Origin: Candidatus Avedoeria danica
Lineage (GTDB): Bacteria > Chloroflexota > Anaerolineae > Epilineales > Epilineaceae
Reading direction: 5' to 3'
Assembly (NCBI GenBank): GCA_016703025.1
Contig: JADJCV010000003.1
Span: 23,506-87,505 of the forward strand
Length of the DNA stretch: 64,000 bases
In this document: piece by piece, positions 1 through 64,000 of the stretch
How positions within the stretch are numbered: position 1 is the first letter of the stretch
How the letters are laid out: each line of letters begins with the position of its first letter
The notes under the pieces: generated by a model
What the model saw: the letters and a program-made list of their open reading frames with translations, nothing else
Told to the model about the DNA's origin: nothing
Database searches by the model: none
Made by a program: the position numbers and the translations under genes

Positions 1-347
1 AGGATCAGTGCCGGGCGGCGCAGGAGCGCCGCGTCGAGGTCGAACTCGGCAAGCGTGTGATCGCGGTAGGCGATGTCGCGCTTGGCAAGAACCTCGAGCC
101 CGACGAGCTTGGCCTCGGTCTCGGCGCGCCCGTGCGTGTCGACCCAGCCGACGACGACGTCGATGCCTTCGGTGCGGCGATCGTGCGCGGCCTCGAGCAT
201 CGCGAACGTCTTGCCGACGCCGGCTGCGGCGCCGAGGAAGACCTTGAGGCGGCCGCGGGCCGCGCGCCGGTCGTCCGCTTGGACGCGGGCGAGGAGGGCG
301 TCGGGGTCGGGGCGGTCGGGGGGTGGGCGGGTGGGCACGTGGCGCAT
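1..347 (-). CDS. kdpD: Sensor histidine kinase KdpD, N-terminal part only (continues beyond the window edge). It is not in the ORF track because it has no stop within the window.
   Basis: Hand translation of the reverse strand from ATG at 345-347 gives MRHVPTRPPPDRPDPDALLARVQADDRRAARGRLKVFLGAAAGVGKTFAMLEAAHDRRTEGIDVVVGWVDTHGRAETEAKL... This is the KdpD N-terminal sensor domain with a P-loop-like GxxGVGKT. It lies 64 nt downstream of the kdpC stop on the same strand, the canonical kdpFABC-kdpDE order. Confidence 0.8.
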   Translation of the reverse strand, partial: MRHVPTRPPPDRPDPDALLARVQADDRRAARGRLKVFLGAAAGVGKTFAMLEAAHDRRTEGIDVVVGWVDTHGRAETEAKLVGLEVLAKRDIAYRDHTLAEFDLDAALLRRPALI

Positions 348-410
348 CTCGTTCGTTTGGACGGGCGTCTGCGGGCGACGTATGCGCCGCCCCTACGCGG
401 CACAGGTGGA

Positions 411-1076
411 TTACGGCACGTCGGTGGCGTTCCACCGCTCGGGCAGCCCGCTCTGCGTTGCCGACGGCGTCACGAGCGCGTCGGCCGCCGCCTGAGCGAC
501 GGCGGTCTTATCGTCCAGCGCCAGGTTGAGGAGCAGCACGTTCACGCGCCGCTCGCCGAAGAGCCCCAGCGTTCGCGCCTCAGTGTATCGTGCGACGAGC
601 GCCCGCACCGTGGCCTCGTCGATCGCCCGAGCCCGCGCCACACGGCGTATCTGCCAATTCGCCGCGGCCGGGCTGATGTGCGGGTCGAGCCCGCTGCCGG
701 AGGCGGTTACGAGGTCGACCGGGATGGGCGCTTCGTTGCCGGAATCGGACGCCTGCAGCGCTTCGATGCGGCCCTGGATGGCCTCGATCAGCGCCGGATT
801 CGTCGGCCCGAGGTTGCTGCCGCCGGACGCGGCCGCGTTGTACGGCCCGCCGCCCGTCGCGCTCGGCCGGCCCCAGAAGTACGCGGGATCGTCGAACGCC
901 TGGCCGATCAGGCGCGAGCCGACGACGGTGCCGTCCGCGCCCCGCACAAGGCTGCCCTTGGCCTGCGCGGCGAACAGCGTCTGCGCCAGGGCGGTGACGG
1001 CGATCGGATAGACGACGCCGGTGAGGAGCGTGAGGACCACGACAAGGCGGGTGGCGGTCCAGAGGGACTTGAACAT
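411..1076 (-). CDS. kdpC: Potassium-transporting ATPase subunit C
   Basis: 221 aa. N-terminal TM helix ([22 protein letters not shown]) followed by [10 protein letters not shown], typical of KdpC. Immediately downstream of kdpB. Confidence 0.9.
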
Positions 1077-1133
1077 GGTGGATTCCTTCCGAGATCGTCT
1101 TGTGCGAACGATGGCGACGTCGTGTACCGCTGC

Positions 1134-3206
<2,073 letters not shown>

Positions 3207-3290
3207 GTCAGGAACTCCTAGCGCCGGCAGACGGGCCGGCGGTAAACATTTCGAACGGTCGCAGCGGCGAGGGTGCAGCGGATCGGGAGT

Positions 3291-5039
3291 TCATCGCATC
3301 GACCACAGCGAGAGGTGCTCGGCCACCGGCCCGAGCGCGAGCGCCGGGACGAACGTCAGCGCGCCGACGATGACCACGACGCACACGAGGAAGCCGATGA
3401 ACAGCGGGCGATGGGTGGGCAGCGTGCCCGGACCGACCGGGATCCCCTTCTTCCCGGCCAGCGCGCCGGCCATGGCCAGCACGGGGACGAGGATCCAGTA
3501 GCGGCTGATGAACATCGCCGCGGCCCCGGCCAGGTTGTAGAACGGCGTGTTCGCGCTGATGCCCGCGAAGGCGCTGCCGTTGTTGTTGCCCATCGACGTG
3601 AAGGCGTAGAGGATCTCGGAGAAGCCGTGCGCGCCGGGGTTGGCGCGCGAGGCGAGCGCCGCGGGCAGCATCACGGCCGCGCCGGTCAGGATGAGCACGA
3701 CGGCGCACGGCACGAGCACGGCCAGCGACGCCATCTGCATCTCGTACGCCTCGATCTTCTTGCCGAGGTACTCCGGCGTCCGCCCGACCATCAGCCCGGC
3801 GATGAACACCGTGACGACGGCGAACATGAGCATGCCGTACAGCCCCGAGCCGACGCCGCCGAAGACGACCTCGCCGAGCTGCATGAGGAACAGCGCGATC
3901 ATGCCGCCCAGCGGCGTGAAGCTGTCGTGCATGCTGTTCACGCTGCCGTTGGAGGCCGCCGTCGTCGCCGCCGCCCAGTACGCGCTGGCAGGGACGCCGA
4001 AGCGGAGCTCCTTGCCCTCCATGTTGCCGCCGGGCGCATCGTGCCCGGCCGAGCCGTCGACGCCGAGCGCGGCGACGTTCGGGTTGCCGGCTGTCTCGGC
4101 CGCGTACATGCCGGCCGCCAGCGGGATGAAGAGCACCGTCATCGCCACGAGCAGCGCCCACCCCTGGCGCACGTCGCCGACCATGCGGCCGAACGTGATG
4201 CACAAGGCGGCCGGGATGAGGAGGATCGCCAGAACCTGGAGCAGGTTGGACAGCGGCGTCGGGTTCTCGATGGGGTGGGCCGAGTTCACGTTGTAGTAGC
4301 CGCCGCCGTTCGTGCCGAGCTGCTTGATCGCGACCTGCGAGGCGACCGGGCCGACCGGAATCGTCTGCGTCGTGATGGGCGCACCGTCCGCATCGACGCC
4401 GGCATCGACGACGGTCGCCTGTACCGCCGGGGCGAACGTCTGCACGACGCCCTGGGACACGAGGGCCAGCGCGAGCACAAGCGCAAGCGGCACGAGGATG
4501 TAGAGCGTGCTGCGGACGAAGTCCACGTAGAAGTTGCCCAGCGCCGACGTCTCGCGGCGGGCGAAGCCGCGGGCGACGGCGACGAGGACGGCCATGCCGG
4601 TGGCGGCGGAGAGGAAGTTCTGGACGGTGAGCGCGCCCATCTGGGTCAGGTAGCTCATCGTCGTCTCGCCGCCGTAGCCCTGCCAGTTCGTGTTCGAGGC
4701 GAAGCTCACGGCCGTGTTCAGCGCCGAGAACGGCTCGACCGCGCCGAGCCCGTCCGGGTTCAGCGGGAGCACGCCCTGGAGGCGCTGGAAGGTGTAGACG
4801 GCGACGAGGCCGACGGCGTTGACGGCAAGCGCCGCCAACGCGTAGCCGCGCCAGCCCATCTCGGCCGACGGGTCGATCCCCGCCACGCGGTAGCAGAGCC
4901 GTTCGACGGGGCCGAGGACGGAGCCGAGCACGCCGGGGCGGCCGTCGTAGATGCGGGCCATCCACTCACCGAGCGGCTTGGCGAGGAGCAGGACGAGGCC
5001 GAGCGTGGCGGCCATGGAGAGCCAGCCGAGCGTGGTCAT
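3291..5039 (-). CDS. kdpA: Potassium-transporting ATPase subunit A
   Basis: 582 aa polytopic membrane protein. MTTLGWLSMAATLGLVLLLAKPLGEWMARIY is a KdpA N-terminus and K+ selectivity-filter-like GGG segments are present. Its ATG overlaps the kdpF stop (ATGA). Confidence 0.95.
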   Translation of the reverse strand: MTTLGWLSMAATLGLVLLLAKPLGEWMARIYDGRPGVLGSVLGPVERLCYRVAGIDPSAEMGWRGYALAALAVNAVGLVAVYTFQRLQGVLPLNPDGLGAVEPFSALNTAVSFASNTNWQGYGGETTMSYLTQMGALTVQNFLSAATGMAVLVAVARGFARRETSALGNFYVDFVRSTLYILVPLALVLALALVSQGVVQTFAPAVQATVVDAGVDADGAPITTQTIPVGPVASQVAIKQLGTNGGGYYNVNSAHPIENPTPLSNLLQVLAILLIPAALCITFGRMVGDVRQGWALLVAMTVLFIPLAAGMYAAETAGNPNVAALGVDGSAGHDAPGGNMEGKELRFGVPASAYWAAATTAASNGSVNSMHDSFTPLGGMIALFLMQLGEVVFGGVGSGLYGMLMFAVVTVFIAGLMVGRTPEYLGKKIEAYEMQMASLAVLVPCAVVLILTGAAVMLPAALASRANPGAHGFSEILYAFTSMGNNNGSAFAGISANTPFYNLAGAAAMFISRYWILVPVLAMAGALAGKKGIPVGPGTLPTHRPLFIGFLVCVVVIVGALTFVPALALGPVAEHLSLWSMR

Positions 5040-5128
5040 CAGAAGATCTCCGGACGCAGGAGGGCGACGACGAGGTAGACGAGCAGGGCCACGGCGATGA
5101 CCGCAGCCACGGTGTCAAGGGTGCCCAT
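5039..5128 (-). CDS. kdpF: KdpF, a 29-aa single-TM peptide subunit
   Basis: Internal Met of track ORF 5039..5254 gives MGTLDTVAAVIAVALLVYLVVALLRPEIF. This closely resembles actinobacterial KdpF (hydrophobic core, P-E-x-F C-terminus). GGGAGG lies 8 nt upstream. The stop is coupled to the kdpA start. Confidence 0.75.
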   Translation of the reverse strand: MGTLDTVAAVIAVALLVYLVVALLRPEIF

Positions 5129-5130
5129 TA

Positions 5131-5223
5131 TCAGCGCCTCCCGAGGCGGTCGCAGAGGACCAAGAGGCCGTACGTCAGCGCGAACGCGCCCAGCACGGCG
5201 GCGAGAGCATAGATGTCGTTCAT
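5131..5223 (-). CDS. Unannotated 30-aa hydrophobic mini-ORF immediately upstream of kdpF (MNDIYALAAVLGAFALTYGLLVLCDRLGRR). Possibly a second KdpF-like peptide or a leader peptide.
   Basis: ATG at 5221-5223 (reverse) is preceded by a strong SD (GGAGGGAGG, 9 nt). The stop TGA (5131-5133) is 2 nt from the kdpF ATG. One predicted TM helix. Too short for the ORF track. Confidence 0.4.
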   Translation of the reverse strand: MNDIYALAAVLGAFALTYGLLVLCDRLGRR

Positions 5224-5370
5224 GGGGTTGCCTCCCTCCAAGCGATCCGCACACGGGTGTTCCGGACGCGGCGGGCGGTCCACCGCTCGCCCTGCCGGCA
5301 ACGCGCGGACCGTGTTGGCAGCATAATGCCGCGGCCGTGGGACCAGCGTAAGGATGATTCAGGGGGCCGT

Positions 5371-7320
5371 ATGGATTCCGTAAGCAACGTACACCCGATC
5401 CACCCGAGACGCCATCCGGGCCGGTCGACGTTCGCCGTTGCAGCCGTCGCCTGCGTCATGCTCGGCGTTGCCGGCCGCGCGCAAGAAGGGAGCGGCACAG
5501 GCAACCGCGCCGACAGTGCCGTGCATGCTGCCGGCTTCGCCGACAGCGCGGACATCGCCGATAACGCGGACGTCGCGGATTTCGCGGGCATCGCCGACAT
5601 CGCCGACACGCCCGCTCCCATCCAACTCCTCACCGTCGCCACGAACTTCAACAACCCGATCGGCATCGACCACCACGCCCCCTCCCAGGGGGTTGTCGTG
5701 TCCGTGAACTACCCGGACGGCCGCCCGCGCAACTTCGAGCTCGTCCTGCCGACGGGCCGGCACCAGCGGTTCAGCGGCCTGACCGGGTTCACCGAGGAGG
5801 TGAAGATCGGCTCGATCTGGGAGAGCGGGTGCCAGGCCGGCTTCACGCCCGGCGAGCTCTTCACCGGCACGGGCGACCCCGGCGTCATCGCGCGCATCAG
5901 CGCCGACGGCGACCGCGTGCAGCGGGCGTGGGTCCGGCTGCGCGGCGAGTCCGGCCTGCTGCGCGGCAGCCTGTTCCAGGACCGCTTCTGCGTCTTCGGC
6001 GGCGACCTGATCGTCGTCACGACGACGGGGGGCGTTTGGCGCGTGACGAGCGCCGGTGCCCAGACGCGCGTCGCCGACCTCGGCGCGCACCTCGAGGGGC
6101 TCACGACGGTGCCGAACGACGCCGATCGCTTCGGGCCGTGGGCGGGCAGGATCCTCATCGGCGCCGAGGGGCAAGGGCGGATCTACGCCGTGGCGGCCGA
6201 CGGAACCGTCGAATCGTTCCAGCTTGGCCTGACCGTCGAGGACCTCGACATCGTCCCGCCGGACGCCTCGTTCTACGGCGTCGACTACGCGGGGCGGCGG
6301 ATCGTCACCGCCGGACCGGAGCAGTGGACGGACAAGGTGGGGGACATGGTCGTCGCCGAGGAGAACGGCCAGCTCTGGGACGTACGGTGGAACGCCGCGG
6401 CCGGCGCGTTCGTCAAGGTCCAGCTGGCGCGTGTGGCGCAGTGGGAGCACGTCACGTTCTCGACCGCCAGGATCGTTACCCGCCCGCCGACCCGCACCCC
6501 GGAGTCCTCCCCGCCGCCCCCGCCGACCCCGACGGTGCCGACGCCCACGCCGACCGACACGCCGGTGCCGACATCGACGTCGACCCCGACCCCGTCGCCC
6601 ACGGATACCCCGACCCCCACGGATACGCCGACGTCGACCCCCACGCCGACGCCCGCCGTATTCCGCGCCTACCTCCCGATCGGCGTCGATGAGACCTGCA
6701 TCGCCAGCCACAAGCACGCGGATGTCGTCCTCATCGTCGACACCTCGACCAGCATGCTGGCCGCGGCCGGCGACGGCGTGCGCAAGATCGACGCCGCGCG
6801 CGCTGCGATCGCAGCGTTCCTGGCGCAGCTCGACCCCGCCAGCGACCGCACCGCGCTCGTCGCGTTCGACGACACGGCCACCGTCGCCGTGCCGCTGACG
6901 GGCGACCTCGATGCCGTCGCCGCCGCGCTGGGCGCCCTGCCGCACCACGAGGGCACGCGGCTCGACCTCGGCCTGGCGGCGGCGCGTGATGCCCTGGCCG
7001 GGATCGCATCGACCCCCGACCGCATTCCCGCCGTCGTCCTGTTGACCGACGGCCGCCCGAACCGCGTCCCGACGCCCGATGGCGGTGGACGGCAGGAGGA
7101 CACCGTGCGGGCCGTCGCCGCTCAGTTGAAGGCCGGCGGGGCGCATGTCTACACCGTCGGCTTCGGCGACGACGTCGACGGCGCGCTGCTGGCGGACGTC
7201 GCAAGCACGCCCGGCGACGCGTTCATTGCGCCGGATGCGGCGGCGCTGGCGCGGATCTACGCGGCGGTGGCGGTGGCCATTCCGTGTGGGGGGGTGTATT
7301 GGCCGCTGGGGAGGCCGTGA
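5371..7320 (+). CDS. Secreted beta-propeller-like protein with a Pro/Thr-rich linker and a C-terminal VWA domain (MIDAS motif DTSTSM)
   Basis: The chosen start has AGGGGG 5 nt upstream and gives a signal peptide MDSVSN...AVAAVACVMLGVAGRAQEG. PT linker at residues 400-450 (TPTVPTPTPTDTPVPTSTSTPTPSPTDTPTPTDTPTSTPTPTP). VWA signature VVLIVDTSTSM...LLTDGRPN...VYTVGFG. Confidence 0.8.
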   Translation: MDSVSNVHPIHPRRHPGRSTFAVAAVACVMLGVAGRAQEGSGTGNRADSAVHAAGFADSADIADNADVADFAGIADIADTPAPIQLLTVATNFNNPIGIDHHAPSQGVVVSVNYPDGRPRNFELVLPTGRHQRFSGLTGFTEEVKIGSIWESGCQAGFTPGELFTGTGDPGVIARISADGDRVQRAWVRLRGESGLLRGSLFQDRFCVFGGDLIVVTTTGGVWRVTSAGAQTRVADLGAHLEGLTTVPNDADRFGPWAGRILIGAEGQGRIYAVAADGTVESFQLGLTVEDLDIVPPDASFYGVDYAGRRIVTAGPEQWTDKVGDMVVAEENGQLWDVRWNAAAGAFVKVQLARVAQWEHVTFSTARIVTRPPTRTPESSPPPPPTPTVPTPTPTDTPVPTSTSTPTPSPTDTPTPTDTPTSTPTPTPAVFRAYLPIGVDETCIASHKHADVVLIVDTSTSMLAAAGDGVRKIDAARAAIAAFLAQLDPASDRTALVAFDDTATVAVPLTGDLDAVAAALGALPHHEGTRLDLGLAAARDALAGIASTPDRIPAVVLLTDGRPNRVPTPDGGGRQEDTVRAVAAQLKAGGAHVYTVGFGDDVDGALLADVASTPGDAFIAPDAAALARIYAAVAVAIPCGGVYWPLGRP

Positions 7321-7497
7321 TTGCGGCAACCGCGAAGTCCGCGGCCTCAAGTTGGACGTTTGCCTGATCGCAGCGGATCGAGCGTCGATCGACCCCATTG
7401 CTTTCCCTTCACACTCGCCGCACCATACGCGCCCGACATCGACCGGATCCGACGCATGACCCGCCGCCCAACCCTCGCCCGCCCCAAAGGTCCCCCC

Positions 7498-9777
7498 ATG
7501 TCCCTGCGCGAAGACGCGCTCCACTACCACCGCACCGGCCGCCCCGGCAAGATCGAGGTCACGGCCACCAAGCCGCTCCTCACGCAGCAGGACCTCGCGC
7601 TGGCGTACTCGCCGGGCGTCGCGGCGCCGGTGCGGGAGATCGCGGCCGATCCGGAGGCGGTGTTCGACTACACGGCGCGCGGCAACCTCGTCGCCGTCCT
7701 CTCGAACGGCACGGCGATCCTGGGCCTCGGCAACCTCGGGCCGTTGGCGGCGAAGCCGGTGATGGAAGGCAAGGGCGTCCTCTTCAAGCGCTTCGCCGAC
7801 GTCGACGTCTTCGACATCGAGGTCGACACGCTCGATCCCGACGAGATCATCCAGGTGGCGCGGCTCATCTCGCCCACGTTCGGCGGGATCAACCTGGAGG
7901 ACATCCGGGCGCCGGAGTGCTTCTACATCGAGGAGAAACTCCAGTCCCTGGTGGACATCCCGATCTTCCACGACGATCAGCACGGCACGGCGATCATCTC
8001 CGGCGCCGCCCTCGTGAACGCGCTCGAGCTCGTCGGCAAGGAGATCGGCGGCGTGCGGATCGTCGTGAACGGCGCCGGCGCCGCCGGGATCGCCTCGGCC
8101 GAGTTCTACGTGGCGCTCGGGGCCAGCCGCGCGAACATCACGCTCTGCGACAGCCAGGGCGTGATCTGGGACGGCCGCGAAGAAGGCATGAACGTCTACA
8201 AGGCACGCTTCGCCGTCGACACGGAGGCCCGTACGCTCGCCGACGCGATGGTGGATGCCGACGTCTTCGTCGGCGTGAGCGTGGCGGACTGCGTCACGCC
8301 CGAGATGCTCAAGGGCATGGCCCGCGACCCGATCGTCTTCGCCCTGGCGAACCCCGACCCGGAGATCCGCTACGACGTCGCCGTCGCCACCCGCCCGGAC
8401 TGCATCATGGCCACGGGGCGATCGGACCTGCCCAACCAGGTGAACAACGTCCTCGGCTTCCCGTTCATCTTCCGCGGCGCGCTCGACGTGCGGGCGACGG
8501 CGATCAACCAGGCGATGAAGGTGGCCGCCGCCAAGGCGCTGGCCGACCTCGCCCGCGCCGACGTCCCGGACGCCGTCCTCAAGGCCTACGGCCTGGACCG
8601 CCTGCACTTCGGCCGCGACTACCTCATCCCCAAGCCCTTCGACCGCCGCGCCCTCCTCCACGTCGCCCCGGCCGTCGCCGGCGCCGCCATCGCCAGCGGC
8701 GTCGCCCGCCGGCCGCTCGATCTCGAGGCCTACCCGGAGCAGCTCGCGGCCCGCCAGGGCGTCCGCTTCGCCGGCGTGCGCGCCGTCATCCGCCGCGCGC
8801 AGGCGGATCCCCAGCGCGTCGTATTCGCCGAGGGCGAGGAGACGGCGATCCTGAAGGCGGCCTGCCAGCTGGCCGAGGAGGGCATCGCCCGCCCGATCCT
8901 CATCGGCCGCCCGAGCGTGATCGCCGCCCGCCTGGAGGACCTCCGCCTGCCGTGCGATCTGCCGATCGTCGACCCGGAGCACTGCCCGACGGACGCCCGC
9001 GAGCGCTATGCCCAGTGGCTCTATCAACGGCGCCACCGCAAGGGCATGACGCACGCCGCCGCGTTGGAGGCCGTCACCCAACCGAACACGCTGGGCGCCG
9101 TGATGCTGGCGGTCGGCCACGCCGACGCGTTCCTGTCCGGGTTCAGCTACAACTACGTCGACGTGCTGCGCCCGGCGATCCAGATTGTCGGCACCCGGCC
9201 GGACGTCAGCATCGTCAGCGGCGTCTACCTCATGATCGTCCGCAACGTGCCGTACTTCTTCAGCGACGCCACCGTCAACGTGAACCCGACGGCCGAGCAG
9301 CTGGCCGAGATCGCCGCCAACGCCGCCGCCGTCGCCCAGACGTTCAGCGTCACGCCGCGGATCGCGATGCTCTCGTTCTCGAACTTCGGCAGCGCCCGCA
9401 CGCCCGAGAGCGAGAAGGTCCGCCGCGCCGTCGAGATCCTGCGCGCCAAGCGCCCCGACCTGGACGTGGACGGTGAGATGCAGGCCGACACGGCCATCGA
9501 CTCGGCGCTCGTCGACGAGCACTTCCCGTTCAGCCGGATCCGCGACGCCAACGTCCTGATCTTCCCGAACCTGGATGCCGCCAACGCCTCCTACAAGCTT
9601 CTCAACCGCCTCGGCGGCGCCGCTGCCGTCGGCCCGATCCTCCACGGCATGGCCCGCGCCGTCCACGTCATCCCGACCGGCGCGTCCGTGCGGGACATCG
9701 TGAACATCGCCGCGTTGGCCGTGGTGGACGCGCAGCGGTTTGCGGAGGAGTTGCCGCCGCGGTTGCCGGGCCTGTAG
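7498..9777 (+). CDS. maeB: NADP-dependent malic enzyme (malic enzyme domain plus C-terminal phosphotransacetylase-like domain)
   Basis: Collinear with MaeB from near the N-terminus onward (query [21 protein letters not shown] vs MDDQLKQSALDFHEFPVPGKIQV). Contains [16 protein letters not shown] and [18 protein letters not shown]. Start chosen at the Met aligning with the MaeB N-terminus, with AAGG 7 nt upstream. Confidence 0.9.
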
Positions 9778-9808
9778 GGGCAGGTCCCCGTGCCTGCCCC
9801 TACAGGCC
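9769..9808. terminator. GC-rich hairpin (16-bp stem, 8-nt loop) between convergent maeB and the beta-propeller gene. Probable bidirectional terminator.
   Basis: ggcctgtaggggcagg-tccccgtg-cctgcccctacaggcc is a perfect inverted repeat that overlaps the maeB stop codon. No clear U-tract follows. Confidence 0.5.
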
Positions 9809-9838
9809 CACCCCACCCCACCACCACTAAAAATGCGA

Positions 9839-11989
9839 TCACGGCACCACCCAAGGCAACACCACCCGATACACCCCCCGCCACCCATCCGGCATTCGCC
9901 ACGGCCGGAACGCCCTGAGCCCGATATCGGCCTCGGCCGCGAACACCAGATCGCCTATCGCCGCCAAGCCCTCCACGTTGTTCCACGTCGGCACCGCGGC
10001 CACGACGTCCGCGGTGTCCCCTCGGAGCAGCATCAGCCTGCCCGCCCATCCGAGCCGTCCGTTTTGCGAACCGGCGGCGACGACGTCCTGCCCGGTGAAG
10101 GCGAGATCGCTGACGTCGACGTCCATCTCGCGCTCGGCAAGCTTGCGGATGTTCGCTGGGTCCTGCACGTCGAGCACGGCCGCAAACCAAATTCCGCCGA
10201 TCACAACCCGATCGCCCCGTGCAGCCACGGCCATGACGTCCCGCTCGTCGCCGTTCGCCATCTCGTTGTGCATTTCGCCCAGGAGGGTAAGCCCGTCCGG
10301 GCCGCCCGGAGCGAACACGTAGAGCCTGGACCCGGCCGCGACGTAAAGGCGTCCGGCATCGACGGTCATATCCCATACGGGAAGATCATCCCACGGGGTG
10401 CTTCGCCGCACGGGATGCGCGGGATCGGACAGGTCGATGAGCGCGATGCCGTGGCCCGGCACGTACAGATCGACCACGGCGAATTGGCCAACGAGTGCGG
10501 CCACGAGCGGCTGCGCAGGCATCTGCGGCAGTCCCCACGCCAGCTGTCCAAGCCGCCGCGGAGGCGATGTGGCGACGTCGAACACGACCATCCCCTCCAT
10601 ACCGGCCACGATCGCGCGGTCCCCGGATAGCGCCATCGCGCCCGTCCCGTCGATCATCCGCGGGAACGACCGATTGTCCTCGATCGGCAGCACGGACTCG
10701 ACCGGCCGGCCGCCCCCGTCCCGCCGGACCAACCGGACCGTGTGGTCGTCGAACACGAGCAGTCGCTGCCCATCGGTTGCGACGTCCCACACAAATTGGC
10801 CATCGTCGCTGCGTGCCCGCAGCACGGGATCGCCGACGGGCCAGTCCCACACCTCCCAGCCGCGCTCTTGCGTGGCCGTCAGGAGCCGTCCGGCGGACTC
10901 GATGGACGCGAGTGGGTAACCGCCCGCGGGTGTGTCCGCGCAGGCCCGCGGTCCGACCTCCGTCGGCTGCACTTCGGCGATGCGGACTTCGATGCAGCGC
11001 AGGCCATCCCCCGGTCGCCAGCCCGGCAAGCTGACGACCGCGTGATCGCCGATGCGGGTCATGCCTTCGACACGGACCTCGGAGTCCCACCGACCGACGA
11101 GGCGAGGGGCCTCCGGCGCCGCGATGTCGAAGACGCGGATGCCGGCGCTCGCTTCGGCGCTGCGTTCGCGCATCACCCAGCTGAACGTCACGGCCACGTG
11201 CAGGAGGTTCCCGCGGAGCGATGCGGCCACGTAGTCGTTGTACGGGCCGCCCCGTCCGACCAACCGGATCGCCGTCGAATCGCCGACGTCGAAAATCGCG
11301 ACGCGTGACGTGGAAGGCTCGTCGTCCCCATAGCGTTGGGAGACGACCGCCAGCCGATCACCGGCGATCCAGAGACCCGCAGGCATATCCTCCGCGTCCA
11401 CCGCCTGCTCCGCCACCGACCGCAGCTGCTGCGGATCCGTCGCGTCCACGGCCACGAGCGCATAGCCCTTGTACGGTGAGCGCGCCGGCGTGGCCGACAG
11501 CAAGACCGTCCGGCCCCGCACGGCCATCCAGCCGACATACCGCTCCACGCCGGCAGCATCCGCCGGCAACGTCCACCGCCCGAGCTCGCTCAGCCGCGCC
11601 GGCCGGCTGGCGTCGAAGACGATGAGCCGCGACCCTGTCGCCACGTACAGGCGACCGGGCGCGGCAGCGACAGCCGTCACGCGGTCCGCGAAGAGGCGGC
11701 GGCCGATGGAACGCGGCGGGTTCGCCGCCAGGTCCACCACGTCGACCGCCGTTTGGCGGGCGACATAGCCCACCGCTCCATCGGCGGCGACGCGGTTCGT
11801 CGAGCCGCCCCAAAGCCCCGCGGGATCGAGGCCCGCGGTGACGTTGTCCGACGCAGCGGCGGCAGAGGCAGGATCAGACCATCCCATGTCCGTCTGGCGG
11901 GCGGAGCTGGCGAGGACAGCGACGATCACCAAGGCGCCAAGAGTCAGGCAAGCCACTCGACCCATCGCAATCGTTCCGACATGCCGCAT
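9839..11989 (-). CDS. Secreted or membrane-anchored beta-propeller protein (LVIVD-repeat-like), 716 aa
   Basis: Start at Met137 of the track ORF (MRHVGTIAMGRVACLTLGALVIVAVLASSA, a signal/anchor) with GAAGGGAG 10 nt upstream. Repeated motifs RLYVATGSRLIVFD, GRLYVAAGSRLYVF and LLVFDDHTV are typical of LVIVD / beta-propeller repeats. Confidence 0.75.
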   Translation of the reverse strand: MRHVGTIAMGRVACLTLGALVIVAVLASSARQTDMGWSDPASAAAASDNVTAGLDPAGLWGGSTNRVAADGAVGYVARQTAVDVVDLAANPPRSIGRRLFADRVTAVAAAPGRLYVATGSRLIVFDASRPARLSELGRWTLPADAAGVERYVGWMAVRGRTVLLSATPARSPYKGYALVAVDATDPQQLRSVAEQAVDAEDMPAGLWIAGDRLAVVSQRYGDDEPSTSRVAIFDVGDSTAIRLVGRGGPYNDYVAASLRGNLLHVAVTFSWVMRERSAEASAGIRVFDIAAPEAPRLVGRWDSEVRVEGMTRIGDHAVVSLPGWRPGDGLRCIEVRIAEVQPTEVGPRACADTPAGGYPLASIESAGRLLTATQERGWEVWDWPVGDPVLRARSDDGQFVWDVATDGQRLLVFDDHTVRLVRRDGGGRPVESVLPIEDNRSFPRMIDGTGAMALSGDRAIVAGMEGMVVFDVATSPPRRLGQLAWGLPQMPAQPLVAALVGQFAVVDLYVPGHGIALIDLSDPAHPVRRSTPWDDLPVWDMTVDAGRLYVAAGSRLYVFAPGGPDGLTLLGEMHNEMANGDERDVMAVAARGDRVVIGGIWFAAVLDVQDPANIRKLAEREMDVDVSDLAFTGQDVVAAGSQNGRLGWAGRLMLLRGDTADVVAAVPTWNNVEGLAAIGDLVFAAEADIGLRAFRPWRMPDGWRGVYRVVLPWVVP

Positions 11990-12131
11990 GGCGTCTGGCT
12001 CCCTTCGATGTTCCGGGCGGCACGTCGCCGGCATGCGCGCCGATGCGCTTGAAAGCAGGCGGATGGTACTCCCTTGGGTACTCACGCGCCGCCACGTGTC
12101 GAGGCGCGTGCACCCGCGTATCATCGTCGTC

Positions 12132-13100
12132 ATGCCCAATCGCCCCGACCCCGCCAACCCGTTGTCCGGCGTGCGCGCGTCCGCCAGCCGGGCTGTCCGT
12201 GCCGCCATCGACGACGGTCCACCGCAGGCCGTCCCGTCCGCCCGCGCCACCGCCGACGCCAACCCCACCCCCCCCCACCGCCCCCGCCCCACCCTCGCCG
12301 ACGCCCGCACCGTTCTCACCGCCTTCGCCGCCCGCACCGCCCCCAGCCCGTGGCGCGCCGACCGCGCCGCCGTCGCCGCCCGCCTCGCCAAGGTCATCGA
12401 CCGCCCCGACCTTCTCCAGCAGCGCCGCCTGAACCTCTGCGGCCCAGCCGCCTTCCTCCGCGCCTGGGCGCATCATGACCCTGCCGCCTTCGCCCGCTTC
12501 GCCGCCGCGCTCTATGACGACGGCGCCGCGTCGATCGGCCCGCTCGTCGTCCGCCCCTCCGCCGGCTCGCTCGTCGACGCCGACCACGCCGCCCTCGCCG
12601 AGCGCTTCGGCCGGGGCTTCCCGGAGGCGGCCGATTGGATGCTCATGGGCGCGCTCCGCGACAGCGAGAACCGCGTGACCAAGTTCCGCGGCCTGCCGGA
12701 TGACGCCGTCAGCGGGATGACGTTTCCCGGCGAGATCGTGCGCTGGCTGCGTGCCACCGGCGCATACGCCGACGTCGCCGACCGGACGACGCGGCTCGTC
12801 CCCGCCGGCATCGAAGCGGCCTTCGCGCTCCGTCCGTCCGCCACCACCGACGTCCTCGTCCTGATGAACCTCCACCTGCTGCGCGAGATGCAGAGCCCCA
12901 CCGGCCGCCGCCGCGCCGCCAGCTACATCCTCCGCGGCTTCCCCGACCACTGGGCCGCCCTTGTCGCGCCCGTCGCCGATCGGCCCGGCGACCGGATCGG
13001 GCTTCGCATCTGGTCGTGGGGCACGGTGCTGGAGGGCGAGGTGCCGAAGGAGACGTTTCGGGCGAACTTCTACGGGGCGATCATCGCGGACCGGCGATGA
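12132..13100 (+). CDS. Hypothetical protein, 322 aa, with a possible Cys/His pair (NLCGPAAFL ... FPDHW). Function unknown.
   Basis: Good high-GC codon usage. Start chosen at MPNRPDP because a -10-like TATCAT lies 7 nt upstream (leaderless pattern seen elsewhere in the window). The alternative start at 12063 cannot be excluded. Confidence 0.55.
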   Translation: MPNRPDPANPLSGVRASASRAVRAAIDDGPPQAVPSARATADANPTPPHRPRPTLADARTVLTAFAARTAPSPWRADRAAVAARLAKVIDRPDLLQQRRLNLCGPAAFLRAWAHHDPAAFARFAAALYDDGAASIGPLVVRPSAGSLVDADHAALAERFGRGFPEAADWMLMGALRDSENRVTKFRGLPDDAVSGMTFPGEIVRWLRATGAYADVADRTTRLVPAGIEAAFALRPSATTDVLVLMNLHLLREMQSPTGRRRAASYILRGFPDHWAALVAPVADRPGDRIGLRIWSWGTVLEGEVPKETFRANFYGAIIADRR

Positions 13101-13197
13101 ATCACCGCCGCCGAACGCGCTCGCGTTCGTGCCCACCGCAGGAATCCTGCCGGCTCCGTTCCTGCCAATAACCCGTCCACCCGTCCTCCCCCGCCCG

Positions 13198-13644
13198 TCA
13201 CGCCCCTTCCCGCTCCACCATCACCGTCACCGGCCCGTCGTTCACCAACTCCACCGCCATCATCGCCCCGAACACGCCCGTCGCGACGTTCACCCCGTGC
13301 CCGCGGACCCGCGCCACGAACCGCTCGTACAACCCCTCGGCCGCCTCCGGCCGCGCCGCCCGCGTGAAGTCCGGCCGCCGGCCCTTGCGCGCATCGCCGT
13401 ACAGCGTGAACTGGCTCACGACGAGGATCTCGCCGCCCACATCGGCCAGCCCGAGATCGAAGTGCCCCGTCGTGCCGCCGAACAAGCGCAGCCCGACCAC
13501 CTTGTCGGCCAGCCAGTCGGCTTCGGCGGCCGTGTCCGTCGTCCGGACGCCGAGCAGCACGAGGTAGCCGCGCCCGACCGCTCCGACCACCGCGTCGTCG
13601 ACCGTCACGGATGCCCGCGCAACGCGTTGGACGAGCGCCCTCAT
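13198..13644 (-). CDS. dtd: D-aminoacyl-tRNA deacylase
   Basis: 148 aa from Met31 of the track ORF. MRALVQRVARASVTVDDAVVGAVGRGYLVLLGV...SQFTLYGDARKGRRPDF is a Dtd family signature (SQFTL, GxRPxF). Confidence 0.85.
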   Translation of the reverse strand: MRALVQRVARASVTVDDAVVGAVGRGYLVLLGVRTTDTAAEADWLADKVVGLRLFGGTTGHFDLGLADVGGEILVVSQFTLYGDARKGRRPDFTRAARPEAAEGLYERFVARVRGHGVNVATGVFGAMMAVELVNDGPVTVMVEREGA

Positions 13645-13684
13645 CGCCGCAACGGCGCCGCCACGCCAAGGCTCACGATGCCCA

Positions 13685-15871
13685 TTACCCCCGCGGCAAC
13701 GGCGGCACCGCCCCGTACCAGCCGCGCAGCACATCGCGCTGCGCCGTATCGCCGGACGCCCAGTAGGCCGCCGCGATCGCGCGCATCACCGCCGGTGACT
13801 TGGTGCCCTGCGTGAGGCGGGCCAGCGCCTTTCGCGCCGCGGCCGCGTGCCCCGGCAAGCCGGCCGTGCCCATCGTCCACAGGAAGTCGAACGCCTGCGG
13901 GTCCTCGGTCACCCGCTCGCCTGCCAGCCGCGCCGCGTGCACCGGCTGCGGCGTCGGGCCCTCCAGCAGCCGCCGGCACATCGCCAGCACGCTGTCGCCG
14001 CCCGCCTCCGCCGACGCCAGCTGGATCAGGTGGCGATCGATCTCGGCCACCGCGAACTGCAGGAACGGATCCACGGCCTCGGACGGGATCGTCCCGAGCA
14101 CCGCCAGGAGCAGCGCCACCGTCCGCGGCCCCCGGCGCTCGACGATGTCGCCGAGCGCCGCCGTCCAGCGCAGCCGCTCGTCCCCTTCCACTGCCGCCGT
14201 CCCCCGGCACACCACGTCGACGTCCCGCGCCAGCCGCTCCGCCTCCTGGATCCGGTCCGGATCGCCGTAGACCCGCAACGCCTCGACGAGCCCCTCCCGC
14301 ACCCGCGCGTCCGCGTCCACCACGGACTGCACGACGATGCTCGGCGCGTTCGGGAAGCCCATCGCCAGCATCGCCCTTCCGGCCGCCACCCGGGCCTGCG
14401 GTTGCGGATCGCGCAGCTGTTCCATGAAGGCGTGTGTGAGCAGATCCCGCAGCCGGACCTGCCCCGCCCCGAGCGCGGCGAGCGCGCTGAGCGTCGCCTC
14501 GCGCACCGTCACGTCGCGGTGCCGCAGCAGGCCCTCGAACCCGTCCACGGCCCGATCGACCGGCAGCCGGGCGTACCGCGCCGCCAAGCGCTCCGCCACG
14601 CCGGCGCGCATGTGCGCCGGCCCGTCCAGCGCCGACCGCAGCGCCTCCAGCGCGACGTCCTCGGCCAGCGGCCGCTCCGGATGGTCGATCGCCGCGATAC
14701 CGGCCGCCAGTAGGTGCGGGTCGCCGCTCTCGACGAGCACCTCGATCACCCGCCGCCGCAGCAACGGATCGCCCACCCGCCCGCTCAGCACCGGATCCGC
14801 GGCCTCGAGCGCCGCCCGCCGCACGGCCTCCTCCGGATCGCGCAGCGTCTCGAGGACCCGCGGCAGGAGGGCGATCAGCCGCTCCGTGTCCAACCCGAGC
14901 GTCCGCAGCTGCCGTGCCTTCTCCTCGCTGCTTCCGCCCAGCATCGCCGCGCCAACGCCCGGCCGCGCCTCGCCCCGCAACCGCAGCTCGACGTCGCTCG
15001 CCAGGCGCCGCACCTCAGCGTCCTGGCTCCCGAGCGCCGCGTCGGCCAGCGGCCGAACGGTGGGGGCCACCGCCTGCAAGACCGCGTCGTCCAGGTCGCA
15101 AAGCGCCGCCAGCGTCGCCGCGTGCAGCTCGGACTTCGGGAAATTGAACAACGTCGTCAGGATCCGCGCCCCTGCCCGCGGCTCGCCCGGCGGGAACGGC
15201 CCGACGGCCGCCAGCCGCACGAGCGCCCGCACGGCCGCTTCCACGGTCGGCGGATGACGATCGGACAGCGCGCGCTCGAAGCCGGTCCGGATGCGCAGGA
15301 CCAGCGGGGCCCAGTGGTCGGCCGGTCCGGCGGCGATCGCCTCGGAGAGCTTCTCGATCAGCACGCCGCGCGACCGGGCCTCGACATCGCCCGCCAGCGC
15401 CAGCAGCTCGCCGACCGCAACCTGCAGGGCCGGCCCGCTCTTCTCCGGCAGGTCGAGGTTCGCCACGTACGCCGCCAACAGCCCGCGCCGCAGCTGGTCG
15501 GCGATGACCTCGCGCGGAATCGGGGCATCCGCGAGGTCGTAGATCGTGGCGTCGACTGCGGCGCCGACTGCGGCGCTGGAATCGGCACCGGCAGTCGCAC
15601 CGGTCCCGGCCCCCGTGGCAAGGCCCCCCGGCGCCACCAGCAGCCGCGCCCCGTCGAGCAGCCACAGCGCCTGCCCCGTGGCGGCATGCACGCCGAGCGG
15701 GAAGCCGGGCTCCGCGTGCACCTCACCCGACCGAAGCGGGATCGAATGCGCGTGGTCCACCCAGCCGTCCACCTGCACGGCCAGCGCCACCATATCCCGC
15801 ACGCTGCCCACCTTGTCGACGCGATCGATGAGCGCGAGCGCCGCGTGCAGTCCCTTGGCCGTCAGCCGCAT
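13685..15871 (-). CDS. HEAT/ARM-repeat protein (PBS-lyase HEAT-like repeats), 728 aa, function unknown
   Basis: Long alpha-helical repeat protein with recurrent motifs (D/E)xxVRxxAxxAL(x)xLG. Strong codon bias. Divergent from the NFACT operon. Confidence 0.7.
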   Translation of the reverse strand: MRLTAKGLHAALALIDRVDKVGSVRDMVALAVQVDGWVDHAHSIPLRSGEVHAEPGFPLGVHAATGQALWLLDGARLLVAPGGLATGAGTGATAGADSSAAVGAAVDATIYDLADAPIPREVIADQLRRGLLAAYVANLDLPEKSGPALQVAVGELLALAGDVEARSRGVLIEKLSEAIAAGPADHWAPLVLRIRTGFERALSDRHPPTVEAAVRALVRLAAVGPFPPGEPRAGARILTTLFNFPKSELHAATLAALCDLDDAVLQAVAPTVRPLADAALGSQDAEVRRLASDVELRLRGEARPGVGAAMLGGSSEEKARQLRTLGLDTERLIALLPRVLETLRDPEEAVRRAALEAADPVLSGRVGDPLLRRRVIEVLVESGDPHLLAAGIAAIDHPERPLAEDVALEALRSALDGPAHMRAGVAERLAARYARLPVDRAVDGFEGLLRHRDVTVREATLSALAALGAGQVRLRDLLTHAFMEQLRDPQPQARVAAGRAMLAMGFPNAPSIVVQSVVDADARVREGLVEALRVYGDPDRIQEAERLARDVDVVCRGTAAVEGDERLRWTAALGDIVERRGPRTVALLLAVLGTIPSEAVDPFLQFAVAEIDRHLIQLASAEAGGDSVLAMCRRLLEGPTPQPVHAARLAGERVTEDPQAFDFLWTMGTAGLPGHAAAARKALARLTQGTKSPAVMRAIAAAYWASGDTAQRDVLRGWYGAVPPLPRG

Positions 15872-16024
15872 CGTCGTCTCCCATCCGGTGCGTTGGGCAT
15901 TCTACACGGACTGCCGCTGCGCGGCCCCGGCAGGGCAGCGGCGCGTCGGTGATTGCGCGCGTGGCCCGATGCGCCGGTCGGCCCGCCGGGCAGCGTCGGA
16001 CGGCTGGACGCCCCGGCACCCTTC

Positions 16025-16053
16025 TTGCAACGCGCCCGCGCCGCGGCGATAAT
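16025..16053 (+). promoter_or_regulatory. Sigma-70-like promoter TTGCAA-17 nt-GATAAT upstream of the small ORF / NFACT operon
   Basis: TTGCAA (16025-16030), a 17-nt GC spacer, then GATAAT (16048-16053). The SD-containing 5'UTR (GAGGAAAA) and ATG at 16115 follow about 60 nt downstream. Confidence 0.5.
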
Positions 16054-16114
16054 CGCGGCCCCCGCTCCCCAGCGCACGCCCGCCATCCCCACCTGCAGCA
16101 CGAGGAAAACCGAC

Positions 16115-16303
16115 ATGAAAGACGATTCGATCCACCTCCCCAACACCGACGACCCCGAGGTCATGCACCGCGCCGTCGCGGCGGCGCTCGTCGCCCTTTG
16201 CTGGGACGAGGTCATCCGCACCGCGGATCTCGACCACCTCGACGACAAGGCCATCGAGGTCTTCACCCGGGTCTACGAGGGCATCGGCAAGGCCTTCAAG
16301 TAG
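16115..16303 (+). CDS. Small hypothetical protein (62 aa) co-oriented with and immediately upstream of the NFACT/RqcH-like gene
   Basis: Met55 of track ORF 15953..16303. SD GAGGAAAA 7 nt upstream. Very high GC3. Sequence MKDDSIHLPNTDDPEVMHRAVAAALVALCWDEVIRTADLDHLDDKAIEVFTRVYEGIGKAFK. No family recognised. Confidence 0.55.
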   Translation: MKDDSIHLPNTDDPEVMHRAVAAALVALCWDEVIRTADLDHLDDKAIEVFTRVYEGIGKAFK

Positions 16304-16323
16304 CCGACCCACCCCACCCGCCG

Positions 16324-18168
16324 GTGTCGCTCGACGCGCTGGCGGCCGCCGCCCTGGCCGACGACCTCGGCTCGTTGGCCGGTGCCCGCGTGCAGAGCGT
16401 CACGGCGGTCGATCCGCGCACGCTGTGCTTCGAGCTCTACGCCGGCGAGCGCCGCTACCTGACGCTCTCCGCTGCGCCCGACCACCCCGGCGTCGTCGTC
16501 GAAGCCGCCCCGACGCGCCGCGGCGGCGGTGCGCCGTCGCCGCTCGCCCTCGTCTGCCGTGCCCGCCTGGACGGCGCGCGCCTGTCGGCCGTCGTCCAGC
16601 CGCCCCACGAGCGGATCCTGCGCTTCGACTGGAAGGCCGCCGCCCCGATCTCGCTCGTCGCGGAGCTCACCGGGCGCCTCGCCAACCTGATCCTCGTCGA
16701 TGCGGACGGCACGATCCTCGCCGCGGCGCACGCGGTCACCGCCGCCCAGTCGCGCGCCAGGACCGTGCTCCCCGGCCGCCCGTACGCCCCGCCGCCCGCG
16801 CCGCTCAAGGTCCCGCCGGAGTCCGTCACGCCCGACGACATCCGCGCCTGGCTCCACCTTGCGCCGAACGGCGAGGTCGCCTGGCGCACGCTCGTGGCGC
16901 ACGTCCGCGGCATCGGCCCGCAGACCGCGCGCGAGATCGTGTTCCGTTCCGCCGACAACGCTTCCATGCCTGCCGCCGACGCCGATCCGACGTCGCTGTC
17001 CGCCGCCCTCGCGGCCATGGCCGCGCTGCCGGCGTCGCATGCGTGGGCGCCGACGATCGCGGTGTCTCGGACGTCGACGGATGGGGACGATCCGGGCAAC
17101 GGCCGCGCGGTCTCGACGCGAGAGGACGGGGCCGGCGATGCCGCCGAATCCGGGCAGTCCACACCGCGCACCGCAACCGTCCTCGCCTGGGCCCCCTACC
17201 GCCTGACCCACCTCGCCGCCCCCGATGTCGCCCTCGTCGACTGCCCAACGACGCTCGATGCCCTCGCCCGCTGGCACGGCGCCCGGTCCTCCGCCGACCG
17301 CTACCGCGCCGCCCGCGCCGGCGTGGTGACCGCGTTGGCGGCCGCGACGGCCCGGGTACGGCGGCGGCGCGAGGCCCTTGAGCACCAGTTGGCCGGGGCA
17401 TCGCCGGCGGCCATCGAGTCGCTGAAGGAGGCCGGTGACCTCATCCTCGGGTTCCAATGGCAGATCGCGACCGGCGCGACGACGCTCATCGCCCCGCTCG
17501 AGCCGCCGGTGACGATCCGCCTCGATCCCGATCTCACGCCCGTCGCGAACGCCCAAGCGTACTTCGACCGCTACCGCCGCGCCCGCCGCGCCGCCCGCGG
17601 CGTCCCGACGCGCCTTGCCGCCGCCCGCGCCGCCGAGGACACGCTCCTGCAGCTCGGCACCGACCTCGCCCTCGCCGAGAACCGCGCCGAGATCGACGCC
17701 GTGCTCGACGCGCTCGCCGCCACCGGCCTCGCCAGCAGCGTCGCCGCCGGCGCGATGAAGCGCCGCACCACGCCCACCGACGCCACCAGCCGGCCGCGCC
17801 GCTACACCTCGACGGACGGCCTGACGCTGCTCGTCGGCCGCAACAGCCGCCAGAACGAGGTCGTGACGTTCCAGCTCGCCGCCCGGGGCGATGCCTGGCT
17901 GCACGCCCGCGACGTGCCCGGCGCACACGTCGTCGTCAAGGCGGCCGGCCGAAGCGTGCCCGAGGCCACGCTTGACCAGGCGGCGGCGCTGGCCGCGTGG
18001 TTCTCGGCGTCGCGCGACGCGGCGGCCGTCGCCGTCGCCGTGACGGATGCGCGCCACGTCCGACGGCTCAGCGGCGGCGGCGCCGGCATGGTCACGCTGA
18101 CGCACGAGTCGACGCGCACCGTGCGGCCGGCCTCGCCGCGCGCCCTCGGCCTCGAGCCCGAGGCGTGA
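16324..18168 (+). CDS. NFACT-family protein (fibronectin-binding A / RqcH-like; NFACT-N domain plus DUF814/NFACT-R domain)
   Basis: GTG start 20 nt after the small-ORF stop. N-terminal VSLDALAAAALADDLGSLAGARVQSVTAVDPRTLCFELYAGERRYLTLS (NFACT-N). C-terminal LLVGRNSRQNEVVTFQLAARGDAWLHARDVPGAHVVVK is a DUF814 signature. The 125-aa upstream extension in the track ORF is Arg/Pro-rich low complexity overlapping the promoter and was rejected. Confidence 0.75.
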   Translation: MSLDALAAAALADDLGSLAGARVQSVTAVDPRTLCFELYAGERRYLTLSAAPDHPGVVVEAAPTRRGGGAPSPLALVCRARLDGARLSAVVQPPHERILRFDWKAAAPISLVAELTGRLANLILVDADGTILAAAHAVTAAQSRARTVLPGRPYAPPPAPLKVPPESVTPDDIRAWLHLAPNGEVAWRTLVAHVRGIGPQTAREIVFRSADNASMPAADADPTSLSAALAAMAALPASHAWAPTIAVSRTSTDGDDPGNGRAVSTREDGAGDAAESGQSTPRTATVLAWAPYRLTHLAAPDVALVDCPTTLDALARWHGARSSADRYRAARAGVVTALAAATARVRRRREALEHQLAGASPAAIESLKEAGDLILGFQWQIATGATTLIAPLEPPVTIRLDPDLTPVANAQAYFDRYRRARRAARGVPTRLAAARAAEDTLLQLGTDLALAENRAEIDAVLDALAATGLASSVAAGAMKRRTTPTDATSRPRRYTSTDGLTLLVGRNSRQNEVVTFQLAARGDAWLHARDVPGAHVVVKAAGRSVPEATLDQAAALAAWFSASRDAAAVAVAVTDARHVRRLSGGGAGMVTLTHESTRTVRPASPRALGLEPEA

Positions 18169-18265
18169 TCCGCCAGGCGAGGCCGTCAGCTCGCCCTTCC
18201 CGGCAGACCTCATCTCCCGATCCAATCCGCTATGATCGTCCTGTGCACCCTGAAGGAAGGCCGTT

Positions 18266-19447
18266 ATGAGACTCGCCGGGCGGATGGCCCACCTCACGCC
18301 GTCGCCGTCGTTCACCACCCTCGCCCGCGCCAAGGCCATGGAAGCGGCCGGGCACGACATCATCCACCTCGAGGTCGGCGAGCCCGACTTCGATACGCCC
18401 GCCAACGTCGTCGAGGCGGGCGTATCGGCGCTGCGGGGCGGGCACACGCGCTACACGCCCGCCGCCGGCGACATGGCGCTGCGCACCGCCATCGCGCGGC
18501 ACGTCGGCGAAACGCGCGACGTCGACGTCGCGCCGACGCAGATCCTGGTGGCGCCCGGCGGCAAGCCCGTCATCTACTACACGATCATGGCGCTCGTCGA
18601 AGCCGGCGACGAGGTGATCCTCCCCGACCCGACCTTCCCGAGCTACGCCACGATCACCGCCTACGCCGGCGCGACGCCGGTCTACGTTCCGCTCGACGCC
18701 GAGCGCGGCTTCGCGTTCGACGTCGATGCCTTCGCTGCCGCGCTCTCGCCGCGGACGCGCCTCGTCGTCCTGAACTCGCCCTCGAACCCGACCGGTGCCG
18801 TCCTGTCGGCCGACGACCTGGCGGCCATCGCCCGGCTGCTGGCCGATCGGCCGGACGTCGTCGTGCTGGCCGATGAGATCTACAGCCGCATGGTGTACGA
18901 CGGCGTTCACCGCTCGATCCTCACCGAATCCGGAATGGCGGAGCGGACGGTCGTGCTCGACGGGTTCTCCAAGACGTACGCCATGACGGGCTGGCGGCTC
19001 GGCTACGCCGTCCTTCCGCCCGCGCTCGCGCCCATCCTCATCGACCTGCAGAGCAACATCACGAGCTGCGCCGCCGACGCCACCCAGGTGGCGGGCCTGG
19101 CCGCCCTCGATGGCCCGCAGGCCGATGTCGAGGCGATGGTCCAGACGTTCCGCACCCGCCGCGACCGCGTCGTCGCCCGGCTGAACGAGCTGCCCGGGAT
19201 CCGTTGCGCCCGACCCGCCGGCGCGTTCTACGCCTTCCCGGACATCCGCGGCACCGGCCTGGACGACCTCTCGCTCGCCGAGGAGCTCCTCACCCACACC
19301 GGCGTCGCGCTCCTGGCCGGCCGCGGCTTCGGTCCGGCCGGCACCGGCCACCTCCGCCTCTCGTACGCCAACGCCATGCCCAACCTCGACCGCGCCCTCG
19401 ATCGCATGGGCGAGCACCTCACAGCGCTCGCCCGCGCCGGCGCGTAA
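18266..19447 (+). CDS. Pyridoxal-phosphate-dependent class I aminotransferase (aspartate aminotransferase-like)
   Basis: 393 aa. HLEVGEPDFDTP, NSPSNPTG and SKTYAMTGWRLGY (PLP-lysine region) are characteristic. SD GAAGGAAGG lies upstream of ATG 18266. Confidence 0.9.
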   Translation: MRLAGRMAHLTPSPSFTTLARAKAMEAAGHDIIHLEVGEPDFDTPANVVEAGVSALRGGHTRYTPAAGDMALRTAIARHVGETRDVDVAPTQILVAPGGKPVIYYTIMALVEAGDEVILPDPTFPSYATITAYAGATPVYVPLDAERGFAFDVDAFAAALSPRTRLVVLNSPSNPTGAVLSADDLAAIARLLADRPDVVVLADEIYSRMVYDGVHRSILTESGMAERTVVLDGFSKTYAMTGWRLGYAVLPPALAPILIDLQSNITSCAADATQVAGLAALDGPQADVEAMVQTFRTRRDRVVARLNELPGIRCARPAGAFYAFPDIRGTGLDDLSLAEELLTHTGVALLAGRGFGPAGTGHLRLSYANAMPNLDRALDRMGEHLTALARAGA

Positions 19448-19540
19448 ACAGCACTGCGCGCAGACACCACTGGGCGTAGACAGCACTGCCCCTAGACCGC
19501 ACTGCCCTCAGACAGCACTGCCCTCAGACAGCACGAACGG
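19445..19540. repeat. Six tandem 16-bp direct repeats (consensus YAGACAGCACTGCCCY) starting at the aminotransferase stop codon and ending 8 nt before the next gene's ATG
   Basis: The six units, each 16 nt, are taaacagcactgcgcg, cagacaccactgggcg, tagacagcactgcccc, tagaccgcactgccct, cagacagcactgccct and cagacagcacgaacgg. Confidence 0.6.
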
Positions 19541-19548
19541 AGTCCAAC

Positions 19549-20133
19549 ATGCGACTACTCGACCTCCCGCCGATCAAGCGGACCCGCCGCAACCATGCGA
19601 TCGAGCATGCCGCCGTCCACATCCTCGCCGCGCGCCTCCCGGGCCGCTCGATGGCCGGCCGCTCCGACGCCGGCGGCTTCTTCCTCTTGGGCGATCTCGA
19701 GACGCACGACGTCGAGCACGCCGTCGACGAGGCACTGCGCCGCCTGCCCGCCGAGCCCGAGCTGGCGATCCACCCGAACTGCGGCACGAACATGGTCGTC
19801 GGAGGACTGATCGCCGGCGCGGCCGCGACGCTCGCCGTGGCGTTCGTCCCGGCGCGCCACCGCGCGGGCGGGCTCGCCCTGTTGCCCCGGATGCTCCTGG
19901 CCGGCACGTTCGCCTCCGTCGCCAGCCAGCCCCTCGGCCCGGCCGCCCAGCGCCGCTGGACGACGCTGCCCGACGTTGCCGGTGCGCGCGTCGGTCAGAT
20001 CACGCGCTCGAAGCGCGGTCGGCTCACCGTGCACCGGATCACGATCGAGGACGGCCCTTCGACGGATCCGGCCGATGGGGCGGGTGATGCCGATGCCGTC
20101 GACAGCCGGCCCCCTGCCGTTCGCACGCCGTGA
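19549..20133 (+). CDS. Hypothetical protein (194 aa) with His/Cys-rich motifs (HAIEHAAVHIL, HPNCGTN). Function unknown; first gene of an operon with holA.
   Basis: SD ACGGAG upstream. The stop overlaps the holA start (ATGA). Codon usage typical. Confidence 0.6.
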   Translation: MRLLDLPPIKRTRRNHAIEHAAVHILAARLPGRSMAGRSDAGGFFLLGDLETHDVEHAVDEALRRLPAEPELAIHPNCGTNMVVGGLIAGAAATLAVAFVPARHRAGGLALLPRMLLAGTFASVASQPLGPAAQRRWTTLPDVAGARVGQITRSKRGRLTVHRITIEDGPSTDPADGAGDADAVDSRPPAVRTP

Positions 20134-21182
20134 TCGAGCTGCTCCACGGGGCGGACGCCTTTGCCGTCGCCGAGCGCGTGCAAGCCATGCGCGCCGCGTT
20201 TGCCGCGGAGGACGCGATGGCCGAACTCAACGCTTCCGTGCTGGACGGCGCTCGACTCACCGTGCCCGAGCTGCGGGCCGCTGCCGACGCGCTGCCGTTC
20301 ATGGGTGGGCGGCGGCTCGTCGTCGTGCGCGGGCTCGTCGGGCGCTGCAGTGCCCGCTCGGGCGAGAAGAACAAGGAGCGCCGCACCGCGCTCGCCAACG
20401 CGCTGCTGGCCTACCTGCCGCACGTCCCGCCGACGACGGACCTCGTCCTCGTCGAGGGCGAGATCGAAACCGACAATCCGGTGGCCGGCTGGCTGCGGAC
20501 CGCCGCCGGCCGCGCTTCGCCCGCAGACGGTGAGGCGAATGCCGTCGTTGCGCGCGCGTTCGACCCGCCGCCGCCCGAGCGCCTGCCGGCCTGGATCACC
20601 GCCCGTGCCGTCGGACGCGGCGGCGCGTTCGCACCGGCGGCCTCGTCGGCGCTGGCAGCCGCCCTGGCGCCGGACGGACCGGCCGACCTGTGGCGGGTGG
20701 ACAGCGAGGTCGAGAAGCTGCTGACCTGGGCGGGCGAACGGCGCGTCGAGGCCGACGACGTGGTGCGGCTCGTCGCGCCGATCGACACCGAGAACGTCTA
20801 CCGCCTCATCGAGGCGCTCGCCGAGCGGGACGGACCGGCGGCGGCGACGCTGCTGCACACGTTCCTGTCCAGCGGCGAGGAGCCGATCTCGCTGTTGAGC
20901 AAGATCGCCCGCCAGTTCCACCAGCTGGCCCACGTCCGGGCGCTGATGGACGGCGGCGTGCCGCCGTCCGAGCACGCGCGCGCGGTGGGCGTTCCGCCGT
21001 TCGTCGCCCGAAAGCTGGCCACACAAGCCCGACGCTTCTCGGCGCCGTTCCTCGACGCGGCTCTGAAGCGTCTCCTGGACATTGACGTCGGGATCAAGAC
21101 GGGTCGCACCGTCGCGGTGACGGCGTTGGACCTGTTCGTGGCCGGGGTATGCGGTACGGGTGCCGCGGCGAGAACGCGCTGA
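20130..21182 (+). CDS. holA: DNA polymerase III subunit delta
   Basis: 350 aa beginning MIELLHGADAFAVAERVQ. Matches HolA over the N-terminal clamp-loader fold. Translationally coupled to the upstream gene. Confidence 0.8.
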   Translation: MIELLHGADAFAVAERVQAMRAAFAAEDAMAELNASVLDGARLTVPELRAAADALPFMGGRRLVVVRGLVGRCSARSGEKNKERRTALANALLAYLPHVPPTTDLVLVEGEIETDNPVAGWLRTAAGRASPADGEANAVVARAFDPPPPERLPAWITARAVGRGGAFAPAASSALAAALAPDGPADLWRVDSEVEKLLTWAGERRVEADDVVRLVAPIDTENVYRLIEALAERDGPAAATLLHTFLSSGEEPISLLSKIARQFHQLAHVRALMDGGVPPSEHARAVGVPPFVARKLATQARRFSAPFLDAALKRLLDIDVGIKTGRTVAVTALDLFVAGVCGTGAAARTR

Positions 21183-21218
21183 TGCCCACCCCTCGTCGCC
21201 GCACTGCTCGATGGTCTT

Positions 21219-21310
21219 GGCGCCTGCGAAGGCAGGCGCGCGGTGGCGTGAAGCGCCACCCTCAGCGACGGCTTCAGCCGTTGACCTGAAGGCCTGAGTC
21301 CGGACTTCAG
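21219..21310. terminator. Cluster of four consecutive GC-rich hairpins between convergent holA and tal (REP-like / terminator region)
   Basis: The four hairpins are gcgcctgc-gaag-gcaggcgc, ggtggcg-tgaag-cgccacc, acggc-ttcag-gccgt and ctgaag-(gcctgagtccgga)-cttcag. Confidence 0.45.
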
Positions 21311-21319
21311 ACCCCCTGA

Positions 21320-22435
21320 CTACATCTTCCCCGCCACCGTCGCCACCACCGCCGCCTGCGCCGCCGCGAACTTGGCGACACCTTGGTGCGACAAGTCCTC
21401 CCCGACGGCCTCGAGGTCGATGCCGAGCGCCGCCAGCCGCGCCACGATGGCATCGGCCGTCGCAACATCCGCGTCGATCGTGCGTGCGACGTGGCCGTGG
21501 TCGCGGAAGGCTTCGTACGTGGCCAGTGGCAGCGTGTTCACGGTGTCCGGACCGATGAGCGGAGTCACGTACTTCAGGTCGTCGTACGCCGGGTCCTTGG
21601 CGCTCGTGCTGGCCCAGAGCACGCGCTGAACGCGCGCACCGTGGCGCGCCAGGCGCGCAAAGCGGGTGCTCCCGAAGACGTCCTGGAAGCGCCGATAGGC
21701 CCGTTTGGCGTTCGCCACGGCCGCCTGCCCGCGCAGGAGCGCGACGTCTACCCCGTCGGCCGCCAGCTTGTCCAGGCGATCGTCCACCCAGGTGTCCACC
21801 CGGCTGACGAAGAAGCTGGCCACCGACGCAATCGCATCGATCGGCAGGCCGTCGTGCTCGCGGCGCTCGAGCGCGTCCAGGTAGGCATCGGCGACCGCAT
21901 CGTAGTGGCACAGTGAGAACATCAACGTGATGTTCACGTTGATCCCGTCCGTCAGGCAGGTGCGGATCGCCGGGATCCCGGCGCACGTCGCGGGGATCTT
22001 GATCATGACGTTCGGTCGATCGACCGCTGCCCACAGACGTCGGGCCTCGGCCACCGTGCCCGCCGTGTCGTCGGCCAGCGCCGGTGCCACCTCATGGCTG
22101 ATGTAGCCGTCGACGCCGCCGGTGCGATCCCAGACCGGACGGAAGACGTCGCACGCCGCACGAATATCCTGCAGGGTCACCGCGTCGTAGGTCGCGGCCG
22201 GATCGAGGCCGTTGGCCGCCAGCGCGCCGATCTGCGCGTCGTACGCCGCGCTGTCCGCCACGGCGGCCTGGAAGATCGCCGGGTTCGAGGTCACGCCCCG
22301 GAGGTCATCCTCGGCGATCCAACGCGCCAGCGTGCCGTCCGCGAGCCACTCGCGGCGCAGCTGATCGAGCCACGGGCTCTGCCCGGCGGCGGCGAGCGCC
22401 GCAAGCGGGTTGGACGGAACATGCGGTTCGGACAT
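21320..22435 (-). CDS. tal: Transaldolase
   Basis: 371 aa. MSEPHVPSNPLAALAAAGQSPWLDQL, the active-site region MIKIPAT, and a TALDO family C-terminus. Confidence 0.9.
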   Translation of the reverse strand: MSEPHVPSNPLAALAAAGQSPWLDQLRREWLADGTLARWIAEDDLRGVTSNPAIFQAAVADSAAYDAQIGALAANGLDPAATYDAVTLQDIRAACDVFRPVWDRTGGVDGYISHEVAPALADDTAGTVAEARRLWAAVDRPNVMIKIPATCAGIPAIRTCLTDGINVNITLMFSLCHYDAVADAYLDALERREHDGLPIDAIASVASFFVSRVDTWVDDRLDKLAADGVDVALLRGQAAVANAKRAYRRFQDVFGSTRFARLARHGARVQRVLWASTSAKDPAYDDLKYVTPLIGPDTVNTLPLATYEAFRDHGHVARTIDADVATADAIVARLAALGIDLEAVGEDLSHQGVAKFAAAQAAVVATVAGKM

Positions 22436-22524
22436 CGAGGAACCTCCGCGGGACTTGACTGTCGCGCTCCGCGCAGCGACGCGGGCAACCGCGAGGCGAG
22501 GCTACGGCGCCGCGCGCGGCAGCG

Positions 22525-23220
22525 TCAGGCCGCGGAGGATAGCATCGACCCGTCCAGCGTGCGGATCACGGCGATGACCTTGCCCTGGATCTCGACGTTC
22601 GACGGCGCCGCATAGATCGGCTCCATCGTCGGGTTCATCGGTTGGAGCCGGATGCGGTCGGGGTCGCGCTCGTGATAGTAGCGCTTGAGCGTGGTCTCCT
22701 CGCGGTCGCAAATCCAGGCCGCCACCATGTCGCCGTTGTTGGCGGTCTCCGCCCGCTGCATGACGACGATGTCGCCGTCGTTGATCAGCGCGTCGATCAT
22801 CGACGTCCCGCGCACGACGAGGGCGAAGACGTCCTCGCGACCGCCCACGAGATCGCGCGTCACCTCGATCCACTCGTCCGGGTCCTGGTCACCCGGCACC
22901 GGGATCGGCTGGCCGGCGGCGATGCGGCCGAGCATCGGCAGCCGCATGCGGCTCGAAGGCCGGAAGATCTGGTTGAACTCGTGCCGCGCCTTCTCCGTGA
23001 TCGACAACCCGCGCGAGATCCGGTCGTCGCGCGCGATCAGGCCGCGCTCCTTGAGCTTGTTCAGGTGGTAGTTGATGACGCTCGTCGAGCTGATCTGCAC
23101 GGCTTTGTGCTCGCCGATCTCGCGGATCGTCGGCGGGGAGCCGCGCTCCTCGATGCGCTGGACGATGAACTTGAGGATCTCAAGCTGCCGTGCCGTGAGC
23201 GGTCGTTCCGGTCGCGCCAT
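22525..23220 (-). CDS. lexA: LexA repressor (SOS regulator)
   Basis: 231 aa from Met20 of the track ORF (MARPERPLTARQLEILKFIVQRIEERGSPPTIREIGE, a wHTH). C-terminal S24 peptidase with the Ser region (VVRGTSMIDALINDGD) and Lys (TLKRY). SD GGAGG 7 nt upstream. Two Cheo boxes lie upstream. Confidence 0.9.
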   Translation of the reverse strand: MARPERPLTARQLEILKFIVQRIEERGSPPTIREIGEHKAVQISSTSVINYHLNKLKERGLIARDDRISRGLSITEKARHEFNQIFRPSSRMRLPMLGRIAAGQPIPVPGDQDPDEWIEVTRDLVGGREDVFALVVRGTSMIDALINDGDIVVMQRAETANNGDMVAAWICDREETTLKRYYHERDPDRIRLQPMNPTMEPIYAAPSNVEIQGKVIAVIRTLDGSMLSSAA

Positions 23221-23271
23221 GTCCTGCCTCCTCGCCCTGCGGGTTTGCCGGGTCTGCAGGCCAGTGTAGCG

Positions 23272-23283
23272 GAACACATGTTC
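23272..23283. promoter_or_regulatory. LexA operator (Cheo-type SOS box) GAACACATGTTC upstream of lexA
   Basis: cgGAACACATGTTCGa matches the Gram-positive consensus CGAAC-RNRY-GTTCG. Located 52-63 nt upstream of the lexA ATG. Confidence 0.7.
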
Positions 23284-23301
23284 GATGTCAAGATGTTCGT
23301 T

Positions 23302-23313
23302 GAACGTAAGTTC
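23302..23313. promoter_or_regulatory. Second LexA operator GAACGTAAGTTC upstream of lexA
   Basis: ttGAACGTAAGTTCGa, 30 bp centre-to-centre from the first box. The tandem arrangement is typical of lexA autoregulation. Confidence 0.7.
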
Positions 23314-23347
23314 GACGACTGGGGCCGCCCCTGAGCGGGCCCTCGCC

Positions 23348-23887
23348 TCACCGCAGCCCGACGCGCGCCTCCGGTGACCAGCGCCGGACGCCCGAGCGCG
23401 CCTCGGCCGGCAGCGCCGCCAGCAGCTCGCGGACCGTTCGCCGCAGGCCCGGGTGGACGAGGTCGGGCGCGACGTCGCACAGCGGGACGAGGACGAAGGC
23501 GCGCTCCGCCAGCCGCGGGTGGGGCACGCTCAGTCCGGGCGTTTCGAGCTGCGCATCGCCGTGGAACAGGAGGTCGATGTCGATCGGCCGGGGACCGAAG
23601 CGCGGCGCGCCGGCGTCGCGTCGGCGCCCCAGCGCTCGTTCGATCGCCAGCGCGGCCTCGAGCACCCGCCTGGCCGGCCAGTGGGTCCGGCCAAGGACGA
23701 CGAGGTTGATGAAGTCGCGCTGGTCCGCGAACCCGACGGGCGTCGTCTCGTACCACGGCGAGATCGCCACGATGTCCACGACCTCGCCGAGCTGGGCGAG
23801 CGCGCGCTCGATGTTGTGCGCCCGGTGGCCCTCATTGGCGCCGAGGGAGAACGCGACGAGCGTGCCGACCGGCGCCTCCGGCCGCAC
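23348..23887 (-). CDS. folK: 2-amino-4-hydroxy-6-hydroxymethyldihydropteridine pyrophosphokinase (HPPK)
   Basis: C-terminal about 175 aa of track ORF 23348..24664. VGTLVAFSLGANEG...ISPWYETTPVG...PRPIDIDLL...LSVPHPRLAERAFVLVPL matches FolK. No in-frame ATG, so a GTG start at 23887 is inferred. The upstream part of the track ORF is out of frame and overlaps the BNR gene. Confidence 0.7.
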   Translation of the reverse strand: MRPEAPVGTLVAFSLGANEGHRAHNIERALAQLGEVVDIVAISPWYETTPVGFADQRDFINLVVLGRTHWPARRVLEAALAIERALGRRRDAGAPRFGPRPIDIDLLFHGDAQLETPGLSVPHPRLAERAFVLVPLCDVAPDLVHPGLRRTVRELLAALPAEARSGVRRWSPEARVGLR

Positions 23888-24039
23888 CGAGCCGCCGCGA
23901 CCCCGCCGCTTGGCCTTGGCCGGGCCGGCCGCGCCGGCGACCGCCACATCCGTTGCCCCGACGCCCGCGTCGACGACGTCGTTCAGGACCCCGCGCGTGC
24001 CGTCGGCGACGCGGGCGGTCGGGCGAACGCGCGCGGACT

Positions 24040-27000
24040 TCACGGCCGCCGTACCGCCGGCGGGAGCGCCGGCCCGGCGACCGCGTCGCGGCGTGGCCGC
24101 GGCGTGGAACGCGCGAAGCGGTAGCCGAACGGCAGGTAGATCTCCGGGGTGCCGGGGTCGACGATCGCCCGCGTGGCGGTCGGAGTGGCGGTCGCGGTAG
24201 GCGCATCCGGCGTTTCGGCGGTCGGCGGTGTCGCGGACGGCGTGAGCGGTCCCGGCGTCTCCTCGGGCAGCGACGTCGCCGACGGGACCGGCGCGGTCGT
24301 GGCCGCGGTGGGCGGCGGGGCGGTGGTGGCGGACGGCGCGCCACCGGTCGGCGTTGGGGTGGCGGTCGGCGTCGCCAGGATGGTCCGCGTGCCGGTCGGG
24401 GTGCGCGGCGGGGTGAGCGTCGGGGCGCGATACGTGACGCACAGGCGCGGCCGCTGCGCCGCCGCCGCGCTCTCGCGGCTGGTGAACTTGGCGCGCAGCT
24501 GTTGGGTGGGCAAAGCGTTCATCGGCTCGATCACGAGGCCGTCGTTGCTGGTGCCGGCGAGCCATTTCTCGACCTGCGGCAGCACGTCCCAGGCTTTGTA
24601 GCCGTATGTGGTGTCGAGGACCGGCGCGTCGATGTCGTTGCCGGAAGGCGGACGGTTGTTCCACGTGATGCGGTTCTCGACCCAGGCGCGGGAAACCGTC
24701 GAGATCTCGGACAGCGGCGGTGTGGTGAGCGGCTGGAGGCCGCGGAGGTAGAGTTCGACGCTGGCGGCCTGCAGCTGGCTGCCGGCGGGCAGGGCCGAGA
24801 CGTCGAACTTGAGGTAGATCGCGGTCTTCTCGGCCCCGTCGTTGTAGAGCTGGAGTTCCCCGCCGATGCCGAAGTTGTCGTCGGGCGACGTCTCGCTCAC
24901 GTAGGCATCGTCCTCCACCTCGATGCAGACGGACTCCAGCCCGCCGGGCGTGCCGGTGCCGGGGGCCGGCGTGTCGGTCGGCGTCAGCGTCGGGCTTGGC
25001 GTCGTCGTCGGCGGGACGGTGGGGGTCGGGATGAGGTCCACGATCGGCGAGCCGTCGAGATCGCGGACCCAGACGCCGGAGCGGCCGGCGGCGGCGAACA
25101 GCCGGCCGGTGGGCTCGGTGCCCGCGAACGCGAAGTCAGTGGCGGCCACACGGCCGAGCGAGAGCTGGCCAAACCAGTCCGTGCCGCCGGTGTCGCTGCC
25201 GTAGATCGTCGGCACGTCGTCGCCGTCGCCCTGCTCGCGCCCGAGTCCGAGGAACACCGTCCGATCGCTCCGGAAGTTGGGCGACAGGGCCACGCTGCGC
25301 GGCCGGCCGCGCGCGGCCAACCCGCCGAAGCGATCCTCCCACGATGTGCCGCCGTTCGTCGAGACGAACACCTTGGCCCGCTGTGCATCGGCGGTGTCCT
25401 CGACCGCGACGAACAACGTCCGGTCGAGGTCGAACCGCGGCGAGATCGCCAGATCGTGCACGATGCCCTGACCGGCCAGCAGCCGGACGGTGCTGATCGA
25501 CTCGAACGTATGGCCGTCGATCGTGCGATAGATGACGCCGCGCTGGGTGATGAAGTACGCCGTGGAGTCCGTGTCGAATGTCGGCGAGAACACCGCGTCG
25601 ACGATGTCGCCCGTGCTCGCGTCGAGGTCCTGCCAGCTCGCCCCGCCCGTGTCAGAGTACAGCAGGCCGCTGCCGCCCGAGGTGCCGTTCCACGGTTCGC
25701 GCAGCCCGAGGAGCAGGCTGTACGTGCCCGAGACCGGTCCGACGGCGGTGACGTGCGGCCGGCCGCCGTCGGGCAGCGCGGCGAGCTCGGTCCAGGCCTG
25801 TCCGCCGTTGCGCGACAGCCAGCGGTCGGAGTAGATCCGCTTGTCGCGCGCGTAGTTCGTCGAGGGCAGGAGCTTGGCACCGAACGTGCCGCTGACGAAG
25901 CGCCGCACCCAGATCCGGCCCTCATCCGTGGAGTCGTACAGCACGGACAGCGTCGGCTGGCCGCCGCCGACGCGGTCGAGCCGCTTGGGCGTGATCCGCG
26001 CCAGCGCGAGCGCACGGTGCTCCGACTCCCAGTTCGGGGCGATGATCGACAGCGCCTGCGCCGGCACCGCACCCGTGACGCTGACCGTCGGGTTCGTGCC
26101 GGTGCCGATCCGCAGCAGGCCGAAGCCGTCGAGGCCGACCCATGTCTCGTAGTTGTGCGGGTCGACCTGGATCGAGAGCGGCGCGATCGGTGCCGTCGTG
26201 ATCAGGCTCCAGGACTGGCCGCCGTCCGTGGAGCGGAAGACGCGCCCGTCGGCGAACCCGACCCACGTCGAGTGCACGCCGAACCCGGCCTCGCCGGCGC
26301 CGATCGCCGTCGGCTCGGCGTTCGGCTCGGCCGGCCAGCTGGCCGGCGTCCAGACCGCACCGCCGTCCGTGCTGGCGACCATCGTCCAGACACCGCCCTG
26401 CTTGCCGACCGCGTACACCCGGCGTCCGACGCCCGCCGCGGCAAAGCCCACCGCAAGCGTCGTCGTCGTGGCCGAACTCGGCCCGAGGGCCAAGCGCCAG
26501 ACGTCGGGTACGTTGTCGGAGGTGTACAGCCGGTCGCCCGTCTGCAGGAACAGCTGTGGGCGGTCCGGGGCGGCGAAGAGGTCGGCCAGCTGATCGTTCC
26601 CGCCGATGACCGGCGACACCTGCGTCCATGTGTCGCCCTGGTTGTCGGATGTCGACAGCGATGTCGTCCCGGTCTGCGCCGCGTACACCCGGCCGGTCGT
26701 CGTCGTGTCGAGCAGGTCCATCCGCGTGATGCCGGGCGGGCCGTCCCGGGTGGTCCACGTCATGCCGCCGTCCAGCGAGCGTGCGAGCAGCGGACGGGAT
26801 TGCAGACCGACGTAGAGCTTCTGGCGTTCGATGTCGTCGCGGCCGAGGGCAAGCGCCCGGACGACGGTCGTCTCGGGCCGCGCCGTGTTCGGGACGATCG
26901 GCGACCAAGCGTCGACCTGCGAGCCGGCCCGGAACAGGCCGAAATCGTGGGTGAACAGGGCGTAGTGGCGAAACCCGCCGCGGCGCGTGTCGCCGATGAA

Positions 27001-27204
27001 CTCGACGGCCGCCACGTTGTCGCCGTACATCCCGGTGATCGAACGCCGCCACGCCGGCGTGGCGGCGGCGCGCGCGCCCTCAGCCGCCGGCGGCGCGCGG
27101 ACCGCGGTCAGGAATGCAGCGCACGCCGCCGCCAGCACGACGCACGAGAGTACGACGTACCGTTGCGCGGCGCGGCGATGCGCATGGAGGGGCGAACGGA
27201 ACAT
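24040..27204 (-). CDS. Large secreted BNR/Asp-box-repeat protein (1054 aa) with PT-rich linkers and a C-terminal DNRLRE/CBM-like domain
   Basis: Start at Met57 (MFRSPLHAHRRAAQRYVVLSCVVLAAACAAF, a signal/anchor). Multiple S-x-D-x-G-x-(T/S)-W Asp boxes (TDGGQSW, SDTGGASW, STNGGTSW, SLDGGMTW). PT linkers (TPTVPPTTTPSPTLTPTDTP). C-terminal EDDAYVSETSPDDNFG...AIYLKFDV. Confidence 0.75.
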   Translation of the reverse strand: MFRSPLHAHRRAAQRYVVLSCVVLAAACAAFLTAVRAPPAAEGARAAATPAWRRSITGMYGDNVAAVEFIGDTRRGGFRHYALFTHDFGLFRAGSQVDAWSPIVPNTARPETTVVRALALGRDDIERQKLYVGLQSRPLLARSLDGGMTWTTRDGPPGITRMDLLDTTTTGRVYAAQTGTTSLSTSDNQGDTWTQVSPVIGGNDQLADLFAAPDRPQLFLQTGDRLYTSDNVPDVWRLALGPSSATTTTLAVGFAAAGVGRRVYAVGKQGGVWTMVASTDGGAVWTPASWPAEPNAEPTAIGAGEAGFGVHSTWVGFADGRVFRSTDGGQSWSLITTAPIAPLSIQVDPHNYETWVGLDGFGLLRIGTGTNPTVSVTGAVPAQALSIIAPNWESEHRALALARITPKRLDRVGGGQPTLSVLYDSTDEGRIWVRRFVSGTFGAKLLPSTNYARDKRIYSDRWLSRNGGQAWTELAALPDGGRPHVTAVGPVSGTYSLLLGLREPWNGTSGGSGLLYSDTGGASWQDLDASTGDIVDAVFSPTFDTDSTAYFITQRGVIYRTIDGHTFESISTVRLLAGQGIVHDLAISPRFDLDRTLFVAVEDTADAQRAKVFVSTNGGTSWEDRFGGLAARGRPRSVALSPNFRSDRTVFLGLGREQGDGDDVPTIYGSDTGGTDWFGQLSLGRVAATDFAFAGTEPTGRLFAAAGRSGVWVRDLDGSPIVDLIPTPTVPPTTTPSPTLTPTDTPAPGTGTPGGLESVCIEVEDDAYVSETSPDDNFGIGGELQLYNDGAEKTAIYLKFDVSALPAGSQLQAASVELYLRGLQPLTTPPLSEISTVSRAWVENRITWNNRPPSGNDIDAPVLDTTYGYKAWDVLPQVEKWLAGTSNDGLVIEPMNALPTQQLRAKFTSRESAAAAQRPRLCVTYRAPTLTPPRTPTGTRTILATPTATPTPTGGAPSATTAPPPTAATTAPVPSATSLPEETPGPLTPSATPPTAETPDAPTATATPTATRAIVDPGTPEIYLPFGYRFARSTPRPRRDAVAGPALPPAVRRP

Positions 27205-27433
27205 AAGCGAACGTTCCTGTTGGGGCGGGCCCCGTGCCCGCCCTCCGCGGGCCGACGAAGCACCCGAAAGTCCGGTCGAATGCCCGATCGTCCGGTCGAC
27301 CGTCCGACAATTCTCTCGAAGGACCGATGCCCCATGCGATTGCGTGCAGAGGCGATGACACGACCAAGGCATCGATCAGGACGCACGCCGAGGGAATCAC
27401 GTTACGCCCAGTCGGACAGGGCGGGCGAACCGT

Positions 27434-27970
27434 TCAGTCGGCTCTGTCGCCCAGCCGCCACCCGGGCCGCACGTGCATCGCCTCGAGCCAGGCCCCGGCG
27501 ACCAAGCCCCACACCAGCCAGGACGCGAACAGCACGCGGCCGTCGACCTCCCGCAGCAGCACCGGATCGAGCGCCGGCGCGACGGCCCAACGGACCAGCG
27601 CCCACGCGCCGATGGCTGCCGCGATCGCCCACGCCCGACGCGGCTCGTCGGGCGCGCGGCCGAGCAGTGCGCCGAGGCAGCCGCCGAACAGGGCACCGCC
27701 CGCGACGACGAGCACGGCGCCGAGCGGGGTCGCATCGGCGTACAGCCCGTCGAATGCCTGGCTCTGGCCGATCTGGAGCCAGCGGACAACCGTCGCGCCG
27801 ACGGCGTTCAGCGGCACGGCCCAGCCGCGCACGCCCCCGGCCAGCAGGCGGGCCTCCATCTGGGCGCCGCCGACGAGCGCCAGCAGCGCCGCCGCGCCGG
27901 CGACCGCGCCGCCGATCGCGCCGAGCCATGCCGGATGGGCCGGCCGCGCCCAAGCACGTTCGGGGTTCAC
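27434..27970 (-). CDS. Small polytopic membrane protein (178 aa, 5 predicted TM helices) translationally coupled to sufR
   Basis: GTG start (27968-27970) overlaps the sufR stop TGA (27967-27969) as GTGA. Hydrophobic segments include AWLGAIGGAVAGAAALLALVGGA, PLGAVLVVAGGALFGGCLGALLG, AWAIAAAIGAWALVRWAVA and VLFASWLVWGLVAGAWL. No family recognised. Confidence 0.5.
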   Translation of the reverse strand: MNPERAWARPAHPAWLGAIGGAVAGAAALLALVGGAQMEARLLAGGVRGWAVPLNAVGATVVRWLQIGQSQAFDGLYADATPLGAVLVVAGGALFGGCLGALLGRAPDEPRRAWAIAAAIGAWALVRWAVAPALDPVLLREVDGRVLFASWLVWGLVAGAWLEAMHVRPGWRLGDRAD

Positions 27971-28584
27971 ACCGCGGTTCGGATGCGGTAGATGCACGTG
28001 GCGCTGCCGTCCATCCGCCATTCCTCGCGCTCCACCGCGCCGCCGACGACGGCCTCGATGAGCCGTTCGTCCATGCAACAGACCTCGCGGTGCTGCTCGC
28101 CAAGGGCATGGAACGGGCACGAAAGCTGGTGCAGGACGAAGCCGTCCCCCTCCGGCTGCCAGCTCGTCGTGAACCCCTCGGCCGCCAGGAGCGACACGAC
28201 CGCGTCGAGACGGTCTTCGACGGGCCGGTCGGCGAACGAGCCGCGGTTCGTGTCGGCGATCGACTCGGCCATCGCCGCGAAGACGCCCTCGACCTGGCCG
28301 CGGTCCGCGGCGCGCATCGCGTCGAGGAGCCGCGCGGTCAGGACGGCGAACCGGTTGTCTTCCACGATCGCCTGCCCGCCCGTCTGCGACAACCGAAACA
28401 CGTGCCGCGGTCGCCCGCGCCCGGCGGGCTCGGCGGCGACATCGACGAGACCATCGTCCCGCAGCAGGTGCAGGTGATGGCGCACCGTCACCGGCGCCAG
28501 CCCGACCGCCTCGGCCAACGCCTCGACCGAGCCCGTGCCGTGCTCACGCAGGTACTGTAGGATGTCGCGCCGGGTGCTCTGCAT
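27967..28584 (-). CDS. sufR: SufR-like ArsR-family iron-sulfur cluster transcriptional regulator (wHTH plus C-terminal Cys cluster)
   Basis: 205 aa from Met170 of the track ORF. N-terminal MQSTRRDILQYLREHGTGSVEALAEAVGLAPVTVRHHLHLLRDDGLV. C-terminal LSCPFHALGEQHREVCCMDE...GSATCIY (4 Cys). -10-like TATAAT 7 nt upstream of the ATG (leaderless?). Divergent from sufA-sufS. Confidence 0.7.
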   Translation of the reverse strand: MQSTRRDILQYLREHGTGSVEALAEAVGLAPVTVRHHLHLLRDDGLVDVAAEPAGRGRPRHVFRLSQTGGQAIVEDNRFAVLTARLLDAMRAADRGQVEGVFAAMAESIADTNRGSFADRPVEDRLDAVVSLLAAEGFTTSWQPEGDGFVLHQLSCPFHALGEQHREVCCMDERLIEAVVGGAVEREEWRMDGSATCIYRIRTAV

Positions 28585-28852
28585 GGGGCGATTATACCGT
28601 CTCGAGACGATGCGGGTGCGCCCCGGCATCGCGGGACGTTGATCGGGAGGATGATCGGGTGGTTGAGCAGGTGGTGGATCGGGTGGTTGATGCGGGCGCG
28701 CAGTGCGGATCGCACGTGCGGCCGGCCGCCTCACCGCTGCCTGCGCTGTGCTACACTTGCGGCATCGTCCGAGTCCGTCGGCAGGCCGATCGAGCCGTCG
28801 TCGGATCCCCGTTTTCGGATCACCAGGGACCCCAACAGCAGGAGTGCATGCC

Positions 28853-29329
28853 ATGATCCGCGAAGATACTGCCCCCGCCGTCCGCACGACGACGTTCGTT
28901 ACGCTCTCCCCGGTCACCCTGTCTTCGACTGCGGCGGTCAAGCTGTCCGAAGTCATGGCCCAGAAGGGCATGACGGATGCGGCGCTGCGCGTGTTCGTCA
29001 GCGGCGGCGGCTGCTCGGGCCTGCAGTACGGCATGGCCTTCGACAACGAGATGGATGAGGCCGACCAGGTCTTCGAGAGCGAGGGCGTCAAGGTCGTCGT
29101 CGATCCCGTGAGCCTCCCCTACCTGCAGGGCGCCACGATCGACTTCACCGACTCGCTGATGGGCGGCGGCTTCAAGATCGAGAACCCGAACGCCGTGTCG
29201 AGCTGCGGCTGCGGCACGTCGTTCAAGACGTCCGATCAGGCATCGTCCGGGGCCGAGGGCGAGGCCAAGGCGCAGGGCGGCGGCTGCGGCAGCCACGGCA
29301 GCGGTGGTGGCGGCTGCGGCTGCAGTTGA
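28853..29329 (+). CDS. sufA: HesB/IscA/SufA-type Fe-S cluster insertion protein with an unusual C-terminal Gly/Cys-rich tail
   Basis: 158 aa. RVFVSGGGCSGLQYGMAFD...GVKVVVDPVSLPYLQGATIDFTDSLMGGGFKIENPNAVSSCGCGTSF is the HesB signature with 3 Cys. The tail is GAEGEAKAQGGGCGSHGSGGGGCGCS. GGAG lies 8 nt before ATG 28853. Confidence 0.85.
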   Translation: MIREDTAPAVRTTTFVTLSPVTLSSTAAVKLSEVMAQKGMTDAALRVFVSGGGCSGLQYGMAFDNEMDEADQVFESEGVKVVVDPVSLPYLQGATIDFTDSLMGGGFKIENPNAVSSCGCGTSFKTSDQASSGAEGEAKAQGGGCGSHGSGGGGCGCS

Positions 29330-30645
29330 TCGAAGGCGGGACTGAGCCGATCGCGGCGGCAACGACGTCGCTGATGCCGCAGGCGGCTTCGGTCTCGGCC
29401 GGCTCCCCTGTCGCCGATCCCGTGCCCGGTCTCGATCCGGCGGCCATCCGACGTGACTTTCCGCTCCTCGTCGCCCATCCCGAGCTGATCTACCTCGACA
29501 GCGCCGCAACGGCCCAGAAGCCGCAAGCGGTTCTCGACGCGCTCCTCGACTTCTACACGCACCACAACGCGAACGTCCACCGGGGCGCCTACACGCTGGC
29601 GGCCGACGCGACGCTGGCCTACGAGGCGGCCCGCGCCCGGATCGCCCGCTTCATCGGCGCGCGCGATGCGGCCGAGGTCGTCTTCACGCGCGGGACGACG
29701 GAGGCCGTGAACCTCGTGGCCGGCGCGTGGGGACCGGCGAACGTCTCCGCTGGCGACACGATCGTCGTCACGGAGATGGAGCACCACAGCAACCTCGTGC
29801 CGTGGCATCTGCTGGCCGCCCGGACCGGCTGCCGGCTGCGCGTGGTCCCGATCACACCCGACGGCCGCCTCGACCTCGACGGGCTCGACGGCCTGGTCGA
29901 CGAGACCGTCAAGCTGATCGCAGTCGCCCACATCTCGAACGCCGTCGGCACCGTCAATCCCGTCGCCGACATCGTCGCCGCCGCGCGGCGCGTCGGTGCG
30001 AAGGTGCTGCTGGACGCGGCGCAGAGCGTGCCGCACCGGAAGGTGGACGTCACCGCGCTCGGCGTCGACTTCCTGGCCGCCAGTGGGCACAAGATGATGG
30101 GCCCGATGGGCATCGGCTTCCTCTGGGCGCGGGCCTCGATCCTGGCCGGGATGCCGCCGTGGCAGGGCGGCGGCGAGATGATCCGGCGCGTGACACCGAC
30201 CGACAGCACATACGCCGATCCGCCGCAGCGCTTCGAGGCCGGCACGCCGTCCGTCGCGGATGCCGTCGCGCTCGCCGCCGCCGCCGACTACCTGGACCGC
30301 CTCGGCCTCGACGCCTGCGCCGCCCACGATGCATCGCTCGTCGCCTACGCCCTCGAGCGGCTCGGCGACGCGCCCGGCGTCCGCATCGCCGGCCCGCTCG
30401 ACGCCCCGTCGCGCTGCGGCTCGGTGGCCTTCACGGTCGACGGCGTGCACGCGCACGACCTGGCGACGCTGCTCGACGGCGACGGCCTGTGCGTCCGCGC
30501 CGGCCACCACTGCACGATGCCGCTGCACGCGCGGTTGGGGCTGGCGGCGACGGCGCGGGCGAGCTTCCAGGTGTACAACGGTACGGCGGACATCGACGCG
30601 CTGGTGGCGGGGATCGCCCGGGCGCGGGGGGTGTTTGGGGTTTAG
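29326..30645 (+). CDS. sufS: Cysteine desulfurase (SufS-type, class V aminotransferase)
   Basis: IRRDFPLL...IYLDSAATAQKP...NANVHRGAYTLA...SGHKMMGPMGIGFLW (PLP Lys)...GHHCTMPLH (catalytic Cys). TTG start overlaps the sufA stop. The alternative ATG at 29374 is possible. Confidence 0.85.
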   Translation: MIEGGTEPIAAATTSLMPQAASVSAGSPVADPVPGLDPAAIRRDFPLLVAHPELIYLDSAATAQKPQAVLDALLDFYTHHNANVHRGAYTLAADATLAYEAARARIARFIGARDAAEVVFTRGTTEAVNLVAGAWGPANVSAGDTIVVTEMEHHSNLVPWHLLAARTGCRLRVVPITPDGRLDLDGLDGLVDETVKLIAVAHISNAVGTVNPVADIVAAARRVGAKVLLDAAQSVPHRKVDVTALGVDFLAASGHKMMGPMGIGFLWARASILAGMPPWQGGGEMIRRVTPTDSTYADPPQRFEAGTPSVADAVALAAAADYLDRLGLDACAAHDASLVAYALERLGDAPGVRIAGPLDAPSRCGSVAFTVDGVHAHDLATLLDGDGLCVRAGHHCTMPLHARLGLAATARASFQVYNGTADIDALVAGIARARGVFGV

Positions 30646-30670
30646 ACAAAGGGGCTCGCGTGGCCGAGGA

Positions 30671-30830
30671 GGCCCCCGCCCCCGGCGCGCTGTCGCGCGC
30701 CGACCCCTCCCCCAATACTGGGGGCGGGGTGCAGAACGAATGCGACTCGTTCAAGACCCTCCCCCAGAATTGGGGGAGGGACAGGCTGGCCGCAGGCCAG
30801 CCAGGGCGGGGGCCTCGCCGCACACCACAA
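30671..30830. repeat. Palindromic intergenic repeat element copy A (about 150 bp), related to copy B at 61442-61590
   Basis: Inverted 24-26-bp motifs cccctcccccaatactgggggcgggg / ccctcccccagaattgggggaggg, followed by the hairpin ggctggcc-gcag-gccagcc. GC-rich inverted flanks ggcccccgcccccgg / agggcgggggcc. Lies between the sufS stop and the flotillin promoter. Confidence 0.6.
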
Positions 30831-30928
30831 CCCCATCCGCCCATCCATCGTATGATCCCCCCGTGCTGCGTCCCCCGGACGGCACCGTGCCGCCCCGACG
30901 CACACGCGCAAGGAGGATCACACCAACC

Positions 30929-33073
30929 ATGAGCCCGTTCGTCTGGCTGTTCCTGGCCGTCATCGCCCTGCCGACGGCGTGGTGGCTGTTCCCGCGCTTC
31001 AGCGGCATCCGCTTCATCCCGAACAACCGCGTCGCGATCGTCGAGAAGCGGTTCAGTGGGCGCGGCTCGCTCAAGAGCGGCTTCATCGCCCTCAACGGCG
31101 AGGCCGGCTATCAGCCGCAGGTGCTGCGCGGCGGGCTGCACTTCCGGATGCCGCTGCAGTACAAGATCCACAGCATCCCGCTCGTCACGATCCCGCAGGG
31201 CAAGCTCGGCTACATCTTCGCCCGCGACGGCGCGCGGCTCGAGCCGGGGCAGACGCTGGCGTCCAACTCACGCGTCGTGAACTTCGAGGACGCGGATGCG
31301 TTTCTGCGCGGCGGCGGGCAGCGCGGGCCGCAGCGCCAGGTGCTCCGCGAGGGGATCTACGCCTTCAACCTGGCGCAGTTCGCCGTGATCACGGACGAGA
31401 AGGTCTACGCGCTGGCGCTGTCCGGCGAAGAGGCCGAGATCATCAAGCAGATGGCCGACATGATCACCCAGCGGGACGGCTTCCGCGCGGTGATCATCAA
31501 GGACGCGGACGACCTCGCCGGCGTCGTCACCGTCCACGACGGGCCGTCATTGCCGCAGGGTGCGATCATCGCCCCGACGATGGGCGACGACCCGGCCCAC
31601 GCCGACACGTACCACAACAGCTTCCAGGACGCCGACAAGTTCCTGGCCGCCGGCGGCATGCGCGGCCGGCAGCTGCAGGTGCTCGTCGAGGGCACGTACT
31701 ACCTGAACCGCCTGTTCGCCACGGTCGAGACGATCCCGAAGACCGTCGTCGACGTGGGCTACGTCGGGGTCGTCGTGTCCTACATCGGCGAGGTCGGCAC
31801 GGACATCTCGGGCACGGACTACAAGCACGGCGAGCTCGTAACGCGCGGCAGCCGCGGCGTCTGGAGCGAGCCGCTCCTGCCGGGCAAGTACGCGTTCAAC
31901 ACGTACGCCGGCAAGGTCAACATGGTGCCGACGACCAACTTCATCCTGAAGTGGGTGCGCAGCGAGTTCGGGTCGCACAACCTGGACGAGAACCTGTCCG
32001 AGGTCTCGTTGATCACGAAGGACGCGTTCGAGCCGAACCTGCCGCTGTCGGTGGTCATCCACATCGACTACCGCCAGGCGCCGCTCGTGATCCAGCGCTT
32101 CGGCGATGTGAAGCGGCTGGTGGAGCAGACGCTGGACCCGATGGTGTCGGCGTACTTCAAGAACATCGGCCAGACGCGAACGCTCATCCAGCTGATCCAG
32201 GAGCGGAACCAGATCCAGGAACAGGCCAGCATCGAGATGAAGGCCAAGTTCCACCACTACAACCTCGAGCTGGAAGAGGTCCTGATCGGCACGCCGGCCT
32301 CGAGCAGCGGCGACGACAAGATCGAGGTGATCCTGACGCAGCTGCGCAGCCGCCAGATCGCCGAAGAGCAGGTCGAGACCTACAAGCGCCAGGAGCGGGC
32401 GGCCTTCCAGGAGCGCGTCCTGCGCGAGGCCGAGGCCAGGGCGCGCCAGCAGCAGAAGCTGACGGAGTCAGAGGTCGAGATCACGATCCAAAGCAACCAG
32501 GGCAAGGCGGACTACCAGCGGGCGTTGCAGCAGGCCGCCCAGATCCGCGCGCTGGCCGAGGCCGAGGGCGAGAAGGCGGCCCGCATCGGCATCGGACAGG
32601 CGATGGCCATCGAGGAGCAGGTGCGGGCGTACGGCGGGCCGCAGTTCCAGGTGATGCAGGCGGTGATGAACCGGTTCGCCGAGGCGATCGAGGCCTCGGG
32701 GGTCGACGTCGTGCCGAAGATCCTCATCGGCGGCAGCGGCGGCGGTGCGGGCGGCGATGGGTCGTCGGGCGGCGGCGGGGCGTTCGGCGGGGGCGGCGGG
32801 AGCGGCAGCCTCGTCGAGGCGTTGCTGGCGATGCTGCTGAGCGACAAGGTCGGCGGGCTGGCGAGCGCGGGCGGTGGCGACGGCGAGGGGGGCGGGCGGA
32901 GCCCGGAGGTCGAGGCGATGCGGAAGCAGATTCGGGAGGGGATGTTCAAGAAGGTGGAGGAGGTGTCGGAGGCGGTGGCCGCTCCGCCGGCAGCGCCCGC
33001 ACAGTCGACGCCCTCGGGCACGGGAACACCCGGCGCGCCGGCGGGATCGACGGCAGGGGCGACGCCGGCGTGA
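30929..33073 (+). CDS. Flotillin-like SPFH/band-7 protein (714 aa)
   Basis: Met224 of the track ORF with AAGGAGGA upstream. N-terminal TM (MSPFVWLFLAVIALPTAWWLF), an SPFH domain, and a long coiled coil (EQVETYKRQERAAFQERVLREAEARARQQQKLTESEV...). Gly-rich C-terminus. Confidence 0.8.
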   Translation: MSPFVWLFLAVIALPTAWWLFPRFSGIRFIPNNRVAIVEKRFSGRGSLKSGFIALNGEAGYQPQVLRGGLHFRMPLQYKIHSIPLVTIPQGKLGYIFARDGARLEPGQTLASNSRVVNFEDADAFLRGGGQRGPQRQVLREGIYAFNLAQFAVITDEKVYALALSGEEAEIIKQMADMITQRDGFRAVIIKDADDLAGVVTVHDGPSLPQGAIIAPTMGDDPAHADTYHNSFQDADKFLAAGGMRGRQLQVLVEGTYYLNRLFATVETIPKTVVDVGYVGVVVSYIGEVGTDISGTDYKHGELVTRGSRGVWSEPLLPGKYAFNTYAGKVNMVPTTNFILKWVRSEFGSHNLDENLSEVSLITKDAFEPNLPLSVVIHIDYRQAPLVIQRFGDVKRLVEQTLDPMVSAYFKNIGQTRTLIQLIQERNQIQEQASIEMKAKFHHYNLELEEVLIGTPASSSGDDKIEVILTQLRSRQIAEEQVETYKRQERAAFQERVLREAEARARQQQKLTESEVEITIQSNQGKADYQRALQQAAQIRALAEAEGEKAARIGIGQAMAIEEQVRAYGGPQFQVMQAVMNRFAEAIEASGVDVVPKILIGGSGGGAGGDGSSGGGGAFGGGGGSGSLVEALLAMLLSDKVGGLASAGGGDGEGGGRSPEVEAMRKQIREGMFKKVEEVSEAVAAPPAAPAQSTPSGTGTPGAPAGSTAGATPA

Positions 33074-33078
33074 GCGCG

Positions 33079-34581
33079 CTAGCGCATCGCAACGGGTAGC
33101 CAGACACGGGACCGCGGCGCCGGCTTTGGAAGCGGCGTCGCGGTCCCGTGTGGTTGCGGCGAAGGCACGGCCGTCGGCCCCAGTTCGGCCTCCCGGATCA
33201 GCCGATCGAGCGTGTCGAAGCCCAGCGCGTCGTAGATGGCGGCCAGCGCCCGGTCCGGCTCGTCGCCGTCCGTCATCCAGGTGCGACCGTCGAGTGCGAC
33301 GAAGTACGGCTTGTTTCGGCGGCGGAAGAACGTCGATGTGTGGCTCGTGAAGCCGACGATGGCGTCGTCGCCTGTGGCCAGATCGAACGCGAACGTCGAG
33401 TACACGTCCGGCATTGCGGTCGCTGTCGGCAGTGGCAGCGAGGCCTCGAGAGGCGTGTCGGCAAGCTCATCCAGGAATGTCGCCATCGCCTGATGCGAGA
33501 TCGTGACCGCTTCGGACGCCTCAAGGACAAAGCGCCACTGCCAGGCATCGACCTTGAAGTTGGCCGTGCCGTGCCAGGCATCGGGTGCCCGCTGGACGTT
33601 GATCGATGCGTCGTCGGTCCGGCCCAACGTCATGAAGCGGTGGCTGACGTGCAGGCGGTCCGTCGCCGCCAGGTCCGGCATCCGCTCCACCCCCGCCGGC
33701 CAGAGCTGCTCGGCAAAGAACGGCGCCAACGTCGTCATCAGCTCGATGGGCATGTACGGCGCGTGCCCCTTCCCCTCCAGCGGATGGTACGCGAACGGCA
33801 CACCGACGGCCTCCGCCCGATCGCGTAGCTTCGTCGCCTCGCCGAACGGCACGATGTTGTCCGCCGTGCCGTGGACGATCGCCAGCGGCGGCTCGCCGGC
33901 TTCGAGGTCGTTCACTTGGTTGTAGAGGCCGCCCCAGAGGTCCATCACAAGGGCGACGTCGGAACCATCGTCGGACGCGTCGTCGGCACCGCCGCCCGCA
34001 GGGCGCGCGACGTCCGTGTAGGCCAGGAAGAGCGACGTGATCGCGCCGGCCGACGAGCCGCCGATGACGATGCGGTCGGTGTCCAGGCGGTACGTCGCCG
34101 CGTTCGACCGCAGCCAGCGCACGGCTTGGCGGGCGTCGGCGACGGCGGCCGGGATGCCGTCGCGGGCGATGTCGCCCTGGTTCAGGCGGTAGCTGATCGC
34201 CACCGATACGTAGCCGCGGCGGGCCATCTGCTCCGCGTAGACGCGCGGTTCGAGCTCTTTGTTGCCGGAGACGAATCCGCCGCCGAACAGGAAGACGAAG
34301 ACGGGGCGGGCAGGGGAGGAGTCACCGGCCGGCTCGTAGATGTCCAGCTTGAGGTCGACGGGGCGGCCGGTGGGCTTGTCGATGGCAGTGGCGTAGGTGA
34401 GGTCGTTCGTGCGGGTGACGCGGTCGAAGGCGAGGTCGACGTAGCGGGTGGGGGGTGCTGGCTGGGCGTGGGCCGGTGGGGGAGCGGCGGGCAGGGCGTG
34501 GGTGGCGAGGAAGGGCAGCGCGGCGAGGGCCGCGACGCCAGCGATGCGGGCAGGGGCGAGCGAGCGCGCGTTGGCAGGCAT
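33079..34581 (-). CDS. Secreted alpha/beta hydrolase (esterase/lipase-like) with an extra C-terminal domain
   Basis: N-terminal signal peptide. Oxyanion-hole FGGGF, nucleophile elbow GGSSAG, and His near GKGHAPY. About 500 aa. Confidence 0.8.
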   Translation of the reverse strand: MPANARSLAPARIAGVAALAALPFLATHALPAAPPPAHAQPAPPTRYVDLAFDRVTRTNDLTYATAIDKPTGRPVDLKLDIYEPAGDSSPARPVFVFLFGGGFVSGNKELEPRVYAEQMARRGYVSVAISYRLNQGDIARDGIPAAVADARQAVRWLRSNAATYRLDTDRIVIGGSSAGAITSLFLAYTDVARPAGGGADDASDDGSDVALVMDLWGGLYNQVNDLEAGEPPLAIVHGTADNIVPFGEATKLRDRAEAVGVPFAYHPLEGKGHAPYMPIELMTTLAPFFAEQLWPAGVERMPDLAATDRLHVSHRFMTLGRTDDASINVQRAPDAWHGTANFKVDAWQWRFVLEASEAVTISHQAMATFLDELADTPLEASLPLPTATAMPDVYSTFAFDLATGDDAIVGFTSHTSTFFRRRNKPYFVALDGRTWMTDGDEPDRALAAIYDALGFDTLDRLIREAELGPTAVPSPQPHGTATPLPKPAPRSRVWLPVAMR

Positions 34582-34770
34582 GCGGGCATGATACGCCGTA
34601 GGGACCCGGACGCGAACTTAGCGCGCCGTGGATCCGAAGGGCCGTGGCTTCACCGCCCGCCAACCCCGCCTACTTCGCACCACGGAGCCGAACGGCTCGG
34701 AGTGCACGATCGGCTGCTCTGACGCAAGATTGGTGAGCCAACGTTCCGCATCGCCTTGATGGAGTCCCCG

Positions 34771-35430
34771 ATGACCACTCGCCCCAACATCGGCGCACGT
34801 CGCCCGCGCCCCGCGCTTGCCGCCCTCGTCACGGCTGCCGTCGCCGCGCTCGTCCTCGCCCTTCCGCGTGTCCGTCCCGTGCATTCCGCCGCCGCGCCCC
34901 TTGCGGCCGCACCCGCCGCCGTGAACGCCCGCCCGCTCGCTGCCGATCCCGTCCCGGCCTTCGCCGAAGGCAACCTCGGCGCCTATGTCGCCGTCGCCGA
35001 TGCGTGCTCGTACTACCCGCTCACGACATGTGGCGGTGCGGTCATCCAGGTCTCGGAGAGCGCCCCCGGCCAGCTGGCGGGCTACGTCGGGCGGGACGTC
35101 CGCATCGAGCTGACGAGCGCGGTCTGCGGCTCCAGCATCGCGGGCCGTCCATTGGAGGGCCCGGTCGCAGTCCGCGTCCAGATCGCCGGACCGTGCGGGC
35201 CGCCGTTGACGCCGCAGGCATGCCCGAAGCTCGCCAACCGCGTTCCGGCCGTCGTGGTCGATGCCGCGCTCGCGGACCCGAGCCGTGTGCTGGGGTGGGG
35301 CGAGCGATGCAACACCGCCGTCCCGTTCGGGCCGTTCAACCCGCGCAAGTCGCGACTGACGCTGCTGAATCCGGGCGTGCCGTTCCACCCGACGCTGAAC
35401 TCGGTGGTCTTCAAGTGCGGCTGTCCGTAG
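34771..35430 (+). CDS. Secreted Cys-containing hypothetical protein (about 219 aa)
   Basis: Signal peptide MTTRPNIGARRPRPALAALVTAAVAALVLALP. GGAG 5 nt upstream. Cysteines in the mature part (CSYYPLTTCGG, CGSS, CGPPLTPQAC, FKCGCP). Divergent from the esterase. Confidence 0.55.
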   Translation: MTTRPNIGARRPRPALAALVTAAVAALVLALPRVRPVHSAAAPLAAAPAAVNARPLAADPVPAFAEGNLGAYVAVADACSYYPLTTCGGAVIQVSESAPGQLAGYVGRDVRIELTSAVCGSSIAGRPLEGPVAVRVQIAGPCGPPLTPQACPKLANRVPAVVVDAALADPSRVLGWGERCNTAVPFGPFNPRKSRLTLLNPGVPFHPTLNSVVFKCGCP

Positions 35431-35574
35431 GCACGAGCCGGGAGAAATCGCGCTGAGCGCTCGGACCTGCGGCGAGGTCCGAGCGACCGGGGATCCTGCC
35501 CGCGCGCCAGGCAGCCGAACGCCCCGATGCTACAATCCACCGTCCCCGCCCCCTCCCCGAAAGTGACCGCGCGC

Positions 35575-37020
35575 ATGTCCACGCCCCTCGCCAATCCGCC
35601 CCAGACGCCGCCCCCCACCCGCCCCGAACGCGACTCCCTCGGCGACGTCCCCGTCCCCGCCGACGCCCTCTGGGGCGCCTCCACCCAGCGCGCCGTCGAC
35701 AACTTCAGCGGCATCAGCGGCCTTGTCTTCTCCCGCCGCTTCCTCCACGCCCTCGGCCTCGTGAAGCTCGCCGCCGCCGGCGTGAACCAGGCGCTGGGCG
35801 ATCTGCCGGACGACCTCGCCGATTCGATCGAGGCCGCCGCGCGCGACGTCGCCGACGGCGCGCACGACGCGCACTTCCCGATCGACGTCTTCCAGACGGG
35901 CTCGGGCACGTCGACGAACACGAACGCGAACGAGGTCATCGCCAACCTCGCCAACCAGCGCCTCGGCCAGCCGCTCGGGACGAAGGCGCCCGTCCACCCG
36001 AACGACCACGTGAACATGGGGCAGTCGTCCAACGACGTGATCCCGACGGCCATCCACGTCGCGGCGGCGCTCGCCATCGTCGACCCGGCGGACGGCCTGC
36101 GCGCATCGCTGCTGCACCTGGCGGACGCGATCGACGTGCAGGCGCGGGCGAACGACGATGTCGTGAAGACCGGGCGGACGCACCTGATGGACGCGATGCC
36201 GGTGACCGTCGGCCAGGCGTTCGGCGCCTGGGCCAGCCAGATTCGCGCCGCCGTCGGACGGATCGACGCCCTCCTGCCCGAGCTCTCGCAGCTGGCGATC
36301 GGCGGCACGGCGGTCGGCACCGGCATCAACACGCGCGCCGGGTTCGGGAAGGCGGTCGCGGCGCGGCTGTCGGCGCTGACGGGCCACCCGTTCAGCGAGG
36401 CGGACGACCACTTCATGGCCCAGGCCACGAGCGACACCGCCGCGGCCGTTTCGGGCGCGTTGAGCGCGACGGCCGTCAGCCTGATGAAGATCGCCAACGA
36501 CCTGCGCTGGATGAACTCCGGCCCGCAGGCCGGGTTGGCGGAGATCACGCTGCCGGCGCTGCAGCCGGGCTCGAGCATCATGCCCGGCAAGATCAACCCG
36601 GTCATCCCCGAAGCGGTCACGATGGTCTGCGCGCAGGTGATCGGCAACCATACGACGATCACGGTGGCGGCGCAGGCGGCGAACTTCGAGCTGTCCGTCA
36701 TGCTGCCCGTCATCGCCCGCAACCTCCTCGAGAGCATCGCCTTCTTGTCCGGTGCCGCCCGGGCCCTGGCGGACCGCGCCGTGCGGGATCTCGTCGTGAA
36801 CCGTGACCACATCGCCGGCCTGGTCGAGCGCAACCCGATCCTGGTGACGGCCCTCAACCCGGTCATCGGCTACGACCGGGCGGCGAAGATCGCCAAGCAG
36901 GCCTACGCCGAGGGCCGGCGGCTGAAGGACGTGACGGCCGAGCAGACCGACCTCACGGCCGATGAGATCGACCGCCACCTCGATCCGGTGGCGCTGGCGC
37001 ACCCGCACGCGCGGGATTGA
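35575..37020 (+). CDS. Fumarate-lyase-family enzyme, closest to aspartate ammonia-lyase (class II fumarase/aspartase family)
   Basis: Family signature GSSIMPGKINP. HPNDHVNMGQSSND. The NPVIPE and LPALQ motifs fit aspartase better than FumC. TACAAT -10-like hexamer about 38 nt upstream. Start Met17 of the track ORF (uncertain). Confidence 0.85.
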   Translation: MSTPLANPPQTPPPTRPERDSLGDVPVPADALWGASTQRAVDNFSGISGLVFSRRFLHALGLVKLAAAGVNQALGDLPDDLADSIEAAARDVADGAHDAHFPIDVFQTGSGTSTNTNANEVIANLANQRLGQPLGTKAPVHPNDHVNMGQSSNDVIPTAIHVAAALAIVDPADGLRASLLHLADAIDVQARANDDVVKTGRTHLMDAMPVTVGQAFGAWASQIRAAVGRIDALLPELSQLAIGGTAVGTGINTRAGFGKAVAARLSALTGHPFSEADDHFMAQATSDTAAAVSGALSATAVSLMKIANDLRWMNSGPQAGLAEITLPALQPGSSIMPGKINPVIPEAVTMVCAQVIGNHTTITVAAQAANFELSVMLPVIARNLLESIAFLSGAARALADRAVRDLVVNRDHIAGLVERNPILVTALNPVIGYDRAAKIAKQAYAEGRRLKDVTAEQTDLTADEIDRHLDPVALAHPHARD

Positions 37021-37026
37021 CGACCC

Positions 37027-38160
37027 TTGCGCTGCGCAAAGTGCGGCCACAAGATTCGCGGCGCCACATGGTATTGCCCGTCGTGCGGCACGCCCGTCGA
37101 TGACCTGAACGTCGCGGACAGCGTCTACGCCTCCGGCTGGTCGAGGCTGTGGGTGCGGATCCTCTCGGCCGCCGTGGCGCTCTTCGCGCTGGCCGGCGTC
37201 GTCTTCCTGACCGGGCGCGTGCTGCGGGGCGTCGACCTGGCCCGCCGCACCGCCCGCCCGACCGCCACCGCCGCGCTGCCCGCCGCGCCATCCGCCGCGG
37301 ACGCCGGCGCCACCGTCAATGGGCCGATCGAAACGCTCGTCGCCGCCGGCGAGCGCAGTGCCGGGCTCTACCCGGACGGTGCCGTCGACGCGCCGCCCGG
37401 CGTGGCGACGGCGTTGCCGACGGGTGAGCCGACGGTGGTGGCGCCCGCGGGTGTGCCGACGCAGCTTGCCGCGCCGAGCACGGACGTGCCGGCCCGCGCC
37501 ACGCCGCCCCCGACCGCCCCCGCCCGCCCGGATGCGCCCGTTTGGGCCATCCCGCGCATCGGCAGCACGCTGCAGATGGACGGTTGGCTGGACGACTGGC
37601 CGACCGCGCCGCTGTCGATTGCGGACGTCGTGTTCGGGCGAGGCGCGTGGTCGGGGGCGGACGATCTGTCGGCCACCGCTCGCATGGCGTGGGACGAGCA
37701 GATGCTCTACCTCGGCGTCGAGGTGACGGATGACGTTTTCAGCCAGGGTGCGTCGGGCCGCGACCTGCACATGGGCGACGGCGTCGAGCTTCAACTGGAC
37801 ACCGACCTCGCCGGCGATTTCGACAGCGAGGCGATGAGCGCGGACGATTGGCAGATCGGCATCTCACCCGGCGACCTGGCCGGCCGTGCGCCGGAGGTCT
37901 ACGCCTGGCGCCCGCGCAGCGGGCCGATGTCCGGCGTCCGCCTCGGCGCCCGGGCGACCGACACCGGCTACGTCCTCGAAGCCGCCCTCCCGTGGGCCGC
38001 GATCGACGTCAACCCGCAGGCCATCGACACCATCGGCGCTTCGCTGAACGTCACCGACAACGACACGGGCGAGAGGGCACAACAGACGATGATCGCCTCG
38101 AGCGCGCGCCGGGCGTGGGGGGATCCGCGGACGTGGGGGACTTGGGTGTTGGGGCGGTAG
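37027..38160 (+). CDS. Membrane-anchored protein with an N-terminal zinc-ribbon (CxxC-x13-CxxC), one TM helix and a C-terminal CBM9/DOMON-like domain
   Basis: MRCAKCGHKIRGATWYCPSCGTP, then TM WVRILSAAVALFALAGVVFLTG, then LQMDGWLDDWPTAP...LYLGVEVTDD...GDGVELQLD. Only a TTG start is available in frame, 6 nt after the preceding stop. Confidence 0.55.
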   Translation: MRCAKCGHKIRGATWYCPSCGTPVDDLNVADSVYASGWSRLWVRILSAAVALFALAGVVFLTGRVLRGVDLARRTARPTATAALPAAPSAADAGATVNGPIETLVAAGERSAGLYPDGAVDAPPGVATALPTGEPTVVAPAGVPTQLAAPSTDVPARATPPPTAPARPDAPVWAIPRIGSTLQMDGWLDDWPTAPLSIADVVFGRGAWSGADDLSATARMAWDEQMLYLGVEVTDDVFSQGASGRDLHMGDGVELQLDTDLAGDFDSEAMSADDWQIGISPGDLAGRAPEVYAWRPRSGPMSGVRLGARATDTGYVLEAALPWAAIDVNPQAIDTIGASLNVTDNDTGERAQQTMIASSARRAWGDPRTWGTWVLGR

Positions 38161-38189
38161 AGGACGGTAGGGGTCGCGGAATCGGGACA

Positions 38190-38211
38190 GGGGCACGGCG
38201 CGCCGTGCCCC
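38190..38211. terminator. Perfect 22-bp GC palindrome ggggcacggcgcgccgtgcccc between convergent genes, overlapping the stop of the SufU-fusion gene
   Basis: Seen directly. Bidirectional terminator-like. Confidence 0.45.
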
Positions 38212-39524
38212 TACGGGCCGTCGACAGTCAGACCCGGTCCGTAATCGAACACCTGCTGCGAACGCGACGTGATCCCGGACGCCTCGTTGTCCACCTGCTG
38301 GACCAGGATCCGGCCGTTCTCGGCACCGATCCAGATCTCGAACGTCGAGGTGAACGCCGTGCCGCCGCTGGCGGCGGCGACGACATAGCTGTAGTGCTTC
38401 GCCGGCACGCCGTTGACGGTGGAGGTGCCCAGAACGCGCGCCTCGGCCATCGAGCGGGCCGCGTTGGCGACGACGGCCGGGTTGCGCAGCGGGTCGAACG
38501 TCGCTTGGAGCGTCGCGACGACGGTGTCGTCGGGGTGCCACTCGCCGCCGAGGTTGAAGTACCCCTTGTCGCCGATCCGGGCGGCGTGCATGCCCGGCGC
38601 GACCATGCTGTAGCGGTCGGGGGCGACATAGGTCAACGTCATCGGGAAGGTCTGGTTGATCGTCTGCGTGGTCTGGCGGATCCGGAAGGCGTCCGCGTCG
38701 GCCAGCTGGAGCTGCGCGGCGAAGATCTCGGCGACGGCCTGCGGCTCGCCGTGGTCGGCGACGGTGGGCAGCGCGGCGGGCATGGTCGAGTTCGATGGGT
38801 CCGTCGACCCGGTCGTCGTCGAGGCCGTGGTGTGGGTCAGCACGGTCGCCGCCCCGGCGGCCGAGTCCGGCGTCGGCGCCGCGCCGGGCGCATCGAGCGA
38901 CCGCGTCGGCGCGAGCGGCGCCGGATCGGCGGCGTCGCTGGCCGCCGTGCCGCCGGCCGCCTGCCCATCGGACGGCCGCGGCGCGCACGCCGCCGTGCCG
39001 ACGATCAGCGCCACGATCCACCCGGCGGCCAGGACGCTCTTGAGCGTGTGCCACGCCAGCGTCGCGCACTTCACGCGCATCGGGAAGCGCCGCACGCCGG
39101 ACAGCGCGGCCAGCGGGCCGACGTCGGCCGCCAGGCTGAACAGATCGTCGTCTGCCGTGCCGATGTCCGTGCCGGCGACGTTGCGATCGTCATCACCATC
39201 GCCGTTACCATCGCCGTCGCCATCGCCCATGATCAAGCCGTGGACCTGCGTGAACAGCGCCTCGGCCTCGCCGAACGAGCGGCCGATGACGGCGTCGCAC
39301 AGCATCGAGGCCGAAGCGATGCTGATCGCACAGCCGTCGCCCTCGAACGAGACATCGACGATCCGGTCGTTCGCGGCGCGGACGAAGAGCTTCACGCGGT
39401 CCCCGCACAGCGGGTTGTCGCCCTCGGCCGTGCGGACGTCGGGGCCCGTCAGAGGACCGTGGTGATGCGGGTGGCGGCTGTGCTCGAGGATGACGGTCTG
39501 GTAGAGGTCGAGTAGGTCGGACAT
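38211..39524 (-). CDS. sufU: SufU-type Fe-S scaffold / sulfur-acceptor domain fused in-frame to a TM/lipobox-like segment and a roughly 270-aa extracytoplasmic domain (LolA/LppX-like fold suspected)
   Basis: Residues 1-160 are SufU. MSDLLDLYQTVILEHSRHP...NPLCGD (Cys1) ... DGCAISIASASMLCD (Cys2) ... FPMRVKCATLAWHTL (Cys3), with the SufU-specific insert being an acidic GD repeat (GDGDGDGNGDGDDDRNVAGTDIGTADDD). There is no stop after SufU. Instead GWIVALIVGTAAC (TM / possible lipobox) runs into a Pro/Ala/Thr-rich linker and a beta-rich domain. The start is the Met aligned to SufU N-termini (Met70 of the track ORF). Confidence 0.7.
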   Translation of the reverse strand: MSDLLDLYQTVILEHSRHPHHHGPLTGPDVRTAEGDNPLCGDRVKLFVRAANDRIVDVSFEGDGCAISIASASMLCDAVIGRSFGEAEALFTQVHGLIMGDGDGDGNGDGDDDRNVAGTDIGTADDDLFSLAADVGPLAALSGVRRFPMRVKCATLAWHTLKSVLAAGWIVALIVGTAACAPRPSDGQAAGGTAASDAADPAPLAPTRSLDAPGAAPTPDSAAGAATVLTHTTASTTTGSTDPSNSTMPAALPTVADHGEPQAVAEIFAAQLQLADADAFRIRQTTQTINQTFPMTLTYVAPDRYSMVAPGMHAARIGDKGYFNLGGEWHPDDTVVATLQATFDPLRNPAVVANAARSMAEARVLGTSTVNGVPAKHYSYVVAAASGGTAFTSTFEIWIGAENGRILVQQVDNEASGITSRSQQVFDYGPGLTVDGP

Positions 39525-39705
39525 GGTGTCTTTCGGGGTGATGAGGCGGGGAGCGGGCGTTGCCAGCAGAATCGCGCCGACGGGCACCGCAGGCGTGACG
39601 ATCATCGTAGGGGTGGCGGCGACCTTGGGCAAGGTGGCATCGTGTGCGGCCCGTGCTCCGGCCGGCGTTGGCCCGCCCGGGGATTCCGCGATACCCTGTG
39701 CGCCG

Positions 39706-40755
39706 ATGTCCTCCCCCACCCGCCCCGCCACCCCTGCCCGCCTGCGCCGCCTGCATGCCGCCGGCGCGCTCGACGCCGACGGCTATCGGCGGGTGCTGGC
39801 CGCGGCGTTGGCGCTGCCCCCCGCGGCGGCATGGCGGCGGTTCCTGGACCGGTTGATGCTGGCCATCGGCGCGACGCTGACCGTCACCGGCATCGTCGCG
39901 TTCTTTGCCTACAACTGGGCCAGCCTGGGCCGTCTTGGGCGCGTCGGGCTCGTCGAGCTCGCCCTCGTGACGGTCGGGGGGGTGGCGCTGTGGGCCGGTG
40001 TCGACCGGCTCGGCGGGCAGCTGGCGGGCATGGCCGCCGTGGCGCTCACCGGCGTCCTCCTCGGGGCGATCGGCCAGGCGTACCAGCAGGGCGCCGACCC
40101 TTGGACGCTCTTTGCCGTCACCGCCGCTCTCGGCCTGCCGTGGCTGATGGCGACGCGCTTCGCGCCGCTCTGGCTGCTCGAGTTGATCCTGGCGAACCTC
40201 GCCCTTGGGCTGTGGTGGATCATCGACCTCGGGGACGACGGTGGCGCCGTCGCGCGTTTTCTCCTCGCGCTCAGCGCGCTGAACGGCGGCGCCTGGCTGT
40301 CATGGACGCAGGGCGCGGCGAGCGCCGGACTGTCGGCGGGGCGCTGGCTCCCGCGCGTCGTCGCGCTGGCCGCGCTGGCGCCGCTGGCGATCGGTGCGGC
40401 GGCGTACGTCGCCATCGACGTGCTGCGGTACGATGCCGGCCCGGATGACCTCCGGTTCGGGCCGAGCGGGCTGGCGGTGTTCGTCGTCTGGCTCATCGTG
40501 ACGGCGGCGATTCTCGTCCTCTTCCGCCGCCGCTGGCCCGACCTGTTCATGCTGGCGGCGGCGATGCTCGGAATCTGCACGGTGCTCACGGCGGCCATGT
40601 TCCGCTGGCTGATCGAATGGGTCCAGCGGTCGAGCGATGTCGGCGGGCCGTGGCTCGTCATGGCCGCGTTCCTGTTGGCCGAGGGCGGCCTGACGGCGAT
40701 CTGGCTGCGGCGCCAGCAGCTGGCGATGGCGGCCGCGGAGGACGACGCCCCATGA
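39706..40755 (+). CDS. DUF2157-like polytopic membrane protein (first gene of a conserved three-gene membrane module)
   Basis: Start Met62 of the track ORF (the sufU-fusion gene occupies the upstream region on the other strand). N-terminal cytosolic region then many TM helices (AIGATLTVTGIVAFFAYNW, LVELALVTVGGVALWAG...). Assignment is by recalled family architecture and needs an HMM check. Confidence 0.65.
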   Translation: MSSPTRPATPARLRRLHAAGALDADGYRRVLAAALALPPAAAWRRFLDRLMLAIGATLTVTGIVAFFAYNWASLGRLGRVGLVELALVTVGGVALWAGVDRLGGQLAGMAAVALTGVLLGAIGQAYQQGADPWTLFAVTAALGLPWLMATRFAPLWLLELILANLALGLWWIIDLGDDGGAVARFLLALSALNGGAWLSWTQGAASAGLSAGRWLPRVVALAALAPLAIGAAAYVAIDVLRYDAGPDDLRFGPSGLAVFVVWLIVTAAILVLFRRRWPDLFMLAAAMLGICTVLTAAMFRWLIEWVQRSSDVGGPWLVMAAFLLAEGGLTAIWLRRQQLAMAAAEDDAP

Positions 40756-41852
40756 TCCTCCCCCCGCCCACGCTCGGCGATGCCCTTGCGGCAGCCGGCC
40801 TCCCGCGCGACGCCGGCGCCGGCGGCACCGGCGCAGCGAACGCCGGCGGCAGCCCGTGGTACGTCCGGCTGCTCGTCGCCGGCTTGGCCTGGGCCGCCGC
40901 GCTGTCCGTGACGGGCTTCCTGGCGGCCACCGGCATGATCGACGAGGACGCCTTCGCCTATTGGGGCATCGCGGCGGCTGCCGCATCGATCGTCCTCGCC
41001 CGCCGGGGCCCGTCCGACGCCGACGCACGCGGCGCGGTGGCCGACTTCGTGGCCCAGCTCGCGCTCGTGCTCAGCCTGCTCGCGCGCGTGCTCGTGTTCA
41101 TCGGCGTCGGGGCGTGGGCGAACGGTGACCAAGCGGTCATCGGCGGGGCGATGGCCGCCCTCGAGATCGTCCTCTTCATCGCCTACCCGGACTTCTTCCA
41201 ACGCTTCCTCGCCAGCGGCCTTGCCTGCGCCTGGCTGCTCGTCGTGCTCGGCGACGTCGACGACGTGCTGTTCGTGGCCTACGCGCGGGACGTCGTGACG
41301 CTGCTTGCGGCCTTCGGGGGGGCGTGGCTCTGGATCGATCGCCCGCGCCTCCTCGCCGGCCGTCTGGCGGACTACGCCGCGCCGGCCGGTTATGGGCTGG
41401 CGGTCTTCGTCGTCGGCGCGCTCCTGCAGGAGACGATCGCGGCGTTCGGCCGGTTCTTGCCCGGCGCGCGCTGGCCGGCCACCGCCGGGCTGGCGATCGG
41501 CGTCGTATGGCTCCTGCTGTGGGTGCGCGGGCGGCTCGGCCGGCCGATCGTCGATGCCGGCGCCGGCGTGCTCATCGTCCTCGTCGCCGCGCTCGCGTAC
41601 GCCACCCGGATCGAGCCGGGCATCCTGGCCGCCGTCGGCGTGCTGCTCCTCGGCTTCCTGGCGCGCGACGGGCTGCTGCACGGCCTCGGCGTCGCGGCGA
41701 TGGGCGCGACGGTCTGGCACTTCTTCTACAGCATGAACCAGACGATGCTCGTCAAGAGCGGGATCCTCGTGGCCGGCGGGCTCGTTCTCCTGGGCGGGCG
41801 CTGGGTCTGGCTGCGGTTGGCGGGCGATCCGAACGTGGGCGACGGCCGATGA
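40752..41852 (+). CDS. DUF4401-like polytopic membrane protein
   Basis: Start Met46 (MILPPPTLGDALAAAGL) overlapping the previous stop (ATGA). About 10 predicted TM helices. Typical partner of DUF2157 and GDYXXLXY proteins. Confidence 0.65.
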   Translation: MILPPPTLGDALAAAGLPRDAGAGGTGAANAGGSPWYVRLLVAGLAWAAALSVTGFLAATGMIDEDAFAYWGIAAAAASIVLARRGPSDADARGAVADFVAQLALVLSLLARVLVFIGVGAWANGDQAVIGGAMAALEIVLFIAYPDFFQRFLASGLACAWLLVVLGDVDDVLFVAYARDVVTLLAAFGGAWLWIDRPRLLAGRLADYAAPAGYGLAVFVVGALLQETIAAFGRFLPGARWPATAGLAIGVVWLLLWVRGRLGRPIVDAGAGVLIVLVAALAYATRIEPGILAAVGVLLLGFLARDGLLHGLGVAAMGATVWHFFYSMNQTMLVKSGILVAGGLVLLGGRWVWLRLAGDPNVGDGR

Positions 41853-42439
41853 TCTCCCGCCGCACCCTTGGCGCCCTCGGCCTCGTCGCCGCGCTCGCCT
41901 TCGCCAACGCCCAGTTGGTCGGCCTCGAGCGCCTGTTCGGCGGCGAGGGCCGCCAGGTCCTCATGCCGTTGGCCCCCGTTGATCCGCTCTCGTACATCCA
42001 GGGTCGCTTTGTGGCCCTGCGCTACCGCCTCGAGGGGGACGAAAGCCTGATCACGACGCCCGTGCGGGTCGACGGCGAGGAAGTCGAGCGCTGGCGGATG
42101 TGGCCGCGCGTCGGCAAGATGGCCGTCGCCGTGGATGCGAACGGCGTGGCGACGGCCATTCGGCTGCACGTCGAGAGCGTCCCCGTTGCCCCGGACGAAG
42201 TCCTGTGGCGCTACCGCAAGTCGGACAGCGACCTCATCATCGGCACGGACGCCTGGTTCTGCCCCGAGGAACGATGCGCCGACTTCGAAGGCACCGCCCG
42301 CTACGGCGTCTTCCGCGTCGACGCCACCGGCCGCGTCATCCTCGTCGGCCTGGCGGACGAGGACCGCGCCCTCGTCGCCACCCCGCCGCCGCGCTGGTGG
42401 ACCGGTGAAAGGGTGGCCACGCCGACGCCGAGCCCGTAA
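41849..42439 (+). CDS. GDYXXLXY-domain-like exported protein (196 aa)
   Basis: Start Met176 of track ORF 41324..42439 overlapping the DUF4401 stop (ATGA). Signal peptide MISRRTLGALGLVAALAFANAQ. Motif GRFVALRY fits G-[DR]-[YF]-x-x-L-x-Y. Cys pair (WFCPEERC). Confidence 0.65.
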   Translation: MISRRTLGALGLVAALAFANAQLVGLERLFGGEGRQVLMPLAPVDPLSYIQGRFVALRYRLEGDESLITTPVRVDGEEVERWRMWPRVGKMAVAVDANGVATAIRLHVESVPVAPDEVLWRYRKSDSDLIIGTDAWFCPEERCADFEGTARYGVFRVDATGRVILVGLADEDRALVATPPPRWWTGERVATPTPSP

Positions 42440-42462
42440 CGGATCGCTGTCCAGCGGCCCAT

Positions 42463-42482
42463 GGGCGACGCATGCGTCGCCC
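42463..42482. terminator. Perfect 20-nt palindrome gggcgacgcatgcgtcgccc, 24 nt after the GDYXXLXY gene stop
   Basis: Seen directly. Terminator-like hairpin closing the three-gene module. Confidence 0.45.
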
Positions 42483-42620
42483 CTACGCGGTGTGGGATGT
42501 GGGAGCCGAGGTGCCGGCATCCGGGGCGGGGATCGGTGACGCGGTGGCCTGTGGTCGCACTTGATCGCATGGGGTCGCCCACAACGCATGCCGCGCCTTG
42601 AGCGTCTATCGTTGTCCACC

Positions 42621-45600
42621 ATGATGCACCCGCCTCGCTCGCCCATGCTCACGCGCACCGCCGTATTCGTCGGCCTCGCCGCCGTCGCGTGCGCGGTCCC
42701 CATCGCCGTCGCCGCCCGGCGCGCCGACGTCGGCGCCACCGCACCTGTGCAGGCCCGGCCCCGGGCCCAGTTCCTGGCCCAGTCCCAGCCGCAGCCGCCG
42801 ACCGCATACGCGTTGGCCGGCGAGTGGGTGTGGCCGGAGCGGCCGATGCTGCCGGTGGATGTCGCGTTTCTGGAGGACGGGCGCGTCGTGGTGGCCGATG
42901 GTCGGAACCCGCGCGTCGTCGTCGTCGGCCCCGAGGGGGACGTCGAGGCGGTGTGGCGGACGGCGTACGAGCCCGTGGCGCTGGCGGTGGATCCGGCGGG
43001 CGGGCGGGTGTACGTGCTGTGCTTCGCGCAGACGCGGGCGCGCGTCGGGCGGGATGCCGTGGTGACGACGCACGAGGTTCTCGAGACCTGGGCGCTGGAC
43101 GGGCAGCGGGTGCGACAGGATGTCCTGCCGGGATGGTCGACGGCCAGCGCCGACGAGGCGCCGAGCTGGGATGTCGCGGTGGCGTGGGGCGGGGCGCCGG
43201 TCGTGCAGGCCGACAACGTGCTCTACCGCGTGACGCTGTCCGATGACGACGCCGTGCCTGCGACGTTCACGCCGCTGTCGGGCCTCTCGCGCGGCACCGC
43301 GGTGCGCCCGGTTCGCCTTGCCGCGGCGGACGACGGGCTCGTCATCGCCCAGGCTGCGACCGGCATCGTGTCCCGCGTGGACGCCACCGGGCGCACCGTG
43401 GCGCGCCGAGACTGGCCGGGCGAGCGCGTGCTCGACGTCGCGATCGACCGCCGCGAGCGGGTGCACGTCCTCGTCGGGCCGGGCGAAGGCGGTGCGGGCG
43501 GCCGGGTGCGGCACATCGTCCTGAGCGCCGCGCTGGCACCGCTGGACGATCGGCCGTTGGCGGACGACGCCGCGCCTTCGGCGACCATCGCCCCCGCACA
43601 GGCCGCGTTCGCCTGGGCGCTCGACGTGTACGGCGACGGCGTGGCGGTCGTCGGGGGCGGGGCCAACCTGTCGCTCCGGCGCTGGACGGGGCCGGTGTCG
43701 GACGCGCCGGCCGTCGTGCAGCCGTTCGGTGCGCGTCCGGCCGCGTTCGACGCGCGCGACAAGCGCGTGGCCGGCAGCCGCGCGCTGGCCCTCGGCGCGC
43801 TGCCCGACGGCCGGACGGTGGCCCTTGATGGGCCGCAGGCGCGTGTCGTGGCATTCGACGCGTCCGGTCTCGGGACGAACGTCGTCACGTTCGCGGGCGA
43901 CGCGGTCGATGCGGCCGTGGCGGAGGACGGGACGGTGTGGGCGACGTTTGCCGACGGCACGGTGCGGCGCGTGACCGGACCGGGACTCGGGTCGCTTGGC
44001 GCGGCGCCTGACGACCCATCCGCCGCGCGATGCGAATGCCCGCTCGGCGGTCGGATCGCGGTGGACCGTTCGCGCGCCTACGTTTCCCGGCCGACGAGCC
44101 GAACGGTGGCCGGGATCGCCGGTTTGGCCGGCCTTGCGCCCGACGATGCACCGGGCGGTGCGTCGCCGCGGCTGCTCGCCTGGGCGGAGGGCGTCGGCCT
44201 CTGGCCGAGCGACATCGCGGTGGCCGCCGACGGTACCGTGCTGGCGGCGGATGCGATCGCGGGCGAGATCGTCGGGTGGTCGCCGGGGTCGCTCGAGGGT
44301 GCGCCGCCGGACCGGCGCTGGCCGGCGGGGCTGCTGGCCGGGCCGCGGCGGCTCGCGGCGGGGCGCTTCGGCGGGCCGGGCGGCCTGGATCTGGTGGCCG
44401 CCACGCTGACGGACGGTGCCGTCGAGGTCCACCGCGGCGACGACGGCGGACTGCTGGCGCGCTTCACGCCGGTTGTCGACGGGGCCGTCGTGTCGGCCGA
44501 GGACGTGGCGCTGCACGCGGATGGGCGGATCGTGTTGGCCGAAGCGGTCTCGCGCCGGGTGCACGCCTTCGTGCCGTCCGCGGCGCCGGTCGACCCGACC
44601 GAGCCCGGCGGGCTGGGTGCCACCCCATCGCCGACGCCGACGCCGTCGGACGGGAGCTGTCGTGTGAGCGGCGACAAGCGGGTCGGGCCGGAAACGATCG
44701 TGCTCGGCCAGACGGCCGCCGTCACGTTGACGCTCTCGGCTGATTGCCCGCCGCGCGCGCGGCTAGCCGGGGCCGACATCGTCCTCGTGCTCGATCGCTC
44801 CGGCTCGATGTACGGTGAGGCGATGCAGCGCGCCAAGGACGCGGCCCGGACGTTCATCGAGCTCCTCGATGTCCGGCGGCACCGCGCGGCGCTCTTGTCG
44901 TTCGCCGGCTTCGTGACCGTCGACGCGCCGCTGTCGACGGACAGCGCGGCGGTCATCCGGGCCCTCGACACGCTCGTGCCGGACGGCGGGACGAACCTGA
45001 CGGACGCGATCCGCCAGGCCGGCATCGTGCTCGGCCGCGAAGGGCGGGCGGATGCGTTGCCGGTCATCGTCCTGATGACGGACGGGCGCGACTCGAACGG
45101 GCGCGACGGGCCGCTCCAGGCGGCCGGAGATGTGAAGGCGCAGGGCGTCCAGATCTACACGATCGGCCTCGGGCGCGACCTCGACGAGGGCGGGCTGCAG
45201 GCGATCGCAACGCGCCCCGACCGCTACTTCCACGCGCCGACGCCCGACGAGCTCTTCCCGATCTATCGCCAGATCCTGCGCTTGGTGGAGACGAGCCTCG
45301 CCGGCAACCTGATCGTGACGGACCGGCTGGGCGACCGGATGGCGATGATCGGTGGTTCCTCGGCACCGGCAGCGCTCGAGGGCGCCGACCGTCTGTCGTG
45401 GGGCCGCTCGATCCTGCCGGCCTCCGGTGTGACGTTCACCTACCGCGTGCGCCCGATCGAAGCCGGTCGCTGGCCGGTGAACCGCGAGGCCGTCGCCCGC
45501 TACGCCGATGCGGACGGGGTCGAGCGCTCGTTCGTCTTCCCGGTGCCGCAGATCCTCGTCCTGGCGCCCACCCCCACCCCCACCGCCACACCGACCTCGA

Positions 45601-46298
45601 CCCCGACGCCGACGACGACGCCCACGCCCACCCGCACGCCGACGTCGACGCCGTCGCCGACGCCGACGCACACCGCGACGATCACGCCATCCCCGACCGC
45701 GACACGCGTCCCGCGGCCGATCTACCTGCCGCTCGCGCTGAACAGCCACTGCATTCCGACCGGCCAGTACGTCGACCTGATCCTCGTGCTCGACACCTCG
45801 GCCTCGATGGCCGGCGACAAGTTCGCGGCCGCCCAGGCGGCGGCCCGGACGTTCGTCTCGCTGTTCGACCCGCCGCGCGACCGCCTGTCGCTCATCAGCT
45901 TCAGCGAGGTTGCCACGCTCGTCGTGCCGCTCGGGTCGAGCACGACCCGTCTGCGCGCCGGCATCGACGGCCTGGCCCTTGCCCCCGGCACGCGAATCGA
46001 CCGCGCGCTGGAGGCGGCACGGGCCGAGCTGCGCTCGACGCGGCGCCGCGCGGCGAACAAGCCCGTCGTCGTCCTGCTGTCCGACGGCAGCCAGTCCGGC
46101 GAGACCGCACCGCTCCTGGCGGCCGCCGACCGCGTGCTCGCCGACGGCGTCACCGTCCACACGATCGGCCTCGGCCCGGACGCCGACCGCGCGATGCTCG
46201 AGCGGATCGCCTCCCGGGGCGGGTTCCGGTACGCGCCGGGAACGGCGGAGCTGGAGGGCGTGTACCGCGCGATCGCCGGGCAGACGCGGTGCCGGTGA
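42621..46298 (+). CDS. Large secreted protein with an N-terminal NHL/beta-propeller-like repeat region (about 690 aa) and two VWA domains separated by a PT linker (VWA paralog 1)
   Basis: Signal peptide (MLTRTAVFVGLAAVACAVPIAVAA). The exact start among 42561 (TTG), 42588, 42621 and 42645 is unresolved. Propeller-like repeats (VDVAFLEDGRVVVADGRNPRVVVV, PSDIAVAADGTVLAADAIAGEIVGW). VWA1 is ADIVLVLDRSGSM...VLMTDGRDS...IYTIGLG. PT linker TPTPTATPTSTPTPTTTPTPTRTPTSTPSPTPT. VWA2 is DLILVLDTSASM...VLLSDGSQS...VHTIGLG. Confidence 0.75.
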   Translation: MMHPPRSPMLTRTAVFVGLAAVACAVPIAVAARRADVGATAPVQARPRAQFLAQSQPQPPTAYALAGEWVWPERPMLPVDVAFLEDGRVVVADGRNPRVVVVGPEGDVEAVWRTAYEPVALAVDPAGGRVYVLCFAQTRARVGRDAVVTTHEVLETWALDGQRVRQDVLPGWSTASADEAPSWDVAVAWGGAPVVQADNVLYRVTLSDDDAVPATFTPLSGLSRGTAVRPVRLAAADDGLVIAQAATGIVSRVDATGRTVARRDWPGERVLDVAIDRRERVHVLVGPGEGGAGGRVRHIVLSAALAPLDDRPLADDAAPSATIAPAQAAFAWALDVYGDGVAVVGGGANLSLRRWTGPVSDAPAVVQPFGARPAAFDARDKRVAGSRALALGALPDGRTVALDGPQARVVAFDASGLGTNVVTFAGDAVDAAVAEDGTVWATFADGTVRRVTGPGLGSLGAAPDDPSAARCECPLGGRIAVDRSRAYVSRPTSRTVAGIAGLAGLAPDDAPGGASPRLLAWAEGVGLWPSDIAVAADGTVLAADAIAGEIVGWSPGSLEGAPPDRRWPAGLLAGPRRLAAGRFGGPGGLDLVAATLTDGAVEVHRGDDGGLLARFTPVVDGAVVSAEDVALHADGRIVLAEAVSRRVHAFVPSAAPVDPTEPGGLGATPSPTPTPSDGSCRVSGDKRVGPETIVLGQTAAVTLTLSADCPPRARLAGADIVLVLDRSGSMYGEAMQRAKDAARTFIELLDVRRHRAALLSFAGFVTVDAPLSTDSAAVIRALDTLVPDGGTNLTDAIRQAGIVLGREGRADALPVIVLMTDGRDSNGRDGPLQAAGDVKAQGVQIYTIGLGRDLDEGGLQAIATRPDRYFHAPTPDELFPIYRQILRLVETSLAGNLIVTDRLGDRMAMIGGSSAPAALEGADRLSWGRSILPASGVTFTYRVRPIEAGRWPVNREAVARYADADGVERSFVFPVPQILVLAPTPTPTATPTSTPTPTTTPTPTRTPTSTPSPTPTHTATITPSPTATRVPRPIYLPLALNSHCIPTGQYVDLILVLDTSASMAGDKFAAAQAAARTFVSLFDPPRDRLSLISFSEVATLVVPLGSSTTRLRAGIDGLALAPGTRIDRALEAARAELRSTRRRAANKPVVVLLSDGSQSGETAPLLAAADRVLADGVTVHTIGLGPDADRAMLERIASRGGFRYAPGTAELEGVYRAIAGQTRCR

Positions 46299-46344
46299 CG
46301 AACTCGCACGTCCCCCGCGACATGACTAGAATGAGCGTTGGTCA

Positions 46345-46356
46345 GAACGAATGTTC
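46345..46356. promoter_or_regulatory. LexA-box-like site GAACGAATGTTC (Cheo consensus), 48 nt after the VWA1 stop and upstream of a small zinc-ribbon-like ORF
   Basis: aGAACGAATGTTCg fits CGAAC-RNRY-GTTCG as well as the two boxes at lexA. A -10-like TAGAAT (46327-46332) sits 12 nt upstream, which is the classic repressor-over-TSS geometry. Confidence 0.45.
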
Positions 46357-46392
46357 GCATCCGCCCGCCCGATCCCCGATGGAGCACTGCCC

Positions 46393-46812
46393 ATGAGCTT
46401 CCAACAGCGACCCCAACGCCGCACTCCGCGCTGCCCGTGGTGCGATCAGGAGATGGTCCCGAGTCCCGACAGCCGCGGCGGCCGCCTCTTCTGCCCGACG
46501 GGCGAGGCGGTCGAATACCGTTTGAGCGGCGGGCGGTGGTACTTCAACGGGCGCCTGAACGGTCTCGACGAACCGATTCCACCGGCGCCGGATGACGGTG
46601 ATCCGACGGGCGCGGGCGAGGATGAGGCTGCCGTTTCCTCGAAGCGGGTGGAGATGCGCGATCGTACGGATGCGTCGGCTCCGTCGGCTCCGTCGGCGCC
46701 GCCGGAGCCGACGGAGCCGGTTCAGCCAGAGTCGCTCGATCCGCTCGATGCGTTCCGACAGATCGCCAGCGATGCGTGGGGTGCGGCGGATGCGGACGAA
46801 GAGGCGGAGTAG
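46393..46812 (+). CDS. Small acidic protein (139 aa) with an N-terminal zinc-ribbon-like CPWC-x15-CP motif and a disordered Pro/Asp/Glu-rich tail; candidate SOS-regulated gene
   Basis: GGAG 8 nt upstream of ATG 46393. The track ORF starts at 46351, inside the LexA-like box. GC3 about 70%, lower than neighbours, so coding status is uncertain. Confidence 0.4.
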   Translation: MSFQQRPQRRTPRCPWCDQEMVPSPDSRGGRLFCPTGEAVEYRLSGGRWYFNGRLNGLDEPIPPAPDDGDPTGAGEDEAAVSSKRVEMRDRTDASAPSAPSAPPEPTEPVQPESLDPLDAFRQIASDAWGAADADEEAE

Positions 46813-46853
46813 GGTCGCGTTGGGGTGAGGGAAGGCGTAGGGCACGGGAGGAA

Positions 46854-46978
46854 GTGCAGAGCCGGCGGGCGGGGGTGGTTGGGGACGGGGCATTTTGGTT
46901 CGTGCATTTTGTTCGCAGGGGCCGCTTGGCCCCTGCACCCCAGCCAGGGGGCGCAGCGCCCCCCTGGACCCCCCGCAT
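46854..46978. repeat. Left arm of a 125-bp near-perfect inverted repeat (partner at 47218-47344)
   Basis: Reverse complement of 47218-47344 except cattttggttcg vs ctttttgggttcg. Contains nested hairpins caggggcc-gctt-ggcccctg and gggggcgc-a-gcgccccc. Confidence 0.7.
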
Positions 46979-47217
46979 CGGAATTTCCGGTCGTTCAAGC
47001 ACGCGGTCTCGCGCCCGGAAGAGGTCTGGCGGATCGAAGTGCGGCACAGAGTAGTTGGTGGACCGCCCCGCGGCGTGCGGGCCAAAAACGTCAACGAGCA
47101 AGATGACATCCCAACGATCTTGCTCGATCAATTGCCTGCTCGTTCGACGGGATTGGGGCGTCCGCTCCAATCTACGCGCCGACGACAATCCGCGGCGGCC
47201 ATAGAAGCGAAACCTGG

Positions 47218-47344
47218 TGCGGGGGGTCCAGGGGGGCGCTGCGCCCCCTGGCTGGGGTGCAGGGGCCAAGCGGCCCCTGCGAACAAAATGCACGAACCCA
47301 AAAAGCCCCGTCCCCAACCACCCCCGCCCGCCGGCTCTGCACCC
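47218..47344. repeat. Right arm of the 125-bp inverted repeat; the 238-bp lower-GC core lies at 46979-47216
   Basis: See the left arm. Followed by a roughly 150-nt polypyrimidine (C/T-rich) leader up to the VWA paralog 2 start codon. Confidence 0.7.
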
Positions 47345-47501
47345 CGTCCCCTGCCCTACCTCTTCCCTTGCCCGACCTCCCACACACCCCCCCCCAACGC
47401 CCCACGCGTCCGATCACACCCTGCTATCCTTCCCCCCCGGTCGCGCCTTCTACCTCCTGCCGCACGCCGTTCGCGCCCGACGCCCAGCCGGGGGAGCCTG
47501 C

Positions 47502-50500
47502 ATGTCGATCCAACCGAAGGCCGACCCCCGGTCAGCCACGACGCTGTGCGCCGCCGCCACTCGAACCCCCATCCCTCGGGCCCCGCGCCTCTCCTCCGCG
47601 GTCGCCGCCTGTTGGGCAGCTGCACTCACGCTCGCCCTCACACTCGCCGTTGCGCTCGTCCCAACATCCCATGACGCCGCATCCGGCAGCCCCGCCGCCC
47701 AGCTCACCGCCGCCGCCTGGCGCAACACCGCCACCCACCTCCTCCCGCCCCCGCCCCCCTTCCCGCTCGCCCTCGCCTTCGACGACGCCGGCGGCCTCTA
47801 CATGGCCGACGGCCGGACGCGCCGCGTGGCGCGCTACGACGGCGCGGGGGCCGTCACGGGGGGGTGGGACGTCGACGGCGTGCCGCTGGCCCTGACGTGG
47901 GACGCGACCGAACGGGTGGTCCTCGTCTTTGTCTTCACCGGCGCCGGGCCGTTTGTCGAGGCCTGGCGGCCGGACGGCGTGCGTCTCTGGAGCGACCGCG
48001 TCACGGACCAGTTCGTCCGCGGCCTCGAGGACCAGCTGTCCGTCGATCTCGGCTGGGCCGTCGGCGACGTCGGACCGACCGTGCTCTTCAACGGCGAGGC
48101 GTCGCGCTACGACCGGGCCAGCGGCCTCCTCCAGCGCGCCGGCGGGCGCTGGATCGCCGCCGACGGCCGGCCGATGCGGATGGCCGTCCTCTCCGCCACG
48201 CTCCTCGCCGCGATCGAGCCCGCGCAGCAGCGGCTGCTCTTCGTGGACATCGCCCGCGGCGTCCGCGCCACCGTGCCACTCACGGACGTCGTCCCGCTGG
48301 CCGTTGCCGCCGGGCCGGTCCTGGCATTCTCGTCCTCCGCCGGTACGACGACCGCCCCGCCCGTCGTCGCTCACGTGCTGGCCCGCGGCGTCGAGCGCGA
48401 TCGCGTCGGCCTCGTCGTGCTCAGCATCGCCCCGGACGGCCGCGAGGTCGGGCGCTGGGCGGTGCCGCCGGCGCTCGGCGGCGCGCCCGGCGACGACGCG
48501 GCGCGCTGGTCGATCGCCGTCGGCGCCGACGGCCTGGCCTTCACGCGCGGCGTCGAGCGCTTCAGCCTCGAGCGCTTCGGGCCGGGCGGGCAGCACCGCT
48601 TCAGCGTGCCGATGGGCCGCATGGCCGGCACGTTCGGTCGCCGCGCCGCCCGGACCCGCGCCAATTTGGTCAGCGGCTCGGCCGCCCTCGGCCTCGCCGC
48701 CGGTCCGGACGGTGCGCTGGCCGTGCTCGACGGCCCGGGCTCGCGGATCCTCGCGCTCTCCGTGGACGGTGCGGCTGCGGGCAGCGTGCTCCAGCAGACC
48801 GTCCTGCCCTACGACGTCGTCGACATCGCCTCGGATGCGGACGGGGCGATGTCGAAGCCCGCCACGGCCCGCTACTTCGTGTCGCTTGCCGACGATCGGA
48901 TCCGCCGGGTGAGCGCTGCCGCCGATGTCGCGCGCTTCACCGACCCGTGGACGGCCGACTGCGGCTGCCCGCTTGGTGGACGGATGTCGATGGGCGGCGG
49001 ACGGCTCTGGCTCACGCGGCCGGCGACGCGCCGCGTGGCGGAAATGGAAGTCGATGCCGGGTCGGTGCGCGAGGTCGTCAAGGCGGGCGCGATCGGGCTC
49101 TGGCCGGCGGATATCGCGGCCGGCGAGGACGGCAGCGTCTGGGTGGCCGATGGGATCGTCGGGCGCGTCGAGCGCTGGCGGCCTGGGGCGTCCGAACCGG
49201 CAGCGGCGTGGCAGGCCGGTGTGCTGAACGGCCCGCGCCGGCTCGCGGCCGGACGATTGGCGGACGGGACGGACGCCGTTGCCGTGCTGCTGGCCGACGG
49301 CCATATCGAGATCCATGAGCGCGCCGGCGGCAACCTCATCGCGGCGTTCAAGCCGCGCCTGATCCCCGACGAGCCGTTGCTGGCGGACGACTTGTTCATC
49401 ACCGCCGGCGGTTCCCTTGCCCTGGCCGACGCCGCGCGGCGTGCCGTGCACATCTTCGCTCCCGTGGGTGCGGCGACGCCAACGCCCGACGCGACGCCGA
49501 ACGCAACGCCCGACACCGTGCCGACCAGGACGCCCGGCGCAACGCCGACGGCGATCGTCGGCGGCGGCACGTGCCGGGTCTCGGGCGACAAGGCCGTTGG
49601 GCCGAACCGGATCCTCCTCGGCCGGACGGCGGCCGTGACGCTGACGCTCAGCGTCGACTGCCCGGGCCAGCCGCGGCTACTCGGGGCGGACGTGATGCTC
49701 GTCCTCGACCGCTCGGTGTCCATGTCCGGAGACGGGCTGGCCGGGGCGAAGGCGGCGGCGCTCCAGTTCGTGTCGCTGCTCGACGTGCGCGTGCACCGCG
49801 TCGGCCTCGTTTCGTTCGGGACGGACATCCGGTTGGAGGCGGCGCTCGGCGCCGACCCGGTGCCGGTGGCCAACGGGATCAACCGACTGGTGGCCGGCGG
49901 CGAGACGAACCTCGGCGCGGCGCTCCTGGCCACCGGGCGCCACATGGAAGCGCGGCGGCGCGCGGACGCCCAGCCCGTCATCGTCCTCCTGACGGACGGC
50001 CATGACACCGTCCAGGACGCCGACCCGGTGGCCACCTCGCTCTGGCTGAAGGGCTGGGGGGTCCAGATCTACGCCGTTGGGCTCGGCGAGAGCGCGGATG
50101 CCGCATCGCTCGACCCGCTGGCGACGGACCCCGCCCACGTCTTCCTCGCGCCGTCGCCCAACGAGCTTGCGCCGATCTACGCCCAGATCGTCCGCCGTGT
50201 CGGGACGTCCGGACTGGTGGCCAACCTCAGCGTCGACGACGATCTCACGCCCGGGATCGGCCTCGAGCGCGGCTCGGCCCAGCCGCCGGCCCTCGAACGC
50301 CCGGACGGTCTGTCGTGGGGCCGGGCGGTCCTCGGCCCCGAGGGGTTCGCCGCCGAGTTCGTCATCCGTCCGACCGCGGCAGGTCGCCACGCGGTCAGCC
50401 GCTCGGCCGTCGCGCGCTGGACGGACGCCGACGGCGCCGTGTACGCCTTCCCGTTCCCGCCGGTCGAGATCGAGGTGTACGTTCCGACCGCCGTGCCGTC

Positions 50501-51113
50501 CCCGACGCCGACAGCGACGCCGGAACCGTACCGCGCCTACCTGCCCGTCCTCTGGCGCTCGGCCTGCATCCCGGCGCCCAAGCCGGCGGACGTCGTGCTC
50601 CTCATCGACACGTCCAGCAGCATGACGGGCGACAAGCTGGCCCAAGCCAAGACCGCCGCCAAGACGTTCGTCGGCCTGCTCGACCTCCCGCGCGACCACG
50701 CCGCCGTCGTCTCGTTCGACGAGGAGCCGCGCGCGACGACCGGGTTGTCGGGCAGCCTGGCGGCGCTCGAGGCGGCCATCGGGTCCCTCACGAACGGCAC
50801 CGGAACGCGGATCGACCGCGCCCTCGAGGCCGCGCACGCCATGCTGGCCACGACCCGTGCCGATCCGTCGCGCCGCGCCGTCGTCGTGCTCCTGACGGAC
50901 GGCGGCCAGTCCGGACCGCTCCCGCCCGTTCTCACCGCCGCCGAAGCGCTCCGGACCAGCGGGACCGTGCTCTACGCCGTCGGCCTCGGCCCGGACGCCG
51001 ACCTGGCGCTCCTGCGCACCGTCGCCGGCCCCGGCCGCCTCTTCACCGCGCCCACGCCGGCCGATCTGGCGGCCATCTACGCGGAGGTGGCGGCGGTGAC
51101 GGGGTGTCGGTGA
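47502..51113 (+). CDS. Large secreted NHL/beta-propeller-like protein with two VWA domains separated by a PT linker (VWA paralog 2, tandem to 42621..46298)
   Basis: Start Met96 of the track ORF with GGGGGAG 5 nt upstream. Signal peptide MSIQPKADPRSATTLCAAATR...AACWAAALTLALTLAVALVP. Same architecture and conserved blocks as paralog 1 (RVSGDKAVGPNRILLGRTAAVTLTLSVDCP...DVMLVLDRSVSM...; ...DVVLLIDTSSSMTGDK...LLTDGGQSG). Ends ...AVTGCR like paralog 1 (...GQTRCR). Confidence 0.8.
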   Translation: MSIQPKADPRSATTLCAAATRTPIPRAPRLSSAVAACWAAALTLALTLAVALVPTSHDAASGSPAAQLTAAAWRNTATHLLPPPPPFPLALAFDDAGGLYMADGRTRRVARYDGAGAVTGGWDVDGVPLALTWDATERVVLVFVFTGAGPFVEAWRPDGVRLWSDRVTDQFVRGLEDQLSVDLGWAVGDVGPTVLFNGEASRYDRASGLLQRAGGRWIAADGRPMRMAVLSATLLAAIEPAQQRLLFVDIARGVRATVPLTDVVPLAVAAGPVLAFSSSAGTTTAPPVVAHVLARGVERDRVGLVVLSIAPDGREVGRWAVPPALGGAPGDDAARWSIAVGADGLAFTRGVERFSLERFGPGGQHRFSVPMGRMAGTFGRRAARTRANLVSGSAALGLAAGPDGALAVLDGPGSRILALSVDGAAAGSVLQQTVLPYDVVDIASDADGAMSKPATARYFVSLADDRIRRVSAAADVARFTDPWTADCGCPLGGRMSMGGGRLWLTRPATRRVAEMEVDAGSVREVVKAGAIGLWPADIAAGEDGSVWVADGIVGRVERWRPGASEPAAAWQAGVLNGPRRLAAGRLADGTDAVAVLLADGHIEIHERAGGNLIAAFKPRLIPDEPLLADDLFITAGGSLALADAARRAVHIFAPVGAATPTPDATPNATPDTVPTRTPGATPTAIVGGGTCRVSGDKAVGPNRILLGRTAAVTLTLSVDCPGQPRLLGADVMLVLDRSVSMSGDGLAGAKAAALQFVSLLDVRVHRVGLVSFGTDIRLEAALGADPVPVANGINRLVAGGETNLGAALLATGRHMEARRRADAQPVIVLLTDGHDTVQDADPVATSLWLKGWGVQIYAVGLGESADAASLDPLATDPAHVFLAPSPNELAPIYAQIVRRVGTSGLVANLSVDDDLTPGIGLERGSAQPPALERPDGLSWGRAVLGPEGFAAEFVIRPTAAGRHAVSRSAVARWTDADGAVYAFPFPPVEIEVYVPTAVPSPTPTATPEPYRAYLPVLWRSACIPAPKPADVVLLIDTSSSMTGDKLAQAKTAAKTFVGLLDLPRDHAAVVSFDEEPRATTGLSGSLAALEAAIGSLTNGTGTRIDRALEAAHAMLATTRADPSRRAVVVLLTDGGQSGPLPPVLTAAEALRTSGTVLYAVGLGPDADLALLRTVAGPGRLFTAPTPADLAAIYAEVAAVTGCR

Positions 51114-51152
51114 CTGCTGCCACCCCGTGACACGCGCGCCCGTTGGTTCTTT

Positions 51153-54100
51153 TCAGCGCCGCCCCGCCCAAGGCAGCCAAACCACCCGTTCGCGCCCCGG
51201 CGTGAGCACCGGCGGCGGCGTGCGCGGCTCCGGCGTGCCCGTCGGCTCGATCGTCGGCCGCGGCGTCATCGTCGGGGGCGGGGTGGCGGTCGGGAGGAGC
51301 GTGTCCAGGAAGCCGGACGGGAAGTAGGCGTAGCCGGACTGCTGACCGAACCGGTACGCGAGGCGCGTGAAGCGCGTGCTCTCGCCGATGCGGGCCGCTT
51401 GCGGCCGCACGACGACGCCGATCAGCTGCGGCCGGCCGCGCGGCAGGCGCTCGAACGTCCAGATCGCTTCGGCCGGGTGGTCGGGGTCCAACGTTCGTGG
51501 CAGCGGCACGTACTTGTCGAAGTCGGGCTCGATGTCCTCCGGATAACCCTCGATGATCTGAATGGCCGTCGGCTGTACATTGCCGAGGTCGGCGGCGATG
51601 CCCTTGAACAACTCCACGAGCAGTGCGCTGTCCGGGGCGAGCAGCGCATCGGGCCCGCTCGAGGCGACGGATGCCAGCTCAGGGTCGCAGTCGCCGGCGC
51701 AGACCGTGATGATCCGGATGCCCTTGGCCTTCATCCCCGTCGCCGTCGCGAGCATCACCGGCGCCGCGCCGGCCGCCTCGCGGCCGTCCGTCAGGAGGAC
51801 GACCGCGCCGACGGCGTCCGGCCGGCGGGCATCGAGCAGTCCCTCGGCGGCGACGAGGGCGCTCGTGATCGCCGTCCGGCCGTTGGCCTCGAGCCGGGCG
51901 AGGGCGCTGCGGACGGCCCGGAAGTCGGCGTCCAGCGGCAGCCGGGCGTCGACCTCGGTGCTGAACGTCACGAGCCCGACGCGGGTGCCGGACGGCACGC
52001 CGTCCAGGAAGCCCTCTGCGGCCCGCACGGCGTTCGTCAGGCGAGACTGGCTGGCCATCGAATCGGAGTGGTCGATGACGAGCACGACGTCCAGCTTGGC
52101 GGTCGTCGGCGGGCAGACCAGCGCGGCGGAGAGCGTGAAGGTGATCGGGTCGCCGGCGACGGCACCGGCCCGGCGCGGCAGGCGATCGAGGTCGGGCGTG
52201 CACGGACCGGCGGTGCCGGGGGGGAAGACCGTCACCGCGGGCGATGCAAGGCGGGTCGTGGCCGAGCGGTCGACCTCGTCGACGAACGTCAGGCGCGTGT
52301 CCGTGCCGAGCGGCAAGTCCGTGCCGAGCGCCTGTGGCTGGACTGCATAGCGCACCGACTCGCTGCCGGCTCCGGAGCGGGTCGTCACGTGCCACGTCAG
52401 CCGCTGGCCATCGATCGCATCGGGCGGCGGCACGGCCGAGTCGGCGACGTAGCGCATGTCCGGCGGCAGCGTTTCCTCGATCGTGGCTTGCTTGATCCGG
52501 ATCGTGCCGTACCGGTGGGCGAGGGCGCTGAGGAGCCCGTCGAGCCCGGTCGCGTGAACGGTGTGGTGCTCGCTCGGGCCGCTGGCCGACTGTTCCAGCG
52601 CCGGGTGGCAGCGCACGTCGATGCAGATCGTCGTGACGCGGACGCCGTCGGACTTGAGCCGGTCGGCCGCGGCCAGCAGCGCCTCAGGGGCCTGGTAGCC
52701 GTCGGTGATCAGGATGACCCCGGCCGCGGCGTCGGGGCGCCGCCACTGCAGCTCGTCACCGGCGGCGGCCAGGCCGGCGGACATGTTCGGCTCACCGAAA
52801 CCACCGCCCGTGATGTCGCCCAGCGAGTCGAGCGTGCCGTGGATGCGGTCGAGGTTGGCCGAGAGCGGCACGCGCAGCACGCGCTGATCCAGCGTCACGA
52901 GGCCGGCGTTGACGTCCAGCGCAGCCGTCTCGTAGAGCAGCGTCCGCACCGCACCGCGAATCCGCGAGAGCTCGTCGACCGTCATCGTCACGCCGGCATC
53001 CAGGACGATGACGAGGTCCTGCCGCCGCAGATCGGTCGGACAGTTCGTGTCGAACGCCACCGTCACGTTCACCGGTTGCGACAGCACGACGCTCGGCTCC
53101 CAGCGCGTCTTGACCGCCGGCGGCGTGCAGGCGGTGCCGGCCGATGCGGCGATGACGGACAGCGGCGCGCCGGGCAGGCGCAGGCGGGCCGAGCTGTACG
53201 CGTCGTTGTACACCAGCCGCGCCGTGCCCTCGCCGGCGTAGCGGACGGGGCCGAGCGCCGCGGCGGTGAAGCTGTAGCGCACGTGCAGCGGTACATCCAC
53301 CTGTGCCGCGAGCGGGCCGATGTGGAGCCCGGCCCCGTCCGCGGTGACCGAGCCGGGCGTGCTCGTCACGGCGCTGCCGGGGACGTACCGTGCGCCGAGC
53401 GGCAGCACGTCGTCCACGGCGATGGAAGTCAGCGCGGCGGCCGTGCCGCGATGCTCGGTGAGCACCCGGCCGAGGAGGATCGCGTCGCGCAGGCGCTGCA
53501 GGTCGGGGAAGTCGTAGGCCCACGTGAGCGCCGGGTCGCAGCCGCCACCGACGCAGATCGGCACGATCTCGATGCCGCGCGCGTCCGCTCGCTTCAGCGC
53601 CGCCGCGACGGCGGACGGGGAGGACCGGACGGCCAGCGAGTTGCCGATGTAGTACACGATCTCGTGCGACAGCGGCTGGCGCACGATCGTGTCGATGGCG
53701 GCGTTCAAGGCGGCCACGGCGGTGCCGCCGGACTCGCCCCGCCAAGCGCGGATCGGGGCGTTCAGCGTGTTCACGTCGCGCGTCGGCGGGACGACGACGG
53801 GCTGCGGCGCGACGTTCCAGACGATGCCGTATATCCCGTCCGCGCCGCCCGGCGGATCGTACCACGCGCGCGCCGTCGTCACGTAGCGCTCGATGTTCTC
53901 GTCCGTCAGGCCCGCCGGCGGCTGGAGGGCGATGATCCCGTTGGACTGCACCGGGAAGGCCCAGCAGCCGCGCGGGGTGAACTGCAGCGTGACCTCGACG
54001 CGGTCGCCCGGACGGGCCGCTTCCGGGTTGTAGCGCCGGCTGGCCTCGAGCCGGCAGTCGCTGTCGGCGCGCGGGACGACGACGGTGAGCGGGATGTCGA

Positions 54101-54680
54101 TGTCGGCGGTGAGCGGCCGGCGCTCGAGGAGCGGCTCGGGCTCGCGCCGCAGCAGCCGCGTGGTGTCGAACGCGACGCCCCAGGCGTAGCGCGCTTCGCC
54201 GGCGGCGCTGACGGCCGGGTCAACCGGGGCGGCGCGCAGGCGGTAGCGGACCTCGCGGATCATGATGCCCCCGTCCTCGGCACCGGCGGCGAACCGCCAC
54301 ACCGCCTCCGTCGGCGACCATGCGTCCGGCGGCGGATCGGTGCCGTCGGGTCCGGGGCTGATCGGGCTGAGCGTCAGGCCGGCCGGCAGCGTCTCGGTGA
54401 TCGCCATGCCCTGCAGATCGTCGATGCCCGCGATGCCGCAGTCCACCTCGGCCCAGATCGCGACCTCGACCTCGCCGCCCCAGGCCACCTTCGAGACCTG
54501 CACGCCGTTGCGGTAGAAATCGCGGCTGTAACGGGCGCTGCACGGGCGGTCCGCCGCGGCGGGGCGGGCCAGCGCGCTTCCGCGGGCCGGCCCGGCGGCG
54601 AGGCAGCAGATGGCCGTGGCCAGCACGGGGGCGGCCAAGACGAACGGCGTTCGCGTTCGGCGGACGATGGCGACGGCCAT
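51153..54680 (-). CDS. Large secreted multi-VWA-domain protein (about 1175 aa), convergent with VWA paralog 2
   Basis: Start Met16 (MAVAIVRRTRTPFVLAAPVLATAICCLAAGPARG, signal). At least three MIDAS-type motifs (LVIVLDAGVTMT, VVLVIDHSDSMAS, plus LITDGYQAP and LLTDGREAAG). C-terminal PT segment (TATPPPTMTPRPTIEPTGTPEPRTPPP). Confidence 0.75.
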   Translation of the reverse strand: MAVAIVRRTRTPFVLAAPVLATAICCLAAGPARGSALARPAAADRPCSARYSRDFYRNGVQVSKVAWGGEVEVAIWAEVDCGIAGIDDLQGMAITETLPAGLTLSPISPGPDGTDPPPDAWSPTEAVWRFAAGAEDGGIMIREVRYRLRAAPVDPAVSAAGEARYAWGVAFDTTRLLRREPEPLLERRPLTADIDIPLTVVVPRADSDCRLEASRRYNPEAARPGDRVEVTLQFTPRGCWAFPVQSNGIIALQPPAGLTDENIERYVTTARAWYDPPGGADGIYGIVWNVAPQPVVVPPTRDVNTLNAPIRAWRGESGGTAVAALNAAIDTIVRQPLSHEIVYYIGNSLAVRSSPSAVAAALKRADARGIEIVPICVGGGCDPALTWAYDFPDLQRLRDAILLGRVLTEHRGTAAALTSIAVDDVLPLGARYVPGSAVTSTPGSVTADGAGLHIGPLAAQVDVPLHVRYSFTAAALGPVRYAGEGTARLVYNDAYSSARLRLPGAPLSVIAASAGTACTPPAVKTRWEPSVVLSQPVNVTVAFDTNCPTDLRRQDLVIVLDAGVTMTVDELSRIRGAVRTLLYETAALDVNAGLVTLDQRVLRVPLSANLDRIHGTLDSLGDITGGGFGEPNMSAGLAAAGDELQWRRPDAAAGVILITDGYQAPEALLAAADRLKSDGVRVTTICIDVRCHPALEQSASGPSEHHTVHATGLDGLLSALAHRYGTIRIKQATIEETLPPDMRYVADSAVPPPDAIDGQRLTWHVTTRSGAGSESVRYAVQPQALGTDLPLGTDTRLTFVDEVDRSATTRLASPAVTVFPPGTAGPCTPDLDRLPRRAGAVAGDPITFTLSAALVCPPTTAKLDVVLVIDHSDSMASQSRLTNAVRAAEGFLDGVPSGTRVGLVTFSTEVDARLPLDADFRAVRSALARLEANGRTAITSALVAAEGLLDARRPDAVGAVVLLTDGREAAGAAPVMLATATGMKAKGIRIITVCAGDCDPELASVASSGPDALLAPDSALLVELFKGIAADLGNVQPTAIQIIEGYPEDIEPDFDKYVPLPRTLDPDHPAEAIWTFERLPRGRPQLIGVVVRPQAARIGESTRFTRLAYRFGQQSGYAYFPSGFLDTLLPTATPPPTMTPRPTIEPTGTPEPRTPPPVLTPGRERVVWLPWAGRR

Positions 54681-54825
54681 GTGCGACTCCGTGGTGCGAT
54701 CGGCGCGGCACGCCAGGAAGAACACGCGCCGACCGCGGATCTGGACAGCTGATCAAGGATAGGGACAGCGGACTCCGGCTGAAGGTTGCACCGTCCGCCG
54801 GAAGGCGCTCTGCTAGGATAGCGCG

Positions 54826-55404
54826 ATGACCGATCTCGTGCCGTTCCGCCGCCACACGACCGACGATCTGCGGGCCGCCCGCCCGTCCGCCGCCGCGCGC
54901 GACGCGACGCGCCTGCCGGTCGTCGTCGTGCTGGACAACGTGCGCTCGGCCTACAACACCGGCCTGATCTTCAGGCTGTGCGACTGCATCAACGTCACGT
55001 CGCTCTGGTTGACCGGCTGCACGCCCTATCCGGGTGCGAACGCACACGCCGACTTCCATCTGCGCAAGACCGGTGTCGGCGGCAGCATCGACGCGCTGCC
55101 GTGGCGGCACGTTTCCGAAGCGGCGCCCGAGGTTGCGCGGCTGAAGGCGGACGGCTGGCGCGTGATCGCCGTCGAGCAGGCGACGGGCAGCATGCCGCTG
55201 GCCGTCGCCGACCTCGCGCCGCCCGTCGTCCTCATCTTCGGCCACGAGCGACTTGGCGTGGACGACGCGCTCTTGGCGCTGGCCGACGCTGTCGTCGAGC
55301 TGCCGGTGCGCGGCGTGAGCAACAGCCTGAACGTGGCGCTCTGCGCCAGCGCGGTGCTCTACGCGGGGCTGCCGACATGGGAGCGGTCGATTCACGGCGG
55401 CTGA
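54826..55404 (+). CDS. SpoU/TrmH-family RNA 2'-O-methyltransferase
   Basis: 192 aa. VVVLDNVRSAYNTGLIFRLCD...VIAVEQATGS...LIFGHERLGVD...ELPVRGVSNSLNVALCASAVLY are the SPOUT motifs. -10-like TAGGAT 6 nt upstream of the ATG (leaderless pattern). Confidence 0.8.
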   Translation: MTDLVPFRRHTTDDLRAARPSAAARDATRLPVVVVLDNVRSAYNTGLIFRLCDCINVTSLWLTGCTPYPGANAHADFHLRKTGVGGSIDALPWRHVSEAAPEVARLKADGWRVIAVEQATGSMPLAVADLAPPVVLIFGHERLGVDDALLALADAVVELPVRGVSNSLNVALCASAVLYAGLPTWERSIHGG

Positions 55405-55581
55405 CGGATCGCGCGGCGCCCGTCGGGACCGCGCACGGATGGGTCCGCCATCGAGCCGAGTGGGCTTGAACGGTCCCCCGTGCGGGCGTACCATCCGCCG
55501 CGCAATCCCGCCTCCCAACGGCGACGCCCAGCGGGGCGTCGGTGCCGCGCGGTGCGGCGGGCCGCCTGAGGAGGCGAGACA

Positions 55582-56733
55582 ATGTCGGATAGGGTGACGG
55601 TCACCACCCACCAGTCGTGGGTCAGCCGCGTCGGCGGTTCGTTCGCCGGGGCGCTGTTCGGGCTGCTGATGGCCCTGGCCAGCTTCCCGCTGCTGTTCTG
55701 GAACGAGGGCCGCGCGGTCACGACGGCGCGCACGTTGAACGAAGGCTCCAAGACGGTGCTCTCGGTCTCGGCGGAGGGGGTCGACGTGGCCAACGACGGC
55801 AAGCTCGTCCATATGACGGGGTTGGCGACGACGGCTGAGACGCTCACCGACCCGACGTTCGATGTCTCGGCGAATGCGCTCAAGCTGACCCGCTCGGTCG
55901 AGATGTACCAGTGGCAGGAATCGTCGCGCTCCGAGACGAAGACGAAGCTGGGCGGAGGGCAGGAGACGGTCACAACCTACACCTACGACAAGGGTTGGTC
56001 CGATCAGGCGATCGACTCGTCCGGCTTCCAGGAGCCCGACGGCCATCAGAACACCGGCGAGATGCCGTACGACAGCGACAGCTGGACGGCCGACCGCGTG
56101 ACGCTCGGCGCCTTCGTCCTGCCCGCCGACCTCGTCGCCAAGCTCGGCGACGGCGACGCGATCCCGGTGCCGGACAGCGCGGCCAGGGACGGCCGCCGGA
56201 TCCAGGCGGATCGCCTCTACATCGGCAAGGACCCCGACGCGCCGGCGGTCGGCGACGTGCGGATTCGGTTCACGGCGCTCGAGCCGCAGACGGTGAGCGT
56301 CGTCGCGGCGCAGTCACAGGGCACGCTGGAGGCGTACACCGGGGCCGGCAAGGCGATCGAGATGGCCGCGGTGGGCACGCATACGGCCGAGTCGATGTTC
56401 GCCGACGCCAAGGCGGAGAACACGCTGATCCTGTGGTTCGTGCGCCTGTTCGGCTACCTCCTCATGGCCTTCGGGATTCTGCTCGTCTTCAACCCGCTCG
56501 GCGTCATCGGGTCCGTCATCCCGTTCGTGGGCCGCCTGATGGGCTTCGGCGCCGGGCTGTTCAGCTTCCTCATCGCCGTGCCGCTCACGCTGATCACGAT
56601 CGCGCTCGGGTGGGTGGCATACCGGCCGGTGGTGGCGGTGGTGCTCATCGCGATCGCGGTGGGCGTCGTGTGGCTGGCGCTGCGGCTGCGGAAGGGGGCG
56701 GTGGCGAAGGCGACGGGGGGGGCGGCGGCCTGA
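55582..56733 (+). CDS. TMEM43-family-like membrane protein (N-terminal TM, large extracytoplasmic domain, C-terminal TM cluster)
   Basis: SD GAGGAGG upstream. N-terminal TM SFAGALFGLLMALASFPLLFWNEGRAV. C-terminal hydrophobic helices (LILWFVRLFGYLLMAFGILLVFNPLGVIGSVIPFVGRLMGFGAGLFSFLIAVPLTLITIALGWVAY). The family call is a recalled resemblance. Confidence 0.6.
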   Translation: MSDRVTVTTHQSWVSRVGGSFAGALFGLLMALASFPLLFWNEGRAVTTARTLNEGSKTVLSVSAEGVDVANDGKLVHMTGLATTAETLTDPTFDVSANALKLTRSVEMYQWQESSRSETKTKLGGGQETVTTYTYDKGWSDQAIDSSGFQEPDGHQNTGEMPYDSDSWTADRVTLGAFVLPADLVAKLGDGDAIPVPDSAARDGRRIQADRLYIGKDPDAPAVGDVRIRFTALEPQTVSVVAAQSQGTLEAYTGAGKAIEMAAVGTHTAESMFADAKAENTLILWFVRLFGYLLMAFGILLVFNPLGVIGSVIPFVGRLMGFGAGLFSFLIAVPLTLITIALGWVAYRPVVAVVLIAIAVGVVWLALRLRKGAVAKATGGAAA

Positions 56734-56864
56734 TCTGGGGCGTCGCGGTGTCGGTTGCGGCGGTTGCGACGGGTGCGCGGCGGCTGCGCGGCGGTGAAAC
56801 GGCGTTTCGGACATCCGAATCCACGGTAGGCTGCGGGGGTTGTCAGAACAAGGAGGCCCCGCAG

Positions 56865-58370
56865 ATGCTTGGCTATGCCGTTGTCGACCGTTTCGCGCGT
56901 AGCACCGCCGTCCTCGCCATTGCCTGGATGTCAGTGCCCGGCGTTGCCGTTAAGTCGCCGACGCCGACTCCCTATCCCGTGTCGCTCACGCTCGAGGACG
57001 CGCGGCGGAGCGTGCGCGAGCGGATGGGCGCCGCGCCGGGCCTGCGCGTCGGCGGTGCGGCGTACATCACCGGCCGCGATCTCTTCGAGCGTTGGCCCTA
57101 TCGCCCCGGCGTCGCGAACGCCGGACTCACGTACCTCGATGCGATCCATTCATTCGACTCGCGATCCACGGAGCCTCCGGCCGCGCCGCTCGCCGACGTC
57201 GTCGTGGTCGTCGAAGGTTCGATCGCGCCGCGCCCGCGATCGGTCCCCGCGGACGACTGGCACCGCGTCGCAACGTCCTTTGTGCTGACCACATCGCTCG
57301 GCTGCGCGCGCTTTGACGGCACGCCCCGCGCACCGTTCCACGCCGTTCTCGATGCCCGGACGGGGCAATGGCTGGGCGCGAGCTGGCTGGAGGTGGCGTG
57401 GCAGACATGCCTGCTGCGCGATCTGACGACGGCCACGCTACCGCACATCACCCTCGCGACGCCGCTGCCGACGACGGCCGCATCCGCGCCGACGGCGACG
57501 CCGCGCCGTCCGCAGTCGTGGCCGTGGCCCGCCGACGGGCCGACGCCGCGGCCGCCCGATCTGCCGGACTACGCTTGGCAGCCGCGGCCCCTCGCGCGTG
57601 GCCAGGTACCGGCGGCCCTGGCGAAGATCGCCGCCGACGTGCCGGTCGCTGCGGGGGCGCGTTGGCGGTACGAGTGGTCGTCGATGACGAACTACACGTT
57701 CTACGAGCGGCAGGACGTCGTGACGGAGACGATCGACGCGGCCTGGCAGATCGGACCGGACGTCATGGTGAGCCACGTCTCGACGAGCCCCGGCATGCGT
57801 GTTATGTGGGGACGAGACGGAGTCTGGCTGTACACCTTCCCGAACGGCTTCGCGACGAACCTGCAGGTGCACCGTGGACTCGGGCCGGATCACAAGCCGT
57901 CCCTTTCGATCATGCGAAGGTGGCTCGACAAGATCGCGATCGAAGATGGACAGGAGGCATCGGAGATGGCGGCCAACGCATTGAACGAGGGCGTCGACAC
58001 GCTGGCGATCGACGCGTTGCCGTGGCCGCCCTCGGTCTGGCACTACGCCACCTGGGCGTGGCACTGGAGCGGCGACGCGGACGTGCGCGTTCCGGCCGGC
58101 CGGTTCCGCGGTTGCCACGGGCTTGACGTTGCCTGGGGCTCGAATTCCGGACGGGCATACGATTGGTTCTGCTCCGGGATCGGCCTCGTGCGGCATGACT
58201 ATCACGACTACGGCATGGGTTACGGCGACAACGCGATGGAGCTCGTGGCCTACGACATCCCGCCCCTCGTCGCCCGCGACGCCCCGCCGTTGCCAACGAC
58301 GACCGCGACACCGACCAAGACTCCGGCTGCGCCCGTCGCCCGTCGAACCATCAGCCTCATCCGCCAGTAG
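56865..58370 (+). CDS. Secreted hypothetical protein (501 aa), Trp-rich C-terminal domain
   Basis: AAGGAGG 8 nt upstream of ATG 56865, in frame with track ORF 55911..58370. Signal-like N-terminus MLGYAVVDRFARSTAVLAIAWMSVPGVAV. C-terminal PT tail. Its 3' end overlaps the convergent Uma2 gene by 14 nt. Confidence 0.6.
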   Translation: MLGYAVVDRFARSTAVLAIAWMSVPGVAVKSPTPTPYPVSLTLEDARRSVRERMGAAPGLRVGGAAYITGRDLFERWPYRPGVANAGLTYLDAIHSFDSRSTEPPAAPLADVVVVVEGSIAPRPRSVPADDWHRVATSFVLTTSLGCARFDGTPRAPFHAVLDARTGQWLGASWLEVAWQTCLLRDLTTATLPHITLATPLPTTAASAPTATPRRPQSWPWPADGPTPRPPDLPDYAWQPRPLARGQVPAALAKIAADVPVAAGARWRYEWSSMTNYTFYERQDVVTETIDAAWQIGPDVMVSHVSTSPGMRVMWGRDGVWLYTFPNGFATNLQVHRGLGPDHKPSLSIMRRWLDKIAIEDGQEASEMAANALNEGVDTLAIDALPWPPSVWHYATWAWHWSGDADVRVPAGRFRGCHGLDVAWGSNSGRAYDWFCSGIGLVRHDYHDYGMGYGDNAMELVAYDIPPLVARDAPPLPTTTATPTKTPAAPVARRTISLIRQ

Positions 58371-59004
58371 GCCCGAACACGTCCTCCACCCGAATCCGCA
58401 CGTCTCCAAACGCCCCCGGCACCACCGCCTCCCCCCGCCCATACCGCACCACCGACGCGTACCCCTTGCCGTCCGCCCTTGGCTCGCGGTGCACCTCGAT
58501 CACGCTCTCCGCGACGGCGACGACCCAGTACTCCGGCACGCCGGCGCGGGCGTACATCGGCGCCTTGACGCGGCGGTCGAAGCGGAGGGTGGAGTGGCTG
58601 ATCTCGATGACGAGGGCGCAGTCGGCGGCGGTGATCGAATGCGCCTGCAGCTCGGCCGGTGTGTAGGTCCGCTGGAGCACGGCGAAGTCCGGCATCGGCA
58701 TGGACCAGCGGTCCATCTTCACGGAACTGCTCGGAAGGATGTCGGCCCGGCCCTTGAACTGATCGTAGATTACGCGGCCGAGAAAGACGCTCGCGGAATT
58801 GTGGCCGCCGCCTGTCGGGGACATCGTGTAGATCTCTCCATCGATCAGCTCGACCCGCGCGTCCGGTGGCAGCTCGGCCGCACAGAAGCGGACGAACATG
58901 TCGACGTCGAACCGCAGCTTGGTCGGCGCGCGGCCACGGGATGGCGAGATAAACGCGGACGGCGCGCCTGGCGCATTCGGTTGCACCATCGGTGAGACGG
59001 TCAT
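58357..59004 (-). CDS. Uma2-family (DUF820) PD-(D/E)xK endonuclease-like protein, tandem paralog A
   Basis: 215 aa from MTVSPMVQP. RFDVDMFVRFCAAELPPDARVELIDGEIY...DFAVL...ALVIEISHSTLRFDRRVKAPMYARAGVPEYWVV is the Uma2 signature (ELIDG, D-x-E/A-x-E, YAxxGIxEYW). SD GAGGGTGG upstream. Confidence 0.75.
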   Translation of the reverse strand: MTVSPMVQPNAPGAPSAFISPSRGRAPTKLRFDVDMFVRFCAAELPPDARVELIDGEIYTMSPTGGGHNSASVFLGRVIYDQFKGRADILPSSSVKMDRWSMPMPDFAVLQRTYTPAELQAHSITAADCALVIEISHSTLRFDRRVKAPMYARAGVPEYWVVAVAESVIEVHREPRADGKGYASVVRYGRGEAVVPGAFGDVRIRVEDVFGPTGG

Positions 59005-59047
59005 GGCCACCCTCGATTCGTGAATCGAAACCGTACGGTCGTCGCCT

Positions 59048-59671
59048 TCATCCCGGCCCGAGCACCTCGTCAACGCCAATGCGCACATCCTGGAACCCCG
59101 CCGGCGTGACGGCCTCGCCCCGCCCATACCGCACCACCGACGCGTACCCCTTCCCGTCCGCCCGCGGCTCACGTTGAACCTCGATCACGCCCTCGCCGAC
59201 AGCGACGATCCAGTACTCGGGAATCCCGGCTCCCGCGTACGCGCTGGCCTTCCTGCCCCGGTCGAAGCGAAGGCTGGATCGCGCGACCTCGATGATGAGA
59301 AGGCAGTCTGCAGGCTCGGCGTGGCGCTTGTGGTACTCGGTCGGATCGTCGTGCCGCACGAGCACGGCGAAGTCGGGCATGGGCATGGACCATCGGCCGA
59401 GCAGGATGGAGCTGCCGGGCAGCACGCGGGCGCGATCGCCTAGGCGCTGGACGAGCAGTCGATTCAGGTCGATGGTTGGACCGTTGTGTTCGGGCGACGT
59501 CGGCGGCATCTCGTAGATCACCCCATCGATCAGCTCGACCCGCGCGTCCGGCGGCAGCTCGGCCGCACAGAAGCGGACGAACATGTCGACGTCGAACCGT
59601 AGCCTGGCAGGCCCGCGGAGGCGGGGCCGGGCGGGCGGCGCGGTCGGTCGCAGTGTTGGCGAGACGGTCAT
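59048..59671 (-). CDS. Uma2-family (DUF820) endonuclease-like protein, tandem paralog B
   Basis: 207 aa from MTVSPTLRP. N-terminal 30 aa and the C-terminal ...PRADGKGYASVVRYGRGEAV block are nearly identical to paralog A, with matching stretches of identical DNA. SD GAGGGG upstream. Confidence 0.75.
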   Translation of the reverse strand: MTVSPTLRPTAPPARPRLRGPARLRFDVDMFVRFCAAELPPDARVELIDGVIYEMPPTSPEHNGPTIDLNRLLVQRLGDRARVLPGSSILLGRWSMPMPDFAVLVRHDDPTEYHKRHAEPADCLLIIEVARSSLRFDRGRKASAYAGAGIPEYWIVAVGEGVIEVQREPRADGKGYASVVRYGRGEAVTPAGFQDVRIGVDEVLGPG

Positions 59672-59848
59672 GGGGGCCCCTCGATTCACGTCGTGCACGT
59701 GCGGGCAAGGATAGACGGACGGCCGGACGACCGCAACGGTCCTTCGGACACGTCCGCGACACGTTGGCGACACGGGCGTCGAGCTGCAGCCGATGCCTGT
59801 GCACCTCGCCAGCAGAGGCGATGCAACTCAGCATGCCATCTTGCGCGC

Positions 59849-59904
59849 GATCACGGTAGAACGGCCGTGAATCACGGTGACTCGCGGCCAGTACTACCGT
59901 GATC
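59849..59904. promoter_or_regulatory. Operator-like 11-bp perfect inverted repeat GATCACGGTAG (34-nt spacer) CTACCGTGATC with a third direct half-site (ATCACGGTGA) in the spacer, in the divergent region upstream of gene 59942..61348
   Basis: Arms at 59849-59859 and 59894-59904, third copy at 59871-59880. Flanked by TTGCGCGC on both sides. Local GC is lower than background. Confidence 0.4.
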
Positions 59905-59941
59905 GGTTGCGCGCTCCAAGTCCCGACGATAAGCTCACCCC

Positions 59942-61348
59942 ATGCGCTCGACACCAAACCGCCCGCCGCGCCCGTCCCTTCCCGCCGCCCTCCTCGCGGC
60001 CGTCGCCCTGGCCATCGTGGGCACCGTCGCTGTCGCCGCCAGAACCCACGGCCGTGCGGACGCCGTCGACGACGCCGTCCGCACGGCCGCCGCCGCGGCC
60101 CGCTCCGCGACCGACGACCCCGCACCCCCCTCCCCCTACATCTGGCCCAGCGGCCCCCCCGCCGACCCCACCTACTTCCCGATCGCCGTCTGGCTCCAGA
60201 GCCCGTCCAACGCGCAGGCCTTCGCCGCGCTCGGCATCAACCTGTTCATCGGCCTCTGGGAGGGGCCGACCGACGCCCAGCTCGACGCGCTGACGTTGGC
60301 CGGGATGCCCGTCATCGCCGACCAGAACGACGTCGCGCTGGCGCGGCGGGGTGCGTCGACGGCCACGGGGCGGATCCTGCAGGGCTGGATGCAGCAGGAC
60401 GAGCCGGACAACGCGCAGTCGGACGGCCAGGGCGGGTGGGGGCCGTGCGTGGATCCGGCCGAGATCATCGCGCGCTACGAGCGGATGAAGGCGGCGGATC
60501 CGGATCGCCCCGTGTGGCTGAACCTGGGGCAGGGCGTGGCCTGGGACCTCGACCGGCCGTACTACGGCCGCGGCAGCGCGTGCGCTGGGCGGTGGGACCA
60601 GTACCGGGAGTATGTGAAGGGCGCCGACATCGTCTCGTTCGACATCTACCCCGTCACGAGCCCGGACGCGCCGATCACCGGCGACCTGTCGCGCGTCGCG
60701 CTCGGCGTCGACCGGCTGCGCGAGTGGACGGAGGGGGAGAAGATCGTCTGGAACGTCGTCGAGACCACCCACATCGGCGCGGAGGTGAGGCCGACGCCCG
60801 CGCAGCTGCGCGCCGAGGTCTGGATGAGCCTCGTCCACGGTTCGATGGGCATCGTGTACTTCGTCCACGAGTGGTTTCCGCGCTTCCGCGAGCCGGCGCT
60901 GCTGGACTATCCGGACATGCGCGCCGCCGTCACGGACCTCAACCGGCAGATCCGCGACCTCGCCCCGGTCCTCAACTCGCCGAGCGTCGACCGCGTCGTG
61001 GCCGTGGCCCCGGACGACCCGTCCCGCCGCGTCGATGTCATGGTGAAGCGCACGGGCGGCTGGCTGTACGTCCTGTCCGTGGCGATGACGGACGATCCGA
61101 GCGACGTGACGTTCCGGATCGACCCGGCGGTGCTATCGCCTGATGTCGTCGACGGCGCAGGGGTCGAGGTCATCGACGAGGGGAGGACCGTCGCCCTCGT
61201 CGACGGCTCGTTCCGCGACGCGTTCGGCGGGTACGGCGTGCACCTTTACCGGGTGCGCATCCGCCCACTGACGCCGACCACGCCGGAGCCGGAGTCCACA
61301 CCGGCCACGACGTCGTGGCGGCTGGTGCTGCCGTGGTTGCAGCGGTAG
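59942..61348 (+). CDS. Secreted hypothetical protein (468 aa), possibly a glycosidase-like TIM-barrel; PT-rich C-terminus
   Basis: Signal/anchor MRSTPNRPPRPSLPAALLAAVALAIVGTVAVAA. Trp/acidic-rich core (WLNLGQGVAWD, DIVSFDIYPV, VWNVVETTHIG). No confident family. Confidence 0.55.
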   Translation: MRSTPNRPPRPSLPAALLAAVALAIVGTVAVAARTHGRADAVDDAVRTAAAAARSATDDPAPPSPYIWPSGPPADPTYFPIAVWLQSPSNAQAFAALGINLFIGLWEGPTDAQLDALTLAGMPVIADQNDVALARRGASTATGRILQGWMQQDEPDNAQSDGQGGWGPCVDPAEIIARYERMKAADPDRPVWLNLGQGVAWDLDRPYYGRGSACAGRWDQYREYVKGADIVSFDIYPVTSPDAPITGDLSRVALGVDRLREWTEGEKIVWNVVETTHIGAEVRPTPAQLRAEVWMSLVHGSMGIVYFVHEWFPRFREPALLDYPDMRAAVTDLNRQIRDLAPVLNSPSVDRVVAVAPDDPSRRVDVMVKRTGGWLYVLSVAMTDDPSDVTFRIDPAVLSPDVVDGAGVEVIDEGRTVALVDGSFRDAFGGYGVHLYRVRIRPLTPTTPEPESTPATTSWRLVLPWLQR

Positions 61349-61441
61349 GCGAAGCGACGATCGGACATCGAACTGGCGTGCGCTCGCCACTCGCCCGGTG
61401 AGGCTCAGTGCTGTTCCATTGTCGGCTGTGCGGCCCACGCC

Positions 61442-61590
61442 AGGCCCCCAACCCCCGGCGCGCTCTGCGCGCCGACCCCTCCCCCAATGCTGGGGCAGGG
61501 GTGGCAGGGCCAACAACGCATGGTCGAGTCCCTGCCCCAGCATTGGGGGAGGGACAGGCTGGCCAACGGCCAGCCAGGGTTGGGGGCCCG
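61442..61590. repeat. Palindromic intergenic repeat element copy B (related to 30671-30830)
   Basis: Perfect 24-26-bp inverted motifs cccctcccccaatgctggggcagggg / ccctgccccagcattgggggaggg. Shares with copy A the segment gggggagggacaggctggcc-NNNN-ggccagccaggg and the flanks gcgcgccgacccctcccccaat / gggNgggggcc. Located between the previous gene's stop and the next gene's start. Confidence 0.6.
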
Positions 61591-61726
61591 TGGGCATGGG
61601 ACAGCCCTGGCAAGGCTTGACTCCCCCCACCCCGCGCACCATCATCCCGCCCCACCGGCCCGGCCCCGTCGCGCCGCCTTCGCGCGCGCCGCTGCCGCAG
61701 ACCGCCGCCCCCGCACGATCCGCCCC

Positions 61727-63019
61727 ATGAACGAACGCCTTCGACAGCGCGAAGCCTCCGGCCAACCCATCGAGGTCGCCTTGGTCGGCGCCGGGGCGAT
61801 GGGCGTCGGCATCGCGTGGCAGATCGCGCGGACGCCGGGCATGCGCTTGGCGTGCGTCGTCGACCTCGACCTCGCCGCGGCCCGCAGGGCGGCCGACGCG
61901 TACGGCGCGCCGTCCCAGACCGTCGGCCCGGGCGACCGCCTGCCCGCTCGCGGCACCGTCCCGATCGCCGCCGACCCGTTCGACCTCATCGGCCGACCCG
62001 AGCTTCGTCTCGACGTCCTCGTCGAAGCGACGAACACGATCGGCTTCGCCGGGCGGTTGTGCGAGGCGGCGATCGACCGCGGGCTGCACGTCGTGCTGAT
62101 GAACGCCGAGGTCGATCTGGCGCTCGGGCCGCAGCTCGTGGCGCGGGCGGAGCGCGGCGGCAAGGGGGCGATCGTCACGAGCGACGGCGGCGACCAGCAC
62201 GGTGTGCTGGCGCGGATGATCGACGAGATCGAGCTCTGGGGCTTCCGAACGGTCATGGCCGGCAACATCAAGGGCTTCCTCGACCGCCACGCCACGGCGG
62301 CGTCGCTGGCGCACGAGGCGGCGATCCGCAACCTCAACCCCGTGCAGTGCTGCGCCTACACGGACGGCACCAAGCTCGGGGTCGAGATGGCGCTCCTGGC
62401 GAACGGCTACGGCCTCGTGCCGTGGCTGCCGGGCATGGAGGGGCCGCGGGTGGCGGACGTGCGGGACGTCTTCCAGGCGTTCGACTTCCACAAGTACGGC
62501 TCGACCGGCGTCGTGGACTACATCCTGGGCGCGGAGCCGGGCGGCGGCGTGTTCGTCGTCGGGCAGTGCGACGACCCCCTCCAGCAGCGCTACCTGCAGT
62601 ACTACAAGCTGGGCGACGGGCCGTTCTACCTGTTCTATCGCCCCTACCACCTCTGCCACCTCGAGACGCCGCGCGCGATCGCCCGGGCCGTGTTCCATGG
62701 TGAGGCCGTCCTCCAGCCGCGCCGCGGCCGCGTCGCGGACGTGTACGCCTACGCCAAGCGCGATGCGGCGGCCGGCGAGGATGTGCCGCACGGCATCGGC
62801 GGCGACCACTGCTACGGCCTGATCGAGCGCGCCGCGGACGCCGACGCCGCCGGCCACGTCCCGATCGCGCTGCTCGACGTCGAGGCCGGCGAAGAACGGC
62901 CGCGCATCCGGCGCAACATCGCCAAGGACACGCCGCTCACCTGGGACGACATCGTCCTCCCCGACAGCTGGCTCGTCCGGCGCTGGCGGGCCGAGGGCCT
63001 GGCTGTCCCGGCCGCGTGA
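61727..63019 (+). CDS. NAD(P)-binding oxidoreductase, homoserine-dehydrogenase-like with a probable C-terminal SAF domain (resembling COG4091 as I recall that family)
   Basis: Start Met81 of the track ORF (the upstream part is repeat element B). Rossmann motif IEVALVGAGAMGVGIAWQIA followed by VVDLDLAAARRAADAYG. About 430 aa, the size typical of this family. Confidence 0.6.
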   Translation: MNERLRQREASGQPIEVALVGAGAMGVGIAWQIARTPGMRLACVVDLDLAAARRAADAYGAPSQTVGPGDRLPARGTVPIAADPFDLIGRPELRLDVLVEATNTIGFAGRLCEAAIDRGLHVVLMNAEVDLALGPQLVARAERGGKGAIVTSDGGDQHGVLARMIDEIELWGFRTVMAGNIKGFLDRHATAASLAHEAAIRNLNPVQCCAYTDGTKLGVEMALLANGYGLVPWLPGMEGPRVADVRDVFQAFDFHKYGSTGVVDYILGAEPGGGVFVVGQCDDPLQQRYLQYYKLGDGPFYLFYRPYHLCHLETPRAIARAVFHGEAVLQPRRGRVADVYAYAKRDAAAGEDVPHGIGGDHCYGLIERAADADAAGHVPIALLDVEAGEERPRIRRNIAKDTPLTWDDIVLPDSWLVRRWRAEGLAVPAA

Positions 63020-63039
63020 CCGCCCCGCCCGCTGCCGTG

Positions 63040-64000
63040 ATGCCCGGCGTCGGTGCTGCGCCGCCCAGTGTCGCGCCGCCCAGTGTCGCGCCGCCCCGCG
63101 GTTCACCGCACGTCGTCGTCATCGGCGGCGGCGTGTGCGGGCTGTACGCCGCGCGCGTGGCGGCCGGTGCCGGGCTGAACGTGACGGTGCTCGAGCGTGA
63201 CGACGTCGTCGGCGGTCTGGCAGCCGGGCGGCGGATCGAGGGCAACTGGATCGATCTGGGCACCCACCACCTCCACGCCTTCGACGCCGCCATCTTCGAT
63301 GACGTGCGCGCGATCATGGGCACGCGGCTGCGGCCGATCGAGAAGCTGGCGCTGGTGCGCTACGGCCGCGGCTTCCGGCGCTACCCGCTGGCGTTCGGCG
63401 ACCTGCTGCGCGGCATCCCGCCGTGGACGCTGGCACGCGCGCTCTTTGGTCTCGTCGGCCAGCAGCTCGTGAATCGCCTGCGCCCGCGTGCGGCCGTCGA
63501 CGCCGAGCAGGCGCTCATCGCCCTGTACGGCCTGCCCCTCTACCGCTTCTTCTTCCGCGACTTCACGGCGCGCTACTGGGGCATGTCGCCGCGCGCGCTG
63601 TCGGCCACCTTCGTCCGCCGCAAGATGCCGCGCCTCTCGGCGATCGACATCGTCAAGCGCGCCCTGGCCCCGCTCGGCTTCCGCGACGCGCGCGGTGCCG
63701 CCGTCGACAGCGCGCTGGCCGAGGAGACGCTGTGGTACGGCGTGCGCGGCAGCGGCGAGATGCCGACGGCCCTCGCCGAGCACGTGGAAGCCTGCGGCGG
63801 GCGGATCATCACGTCGGCCCCCGTCACGGCCGTCGAGACGGCGGGCGGCCGGGTCGTCGCGGTGCGGTATCGGCCGGCGGGCGCGGGTGCGGGCACCGCC
63901 GCCGACGACGCCGGCGACGTGCGCCTGGCGTGCGACGCCGTGATCAACACCGCGCCGATCAACCACATCGTGCCGCGCTTCGACCCGCCGCCGCCGCCGG
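63040..64000 (+). CDS. FAD/NAD(P)-binding oxidoreductase (amine-oxidase / phytoene-desaturase-like), 5' part only; runs off the window so it is absent from the ORF track
   Basis: Hand translation gives MPGVGAAPPSVAPPSVAPPRGSPHVVVIGGGVCGLYAARVAAGAGLNVTVLERDDVVGGLAAGRRIEGNWIDLGTHHL... This has the dinucleotide-binding GxGxxG plus ERxxxxGG motifs. High-GC codon bias continues to the window end. Confidence 0.65.
   Translation, partial: MPGVGAAPPSVAPPSVAPPRGSPHVVVIGGGVCGLYAARVAAGAGLNVTVLERDDVVGGLAAGRRIEGNWIDLGTHHLHAFDAAIFDDVRAIMGTRLRPIEKLALVRYGRGFRRYPLAFGDLLRGIPPWTLARALFGLVGQQLVNRLRPRAAVDAEQALIALYGLPLYRFFFRDFTARYWGMSPRALSATFVRRKMPRLSAIDIVKRALAPLGFRDARGAAVDSALAEETLWYGVRGSGEMPTALAEHVEACGGRIITSAPVTAVETAGGRVVAVRYRPAGAGAGTAADDAGDVRLACDAVINTAPINHIVPRFDPPPPP

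What the first reader, a model, noticed from the sequence alone, without database searches (positions are those of the whole stretch)
19445..19540. Six tandem 16-bp direct repeats filling the entire intergenic space upstream of the hypothetical-protein/holA operon
The consensus YAGACAGCACTGCCCY is repeated six times head-to-tail, starting on the aminotransferase stop codon and ending 8 nt before the next ATG. The array is too short and lacks spacers to be a CRISPR array. A 16-bp period with a conserved ACAGCACTG core looks like iterated binding sites for a regulator (iteron-like) or a hypervariable simple sequence repeat that could modulate expression of the downstream holA operon. Both readings are inference.
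Basis: seen in the sequence. Interest (0 to 1): 0.55.

Follow-up and report, generated by a model that had tools for sequence, protein, structure and literature searches.

The report
Polymorphic 16-bp minisatellite between two genes
The 16-base repeat array is real, but it is a young repeat whose copy number varies between strains, sitting in the short transcribed gap between an aminotransferase gene and a DUF6391–holA gene pair of an uncultured wastewater Chloroflexota bacterium; it most likely arose by replication slippage and is not a conserved regulatory site.

Summary
Window 19440-19534 is a head-to-tail 16-nt array with five full units and a 10-nt partial one. It runs from the aminotransferase stop codon to just before the GGAG ribosome-binding site of a DUF6391 gene, which overlaps holA by 4 nt. 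No shuffled window reached its TRF score (0 of 100).

The iteron or regulator reading is not supported:
- There is no promoter-like site, terminator, stable RNA fold, Rfam match, DnaA box or rep gene.
- The core motif is not enriched elsewhere in the 64 kb.
- The array is not conserved.

The spacer differs in every lineage examined:

| Lineage | Flank identity (nt) | Spacer |
|---|---|---|
| Same species, 17 contigs | 99.4-100% | 5 or 6 units, a CT indel, three SNP sites |
| L059 | 96-97% | about 8 units, including a duplicated copy of the gene's last codons and stop |
| L060 | 93-96% | 13-nt period, 4 copies |
| L007 | 93-96% | no array |
| Outgroups | 76-85% | about 30 nt (57 nt in L011-L014); GGAG-type site where read (L010, L011, L015, L055) |

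The best reading is a clade-restricted minisatellite (VNTR) made by slippage between short direct repeats (TAG-N-CAGCAC) inside an operon spacer. It is probably co-transcribed and near-neutral. Any effect on DUF6391/holA expression is untested. This is an ordinary kind of element: interest is low, and it counts as a new member of a known kind.

The parts
19440..19534 (+). The 16-nt tandem array (minisatellite): 5.9 copies in TRF's phase. Unit 1 contains the last 5 nt and the TAA stop of the aminotransferase gene.
   Evidence: 0 of 100 shuffles reach its score. Copy-number and sequence alleles.
19445..19447 (+). TAA stop codon of the aminotransferase, embedded in repeat unit 1. Units 3 and 4 carry TAG at the same unit position.
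   Evidence: In L059 the gene end plus stop (CGGCGCGTAAACAG) is itself duplicated 2.1 times.
19525..19534 (+). Last, partial unit (CAGACAGCAC). This proximal copy is kept, with small changes, in the three close lineages, immediately 5' of the ribosome-binding site.
   Evidence: window and L007 CAGACAGCAC; L060 TAGACAGCAC; L059 TGAACAGCAC.
19539..19542 (+). GGAG Shine-Dalgarno-like site, 6 nt before ATG 19549. It is not part of the repeat and is identical in all same-species alleles and in L059, L060 and L007.
18266..19447 (+). Class I/II PLP-dependent aminotransferase gene (upstream flank).
   Evidence: (PF00155, E 1.2e-70)
19549..20133 (+). DUF6391 protein gene (downstream flank). Its N-terminus MRLLDLPP is shared with the close lineages (93-99% protein identity); the start is fixed by an in-frame TAG at 19477 with no ATG/GTG/TTG in between.
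   Evidence: (PF19928, E 3.9e-36)
20130..21182 (+). holA (DNA polymerase III delta subunit), overlapping DUF6391 by 4 nt.
   Evidence: TIGR01128, 190 bits against a cut-off of 80

Best explanation
The array is a young, clade-restricted minisatellite (VNTR) whose copy number varies between strains. It lies in the short untranslated spacer of a co-oriented aminotransferase-DUF6391-holA gene string in an uncultured Ardenticatenales-like Chloroflexota bacterium from wastewater.

Shown:
- The array is real and well beyond chance.
- Its unit number and sequence differ between strains and between closely related lineages.
- It is missing from more distant relatives, whose spacers are about 30 nt in most (57 nt in L011-L014), with a GGAG-type ribosome-binding site in those whose spacer was read (L010, L011, L015, L055).
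- It carries no recognisable promoter, terminator, structured RNA or origin features.

Inferred:
- It arose by replication slippage or unequal recombination between two short direct repeats. One (TAG-N-CAGCAC) sits at the stop codon. The other (YAGACAGCAC) sits just 5' of the ribosome-binding site.
- Each lineage amplified a different period: 13-14 nt or 16 nt.
- The array is transcribed as part of a polycistronic mRNA, as a C/A-rich, unstructured untranslated stretch.
- Selection preserves only its two borders, the gene end with its stop codon and the ribosome-binding site with the start codon.
- The array is neutral or nearly so. Its only likely physical effect is to lengthen the distance between the upstream stop codon and the downstream ribosome-binding site. 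That could loosen any translational coupling without changing the distance from the ribosome-binding site to the ATG.
For: Reality and significance.

Polymorphism within the species (17 contigs with identical or 99% identical DUF6391 protein, flanks 99.4-100% identical):
- Nine full-length contigs carry the window's allele. One contig cut inside the array agrees with it.
- Seven contigs carry variants, which combine a unit loss, a CT duplication and SNPs at three sites.
- Among the first ten contigs, the 104-nt spacer holds 4 independent variants. That is roughly six times the density of the ~40 segregating sites in ~6.6 kb of flank. The RqcH/aminotransferase spacer 18174-18212 is also variable, so this partly reflects relaxed constraint on intergenic DNA.
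- The CT variant sits on two different flank haplotypes.

Turnover between lineages:
- L059 (flanks 96-97% nt identical): 131-nt spacer with a 14-nt repeat x2.1 spanning the gene end and stop, plus 16-nt units.
- L060 (93-96%): 13-nt period x4.
- L007-9 (93-96%): 56 nt, no tandem repeat detected by TRF.

Outgroups at 76-85% nt identity: spacers of 30-32 nt in L010, L015, L057 and L058, about 31 nt in L055 and 57 nt in L011-L014. No array is seen in the spacers read (L010, L011, L015, L055); L057 and L058 were judged from called-gene coordinates only, and 31-32 nt leaves no room for one.

No constraint specific to the core: in L059 two units have a degenerate core (GACGACAT) with a perfect TGCCCC linker, and variable positions in the window's units fall in both core and linker.

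No regulatory signals:
- 0 promoter-like sites in 18000-21500, and neither of the two terminator-like sites found there lies in the aminotransferase/DUF6391 spacer.
- RNA fold z = +0.98 on the sense strand and +0.26 on the antisense strand.
- No Rfam match.

There is no start codon inside the array. A known class with the same layout exists: MIRU minisatellites lie mostly in intergenic regions and are thought to be transcribed within polycistronic operons (PMC3635867).
Against: Neutrality is inferred, not measured.
- Three related lineages all retain some form of repeat built on YAG-N-CAGCAC at exactly this spacer. This could reflect selection for the motif rather than shared ancestry plus a slippage-prone seed.
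- Most same-species contigs (9 of 16 full-length ones, plus one cut contig that agrees) share one allele, so the locus is variable but not extremely so.
- Co-transcription with the aminotransferase rests on the short spacers in relatives and the lack of a terminator or promoter consensus. There is no transcript data.
- Promoter consensus scans are calibrated on E. coli-type sigma-70 sites, and Chloroflexota promoters are poorly known.
- The rest of this genome could not be scanned. Only 64 kb was available, and the collection scans missed contigs known to carry the array.
Confidence: 0.78

Rival explanations
1. Tunable or contingency spacer. The array is transcribed, and its copy number modulates expression of DUF6391 and holA. 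It could do this by changing the distance to the upstream stop codon (translational coupling or re-initiation), mRNA stability, or access to the ribosome-binding site. Slippage would then create expression variants within the population.
For: - Copy-number alleles exist within the species and between close lineages.
- The array abuts the ribosome-binding site, yet the distance from the ribosome-binding site to the ATG is invariant.
- The sense RNA is less structured than most shuffles (z = +0.98), which would suit an open translation-initiation region.
- Tandem repeats upstream of genes have been linked to expression differences in other bacteria (PMC5179023, abstract).
Against: - The unit length (16 nt) and position (not inside an ORF, not between -35 and -10 elements) do not give the on/off switching that defines classic contingency loci.
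- holA is a housekeeping gene with no evident benefit from stochastic variation.
- One allele dominates the sampled contigs.
- Outgroups do without the array.
- No expression data exist.
Confidence: 0.12
2. Iterated binding sites (operator array or iteron-like) for a DNA-binding regulator that controls an internal promoter of the DUF6391-holA pair, or that handles replication.
For: - Direct repeats at regular spacing with a recurring YAGACAGCAC segment in three lineages.
- Each unit holds a weak CAG-NN-CTG half-palindrome, visible in the sequence.
Against: - Not conserved: the array is absent from relatives at 83% DUF6391 protein identity or less. Period and copy number also differ (13-14 versus 16 nt; 0 to 8 units) among lineages whose flanks are 93-97% identical.
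- The core is not enriched elsewhere in the window: 10 hits at one mismatch or fewer against 7.8 expected, and 5 of the 10 are the array itself.
- No promoter-like site.
- No DnaA-box cluster.
- No rep, dnaA or partition genes among the 15 surrounding genes scanned.
- The context is chromosomal housekeeping genes with conserved synteny.
- In L059 the core degenerates while the linker is kept.
Confidence: 0.06
3. A cis-acting RNA element, such as a protein- or sRNA-binding platform or a processing site, in the polycistronic mRNA.
For: The array is probably transcribed, and its motifs are repeated and single-stranded.
Against: - No Rfam family matches.
- There is no structure beyond the shuffles.
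- The motif is not conserved outside a narrow clade, and the units drift freely.
Confidence: 0.03
4. An assembly or sequencing artefact.
For: - Several contigs end inside or near the array: L054 starts in unit 3.
- Short-read assemblers can mis-resolve repeats.
Against: - The identical 96-nt array was recovered independently in nine or more contigs from different studies and assemblers, including a 1.2-Mb contig (GCA_963852785.1).
- The array is shorter than the assemblers' final k-mers (k127 and k141 contig names), so it can be spanned.
Confidence: 0.01

Closest known systems
Bacterial minisatellite / VNTR loci (generic class used for MLVA typing)
   Same: Head-to-tail units of about 10-100 bp in non-coding DNA. 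The unit number differs between strains. Adjacent units are the most alike. Change comes from gain or loss of whole units plus small slippage indels.
   Different: It is found in an uncultured environmental Chloroflexota population rather than a typed pathogen. Only one such locus has been seen so far. The unit length itself differs between sister lineages (13-14 versus 16 nt).
MIRU (mycobacterial interspersed repetitive units) of Mycobacterium tuberculosis
   Same: A tandem minisatellite sitting in an intergenic spacer between genes presumed to be co-transcribed in one operon (PMC3635867), with copy-number variation.
   Different: MIRU units are much longer (40-100 bp, from my own knowledge of Supply et al. 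1997). They are dispersed at many loci in the genome, and many contain small ORFs that overlap the neighbouring genes' stop and start codons. Here the unit is 16 nt, no second locus was found, and the array holds no start codon. There is no sequence relationship.
Simple-sequence contingency loci (phase-variable SSRs of Neisseria, Haemophilus, Campylobacter)
   Same: Slippage-prone repeats next to a gene start, creating heritable and reversible length variants.
   Different: Classic loci use 1-9-nt units placed inside an ORF or between promoter hexamers, so that length changes switch expression on or off. This array has 16-nt units, lies upstream of the ribosome-binding site, and does not change the reading frame or any recognisable promoter spacing.
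Plasmid or chromosomal iterons
   Same: Directly repeated units of about 16-22 bp at a regular pitch.
   Different: Iterons accompany a rep gene or origin with DnaA boxes and an AT-rich region, and are conserved as Rep-binding sites. None of this is present, and the array is not conserved.

Membership tests
Minisatellite / VNTR locus | Head-to-tail repetition of a unit of roughly 10-100 bp, beyond chance | tested here: met
   TRF period 16, 5.9 copies, score 99. 0 of 100 shuffles reach it.
Minisatellite / VNTR locus | Unit number varies between strains or close lineages | tested here: met
   5 versus 6 units within the species (L005 versus the others), and about 8 units in the lineage whose flanks are 96-97% identical, L059.
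Minisatellite / VNTR locus | Elevated mutability compared with flanking DNA | tested here: inconclusive
   Among the first ten contigs, 4 independent variants in the 104-nt spacer against ~40 segregating sites in ~6.6 kb of flank. Another intergenic spacer (18174-18212) is also variable, and the counts are small.
MIRU-type intra-operonic repeats | Located in the spacer between genes of one operon | tested here: inconclusive
   The genes are co-oriented. Most relatives have ~30-nt spacers. No terminator-like site lies in the spacer and no promoter-like site was found in the scanned region. There is no transcript evidence.
MIRU-type intra-operonic repeats | Units of 40-100 bp dispersed at many loci in the genome | tested here: not met
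   The unit is 16 nt. There is no other copy in the 64-kb window. The collection scans gave only isolated chance hits plus one unrelated array. The whole genome was not available.
MIRU-type intra-operonic repeats | Small ORFs in the units overlapping neighbouring stop and start codons (translational coupling) | tested here: not met
   No ATG/GTG/TTG on the sense strand anywhere in 19440-19548.
Iterons (replication-origin repeats) | Adjacent to a rep/dnaA gene, DnaA boxes and an AT-rich unwinding region | tested here: not met
   One DnaA-box-like hit in 64 kb against 1.4 expected, 12 kb away. The neighbours are housekeeping genes. GC is 0.69-0.75 throughout.
Iterons (replication-origin repeats) | Repeat sequence conserved among relatives as a protein-binding site | tested here: not met
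   The array is absent or restructured in relatives. Binding itself cannot be tested with these tools.
Phase-variable contingency SSR | Repeat placed so that unit gain or loss shifts a reading frame or the -35/-10 spacing | tested here: not met
   The array is non-coding, upstream of the ribosome-binding site, with no promoter-like hexamers.
CRISPR array | Repeats of about 23-55 bp separated by unique spacers of similar length | tested here: not met
   The units abut with no spacers and the period is 16 nt.
Known structured RNA (Rfam) | Match to a curated covariance model | tested here: not met
   No match at gathering threshold in the window. The local permissive scan gave only a chance snoRNA hit outside the array, E = 0.87.

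The most novel reading that the evidence does not exclude
The spacer is a recently born 'tuning knob'. Selection keeps a YAG-N-CAGCAC-based repeat at the boundary between the upstream stop codon and the ribosome-binding site in this Ardenticatenales clade. Slippage-driven changes in unit number or period would then adjust translation of DUF6391 and the clamp-loader delta subunit relative to the upstream aminotransferase. The alternative is that the units recruit a factor that binds RNA or DNA. Under this reading the series of lineages with 0, 4, 5-6 and 8 units would be snapshots of a regulatory element arising from a duplicated stop-codon context.
Probability: 0.08. Interest if true: 0.45.

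Novelty: new member of a known kind. Interest (0 to 1): 0.15.

Why it matters
Mostly it settles that this is not a regulatory or replication element worth chasing.

It has modest value in two ways. First, it is a clean natural series showing how a minisatellite is born and turns over. The series runs from no array to periods of 13-14 and 16 nt and from 4 to about 8 units, including duplication of a gene's last codons and stop codon. All of this occurs within lineages whose flanking genes are 93-100% identical. Second, the locus could serve as a strain marker for tracking this Ardenticatenales population across wastewater plants.

If unit number did affect DUF6391/holA translation, it would be an example of repeat-mediated tuning of a housekeeping operon in an uncultured phylum. 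Nothing here shows that.

Tried and rejected
- **CRISPR:** no spacers and a 16-nt period.
- **Replication origin or iterons:** no DnaA boxes, rep/dnaA genes or AT-rich stretch.
- **Promoter or terminator in the array:** none. By eye, TAGACA resembles a -35 hexamer, but nothing like a -10 hexamer lies 16-18 nt downstream.
- **Structured RNA or riboswitch:** no Rfam hit. Fold energies are no better than the shuffles on either strand.
- **Hidden small ORF or leader peptide, or an alternative upstream start for DUF6391:** there is no start codon in the spacer and an in-frame TAG lies at 19477.
- **Dispersed repeat family:** there is no other copy in the window. The single extra exact 9-mer at 61406-61414 has unrelated flanks.
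  - The genome- and metagenome-collection scans gave 29 hits, of which 28 are isolated single matches in unrelated taxa.
  - The one array-like hit, L031, belongs to an organism whose neighbouring gene is closest to Bacillota/Actinomycetota proteins. The search pattern itself selects for a 16-nt period, so I treat the resemblance as chance.
  - These scans are not exhaustive. They missed JGI contigs that do carry the array, and neither returned the window's own species.
- **Other tandem arrays in the window as siblings:** the other arrays with at least 4 copies have periods that are multiples of 3. The two checked against my rough gene map (28638-28696 and 36116-36181) lie inside genes. The perfect 15-nt repeat at 63058 is in frame with a probable gene start.
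- **** was an empty script run by mistake and yielded nothing.
Full report
**1. The observation**

Window 19445-19540 reads TAAACAGCACTGCGCG / CAGACACCACTGGGCG / TAGACAGCACTGCCCC / TAGACCGCACTGCCCT / CAGACAGCACTGCCCT / CAGACAGCAC-GAACGG. It is followed by AGTCCAAC and ATG at 19549. Tandem Repeats Finder places the array at 19440-19534: period 16, 5.9 copies, 83% matches, score 99, or 113 at period 32. The gapless repeat finder gives the same 16-nt register.

In 100 dinucleotide-preserving shuffles of the window the highest TRF score was 88. Arrays with a period of at least 10 and at least 4 copies occurred 0.15 times per shuffle. In the real window this is the only such array whose period is not a multiple of three.

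So the array is real and non-random. Three refinements apply:
- It has five full units plus a 10-nt partial unit.
- In TRF's phase it begins 5 nt inside the upstream gene, so the TAA stop is part of unit 1.
- GAACGG at the end of 'unit 6' is not repeat. It runs into a GGAG ribosome-binding site at 19539-19542.

**2. Context**

The window has about 72% G+C. The flanking genes are:
- 18266-19447 (+), a class I/II aminotransferase (PF00155, E 1e-70);
- 19549-20133 (+), a DUF6391 protein (PF19928, E 4e-36);
- 20130-21182 (+), holA (TIGR01128, 190 bits), overlapping DUF6391 by 4 nt.

An RqcH/NFACT gene lies upstream, and transaldolase and lexA lie downstream on the other strand.

The DUF6391 protein is identical to NCBI MBK6767856.1 from an 'Ardenticatenales bacterium' MAG. 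It occurs on contigs from wastewater metagenomes. The spacer contains no ATG, GTG or TTG on the sense strand, and an in-frame TAG at 19477 closes the frame upstream of ATG 19549. The gene start is therefore secure and the array is non-coding.

**3. Signals that a regulatory or replication element should show**

None was found:
- The region 18000-21500 has no sigma-70-like promoter. Its two terminator-like sites lie inside the DUF6391 and holA genes, not in the spacer.
- As RNA, the sense strand folds no better than shuffles (z = +0.98; 169 of 200 shuffles fold at least as well). The antisense strand gives z = +0.26.
- No Rfam family matches at gathering threshold in the window. A permissive local scan gives only a chance hit outside the array.
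- There is one DnaA-box-like 9-mer in 64 kb against 1.4 expected, and it lies 12 kb away.
- No rep, dnaA or partition gene turned up among the 15 genes scanned around the array.
- The 14-nt unit core with up to 3 mismatches, and the 9-nt 'conserved core' ACAGCACTG with up to 1 mismatch, are not enriched outside the array. The one extra exact 9-mer, at 61406-61414, has unrelated flanks.

**4. Comparison with relatives, which decides the matter**

*Within the species.* Seventeen contigs carry an identical or 99% identical DUF6391 protein, with flanks 99.4-100% identical. Nine full-length contigs have exactly the window's array, and L054, which is cut inside the array, agrees with it. The other seven carry variants:
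- L003 and L066 have a G-to-A change in unit 2.
- L063 has that change plus an A-to-T change in unit 1.
- L006 has a CT duplication after unit 5.
- L052 has the CT duplication plus a C-to-A change in unit 4.
- L005 has the L052 array minus one whole 16-nt unit.

Among the first ten contigs, the 104-nt spacer holds four independent variants, against about 40 segregating sites in about 6.6 kb of flank. Another intergenic spacer (18174-18212) is also variable. The CT variant occurs on two different downstream haplotypes. This suggests recurrent slippage or recombination, although chimeric metagenome consensus sequences cannot be excluded.

*Close lineages.* The spacer is rebuilt in each one:

| Locus | Flank identity (nt) | Spacer | Structure |
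|---|---|---|---|
| L059 | 96-97% | 131 nt | 14-nt duplication that includes the aminotransferase's last codons and stop (CGGCGCGTAAACAG x2.1, 100%), then about seven 16-nt units |
| L060 | 93-96% | 61 nt | 13-nt period x4 (TAGNCAGCACAAC) |
| L007-L009 | 93-96% | 56 nt | no tandem repeat by TRF; keeps TAGTCAGCAC after the stop and CAGACAGCAC before the ribosome-binding site |

In L059, two of the 16-nt units have a degenerate core (GACGACAT) but a perfect TGCCCC linker.

*Outgroups.* Relatives at 83% DUF6391 protein identity or less (76-85% nt) mostly have spacers of about 30 nt (57 nt in L011-L014). Those whose spacer was read (L010, L011, L015, L055) show a GGAG-type site and no array. For L057 and L058 only the 31-32-nt spacer length is known, which leaves no room for one.

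*Conclusion.* The array is confined to a narrow clade. Its period and copy number are unstable, and neither 'core' nor 'linker' is consistently protected. Only the gene end with its stop codon and the ribosome-binding site with the start codon are kept.

**5. Is the unit part of a dispersed family?**

A pattern spanning one unit and the start of the next (AGACMGCACTGCCCNNAGAC) gave 11 hits in the genome collection and 18 in the metagenome collection. Of these 29, 28 are single isolated matches in unrelated taxa. That is roughly the number expected by chance for about 17.5 specified bases (my own estimate). None is homologous to this locus.

The exception is L031. It starts with a 16-nt array of 5.1 copies (CCAAGACCGCACTGCC and variants) and also carries 7-, 13- and 15-nt arrays. 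Its one convincing gene is a YncE/alkaline-phosphatase protein whose closest named relatives are Bacillota and Actinomycetota. The pattern itself selects for a 16-nt period, so I treat this as a chance resemblance.

One caveat applies. These scans did not return JGI contigs that do carry the array (Ga0239335_0003593 and Ga0239331_002289). Negative results from them are therefore weak, and the rest of this genome was not available.

**6. Mechanism**

*Shown:* this is a real, clade-restricted, non-coding tandem array whose copy number varies, with invariant borders and no recognisable regulatory signals.

*Inferred:*
- Origin. Slippage or unequal recombination occurred between two short direct repeats already present in the ancestral spacer: TAG-N-CAGCAC at the stop codon and YAGACAGCAC before the ribosome-binding site. 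The TAG or TAA at the head of several units, and the duplicated gene end in L059, are copies of the stop-codon context.
- Transcription. The array is transcribed within an aminotransferase-DUF6391-holA message. Relatives' 30-nt spacers leave no room for a promoter and leader, and no terminator is present.
- Effect. It is neutral or nearly so. It lengthens the distance from the upstream stop codon to the ribosome-binding site from about 20 nt to about 75-120 nt, and leaves the distance from the ribosome-binding site to the ATG unchanged.

I put 0.78 on this reading, 0.12 on copy number actually tuning downstream expression, 0.06 on iterated DNA-binding sites, 0.03 on an RNA-level element and 0.01 on artefact.

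**7. Comparison with known kinds**

The array behaves as a bacterial minisatellite or VNTR locus and meets that definition: tandem units, beyond chance, with unit-number polymorphism.

In layout it most resembles MIRUs of M. tuberculosis. These are mostly intergenic and thought to be transcribed within polycistronic operons (PMC3635867). It is not a MIRU, however. The unit is 16 nt rather than 40-100 nt, no second locus was found, and there is no embedded ORF (the MIRU features are from my own knowledge of Supply et al. 1997).

It fails the defining features of iterons, contingency SSRs and CRISPR arrays (see the membership table).

**8. Verdict**

The 'iteron/regulator' interpretation is not supported. 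The 'variable repeat' interpretation is supported as far as variability goes, and any expression effect is untested. This is a new member of a known kind and of low interest (0.15). Its mild appeal is the natural series showing the birth and turnover of a minisatellite from a duplicated stop-codon context, and possible use as a strain marker.

Noticed in passing
L031:1-81 (also 570-735, 1091-1172, 4333-4413): A JGI metagenome contig (Ga0310811_10073858) starts with a 16-nt x5.1 array whose unit (CCAAGACCGCACTGCC) is nearly identical to the window's unit. About 1.3 kb of non-coding DNA follows, packed with 7-, 13- and 15-nt arrays, upstream of a YncE/alkaline-phosphatase gene. The nearest named relatives of that gene are Bacillota and Actinomycetota, so the organism is unrelated. 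I judged the resemblance to be chance, but this is not proven.
   Followed up: partly
window 63058-63096: A perfect 15-nt repeat (GCGCCGCCCAGTGTC x2.6). It is in frame with ATG 63040 and would encode APPSV repeats in an N-terminal extension of a Rossmann-type (VVVIGGGVCG) flavoprotein that runs off the window. It is probably a coding repeat, unlike the 16-nt array.
   Followed up: partly
window 21183-21319: The convergent spacer between holA and transaldolase is rich in hairpins. Six same-species contigs end at 21197-21290. L062 (ERZ1764613) diverges after about 21286 into sequence that is absent from the window. This points to a structural variant or a recurrent assembly break point.
   Followed up: partly
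window 19549-21182 and all related loci (L001-L015, L055-L066): DUF6391 is immediately followed by holA in every locus fetched, from 100% down to about 75% DUF6391 protein identity, and the two genes overlap by 4 nt wherever both were called. A family of unknown function may therefore be tied to the clamp-loader delta subunit in Anaerolineae and Ardenticatenales.
   Followed up: no
window 18174-18212: In the RqcH/aminotransferase spacer, contig L052 (GCA_020051655.1) differs from the window at 10 clustered positions, while the flanking genes are almost identical. This is a local patch of divergence, possibly from recombination.
   Followed up: no
window 19455-19464: The junction of units 1 and 2 forms a perfect 10-bp palindrome, CTGCGCGCAG, right after the stop codon. 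No T-run follows it, and the terminator scan does not score it.
   Followed up: partly
window 6000-24000: GC skew is strongly negative from about 6 to 20 kb, whatever the gene orientation, and then flattens. The cumulative skew has its minimum near 22-24 kb. No DnaA boxes accompany it, so I did not read it as an origin.
   Followed up: partly
window 15949-18168: An RqcH/NFACT ribosome-rescue homologue sits two genes upstream of the array. The longest ORF is 739 aa, but the genes called on related contigs are 574-614 aa, so the true start is probably further downstream.
   Followed up: no
collection scans: The metagenome contigs pattern scan did not return two JGI contigs that do contain exact matches (Ga0239335_0003593 and Ga0239331_002289). 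The genome-contig scan did not return the window's species. Negative results from these scans should be read cautiously.
   Followed up: no

What the first reader, a model, noticed from the sequence alone, without database searches (positions are those of the whole stretch)
30671..30830. Dispersed palindromic element of about 150 bp present twice in the window (also at 61442-61590), each time wedged between a gene stop and the next promoter
Both copies share the same layout. GC-rich inverted flanks enclose two inverted 24-26-bp motifs (cccctcccccaaTRctggggSRgggg / ccctSccccagMattgggggaggg) and a conserved hairpin gggacaggctggcc-NNNN-ggccagccaggg. Copy B's inner inverted repeat is perfect. Copy A's centre carries GAACGAATG...CGTTC, reminiscent of the LexA half-site. 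Neither copy has coding potential. This looks like a REP/MITE-like family that could act as a terminator/insulator or a protein binding site. Family size and function are unknown (inference).
Basis: seen in the sequence. Interest (0 to 1): 0.6.

Follow-up and report, generated by a model that had tools for sequence, protein, structure and literature searches.

The report
Inverted pairs of BoxC-like repeats
The two 145-bp palindromes are gene-less inverted pairs of a BoxC-like ("triplex motif") bacterial repeat. In other genomes the same arms sit around a small DUF559 nuclease gene, which makes that nuclease a candidate partner enzyme for a repeat family whose spread has had no known enzyme.

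Summary
Copy A (30671-30814) and copy B (61443-61588) have arms that are 87-91% identical and 27/28-nt centres that are unrelated. A third copy lies on an unrelated metagenome contig.

Each arm has four parts: a C-block, a G-block, an 8-bp sub-hairpin and a mirror G-block. This is a variant of the BoxC/PIT/TM_ECO intrastrand-triplex repeat (PMC4666352) with a hairpin inserted in loop 2. Two arms in inverted orientation make the palindrome.

The source is a Chloroflexota bacterium (Ardenticatenales relative). A 92-94% identical relative lacks copy A at the same site. An 85% relative lacks copy B. The elements are therefore recent and unstable.

In other genomes the same arms are tied to DUF559 (Vsr-like) nuclease genes. 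Inverted arm-like repeats flank all 9 metagenomic DUF559 loci examined, against 0 of 29 other genes. About 40% of DUF559 proteins carry translated-arm tails. E. coli ycjD ends inside a BoxC.

My best reading is that A and B are non-autonomous repeat doublets, analogous to REPINs, with DUF559 as the likely partner. That enzyme link is inferred, and no DUF559 gene lies in the window. The LexA idea is not supported, and a terminator role is untested.

The parts
30671..30683 (+). Copy A, left outer block GGCCCCCGCCCCC. It is the complement of the right outer G-block. On the - strand it is the third, mirror G-block of the left arm.
   Evidence: Sequence. Pairs with 30804-30814 in every fold.
30683..30702 (+). 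Copy A, left sub-hairpin CGGCGCGC-tgtc-GCGCGCCG.
   Evidence: Other family members have different perfect stems at the same position.
30704..30729 (+). Copy A, left core CCCCTCCCCCAATACTGGGGGCGGGG (C-block, loop, G-block).
30730..30756 (.). Copy A, 27-nt centre. Its sequence is not conserved. It contains GAACGA..TCGTTC.
   Evidence: centres are 45-57% identical between copies, against 87-91% for arms.
30757..30780 (+). Copy A, right core CCCTCCCCC-AGAATT-GGGGGAGGG. It fits blocks 1-2 of the TM_ECO pattern.
   Evidence: Pattern taken from PMC4666352.
30784..30802 (+). Copy A, right sub-hairpin GGCTGGCC-gca-GGCCAGCC.
30804..30814 (+). Copy A, right outer block GGGCGGGGGCC. It is the mirror of G-block GGGGGAGGG.
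61443..61456 (+). Copy B, left outer block GGCCCCCAACCCCC.
   Evidence: The AA here is matched by TT in the right outer block.
61456..61474 (+). Copy B, left sub-hairpin CGGCGCGC-tct-GCGCGCCG.
61476..61501 (+). Copy B, left core CCCCTCCCCCAATGCTGGGGCAGGGG.
61502..61529 (.). Copy B, 28-nt centre, unrelated to the centre of A.
61530..61553 (+). Copy B, right core CCCTGCCCCAGCATTGGGGGAGGG. It is the perfect complement of the left core.
61557..61575 (+). Copy B, right sub-hairpin GGCTGGCC-aac-GGCCAGCC.
61577..61588 (+). Copy B, right outer block GGGTTGGGGGCC.
61617..61645 (+). Promoter-like site TTGACT-17-CATCAT downstream of copy B. This is context and not part of the repeat.
   Evidence: Conserved as TTGACT..CATGAT in relative L136, which lacks the element.

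Best explanation
Copies A and B are gene-less inverted doublets of a BoxC/PIT/TM-type repeat unit.

Anatomy (shown):
- Each arm, read inner core to outer end (+ strand for the right arm, - strand for the left), runs C-block (CCCTCCCCC), 6-nt loop, G-block (GGGGGAGGG), an inserted 8-bp sub-hairpin, then a mirror G-block (GGGnGGGGG).
- Two arms in inverted orientation enclose a 27-28-nt centre of arbitrary sequence.
- On either strand the DNA or RNA can fold as a very stable branched hairpin or cruciform.

Dynamics (shown):
- The doublets are recent, unstable insertions at gene ends in a Chloroflexota (Ardenticatenales-like) chromosome.

Mechanism (inferred):
- They behave like REPINs or MITEs. 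They are non-autonomous units of a family whose gene-bearing relatives carry a DUF559 (YcjD-like, Vsr-fold PD-(D/E)XK) endonuclease gene between or beside the same arms.
- That nuclease most likely recognises the folded or palindromic arms and nicks them. Repair or copying then spreads or homogenises the arms in trans.

Local effects:
- Any effect on the flanking genes, such as a 3'-end hairpin or replication or recombination instability, would be a by-product. None was tested.
For: Anatomy:
- Sequence and folds.
- Blocks 1-2 fit the published TM_ECO pattern CCCTCNCCC-N3-6-GGGNGAGGG (PMC4666352).
- Across distinct arms, block 3 tracks block 2 in mirror register. The counts are 49:6 against 1:14, Fisher p = 2.7e-9.
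- The sub-hairpin is conserved as structure and not as sequence. Seven different perfect stems occur at that position. Four of 7 pairs show changes on both sides, and 0 of 500 shuffles reach the observed score.

Family:
- More than 120 loci in Gemmatimonadota, Chloroflexota, Rhodospirillales and Latescibacterota.
- A third copy of the same subfamily lies in another context (L134).

Instability:
- L121 is 92-94% identical to the window in DNA and syntenic with it. It lacks A and has an unrelated palindrome in its place.
- L136 lacks B.
- A metagenome contig from the same organism breaks inside B.

DUF559 link:
- L023 (Ardenticatenales) and L043 carry Pfam DUF559 genes (E = 1e-34 and 4e-37) between long inverted arms; the local alignments run 67-71 columns and in L023 include flanking bases. 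The L023 arms are near-identical to the window's.
- Seven further DUF559 loci, fetched by protein only, all have such arms.
- The flank inverted-repeat score is median 56 and minimum 37 for 9 DUF559 genes. For 29 other genes it is median 19 and maximum 32. Mann-Whitney p = 3.7e-6.
- 60 of 149 DUF559 cluster representatives carry translated-arm peptides (PxP..GEG). None of 240 control proteins does.
- An identical DUF559 gene, with about 73 nt of identical upstream sequence that includes the proximal arm, occurs in two different contexts.
- E. coli ycjD (DUF559) ends inside a canonical BoxC, and a second, inverted BoxC lies 170 nt downstream.
- In the Gemmatimonadales chromosome OY970303.1, the two arm variants flanking DUF559 are among the genome's recurrent variants.
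Against: - No DUF559 gene lies in the 64-kb window, so the partner in this genome is unseen.
- No biochemical activity of DUF559 on such arms is known.
- No target-site duplication is visible at A, B, L023, L043 or L125 (sequence).
- Arms also occur singly at the ends of unrelated genes (L033), and once inside an ORF (L052).
- The association could equally mean that DUF559 genes insert into, or are trapped by, pre-existing repeats.
- In Azospirillum, a complete doublet lies beside the gene and not around it.
- The most common Gemmatimonadota arm breaks 2 of the 7 sub-hairpin pairs.
- Triplex formation was not and cannot be tested here. In copy A the third-strand position is a C, which is not a standard triad.
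Confidence: 0.6

Rival explanations
1. The elements are REP/REPIN elements in the strict sense. A REP-associated tyrosine transposase (RAYT) elsewhere in the genome mobilises them, and DUF559 is only a frequent neighbour.
For: - The doublet architecture, intergenic position and hairpin potential all resemble REPINs (PMC3337134 abstract).
- Only 64 kb of this genome was seen.
Against: - Neither A nor B has the GTAG or CGTC tag that marks most RAYT-associated REPs (PMC3733652; test).
- Every arm pair found enclosing a gene-sized interval of about 300-600 nt encloses DUF559. One wider pair (about 1 kb, L033) encloses a hydrolase-like ORF. No Y1 transposase was seen, but RAYTs were not searched for systematically.
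Confidence: 0.1
2. The elements are host cis-acting RNA or DNA elements, selected in place as 3'-end stabilisers, U-tract-less terminators or insulators between co-directional genes. Mobility would play no part.
For: - Both copies sit after a stop codon and before the next gene's promoter region.
- The hairpins are extremely stable.
- Relatives have other palindromes at the same two sites. This suggests that some hairpin is wanted there.
Against: - The element is absent at the same sites in close relatives.
- The same unit occurs in unrelated contexts and phyla, and in both orientations relative to genes.
- No T-tract follows either copy.
- Folding is equally stable on both strands.
- E. coli PIT/BoxC elements showed no promoter or terminator activity, according to PMC4666352.
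Confidence: 0.15
3. The arms are the target and not the cargo. DUF559 would be a free-standing homing endonuclease gene that inserts into the centre of pre-existing BoxC doublets, so that A and B are empty homing sites.
For: - DUF559 belongs with the Vsr-like EDxHD homing endonuclease lineage (PMC3424549; PMC3239194; 3HRL at E = 1e-21 and 3R3P weakly).
- The gene sits where A and B have their 27-28-nt centres.
- The identical gene occurs in two contexts.
Against: - The centres of A, B and C are unrelated, so a sequence-specific cleavage site in the centre is unlikely. Recognition would have to rest on the arms.
- This does not explain how the gene-less doublets spread.
Confidence: 0.15
4. The elements are integron attC-like recombination sites between gene cassettes.
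For: They are imperfect palindromes with a variable centre, lying between the stop of one gene and the start of the next.
Against: - The flanking genes are housekeeping genes and are syntenic in a relative.
- No integrase was found among the called window ORFs scanned or in the Pfam notes of the syntenic L121 genes. ORFs in 33.1-42.5 kb were judged from L121 only, and 56.7-58.3 kb was not annotated.
- I saw no R/L box (GTTRRRY) layout by eye. No pattern search was run.
Confidence: 0.01

Closest known systems
BoxC / PIT (potential intrastrand triplex) / TM_ECO repeats of E. coli and many other bacteria (Holder et al. 2015, PMC4666352, and earlier work cited there)
   Same: - C-block, short loop, complementary G-block, then a second G-block that mirrors the first.
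- Intergenic and multi-copy, with no strand bias.
- Loci that carry them differ between close strains.
- Canonical TM_ECO motifs co-occur with the window-type arms in 27 of 144 loci fetched.
   Different: - Loop 2 is 24-25 nt and holds its own 8-bp hairpin, where the published pattern has N3. This lies outside the 1-6-nt loop range of the published search.
- Block 3 is GGGnGGGGG and not GGGNGAGGG.
- The units come as inverted doublets around a 27-28-nt centre.
- The host is Chloroflexota.
REPIN/RAYT systems (Bertels and Rainey; PMC3116915, PMC3337134)
   Same: - Two palindromic units in inverted orientation with a spacer, forming a long hairpin.
- Non-coding and intergenic.
- A small enzyme gene is flanked by the same units.
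   Different: - No GTAG or CGTC tag.
- The associated gene is a Vsr-fold PD-(D/E)XK nuclease (DUF559) and not an HUH/Y1 transposase.
- No evidence on the mechanism.
MITEs, such as the Neisseria Correia/NEMIS elements (from my own knowledge)
   Same: - About 150 bp, with terminal inverted repeats and no ORF.
- Located at gene ends.
- Gene-bearing relatives share the same ends.
   Different: - No target-site duplication is visible.
- The partner gene is not a known transposase.
- The arms are composite hairpin and triplex modules.
EDxHD / Vsr-like homing endonucleases (I-Bth0305I, PMC3239194) and E. coli YcjD (PMC1189080)
   Same: The protein associated with the arms belongs to this fold and family.
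   Different: - The known homing endonucleases have extra DNA-binding domains and sit in introns or inteins.
- These are 110-130-aa stand-alone proteins framed by repeats.
- None is encoded in the window.

Membership tests
BoxC/PIT/TM_ECO | Blocks 1-2: CCCTCNCCC, N3-6, GGGNGAGGG (complementary C and G stems) | tested here: met
   A right arm is CCCTCCCCC-AGAATT-GGGGGAGGG. The other three arms fit with one substitution.
BoxC/PIT/TM_ECO | Loop 2 of 3 nt (1-6 nt in the ITxF search) | tested here: not met
   Loop 2 is 24-25 nt and contains an 8-bp hairpin.
BoxC/PIT/TM_ECO | A third G-rich block able to pair as a purine-motif third strand (the mirror of block 2) | tested here: inconclusive
   - GGGnGGGGG mirrors GGGGGAGGG.
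- The family-wide block 2 / block 3 association has p = 2.7e-9.
- The n is C in copy A and TT in copy B, which are not ideal triads.
- No structure was measured.
BoxC/PIT/TM_ECO | Intergenic, multi-copy, and at loci that vary between close strains | tested here: met
REP/REPIN-RAYT | GTAG or CGTC tag at one end of the palindromic unit | tested here: not met
   Neither tetranucleotide nor its complement occurs in A or B with 30-nt flanks.
REP/REPIN-RAYT | A cognate RAYT (Y1/HUH transposase) gene flanked by the units | not tested
   - Only 64 kb of the genome is available, and it holds no transposase.
- Arm pairs that enclose a gene-sized interval of about 300-600 nt enclose DUF559 instead.
MITE | Terminal inverted repeats, under about 300 bp, no coding capacity | tested here: met
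MITE | Target-site duplication | tested here: not met
   No direct repeat abuts the ends of A, B, L023, L043 or L125. Instead, the flanks of A, B and L023 extend the palindrome with copy-specific bases.
MITE | An autonomous relative with the same ends that encodes the transposase | tested here: inconclusive
   Gene-bearing relatives with the same arms exist (L023, L043). The protein they encode is DUF559, which has no proven transposition activity.
Intrinsic terminator | GC-rich stem followed by a T/U tract | tested here: not met
   No terminator-like sites in either region.
LexA operator | GAAC-N4-GTTC-type palindrome (consensus from my own knowledge), conserved among copies | tested here: not met
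   Copy A has GAAC-N11-GTTC. Copies B and C have nothing comparable.
Integron attC | R/L boxes with a GTTRRRY core, cassette context and a nearby integrase | tested here: not met
   - The context is housekeeping and syntenic, and no integrase was found among the genes scanned.
- The box motifs were judged by eye only.
Rfam RNA families | A match at the gathering score | tested here: not met
   - No hits in the window.
- Only sub-threshold generic hairpin (miRNA) hits at E up to 10.

The most novel reading that the evidence does not exclude
BoxC/PIT/triplex-motif repeats were first described in E. coli in the 1990s, and no spreading mechanism is known for them. Together with their inverted doublets, such as A and B, they may be the non-autonomous partners of DUF559 (YcjD-like, Vsr-fold) endonucleases. 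This would be a repeat-plus-enzyme system parallel to REPIN/RAYT. It would be built on a PD-(D/E)XK nuclease that recognises folded (hairpin, cruciform or triplex) DNA, and it would be conserved from Enterobacteria to Chloroflexota and Gemmatimonadota.
Probability: 0.4. Interest if true: 0.75.

Novelty: new variant of a known kind. Interest (0 to 1): 0.55.

Why it matters
BoxC/PIT/TM repeats are abundant in hundreds of bacterial genomes and are linked to local genome instability. No enzyme or spreading mechanism has been assigned to them. Holder et al. state that they never found mobility functions near them (PMC4666352).

DUF559 is a very large family with no known function. It has 11,277 cluster representatives at E ≤ 1e-10.

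The window's elements led to one testable link between the two. A small Vsr-like nuclease gene is framed by these repeats across phyla, including E. coli ycjD. If the link holds, two things follow:
- It would assign a role to both orphans.
- It would define a second repeat-and-enzyme class alongside REPIN/RAYT.

For the window itself the elements are ordinary. They are two recent repeat insertions at gene ends.

Tried and rejected
- Rfam gave no gathering-score hit. At permissive E-values it gave only generic hairpin matches.
- tblastn found no DUF559 in the window.
- The viral contig scan for the core found 0 hits.
- Looking up the exact SPFH protein found nothing on record. The homology search then identified the lineage.
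- The metagenome scan with a subfamily-specific 23-mer gave only one further copy. The family size in this genome therefore remains unknown.
- A clean empty site was not found. Both orthologous sites in relatives carry other palindromes. This shows replacement and not simple insertion.
- The centres of A, B and C were compared by eye with the gene-proximal parts of L023 to test for deletion remnants. I saw no similarity.
- Literature searches for DUF559, Vsr, COG2852 or ycjD together with repeats or MITEs found no paper that makes the link. Only open-access text is searchable.
- LexA, attC, intrinsic-terminator and REP-tag readings were each tested and not met (see the membership table).

Full report
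**1. The observation**

Both elements exist as described. The conserved part of copy A is 30671-30814 and that of copy B is 61443-61588. Both are on the + strand in the same orientation.

The shared 19-mer CCCTCCCCCAATNCTGGGG hits only these two places, 6 hits at up to 3 mismatches. Shuffles give 0.06. Either strand of either copy folds at -133.6 to -142.2 kcal/mol, with z-scores of -9.7 to -11.4.

The predicted fold has four parts:
- a 12-bp outer stem;
- an 8-bp left hairpin (CGGCGCGC/GCGCGCCG);
- a long central stem made from the two cores;
- an 8-bp right hairpin (GGCTGGCC/GGCCAGCC).

Arms are 87-88% identical between A and B. The 27- and 28-nt centres are only 57% identical in a gapped alignment. 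Differences between the copies are compensated within each copy:
- Outer stem: G:C in A against AA:TT in B.
- Inner core: GGGGCAGGGG/CCCTGCCCC in B.

GC3 profiles show no coding signal across either element.

**2. Context and source**

- A lies between a class-V aminotransferase (sufS-like, 29326-30645) and an SPFH/Band-7 gene (30929-33073).
- B lies between a 468-aa ORF without Pfam hits (59942-61348; the + strand is supported by GC3) and a DRL-type oxidoreductase gene (61727-63019).
- The rest of the window is housekeeping chromosome (Kdp, malic enzyme, Dtd, NFACT, Pol III delta and large VWA proteins). No transposase, integrase or DUF559 was found.
- The SPFH protein is 94% identical to one from an Ardenticatenales MAG. 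That contig (L121) is syntenic with window 21.3-43.5 kb and 86-94% identical in DNA, 92-94% beside site A.

**3. Turnover**

At the sufS/SPFH spacer, L121 has no copy A. Conserved sequence stops at the stop codon and resumes at CCACAACCC. In between, L121 carries an unrelated perfect 20-bp-stem palindrome. Other intergenic spacers also differ between the two genomes.

A contig with a 100% identical DRL protein ends inside copy B. This is a typical assembly break at a repeat.

A relative with an 85% identical DRL protein keeps the promoter-like TTGACT-17-CATGAT but has a different hairpin in place of B. Its upstream neighbour also differs.

The elements are therefore recent and lineage-specific. 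They occupy spots where some palindrome is usually present.

**4. The family**

These came from Gemmatimonadota (Longimicrobiaceae, Gemmatimonadales), Chloroflexota (Nitrolancea, Thermomicrobiales, Ardenticatenales, Anaerolineales), Rhodospirillales and Latescibacterota.

Most of these loci carry single arms. Some carry doublets with 50-70-nt centres. A subfamily-specific 23-mer found one more copy (C, L134) on an unrelated metagenome contig. Its arms are 89-91% identical to A and B, and its 29-nt centre is unrelated.

Between the outer block and the core, different members carry different but perfectly paired stems. Seven stem sequences were seen. On 28 arms:
- 4 of the 7 sub-hairpin pairs show changes on both sides;
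- 21 cells are compensated;
- 0 of 500 shuffles reach the observed score, and slid controls are far lower.

The commonest Gemmatimonadota arm, however, breaks two of those pairs.

**5. What the arm is**

Read inner core to outer end, each arm is C-block, loop, G-block, [sub-hairpin], G-block. The first three parts fit the published BoxC/PIT/TM_ECO pattern CCCTCNCCC-N3-6-GGGNGAGGG-N3-GGGNGAGGG (PMC4666352).

The last block is the mirror of the second, as a purine-motif intrastrand triplex requires. Across distinct arms in all loci, block 3 follows block 2:
- GGGGGAGGG goes with GGG(T/A)GGGGG.
- GGGAGAGGG goes with GGGTGAGGG.
- The counts are 49:6 against 1:14, p = 2.7e-9. This test is not corrected for relatedness.

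Canonical TM_ECO motifs occur in 27 of the 144 loci fetched.

The window arms are thus a variant with a 24-25-nt hairpin-bearing loop 2. This is outside the 1-6-nt loop range of the published ITxF search. The arms are arranged as inverted pairs.

Holder et al. report four relevant things:
- TM_ECO forms a triplex in vitro.
- TM_ECO loci are more rearranged among E. coli strains than control sites.
- Earlier work found no promoter or terminator activity for these elements.
- They never found mobility genes nearby.

**6. The DUF559 link**

In L023 (Ardenticatenales MAG) and L043 (Gemmatimonadales chromosome), two arms in inverted orientation enclose a 118-125-aa ORF. Pfam assigns it to DUF559 (E = 1e-34 and 4e-37). 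The inverted-repeat alignments run 71 and 67 columns; in L023 this includes a few flanking bases beyond the roughly 62-nt arm. Apart from the sub-hairpin stems, the L023 arms are almost the same as those of A and B.

Seven more DUF559 loci were fetched through protein similarity alone. All show arm-like inverted repeats with CCCCTCCCCC..GGGGGAGGGG-type cores around the gene. One of these inverted-repeat alignments (L137) runs about 100 nt.

| Gene set | n | Flank inverted-repeat score, median | Range limit |
|---|---|---|---|
| DUF559 genes | 9 | 56 | minimum 37 |
| Neighbouring and other genes | 29 | 19 | maximum 32 |

Mann-Whitney p = 3.7e-6.

Further support:
- 60 of 149 DUF559 cluster representatives contain the translated arm (PxP..GEG). 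It lies in the C-terminal 45 residues of 42 proteins and in the N-terminal 45 of 13. None of 240 control proteins has it.
- An identical DUF559 gene, with about 73 nt of identical upstream sequence that includes the proximal arm, sits in two different contexts.
- In E. coli, ycjD (annotated as a DUF559 protein) ends inside a canonical BoxC (..LSPSPQPSP*). A second, inverted BoxC lies 170 nt downstream.
- In Azospirillum, a complete gene-less doublet lies directly upstream of the DUF559 gene.

On the protein side, DUF559 is a Vsr-fold PD-(D/E)XK nuclease. The closest solved structure is 3HRL (E = 1e-21). It is distantly related to the EDxHD homing endonuclease I-Bth0305I (PMC3424549; PMC3239194; PMC1189080).

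I found no paper linking DUF559/YcjD with BoxC-type repeats. Only open-access text could be searched.

**7. Interpretation**

Shown:
- A and B are gene-less inverted doublets of a BoxC-type unit.
- They are recent and unstable at their sites.
- The same arms are specifically associated with DUF559 genes in other genomes.

Inferred:
- DUF559 is the enzyme that recognises and propagates or homogenises the arms. This would be REPIN/RAYT-like logic, or homing into doublets.
- The doublets are its non-autonomous partners.

Not shown:
- any DUF559 gene in this genome;
- any activity of DUF559 on such arms;
- triplex or cruciform formation;
- any effect on the flanking genes.

Rivals are scored in the rival-explanations section of this report. 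In brief:
- A strict REP/RAYT identity fails the GTAG/CGTC tag test.
- A purely cis-regulatory role fits the position but not the turnover, the breadth of contexts or the missing T-tract.
- The attC and LexA readings fail on context and spacing.

**8. Verdict**

The finding is real. It is a new structural variant and arrangement of a known repeat kind. On its own it is ordinary. Its value is that it exposes a testable partner enzyme for an orphan repeat family.

Noticed in passing
window 46794-47402: A second, unrelated inverted-repeat element. Its arms are about 107 nt (46871-46977 and 47218-47324) and 90% complementary. Each arm contains two GC hairpins. The arms enclose a 240-nt centre that looks less GC-rich by eye. 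The element lies between two large VWA-protein genes. It has no Rfam hit at gathering score.
   Followed up: partly
window 58370-59773 (- strand): A tandem duplication with a 685-bp period. The ORF at 59051-59773 (-) is a Uma2-family putative restriction endonuclease (PF05685, E = 9e-27). There are probably two tandem paralogues. They lie about 1.7 kb upstream of copy B. No link to the element is evident.
   Followed up: partly
L121 9479-9559, against window 30646-30823: At the orthologous sufS/SPFH spacer, the 92-94% identical relative carries a different perfect palindrome (GCACCCCTTGTGGGTGCCC ... GGGCACCCACAAGGGGTGC). Five intergenic spacers differ between the two genomes while the genes are 86-94% identical.
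   Followed up: yes
L052 6358-6420: A single arm with yet another sub-hairpin (CGGCGAGC/GCTCGCCG) lies inside a 950-aa ORF and is read in frame (..RPSPSIGGGVGERSSPGAGALG..). This resembles Rickettsia palindromic elements inserted in genes. It was not checked against orthologues.
   Followed up: partly
L142 590-1190 and L141 (E. coli sapF-ycjD-fabI): The E. coli DUF559 gene ycjD ends inside a canonical BoxC/TM_ECO motif. Downstream lie a degenerate duplicate of the gene's 3' end and a second, inverted BoxC. In strain H240 (L141) the first BoxC is degenerate.
   Followed up: yes
L127 1300-2050: Here the DUF559 gene is preceded and followed by the same pair of arm modules in direct order (X-Y-gene-X-Y), and not by a simple inverted pair.
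   Followed up: no
L135 1-110: A metagenome contig from the same organism (100% identical DRL protein) ends inside copy B. Short-read assemblies therefore break at these elements, which will bias copy counts in MAGs.
   Followed up: yes
window 6500-6660 and 45540-45725: Short-period direct repeats (spacings of 12, 18 and 24 nt, of the CCCACGCCGACC type) lie inside two VWA-domain protein genes. They look like Pro/Thr-rich linker coding repeats.
   Followed up: no
window 30846-30856 and L121 equivalent: TCGTATGAT, a -10-like hexamer TATGAT, is conserved downstream of site A in both genomes. The consensus scan called no full promoter there.
   Followed up: partly

What the first reader, a model, noticed from the sequence alone, without database searches (positions are those of the whole stretch)
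38211..39524. SufU Fe-S scaffold fused in-frame to a TM/lipobox segment and an extracytoplasmic LolA/LppX-like domain, with an acidic GD-repeat insert
Seen in the sequence: residues 1 to about 160 carry all three SufU cysteines and the SufU-specific insertion between Cys2 and Cys3. Here that insertion is GDGDGDGNGDGDDDRNVAGTDIGTADDD. The reading frame continues without a stop from the canonical SufU C-terminus (FPMRVKCATLAWHTLKSVLAAG) into a hydrophobic helix with a lipobox-like IVGTAAC, then a Pro/Ala/Thr linker and a roughly 250-aa beta-rich domain. SufU is a cytoplasmic partner of SufS, and sufS here is 8 kb away beside sufA and sufR. A cytoplasmic Fe-S/sulfur-transfer domain tethered to the membrane with an exported domain is not a described architecture (inference). 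Alternatively, a lost stop codon or a sequencing frameshift joined two genes.
Basis: partly seen in the sequence, partly recalled or inferred. Interest (0 to 1): 0.7.

Follow-up and report, generated by a model that had tools for sequence, protein, structure and literature searches.

The report
SufU fused to an exported lipoprotein
In a small group of uncultured Ardenticatenales (Chloroflexota), the cytoplasmic sulfur-transfer protein SufU has fused with the lipoprotein gene that used to follow it, so one gene now encodes a cytoplasmic enzyme domain, an internal lipoprotein signal sequence and an exported LppX/LprG-like domain; this layout is real, rare and under selection, but its function is untested.

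Summary
ORF 38211-39524 (-) encodes 437 aa in five parts:
- a bona fide SufU domain (TIGR01994 at 127 bits, cutoff 92.5; Cys40, Asp42, Cys65 and Cys153 all present)
- a slippage-prone acidic GD loop
- one hydrophobic segment ending in a lipobox (Cys180)
- a disordered Pro/Ala/Thr linker

It is not a sequencing artefact. The same in-frame fusion occurs in at least six other assemblies from two lineages that share about 57-66% identity. Both domains evolve under purifying selection (dN/dS about 0.15-0.28), while the linker does not (about 1.0-1.1).

Related MAGs show the likely ancestral state: sufBCD, then sufU (152 aa, with a stop), a 49-51 nt spacer with a strong SD, and a separate lipoprotein gene. 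A deletion removed the stop, the spacer, the SD and the signal peptide's n-region.

Most likely the SufU domain stays on the cytoplasmic face and the C-terminal domain is exported. The conserved lipobox suggests lipidation and Lsp cleavage into two products, but this step is inferred, not shown. I rate it a new variant of known kinds, of moderate interest.

The parts
38211..39524 (-). Whole fusion gene (437 codons plus TAG).
   Evidence: Open frame and sequence. The same start, MSDLLDLYQ, is used in all orthologues. Monocistronic here: divergent from a DUF2157 gene and convergent with a CBM9 gene.
39036..39524 (-). SufU domain, residues 1-163. Zinc and sulfur-acceptor residues Cys40, Asp42, Cys65 and Cys153, with Lys152 where IscU has His.
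   Evidence: TIGR01994 at 127.3 bits, above the 92.5 cutoff. NifU_N at E 8e-20. Two-block alignment to 1su0, 2qq4 and 5xt5_D. AF2 pLDDT 88-96. dN/dS 0.15-0.26 against L002/L004.
39132..39227 (-). Acidic, low-complexity GD-repeat loop (residues 100-131) inside the SufU-specific insertion between Cys65 and Cys153.
   Evidence: Tandem repeats of period 6/12/24 at 39179-39227. Length and sequence differ between close strains and are short in unfused relatives. pLDDT about 50. dN/dS 0.5-0.6.
38985..39035 (-). Internal signal-anchor: hydrophobic h-region VLAAGWIVALIVG plus lipobox TAAC (residues 164-180; the Cys180 codon is 38985-38987). It derives from the signal peptide of the formerly separate lipoprotein gene.
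   Evidence: Only Kyte-Doolittle peak (2.07 over 19 residues) and only match to a PROSITE-type lipobox pattern. Fits the Gram-positive lipoprotein pattern from K162 onward, with the same basic-to-Cys spacing as L001 despite a different sequence. AF2 draws one helix, 148-174, continuous with the last SufU helix. Homology to the h-region of unfused P0015.
38784..38984 (-). Pro/Ala/Thr-rich disordered linker (residues 181-247).
   Evidence: pLDDT below 50 for residues 176-248. dN/dS 1.0-1.1. Length and sequence not conserved between lineages.
38214..38783 (-). Extracytoplasmic LppX/LprF/LprG-like (LolA-superfamily fold) domain, residues 248-437.
38191..38210 (.). Perfect 20-nt palindrome GGGCACGGCGCGCCGTGCCC immediately after the stop codon, between the two convergent genes. 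Possibly a terminator hairpin.
   Evidence: Read directly from the sequence. The consensus terminator scan found nothing because there is no T tract.
29326..30645 (+). sufS, the expected catalytic partner of the SufU domain (8.6 kb away). It carries the GVHAHD motif, whose second His (His377) aligns with M. tuberculosis SufS His354.
   Evidence: TIGR01979 at 544 bits, above the 475 cutoff. Alignment to 8odq_B. Role of His354 from PMC10216065.
28703..29329 (+). sufA/erpA-type A-type carrier gene, overlapping the start of sufS.
   Evidence: PF01521. TIGR00049 at 127 bits.
27967..28584 (-). SufR-like ArsR-family regulator gene, divergent from sufA-sufS.
   Evidence: Best NCBIfam hit is TIGR02702 SufR_cyano, E 6e-25, aligned over the full length but below the equivalog cutoff.

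Best explanation
This is a genuine, fixed gene fusion.

**Origin.** In the ancestor, inferred from the unfused relatives, the suf operon ended sufB-sufC-sufD-sufU followed by a gene for an LppX/LprG-like lipoprotein. An in-frame deletion removed the sufU stop codon, the roughly 50-nt spacer with its Shine-Dalgarno sequence, and the positively charged n-region of the lipoprotein signal peptide. The last SufU helix now runs directly into the signal peptide's hydrophobic core and lipobox.

**How it most likely works.**
1. The N-terminal SufU domain folds in the cytoplasm. There it still acts as the zinc-dependent sulfur acceptor for SufS and hands sulfur on to SufBCD. The fold and conserved residues are shown; the activity is inferred.
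2. The internal hydrophobic segment acts as an N-in/C-out signal-anchor, so the linker and the LppX/LprG-like domain are exported through Sec (inferred).
3. The conserved lipobox cysteine is then diacylglyceryl-modified by Lgt and the chain is cut by Lsp (inferred; about even odds). This would give two products in 1:1 amounts. One is SufU carrying a C-terminal hydrophobic tail that keeps it at the membrane until signal-peptide peptidases remove it. The other is an ordinary mature lipoprotein.

On this reading the fusion is a natural polyprotein resolved by the lipoprotein pathway. Translation of the lipoprotein now depends wholly on the sufU start.
For: **The fusion is real.**
- The same in-frame architecture occurs in the window, P0001, P0002, L002/P0003, L004 (MAG JADYYS01), L007 (JGI) and the divergent L001 (MAG JBDTSC01).
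- Identity of the window to L001 is 66% in SufU and 57% in the C-domain.

**Likely ancestral state.**
- L005 has sufD, then sufU (152 aa, stop), 51 nt containing AGGAGAGGA, the lipoprotein P0015, and a convergent CBM9 gene.
- L012-L016 have the same pair with a 49-nt spacer.
- L001 keeps sufBCD directly upstream of the fusion.
- The CBM9 and fumarase genes downstream are syntenic in all loci.

**Both halves are functional.**
- dN/dS is 0.15-0.26 for the SufU core and 0.20-0.28 for the C-domain, against 1.0-1.1 for the linker.
- All SufU ligands are present.
- SufS has the matching His (PMC10216065).

**Export.**
- C-domain relatives carry N-terminal signal peptides; 99 of 149 match a strict lipobox, with the Cys at median position 22.
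- There is a single hydrophobic peak.
- The net charge is +3 on the N-side and 0 on the C-side.
- AF2 shows a helix, then a disordered linker, then a folded domain.

**Processing.**
- The lipobox Cys and an 18-position basic-to-Cys spacing are kept in both fused lineages, although the h-region sequences differ (KSVLAAGWIVALIVGTAAC against RAAVLALLLVVGSGALAGC).
- L001 has the canonical LAGC; the consensus is from PMC8048626.

**No internal restart.** No SD-like motif precedes any in-frame ATG/GTG/TTG between residues 101 and 182 in the fused genes.
Against: - Nothing here is experimental. Topology, lipidation and cleavage are inferred from sequence.
- The window-clade lipobox has Thr at position -3 (TAAC). 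This is outside the [LV] consensus, although it occurs in 2 of 99 family lipoboxes.
- Conservation of the Cys rests on only two divergent lineages.
- I found no documented case of Lgt/Lsp processing of a lipobox placed after a folded cytoplasmic domain of about 160 aa.
- The hydrophobic stretch is short, about 17 residues. Its summed Hessa-scale value is near 0 kcal/mol, so insertion is borderline.
- The transmembrane segment starts only 10 residues after the zinc ligand Cys153. Docking of the SufS dimer against a membrane-apposed SufU could be hindered; this was not modelled.
- Whether the genome has a second, free SufU is unknown. None is present in this window.
Confidence: 0.6

Rival explanations
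1. An uncleaved bitopic protein with a new coupled function. The hydrophobic segment is a permanent transmembrane anchor, lipidated or not, and the outside LolA/RseB-like domain senses or binds an envelope ligand. This would control the location, availability or regulated release of the cytoplasmic SufU, as in single-pass anti-sigma factors. Alternatively, it could localise sulfur transfer for Fe-S assembly to the membrane.
For: - The layout of cytoplasmic domain, one TM segment, linker and outside LolA-like domain is the layout of many single-pass sensors (own knowledge).
- LolA-like lipoproteins of monoderm bacteria can act as protein regulators rather than lipid carriers (GerS; bioRxiv 10.1101/2025.01.13.632879).
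- The fusion has persisted in two lineages under purifying selection.
- The sufU-lipoprotein adjacency predates the fusion.
Against: - The lipobox cysteine and signal-peptide geometry are retained. A plain TM anchor would not need them.
- The linker evolves neutrally.
- The nearest relatives do well with two separate genes, so covalent linkage is not required for function.
- No partner protease or regulator is encoded next to the gene.
Confidence: 0.22
2. Two proteins from one frame by internal translation initiation. For example, initiation at Met149 of FPMRVKC would give MRVKCATLAWHTLKSVLAAGWIVALIVGTAAC as a normal N-terminal lipoprotein signal peptide, and the full-length fusion would be a minor product.
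For: An in-frame ATG at residue 149 and GTGs at 144 and 151 lie upstream of the hydrophobic segment. A start there would create an n-region with 3 basic residues.
Against: - No SD-like motif precedes any candidate start, whereas the unfused lipoprotein genes have AGGAGAGGA 6-8 nt upstream of their starts.
- Met149 is equally present in unfused SufU genes, so it is a SufU residue and not a new start.
- Ribosomes translating sufU would still read through and make the full-length chain.
Confidence: 0.06
3. The hydrophobic segment does not insert into the membrane. The whole 437-aa protein would be cytoplasmic, and the lipoprotein-derived domain would have been co-opted for an intracellular role or be on its way to decay.
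For: The hydrophobic stretch is short and its Hessa-scale sum is about 0. A pre-folded N-terminal domain precedes it.
Against: - The C-domain is under purifying selection comparable to that on SufU.
- Most of its relatives carry N-terminal export signals.
- The lipobox and charge asymmetry are conserved.
- A Kyte-Doolittle mean of 2.07 over 19 residues is well above the usual TM threshold.
Confidence: 0.08
4. An assembly or sequencing artefact, meaning a frameshift or a missed stop, joined two adjacent genes in this window only.
For: Related genomes do have two separate genes at this position.
Against: - The fused frame is reproduced in at least six other assemblies from ENA, NCBI, JGI and Logan. 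These carry substitutions and in-frame indels but never a stop.
- The spacer, the SD and the n-region are physically absent rather than merely read through.
Confidence: 0.01

Closest known systems
Stand-alone SufU (B. subtilis 5XT5_D/1XJS; M. tuberculosis Rv1465, 8ODQ_A), the zinc-dependent sulfurtransferase of the SUF pathway
   Same: Passes the TIGR01994 equivalog cutoff. Has the sulfur-acceptor Cys, the Asp and two further Cys, Lys before the last Cys, and the SufU insertion. The partner SufS carries the His that swaps onto the zinc. In relatives the gene sits after sufBCD (PMC10216065).
   Different: Known SufU proteins are soluble and about 140-165 aa long. Here the last helix continues into a membrane segment and 270 more residues, and the insertion loop is about 15-20 residues longer and built from a GD repeat.
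Unfused sufU + lipoprotein gene pairs in related Anaerolineae MAGs (L005 = CAZYVI010000025; L012-L016)
   Same: Orthologous genes (67% identity in SufU, 61-62% in the C-domain), with the same order and the same flanking sufD and CBM9 genes.
   Different: Two genes: sufU ends ...RQALDRHADGAR*, followed by a 49-51 nt spacer with an SD. The lipoprotein has its own start and an Arg-rich n-region.
Mycobacterial lipid-carrier lipoproteins LppX, LprF and LprG (Pfam LppX_LprAFG; LolA superfamily)
   Different: Sequence identity is 10-17%. No Pfam model of the clan reaches its threshold (DUF2092 at 19 bits against 21.2). Ligand unknown. No link of LppX or LprG to Fe-S assembly is known to me.
Other SufU fusion proteins (SufU-DUF59/SufT-like, SufS-SufU, SufU-A-type carrier)
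   Same: SufU is joined in one frame to a neighbouring suf-operon product (P0005-P0014).
   Different: Those partners are cytoplasmic Fe-S biogenesis proteins. Here the partner is an exported lipoprotein, so the product must span the membrane.
Bradyrhizobium japonicum FbcH, the cytochrome b/c1 polyprotein split at an internal signal peptide (own knowledge: Thony-Meyer et al., 1991; not found in the searchable library)
   Same: A bacterial gene fusion in which an internal export signal between the two halves is used and cleaved, giving two mature proteins from one translation product.
   Different: FbcH uses signal peptidase I, and its N-terminal half is an integral membrane protein. Here the signal is of the lipoprotein (Lsp) type and the N-terminal half is a soluble enzyme. 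Cleavage here is only inferred.

Membership tests
SufU (TIGR01994, zinc-dependent sulfurtransferase) | Score above the curated equivalog cutoff. | tested here: met
   127.3 bits against a cutoff of 92.5. The IscU, NifU and NifU_clost models score far below their cutoffs.
SufU (TIGR01994, zinc-dependent sulfurtransferase) | Sulfur-acceptor Cys, plus Asp and two Cys as zinc ligands; no His before the last Cys (IscU/NifU have His). | tested here: met
   NPLC40GD42, GDGC65AIS and RVK152C153ATL align with B. subtilis NPTCGD, GEGCSIS and RIKCATL. Feature list from PMC10216065.
SufU (TIGR01994, zinc-dependent sulfurtransferase) | SufU-specific insertion between the second and third Cys. | tested here: met
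   Present and enlarged: about 33 unaligned residues between the two alignment blocks, against about 7-16 in solved SufU structures.
SufU (TIGR01994, zinc-dependent sulfurtransferase) | Cognate type II SufS with the zinc-swapping His, and suf-operon context. | tested here: met
   SufS TIGR01979 at 544 bits. GVHAHD aligns with the M. tuberculosis His354 motif. sufBCD lies directly upstream in L001 and L005.
SufU (TIGR01994, zinc-dependent sulfurtransferase) | Zinc binding and stimulation of SufS activity. | not testable with these tools
   Needs purified protein.
Bacterial lipoprotein precursor (Lgt/Lsp substrate) | Lipobox [LV][ASTVI][GAS]C with an invariant Cys after a hydrophobic h-region. 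| tested here: met
   The window has TAAC (Thr at -3 is atypical) and L001 has the canonical LAGC. Both fit the PROSITE-type and Gram-positive lipoprotein patterns. Consensus from PMC8048626.
Bacterial lipoprotein precursor (Lgt/Lsp substrate) | Signal peptide at the N-terminus (Cys within about the first 15-40 residues). | tested here: not met
   The Cys is residue 180, after a 163-aa folded domain. Family members have the Cys at median position 22.
Bacterial lipoprotein precursor (Lgt/Lsp substrate) | Descent from proven or predicted lipoproteins. | tested here: met
   99 of 149 family representatives have an N-terminal lipobox. The orthologue P0015 has ...LLAVGLIGC.
Bacterial lipoprotein precursor (Lgt/Lsp substrate) | Actual S-diacylglyceryl modification and Lsp cleavage; lgt and lspA present in the genome. 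| not testable with these tools
LolA superfamily / LppX_LprAFG | Unclosed half-beta-barrel with helices plugging or lining a cavity. | tested here: met
LolA superfamily / LppX_LprAFG | Match to a Pfam model of the clan above its gathering score. | tested here: not met
   The best match is DUF2092, at 16.5-19 bits against a cutoff of 21.2. Only 7 of 76 family members touch DUF2092, and 2 of 76 touch LppX_LprAFG, at E <= 0.01.
LolA superfamily / LppX_LprAFG | Binding of an acylated or hydrophobic ligand. | not tested
   The cavity was not analysed; no ligand data exist.
Single-pass anti-sigma factor or RseA/RseB-type envelope sensor | Cytoplasmic anti-sigma (zf-HC2/RsdA-type) domain and an adjacent ECF sigma gene. 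| tested here: not met
   The cytoplasmic part is SufU only. No sigma factor gene lies next to it.

The most novel reading that the evidence does not exclude
The fusion is a natural polyprotein that the lipoprotein pathway (Lgt/Lsp) resolves at an internal lipobox. This leaves SufU tail-anchored on the cytoplasmic face, so that sulfur transfer for Fe-S assembly happens at the membrane. On this reading the long-standing sufU-lipoprotein linkage reflects a real functional tie between SUF-dependent Fe-S biogenesis and an envelope ligand carrier of the LppX/LprG type. The junctions differ in the two fused lineages, so the fusion may even have arisen twice, which would point to selection for it.
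Probability: 0.15. Interest if true: 0.75.

Novelty: new variant of a known kind. Interest (0 to 1): 0.5.

Why it matters
If the product behaves as inferred, three things follow.
- It is a natural test of whether Lgt and Lsp can process a lipobox that sits behind a large folded cytoplasmic domain.
- It would be the first membrane-tethered SufU that I could find, placing a step of Fe-S assembly at the membrane.
- The fused and unfused orthologues form a clean before-and-after pair. They show how a cytoplasmic gene and a secreted-protein gene can merge by one deletion that recycles a signal peptide as an internal anchor.

It also flags an uncharacterised, Pfam-less lipoprotein family with the LppX/LprG fold. 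That family is co-transcribed with suf genes in one Chloroflexota clade.

The practical reach is limited. The clade is small and uncultured, and no function for the outside domain is known.

Tried and rejected
- **Family searches on the C-domain.** Pfam and NCBIfam gave only sub-threshold hits (DUF2092, SCO4651 lipoprotein), so the domain was classified by fold instead.
- **AFDB search.** The afdb50 fold library was unavailable.
- **Metagenome scan.** It added only one more fused locus (L007).
- **Profile search in the word-indexed database.** It scored only 16 proteins.
- **Context of distant family members.** P0018 had no DNA available. P0167 is not linked to suf genes, so the suf linkage is clade-specific.
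- **Shared operator.** The sufR/sufA intergenic region and the region upstream of the fusion gene share no k-mer of 11 or more. The CGTCTCGAGACG palindrome is not repeated there.
- **Promoter and terminator scan.** Nothing was found.
- **Internal start.** No SD precedes any in-frame start codon, so this idea was down-weighted.
- **One fusion event or two.** The window clade, L001 and L005 are about equidistant (fumarase identity 0.89, 0.89 and 0.835) and no outgroup was available, so this is unresolved. The junctions do differ: L001 keeps SufU's terminal GAR and the window clade does not.
- **sufR.** My first attempt tested the wrong frames and found nothing. The correct ORF was found later.
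- **Second copies.** A second SufU or a paralogue of the C-domain was sought in the window and none was found. sufBCD is not in this window either.
- **Literature.** Searches for SufU-lipoprotein fusions, internal lipoboxes, Lsp-cleaved polyproteins and fbcH found nothing relevant.
Full report
**1. What is in the sequence**

On the minus strand an open frame runs from ATG 39524 to TAG 38213-38211, giving 437 codons. Longer upstream starts are possible: a GTG giving 506 aa, and a gene-caller choice giving 464 aa. Every orthologue, fused or not, begins MSDLLDLYQ. In L005 that Met lies 23 nt after the sufD stop. I therefore take 39524 as the start.

G+C is about 70-80% and third-position G+C is 0.91, like the neighbouring genes.

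**2. The N-terminal domain is SufU**

- NCBIfam TIGR01994 (SufU, equivalog) scores 127.3 bits against a cutoff of 92.5. The IscU and NifU models are far below their cutoffs. Pfam NifU_N scores E 8e-20.
- The domain aligns with solved SufU proteins (S. pyogenes 1su0, T. thermophilus 2qq4, B. subtilis 5xt5_D) in two blocks. These carry Cys40, Asp42, Cys65 and Lys152-Cys153.
- These are the sulfur-acceptor and zinc-ligand positions, and the Lys-for-His difference from IscU, described for SufU in PMC10216065.
- Between the blocks are about 33 residues that include the acidic GD repeat.
  - At the DNA level this is a period 6/12/24 tandem array at 39179-39227.
  - Its length differs between near-identical strains, and it is short in the unfused relatives.
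  - AF2 gives it pLDDT of about 50.
  - I read it as a slippage-prone disordered loop inside the normal SufU insertion.
- The partner enzyme is present. sufS at 29326-30645 scores 544 bits on TIGR01979 (cutoff 475.1). It has GVHAHD, aligned with the motif holding His354 of M. tuberculosis SufS, the residue that swaps onto the SufU zinc.
- sufA overlaps the start of sufS, and a SufR-like regulator gene is divergent from them.
- sufBCD is not in this window.

**3. The junction**

After ...KCATLAWHTLKS the frame continues as VLAAGWIVALIVGTAAC-APRPSDGQ.

- This is the only strong hydrophobic peak in the protein, with a Kyte-Doolittle mean of 2.07 over 19 residues; the next peak is 1.34. It is also the only match to a PROSITE-type lipobox pattern.
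- From K162 onward it also fits the Gram-positive lipoprotein signal-peptide pattern.
- The net charge is +3 on the N-side and 0 on the C-side. By the positive-inside rule this predicts N-in/C-out.
- AF2 on the full length draws one helix, residues 148-174, running from the last SufU helix through the hydrophobic stretch. It is followed by a disordered segment (176-248, pLDDT below 50) and then a confident C-terminal domain.

**4. The C-terminal domain**

- Residues 248-437 fold with pLDDT 95.4.
- Foldseek against the PDB puts LppX, LprG and LprF first, followed by LolA, RseB and MucB.
- No Pfam model reaches threshold. DUF2092 scores 16.5-19 bits against a cutoff of 21.2, and only 7 of 76 relatives touch DUF2092 at E <= 0.01.
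- An exhaustive search of 1.84 billion cluster representatives found 230 relatives at E <= 0.001.
  - Of the 150 listed, the only SufU-fused protein is P0003. It is also the longest at 437 aa; the others are 72-358 aa.
  - 99 of the 149 I checked have a strict lipobox in the first 60 residues, with the Cys at median position 22. Many of the others have near-lipoboxes, ordinary signal peptides, or are fragments.
- By descent, therefore, this domain belongs outside the cytoplasmic membrane.

**5. Artefact or real gene?**

The same in-frame fusion is found in several independent assemblies:

| Record | Source | Identity to the window protein |
|---|---|---|
| P0001 | ENA | one substitution |
| P0002 | Logan | 87% |
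| L002/P0003 | ENA | 86% |
| L004 | NCBI MAG, Ardenticatenales SJ541 | about 89% in SufU, 95% in the C-domain |
| L007 | JGI | 96% in the C-domain |
| L001 = L006 | NCBI MAG, Ardenticatenales cluster3_bin.261 | 66% in SufU, 57% in the C-domain |

The copies differ by substitutions and in-frame indels, never by a stop.

dN/dS between the window and L002 or L004 is as follows:

| Segment | dN/dS |
|---|---|
| SufU core | 0.15-0.26 |
| C-domain | 0.20-0.28 |
| Hydrophobic segment | 0.13-0.29 |
| GD loop | 0.5-0.6 |
| Linker | 1.0-1.1 |

The counts behind these ratios are small, and dS is probably depressed by the G+C bias. The contrast between the domains and the linker is nevertheless clear. Both halves are kept by selection.

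**6. Where it came from**

Two related lineages have the genes unfused.

- In L005 (Anaerolineales MAG CAZYVI010000025; the same locus as L003) the order is sufD, then sufU of 152 aa ending ...HTLRQALDRHADGAR*. Then come 51 nt containing AGGAGAGGA, a 293-aa lipoprotein (P0015, 61% identical to the window C-domain) starting MAIMEANPHARRSQLARRRRAAAAGAAGLALLAVGLIGC, and a convergent CBM9 gene.
- L012-L016 (Logan) show the same pair with a 49-nt spacer (P0166).
- L001 has sufB-sufC-sufD directly upstream of its fused gene.
- The CBM9 and fumarase genes downstream are syntenic in all loci, including the window.

The most likely ancestral arrangement was therefore sufBCD, sufU, the lipoprotein gene, then the convergent CBM9 and fumarase genes. 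The fusion arose by a deletion of the stop, the spacer, the SD and the n-region.

In the window clade the gene was later separated from sufBCD. It now lies divergent from a DUF2157-DUF4401(-GDYXXLXY) cluster.

The junctions differ between the two fused lineages. The window has KSVL|AAGWIVALIVGTAAC, while L001 has RSALGAR|AAVLALLLVVGSGALAGC and keeps SufU's terminal GAR. The three lineages are about equidistant. One event followed by drift and two independent events cannot be told apart here.

A more distant family member, P0167, is not next to suf genes. The suf linkage is therefore specific to this clade.

**7. How it most likely works**

*Shown here:*
- The domain identities and the conserved catalytic residues.
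- The single hydrophobic segment with a lipobox.
- Purifying selection on both domains.
- Loss of the lipoprotein gene's own translation signals.
- No SD-like motif in front of any internal in-frame start.

*Inferred:*
- SufU remains cytoplasmic and serves SufS and SufBCD.
- The hydrophobic segment inserts N-in/C-out and the C-domain is exported.

*Further inferred, at about even odds:*
- Lgt lipidates Cys180 and Lsp cuts before it.
- That would yield a tail-anchored SufU plus a normal mature lipoprotein. The fused gene would then be a polyprotein resolved by the lipoprotein pathway.

The main support for processing is that both fused lineages keep the Cys, a lipobox and an identical 18-position spacing from the last basic residue to the Cys, although the h-region sequence has changed. 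L001 has the canonical LAGC (consensus from PMC8048626).

Against it:
- The window clade has Thr at position -3.
- Only two lineages are available.
- I found no precedent for an internal lipobox behind a folded domain.

*Rivals:*
- An uncleaved bitopic protein with a sensor or localisation role.
- Internal initiation.
- Failure to insert into the membrane.
- An artefact.

These are weighed in the rival section of this report.

**8. Comparison with what is known**

- The N-terminal domain is a member of SufU by every sequence test I could run. The architecture is not that of any described SufU.
- The other SufU fusions seen here have cytoplasmic partners: DUF59, SufS and an A-type carrier.
- The C-domain has the LppX/LprG/LolA fold but fails the Pfam thresholds. 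It is best called an unclassified family of that superfamily.
- LolA-like lipoproteins in monoderm bacteria can be protein regulators rather than lipid carriers (GerS preprint). The fold alone therefore does not fix the function.
- The nearest mechanistic analogue I know is the B. japonicum FbcH cytochrome b/c1 polyprotein, which is cleaved at an internal signal peptide. This rests on my own knowledge and could not be verified in the library.

**9. Verdict**

The feature is real. The architecture is rare, limited to one small clade of uncultured Ardenticatenales. It is explained evolutionarily as a fixed in-frame fusion of two neighbouring suf-operon genes. It is a new variant built from known parts.

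The topology is likely, the processing is plausible, and the role of the outside domain is unknown. Interest is moderate at 0.5. It would be higher if membrane-tethered SufU or internal-lipobox processing were demonstrated.

Noticed in passing
window 38191-38210: A perfect 20-nt palindrome, GGGCACGGCGCGCCGTGCCC, lies directly after the fusion gene's stop codon, between the two convergent genes. It may be a bidirectional terminator hairpin without a T tract. The consensus terminator scan missed it.
   Followed up: partly
window 28598-28609: A perfect 12-nt palindrome, CGTCTCGAGACG, sits in the intergenic region between the SufR-like gene (27967-28584, minus strand) and sufA. It is a candidate SufR operator. 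It is unique in the window at 0 mismatches and is not present upstream of the fusion gene.
   Followed up: partly
window 28703-29329: The sufA ORF, as listed from GTG 28703, has about 70 residues before the Fe-S_biosyn domain (domain at residues 71-175). The true start is probably further downstream. Its stop overlaps the sufS start.
   Followed up: no
window 39706-41852 (+), and L002 4760-7487: A DUF2157 - DUF4401 (- GDYXXLXY in L002) membrane-protein cluster lies divergent from the fusion gene. It occupies the place that sufBCD holds in L001 and L005, so the suf operon was broken up in the window clade.
   Followed up: partly
window 37027-38160 (+): A conserved convergent neighbour encodes an N-terminal zinc-ribbon-like CxxC...CxxC motif, one hydrophobic segment and a C-terminal CBM9-like domain. 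It is syntenic with the sufU/lipoprotein locus and fumarase in all five related loci.
   Followed up: no
window 42561-46298 (+), 47217-51113 (+), 51153-54725 (-), 5101-7317 (+): Four large proteins, three of about 1200-1300 aa and one of about 740 aa, contain VWA domains; two of them also have NHL repeats. This is an unusual concentration in one window.
   Followed up: no
P0172 (695 aa, JGI): A protein with CopC and CopD (copper resistance) Pfam domains weakly matches the C-domain family profile (E 7e-6). This may be another fusion of this LolA-like domain to a membrane protein.
   Followed up: no
window 30260-33073 (+): A 937-aa ORF immediately after sufS has only an SPFH/Band 7 domain recognised, at residues 496-707. 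The rest is unassigned.
   Followed up: no
window 3-5114 (-): The K+-transporting ATPase genes kdpA and kdpC, and a P-type ATPase gene (kdpB-like), lie at the left end of the window.
   Followed up: no
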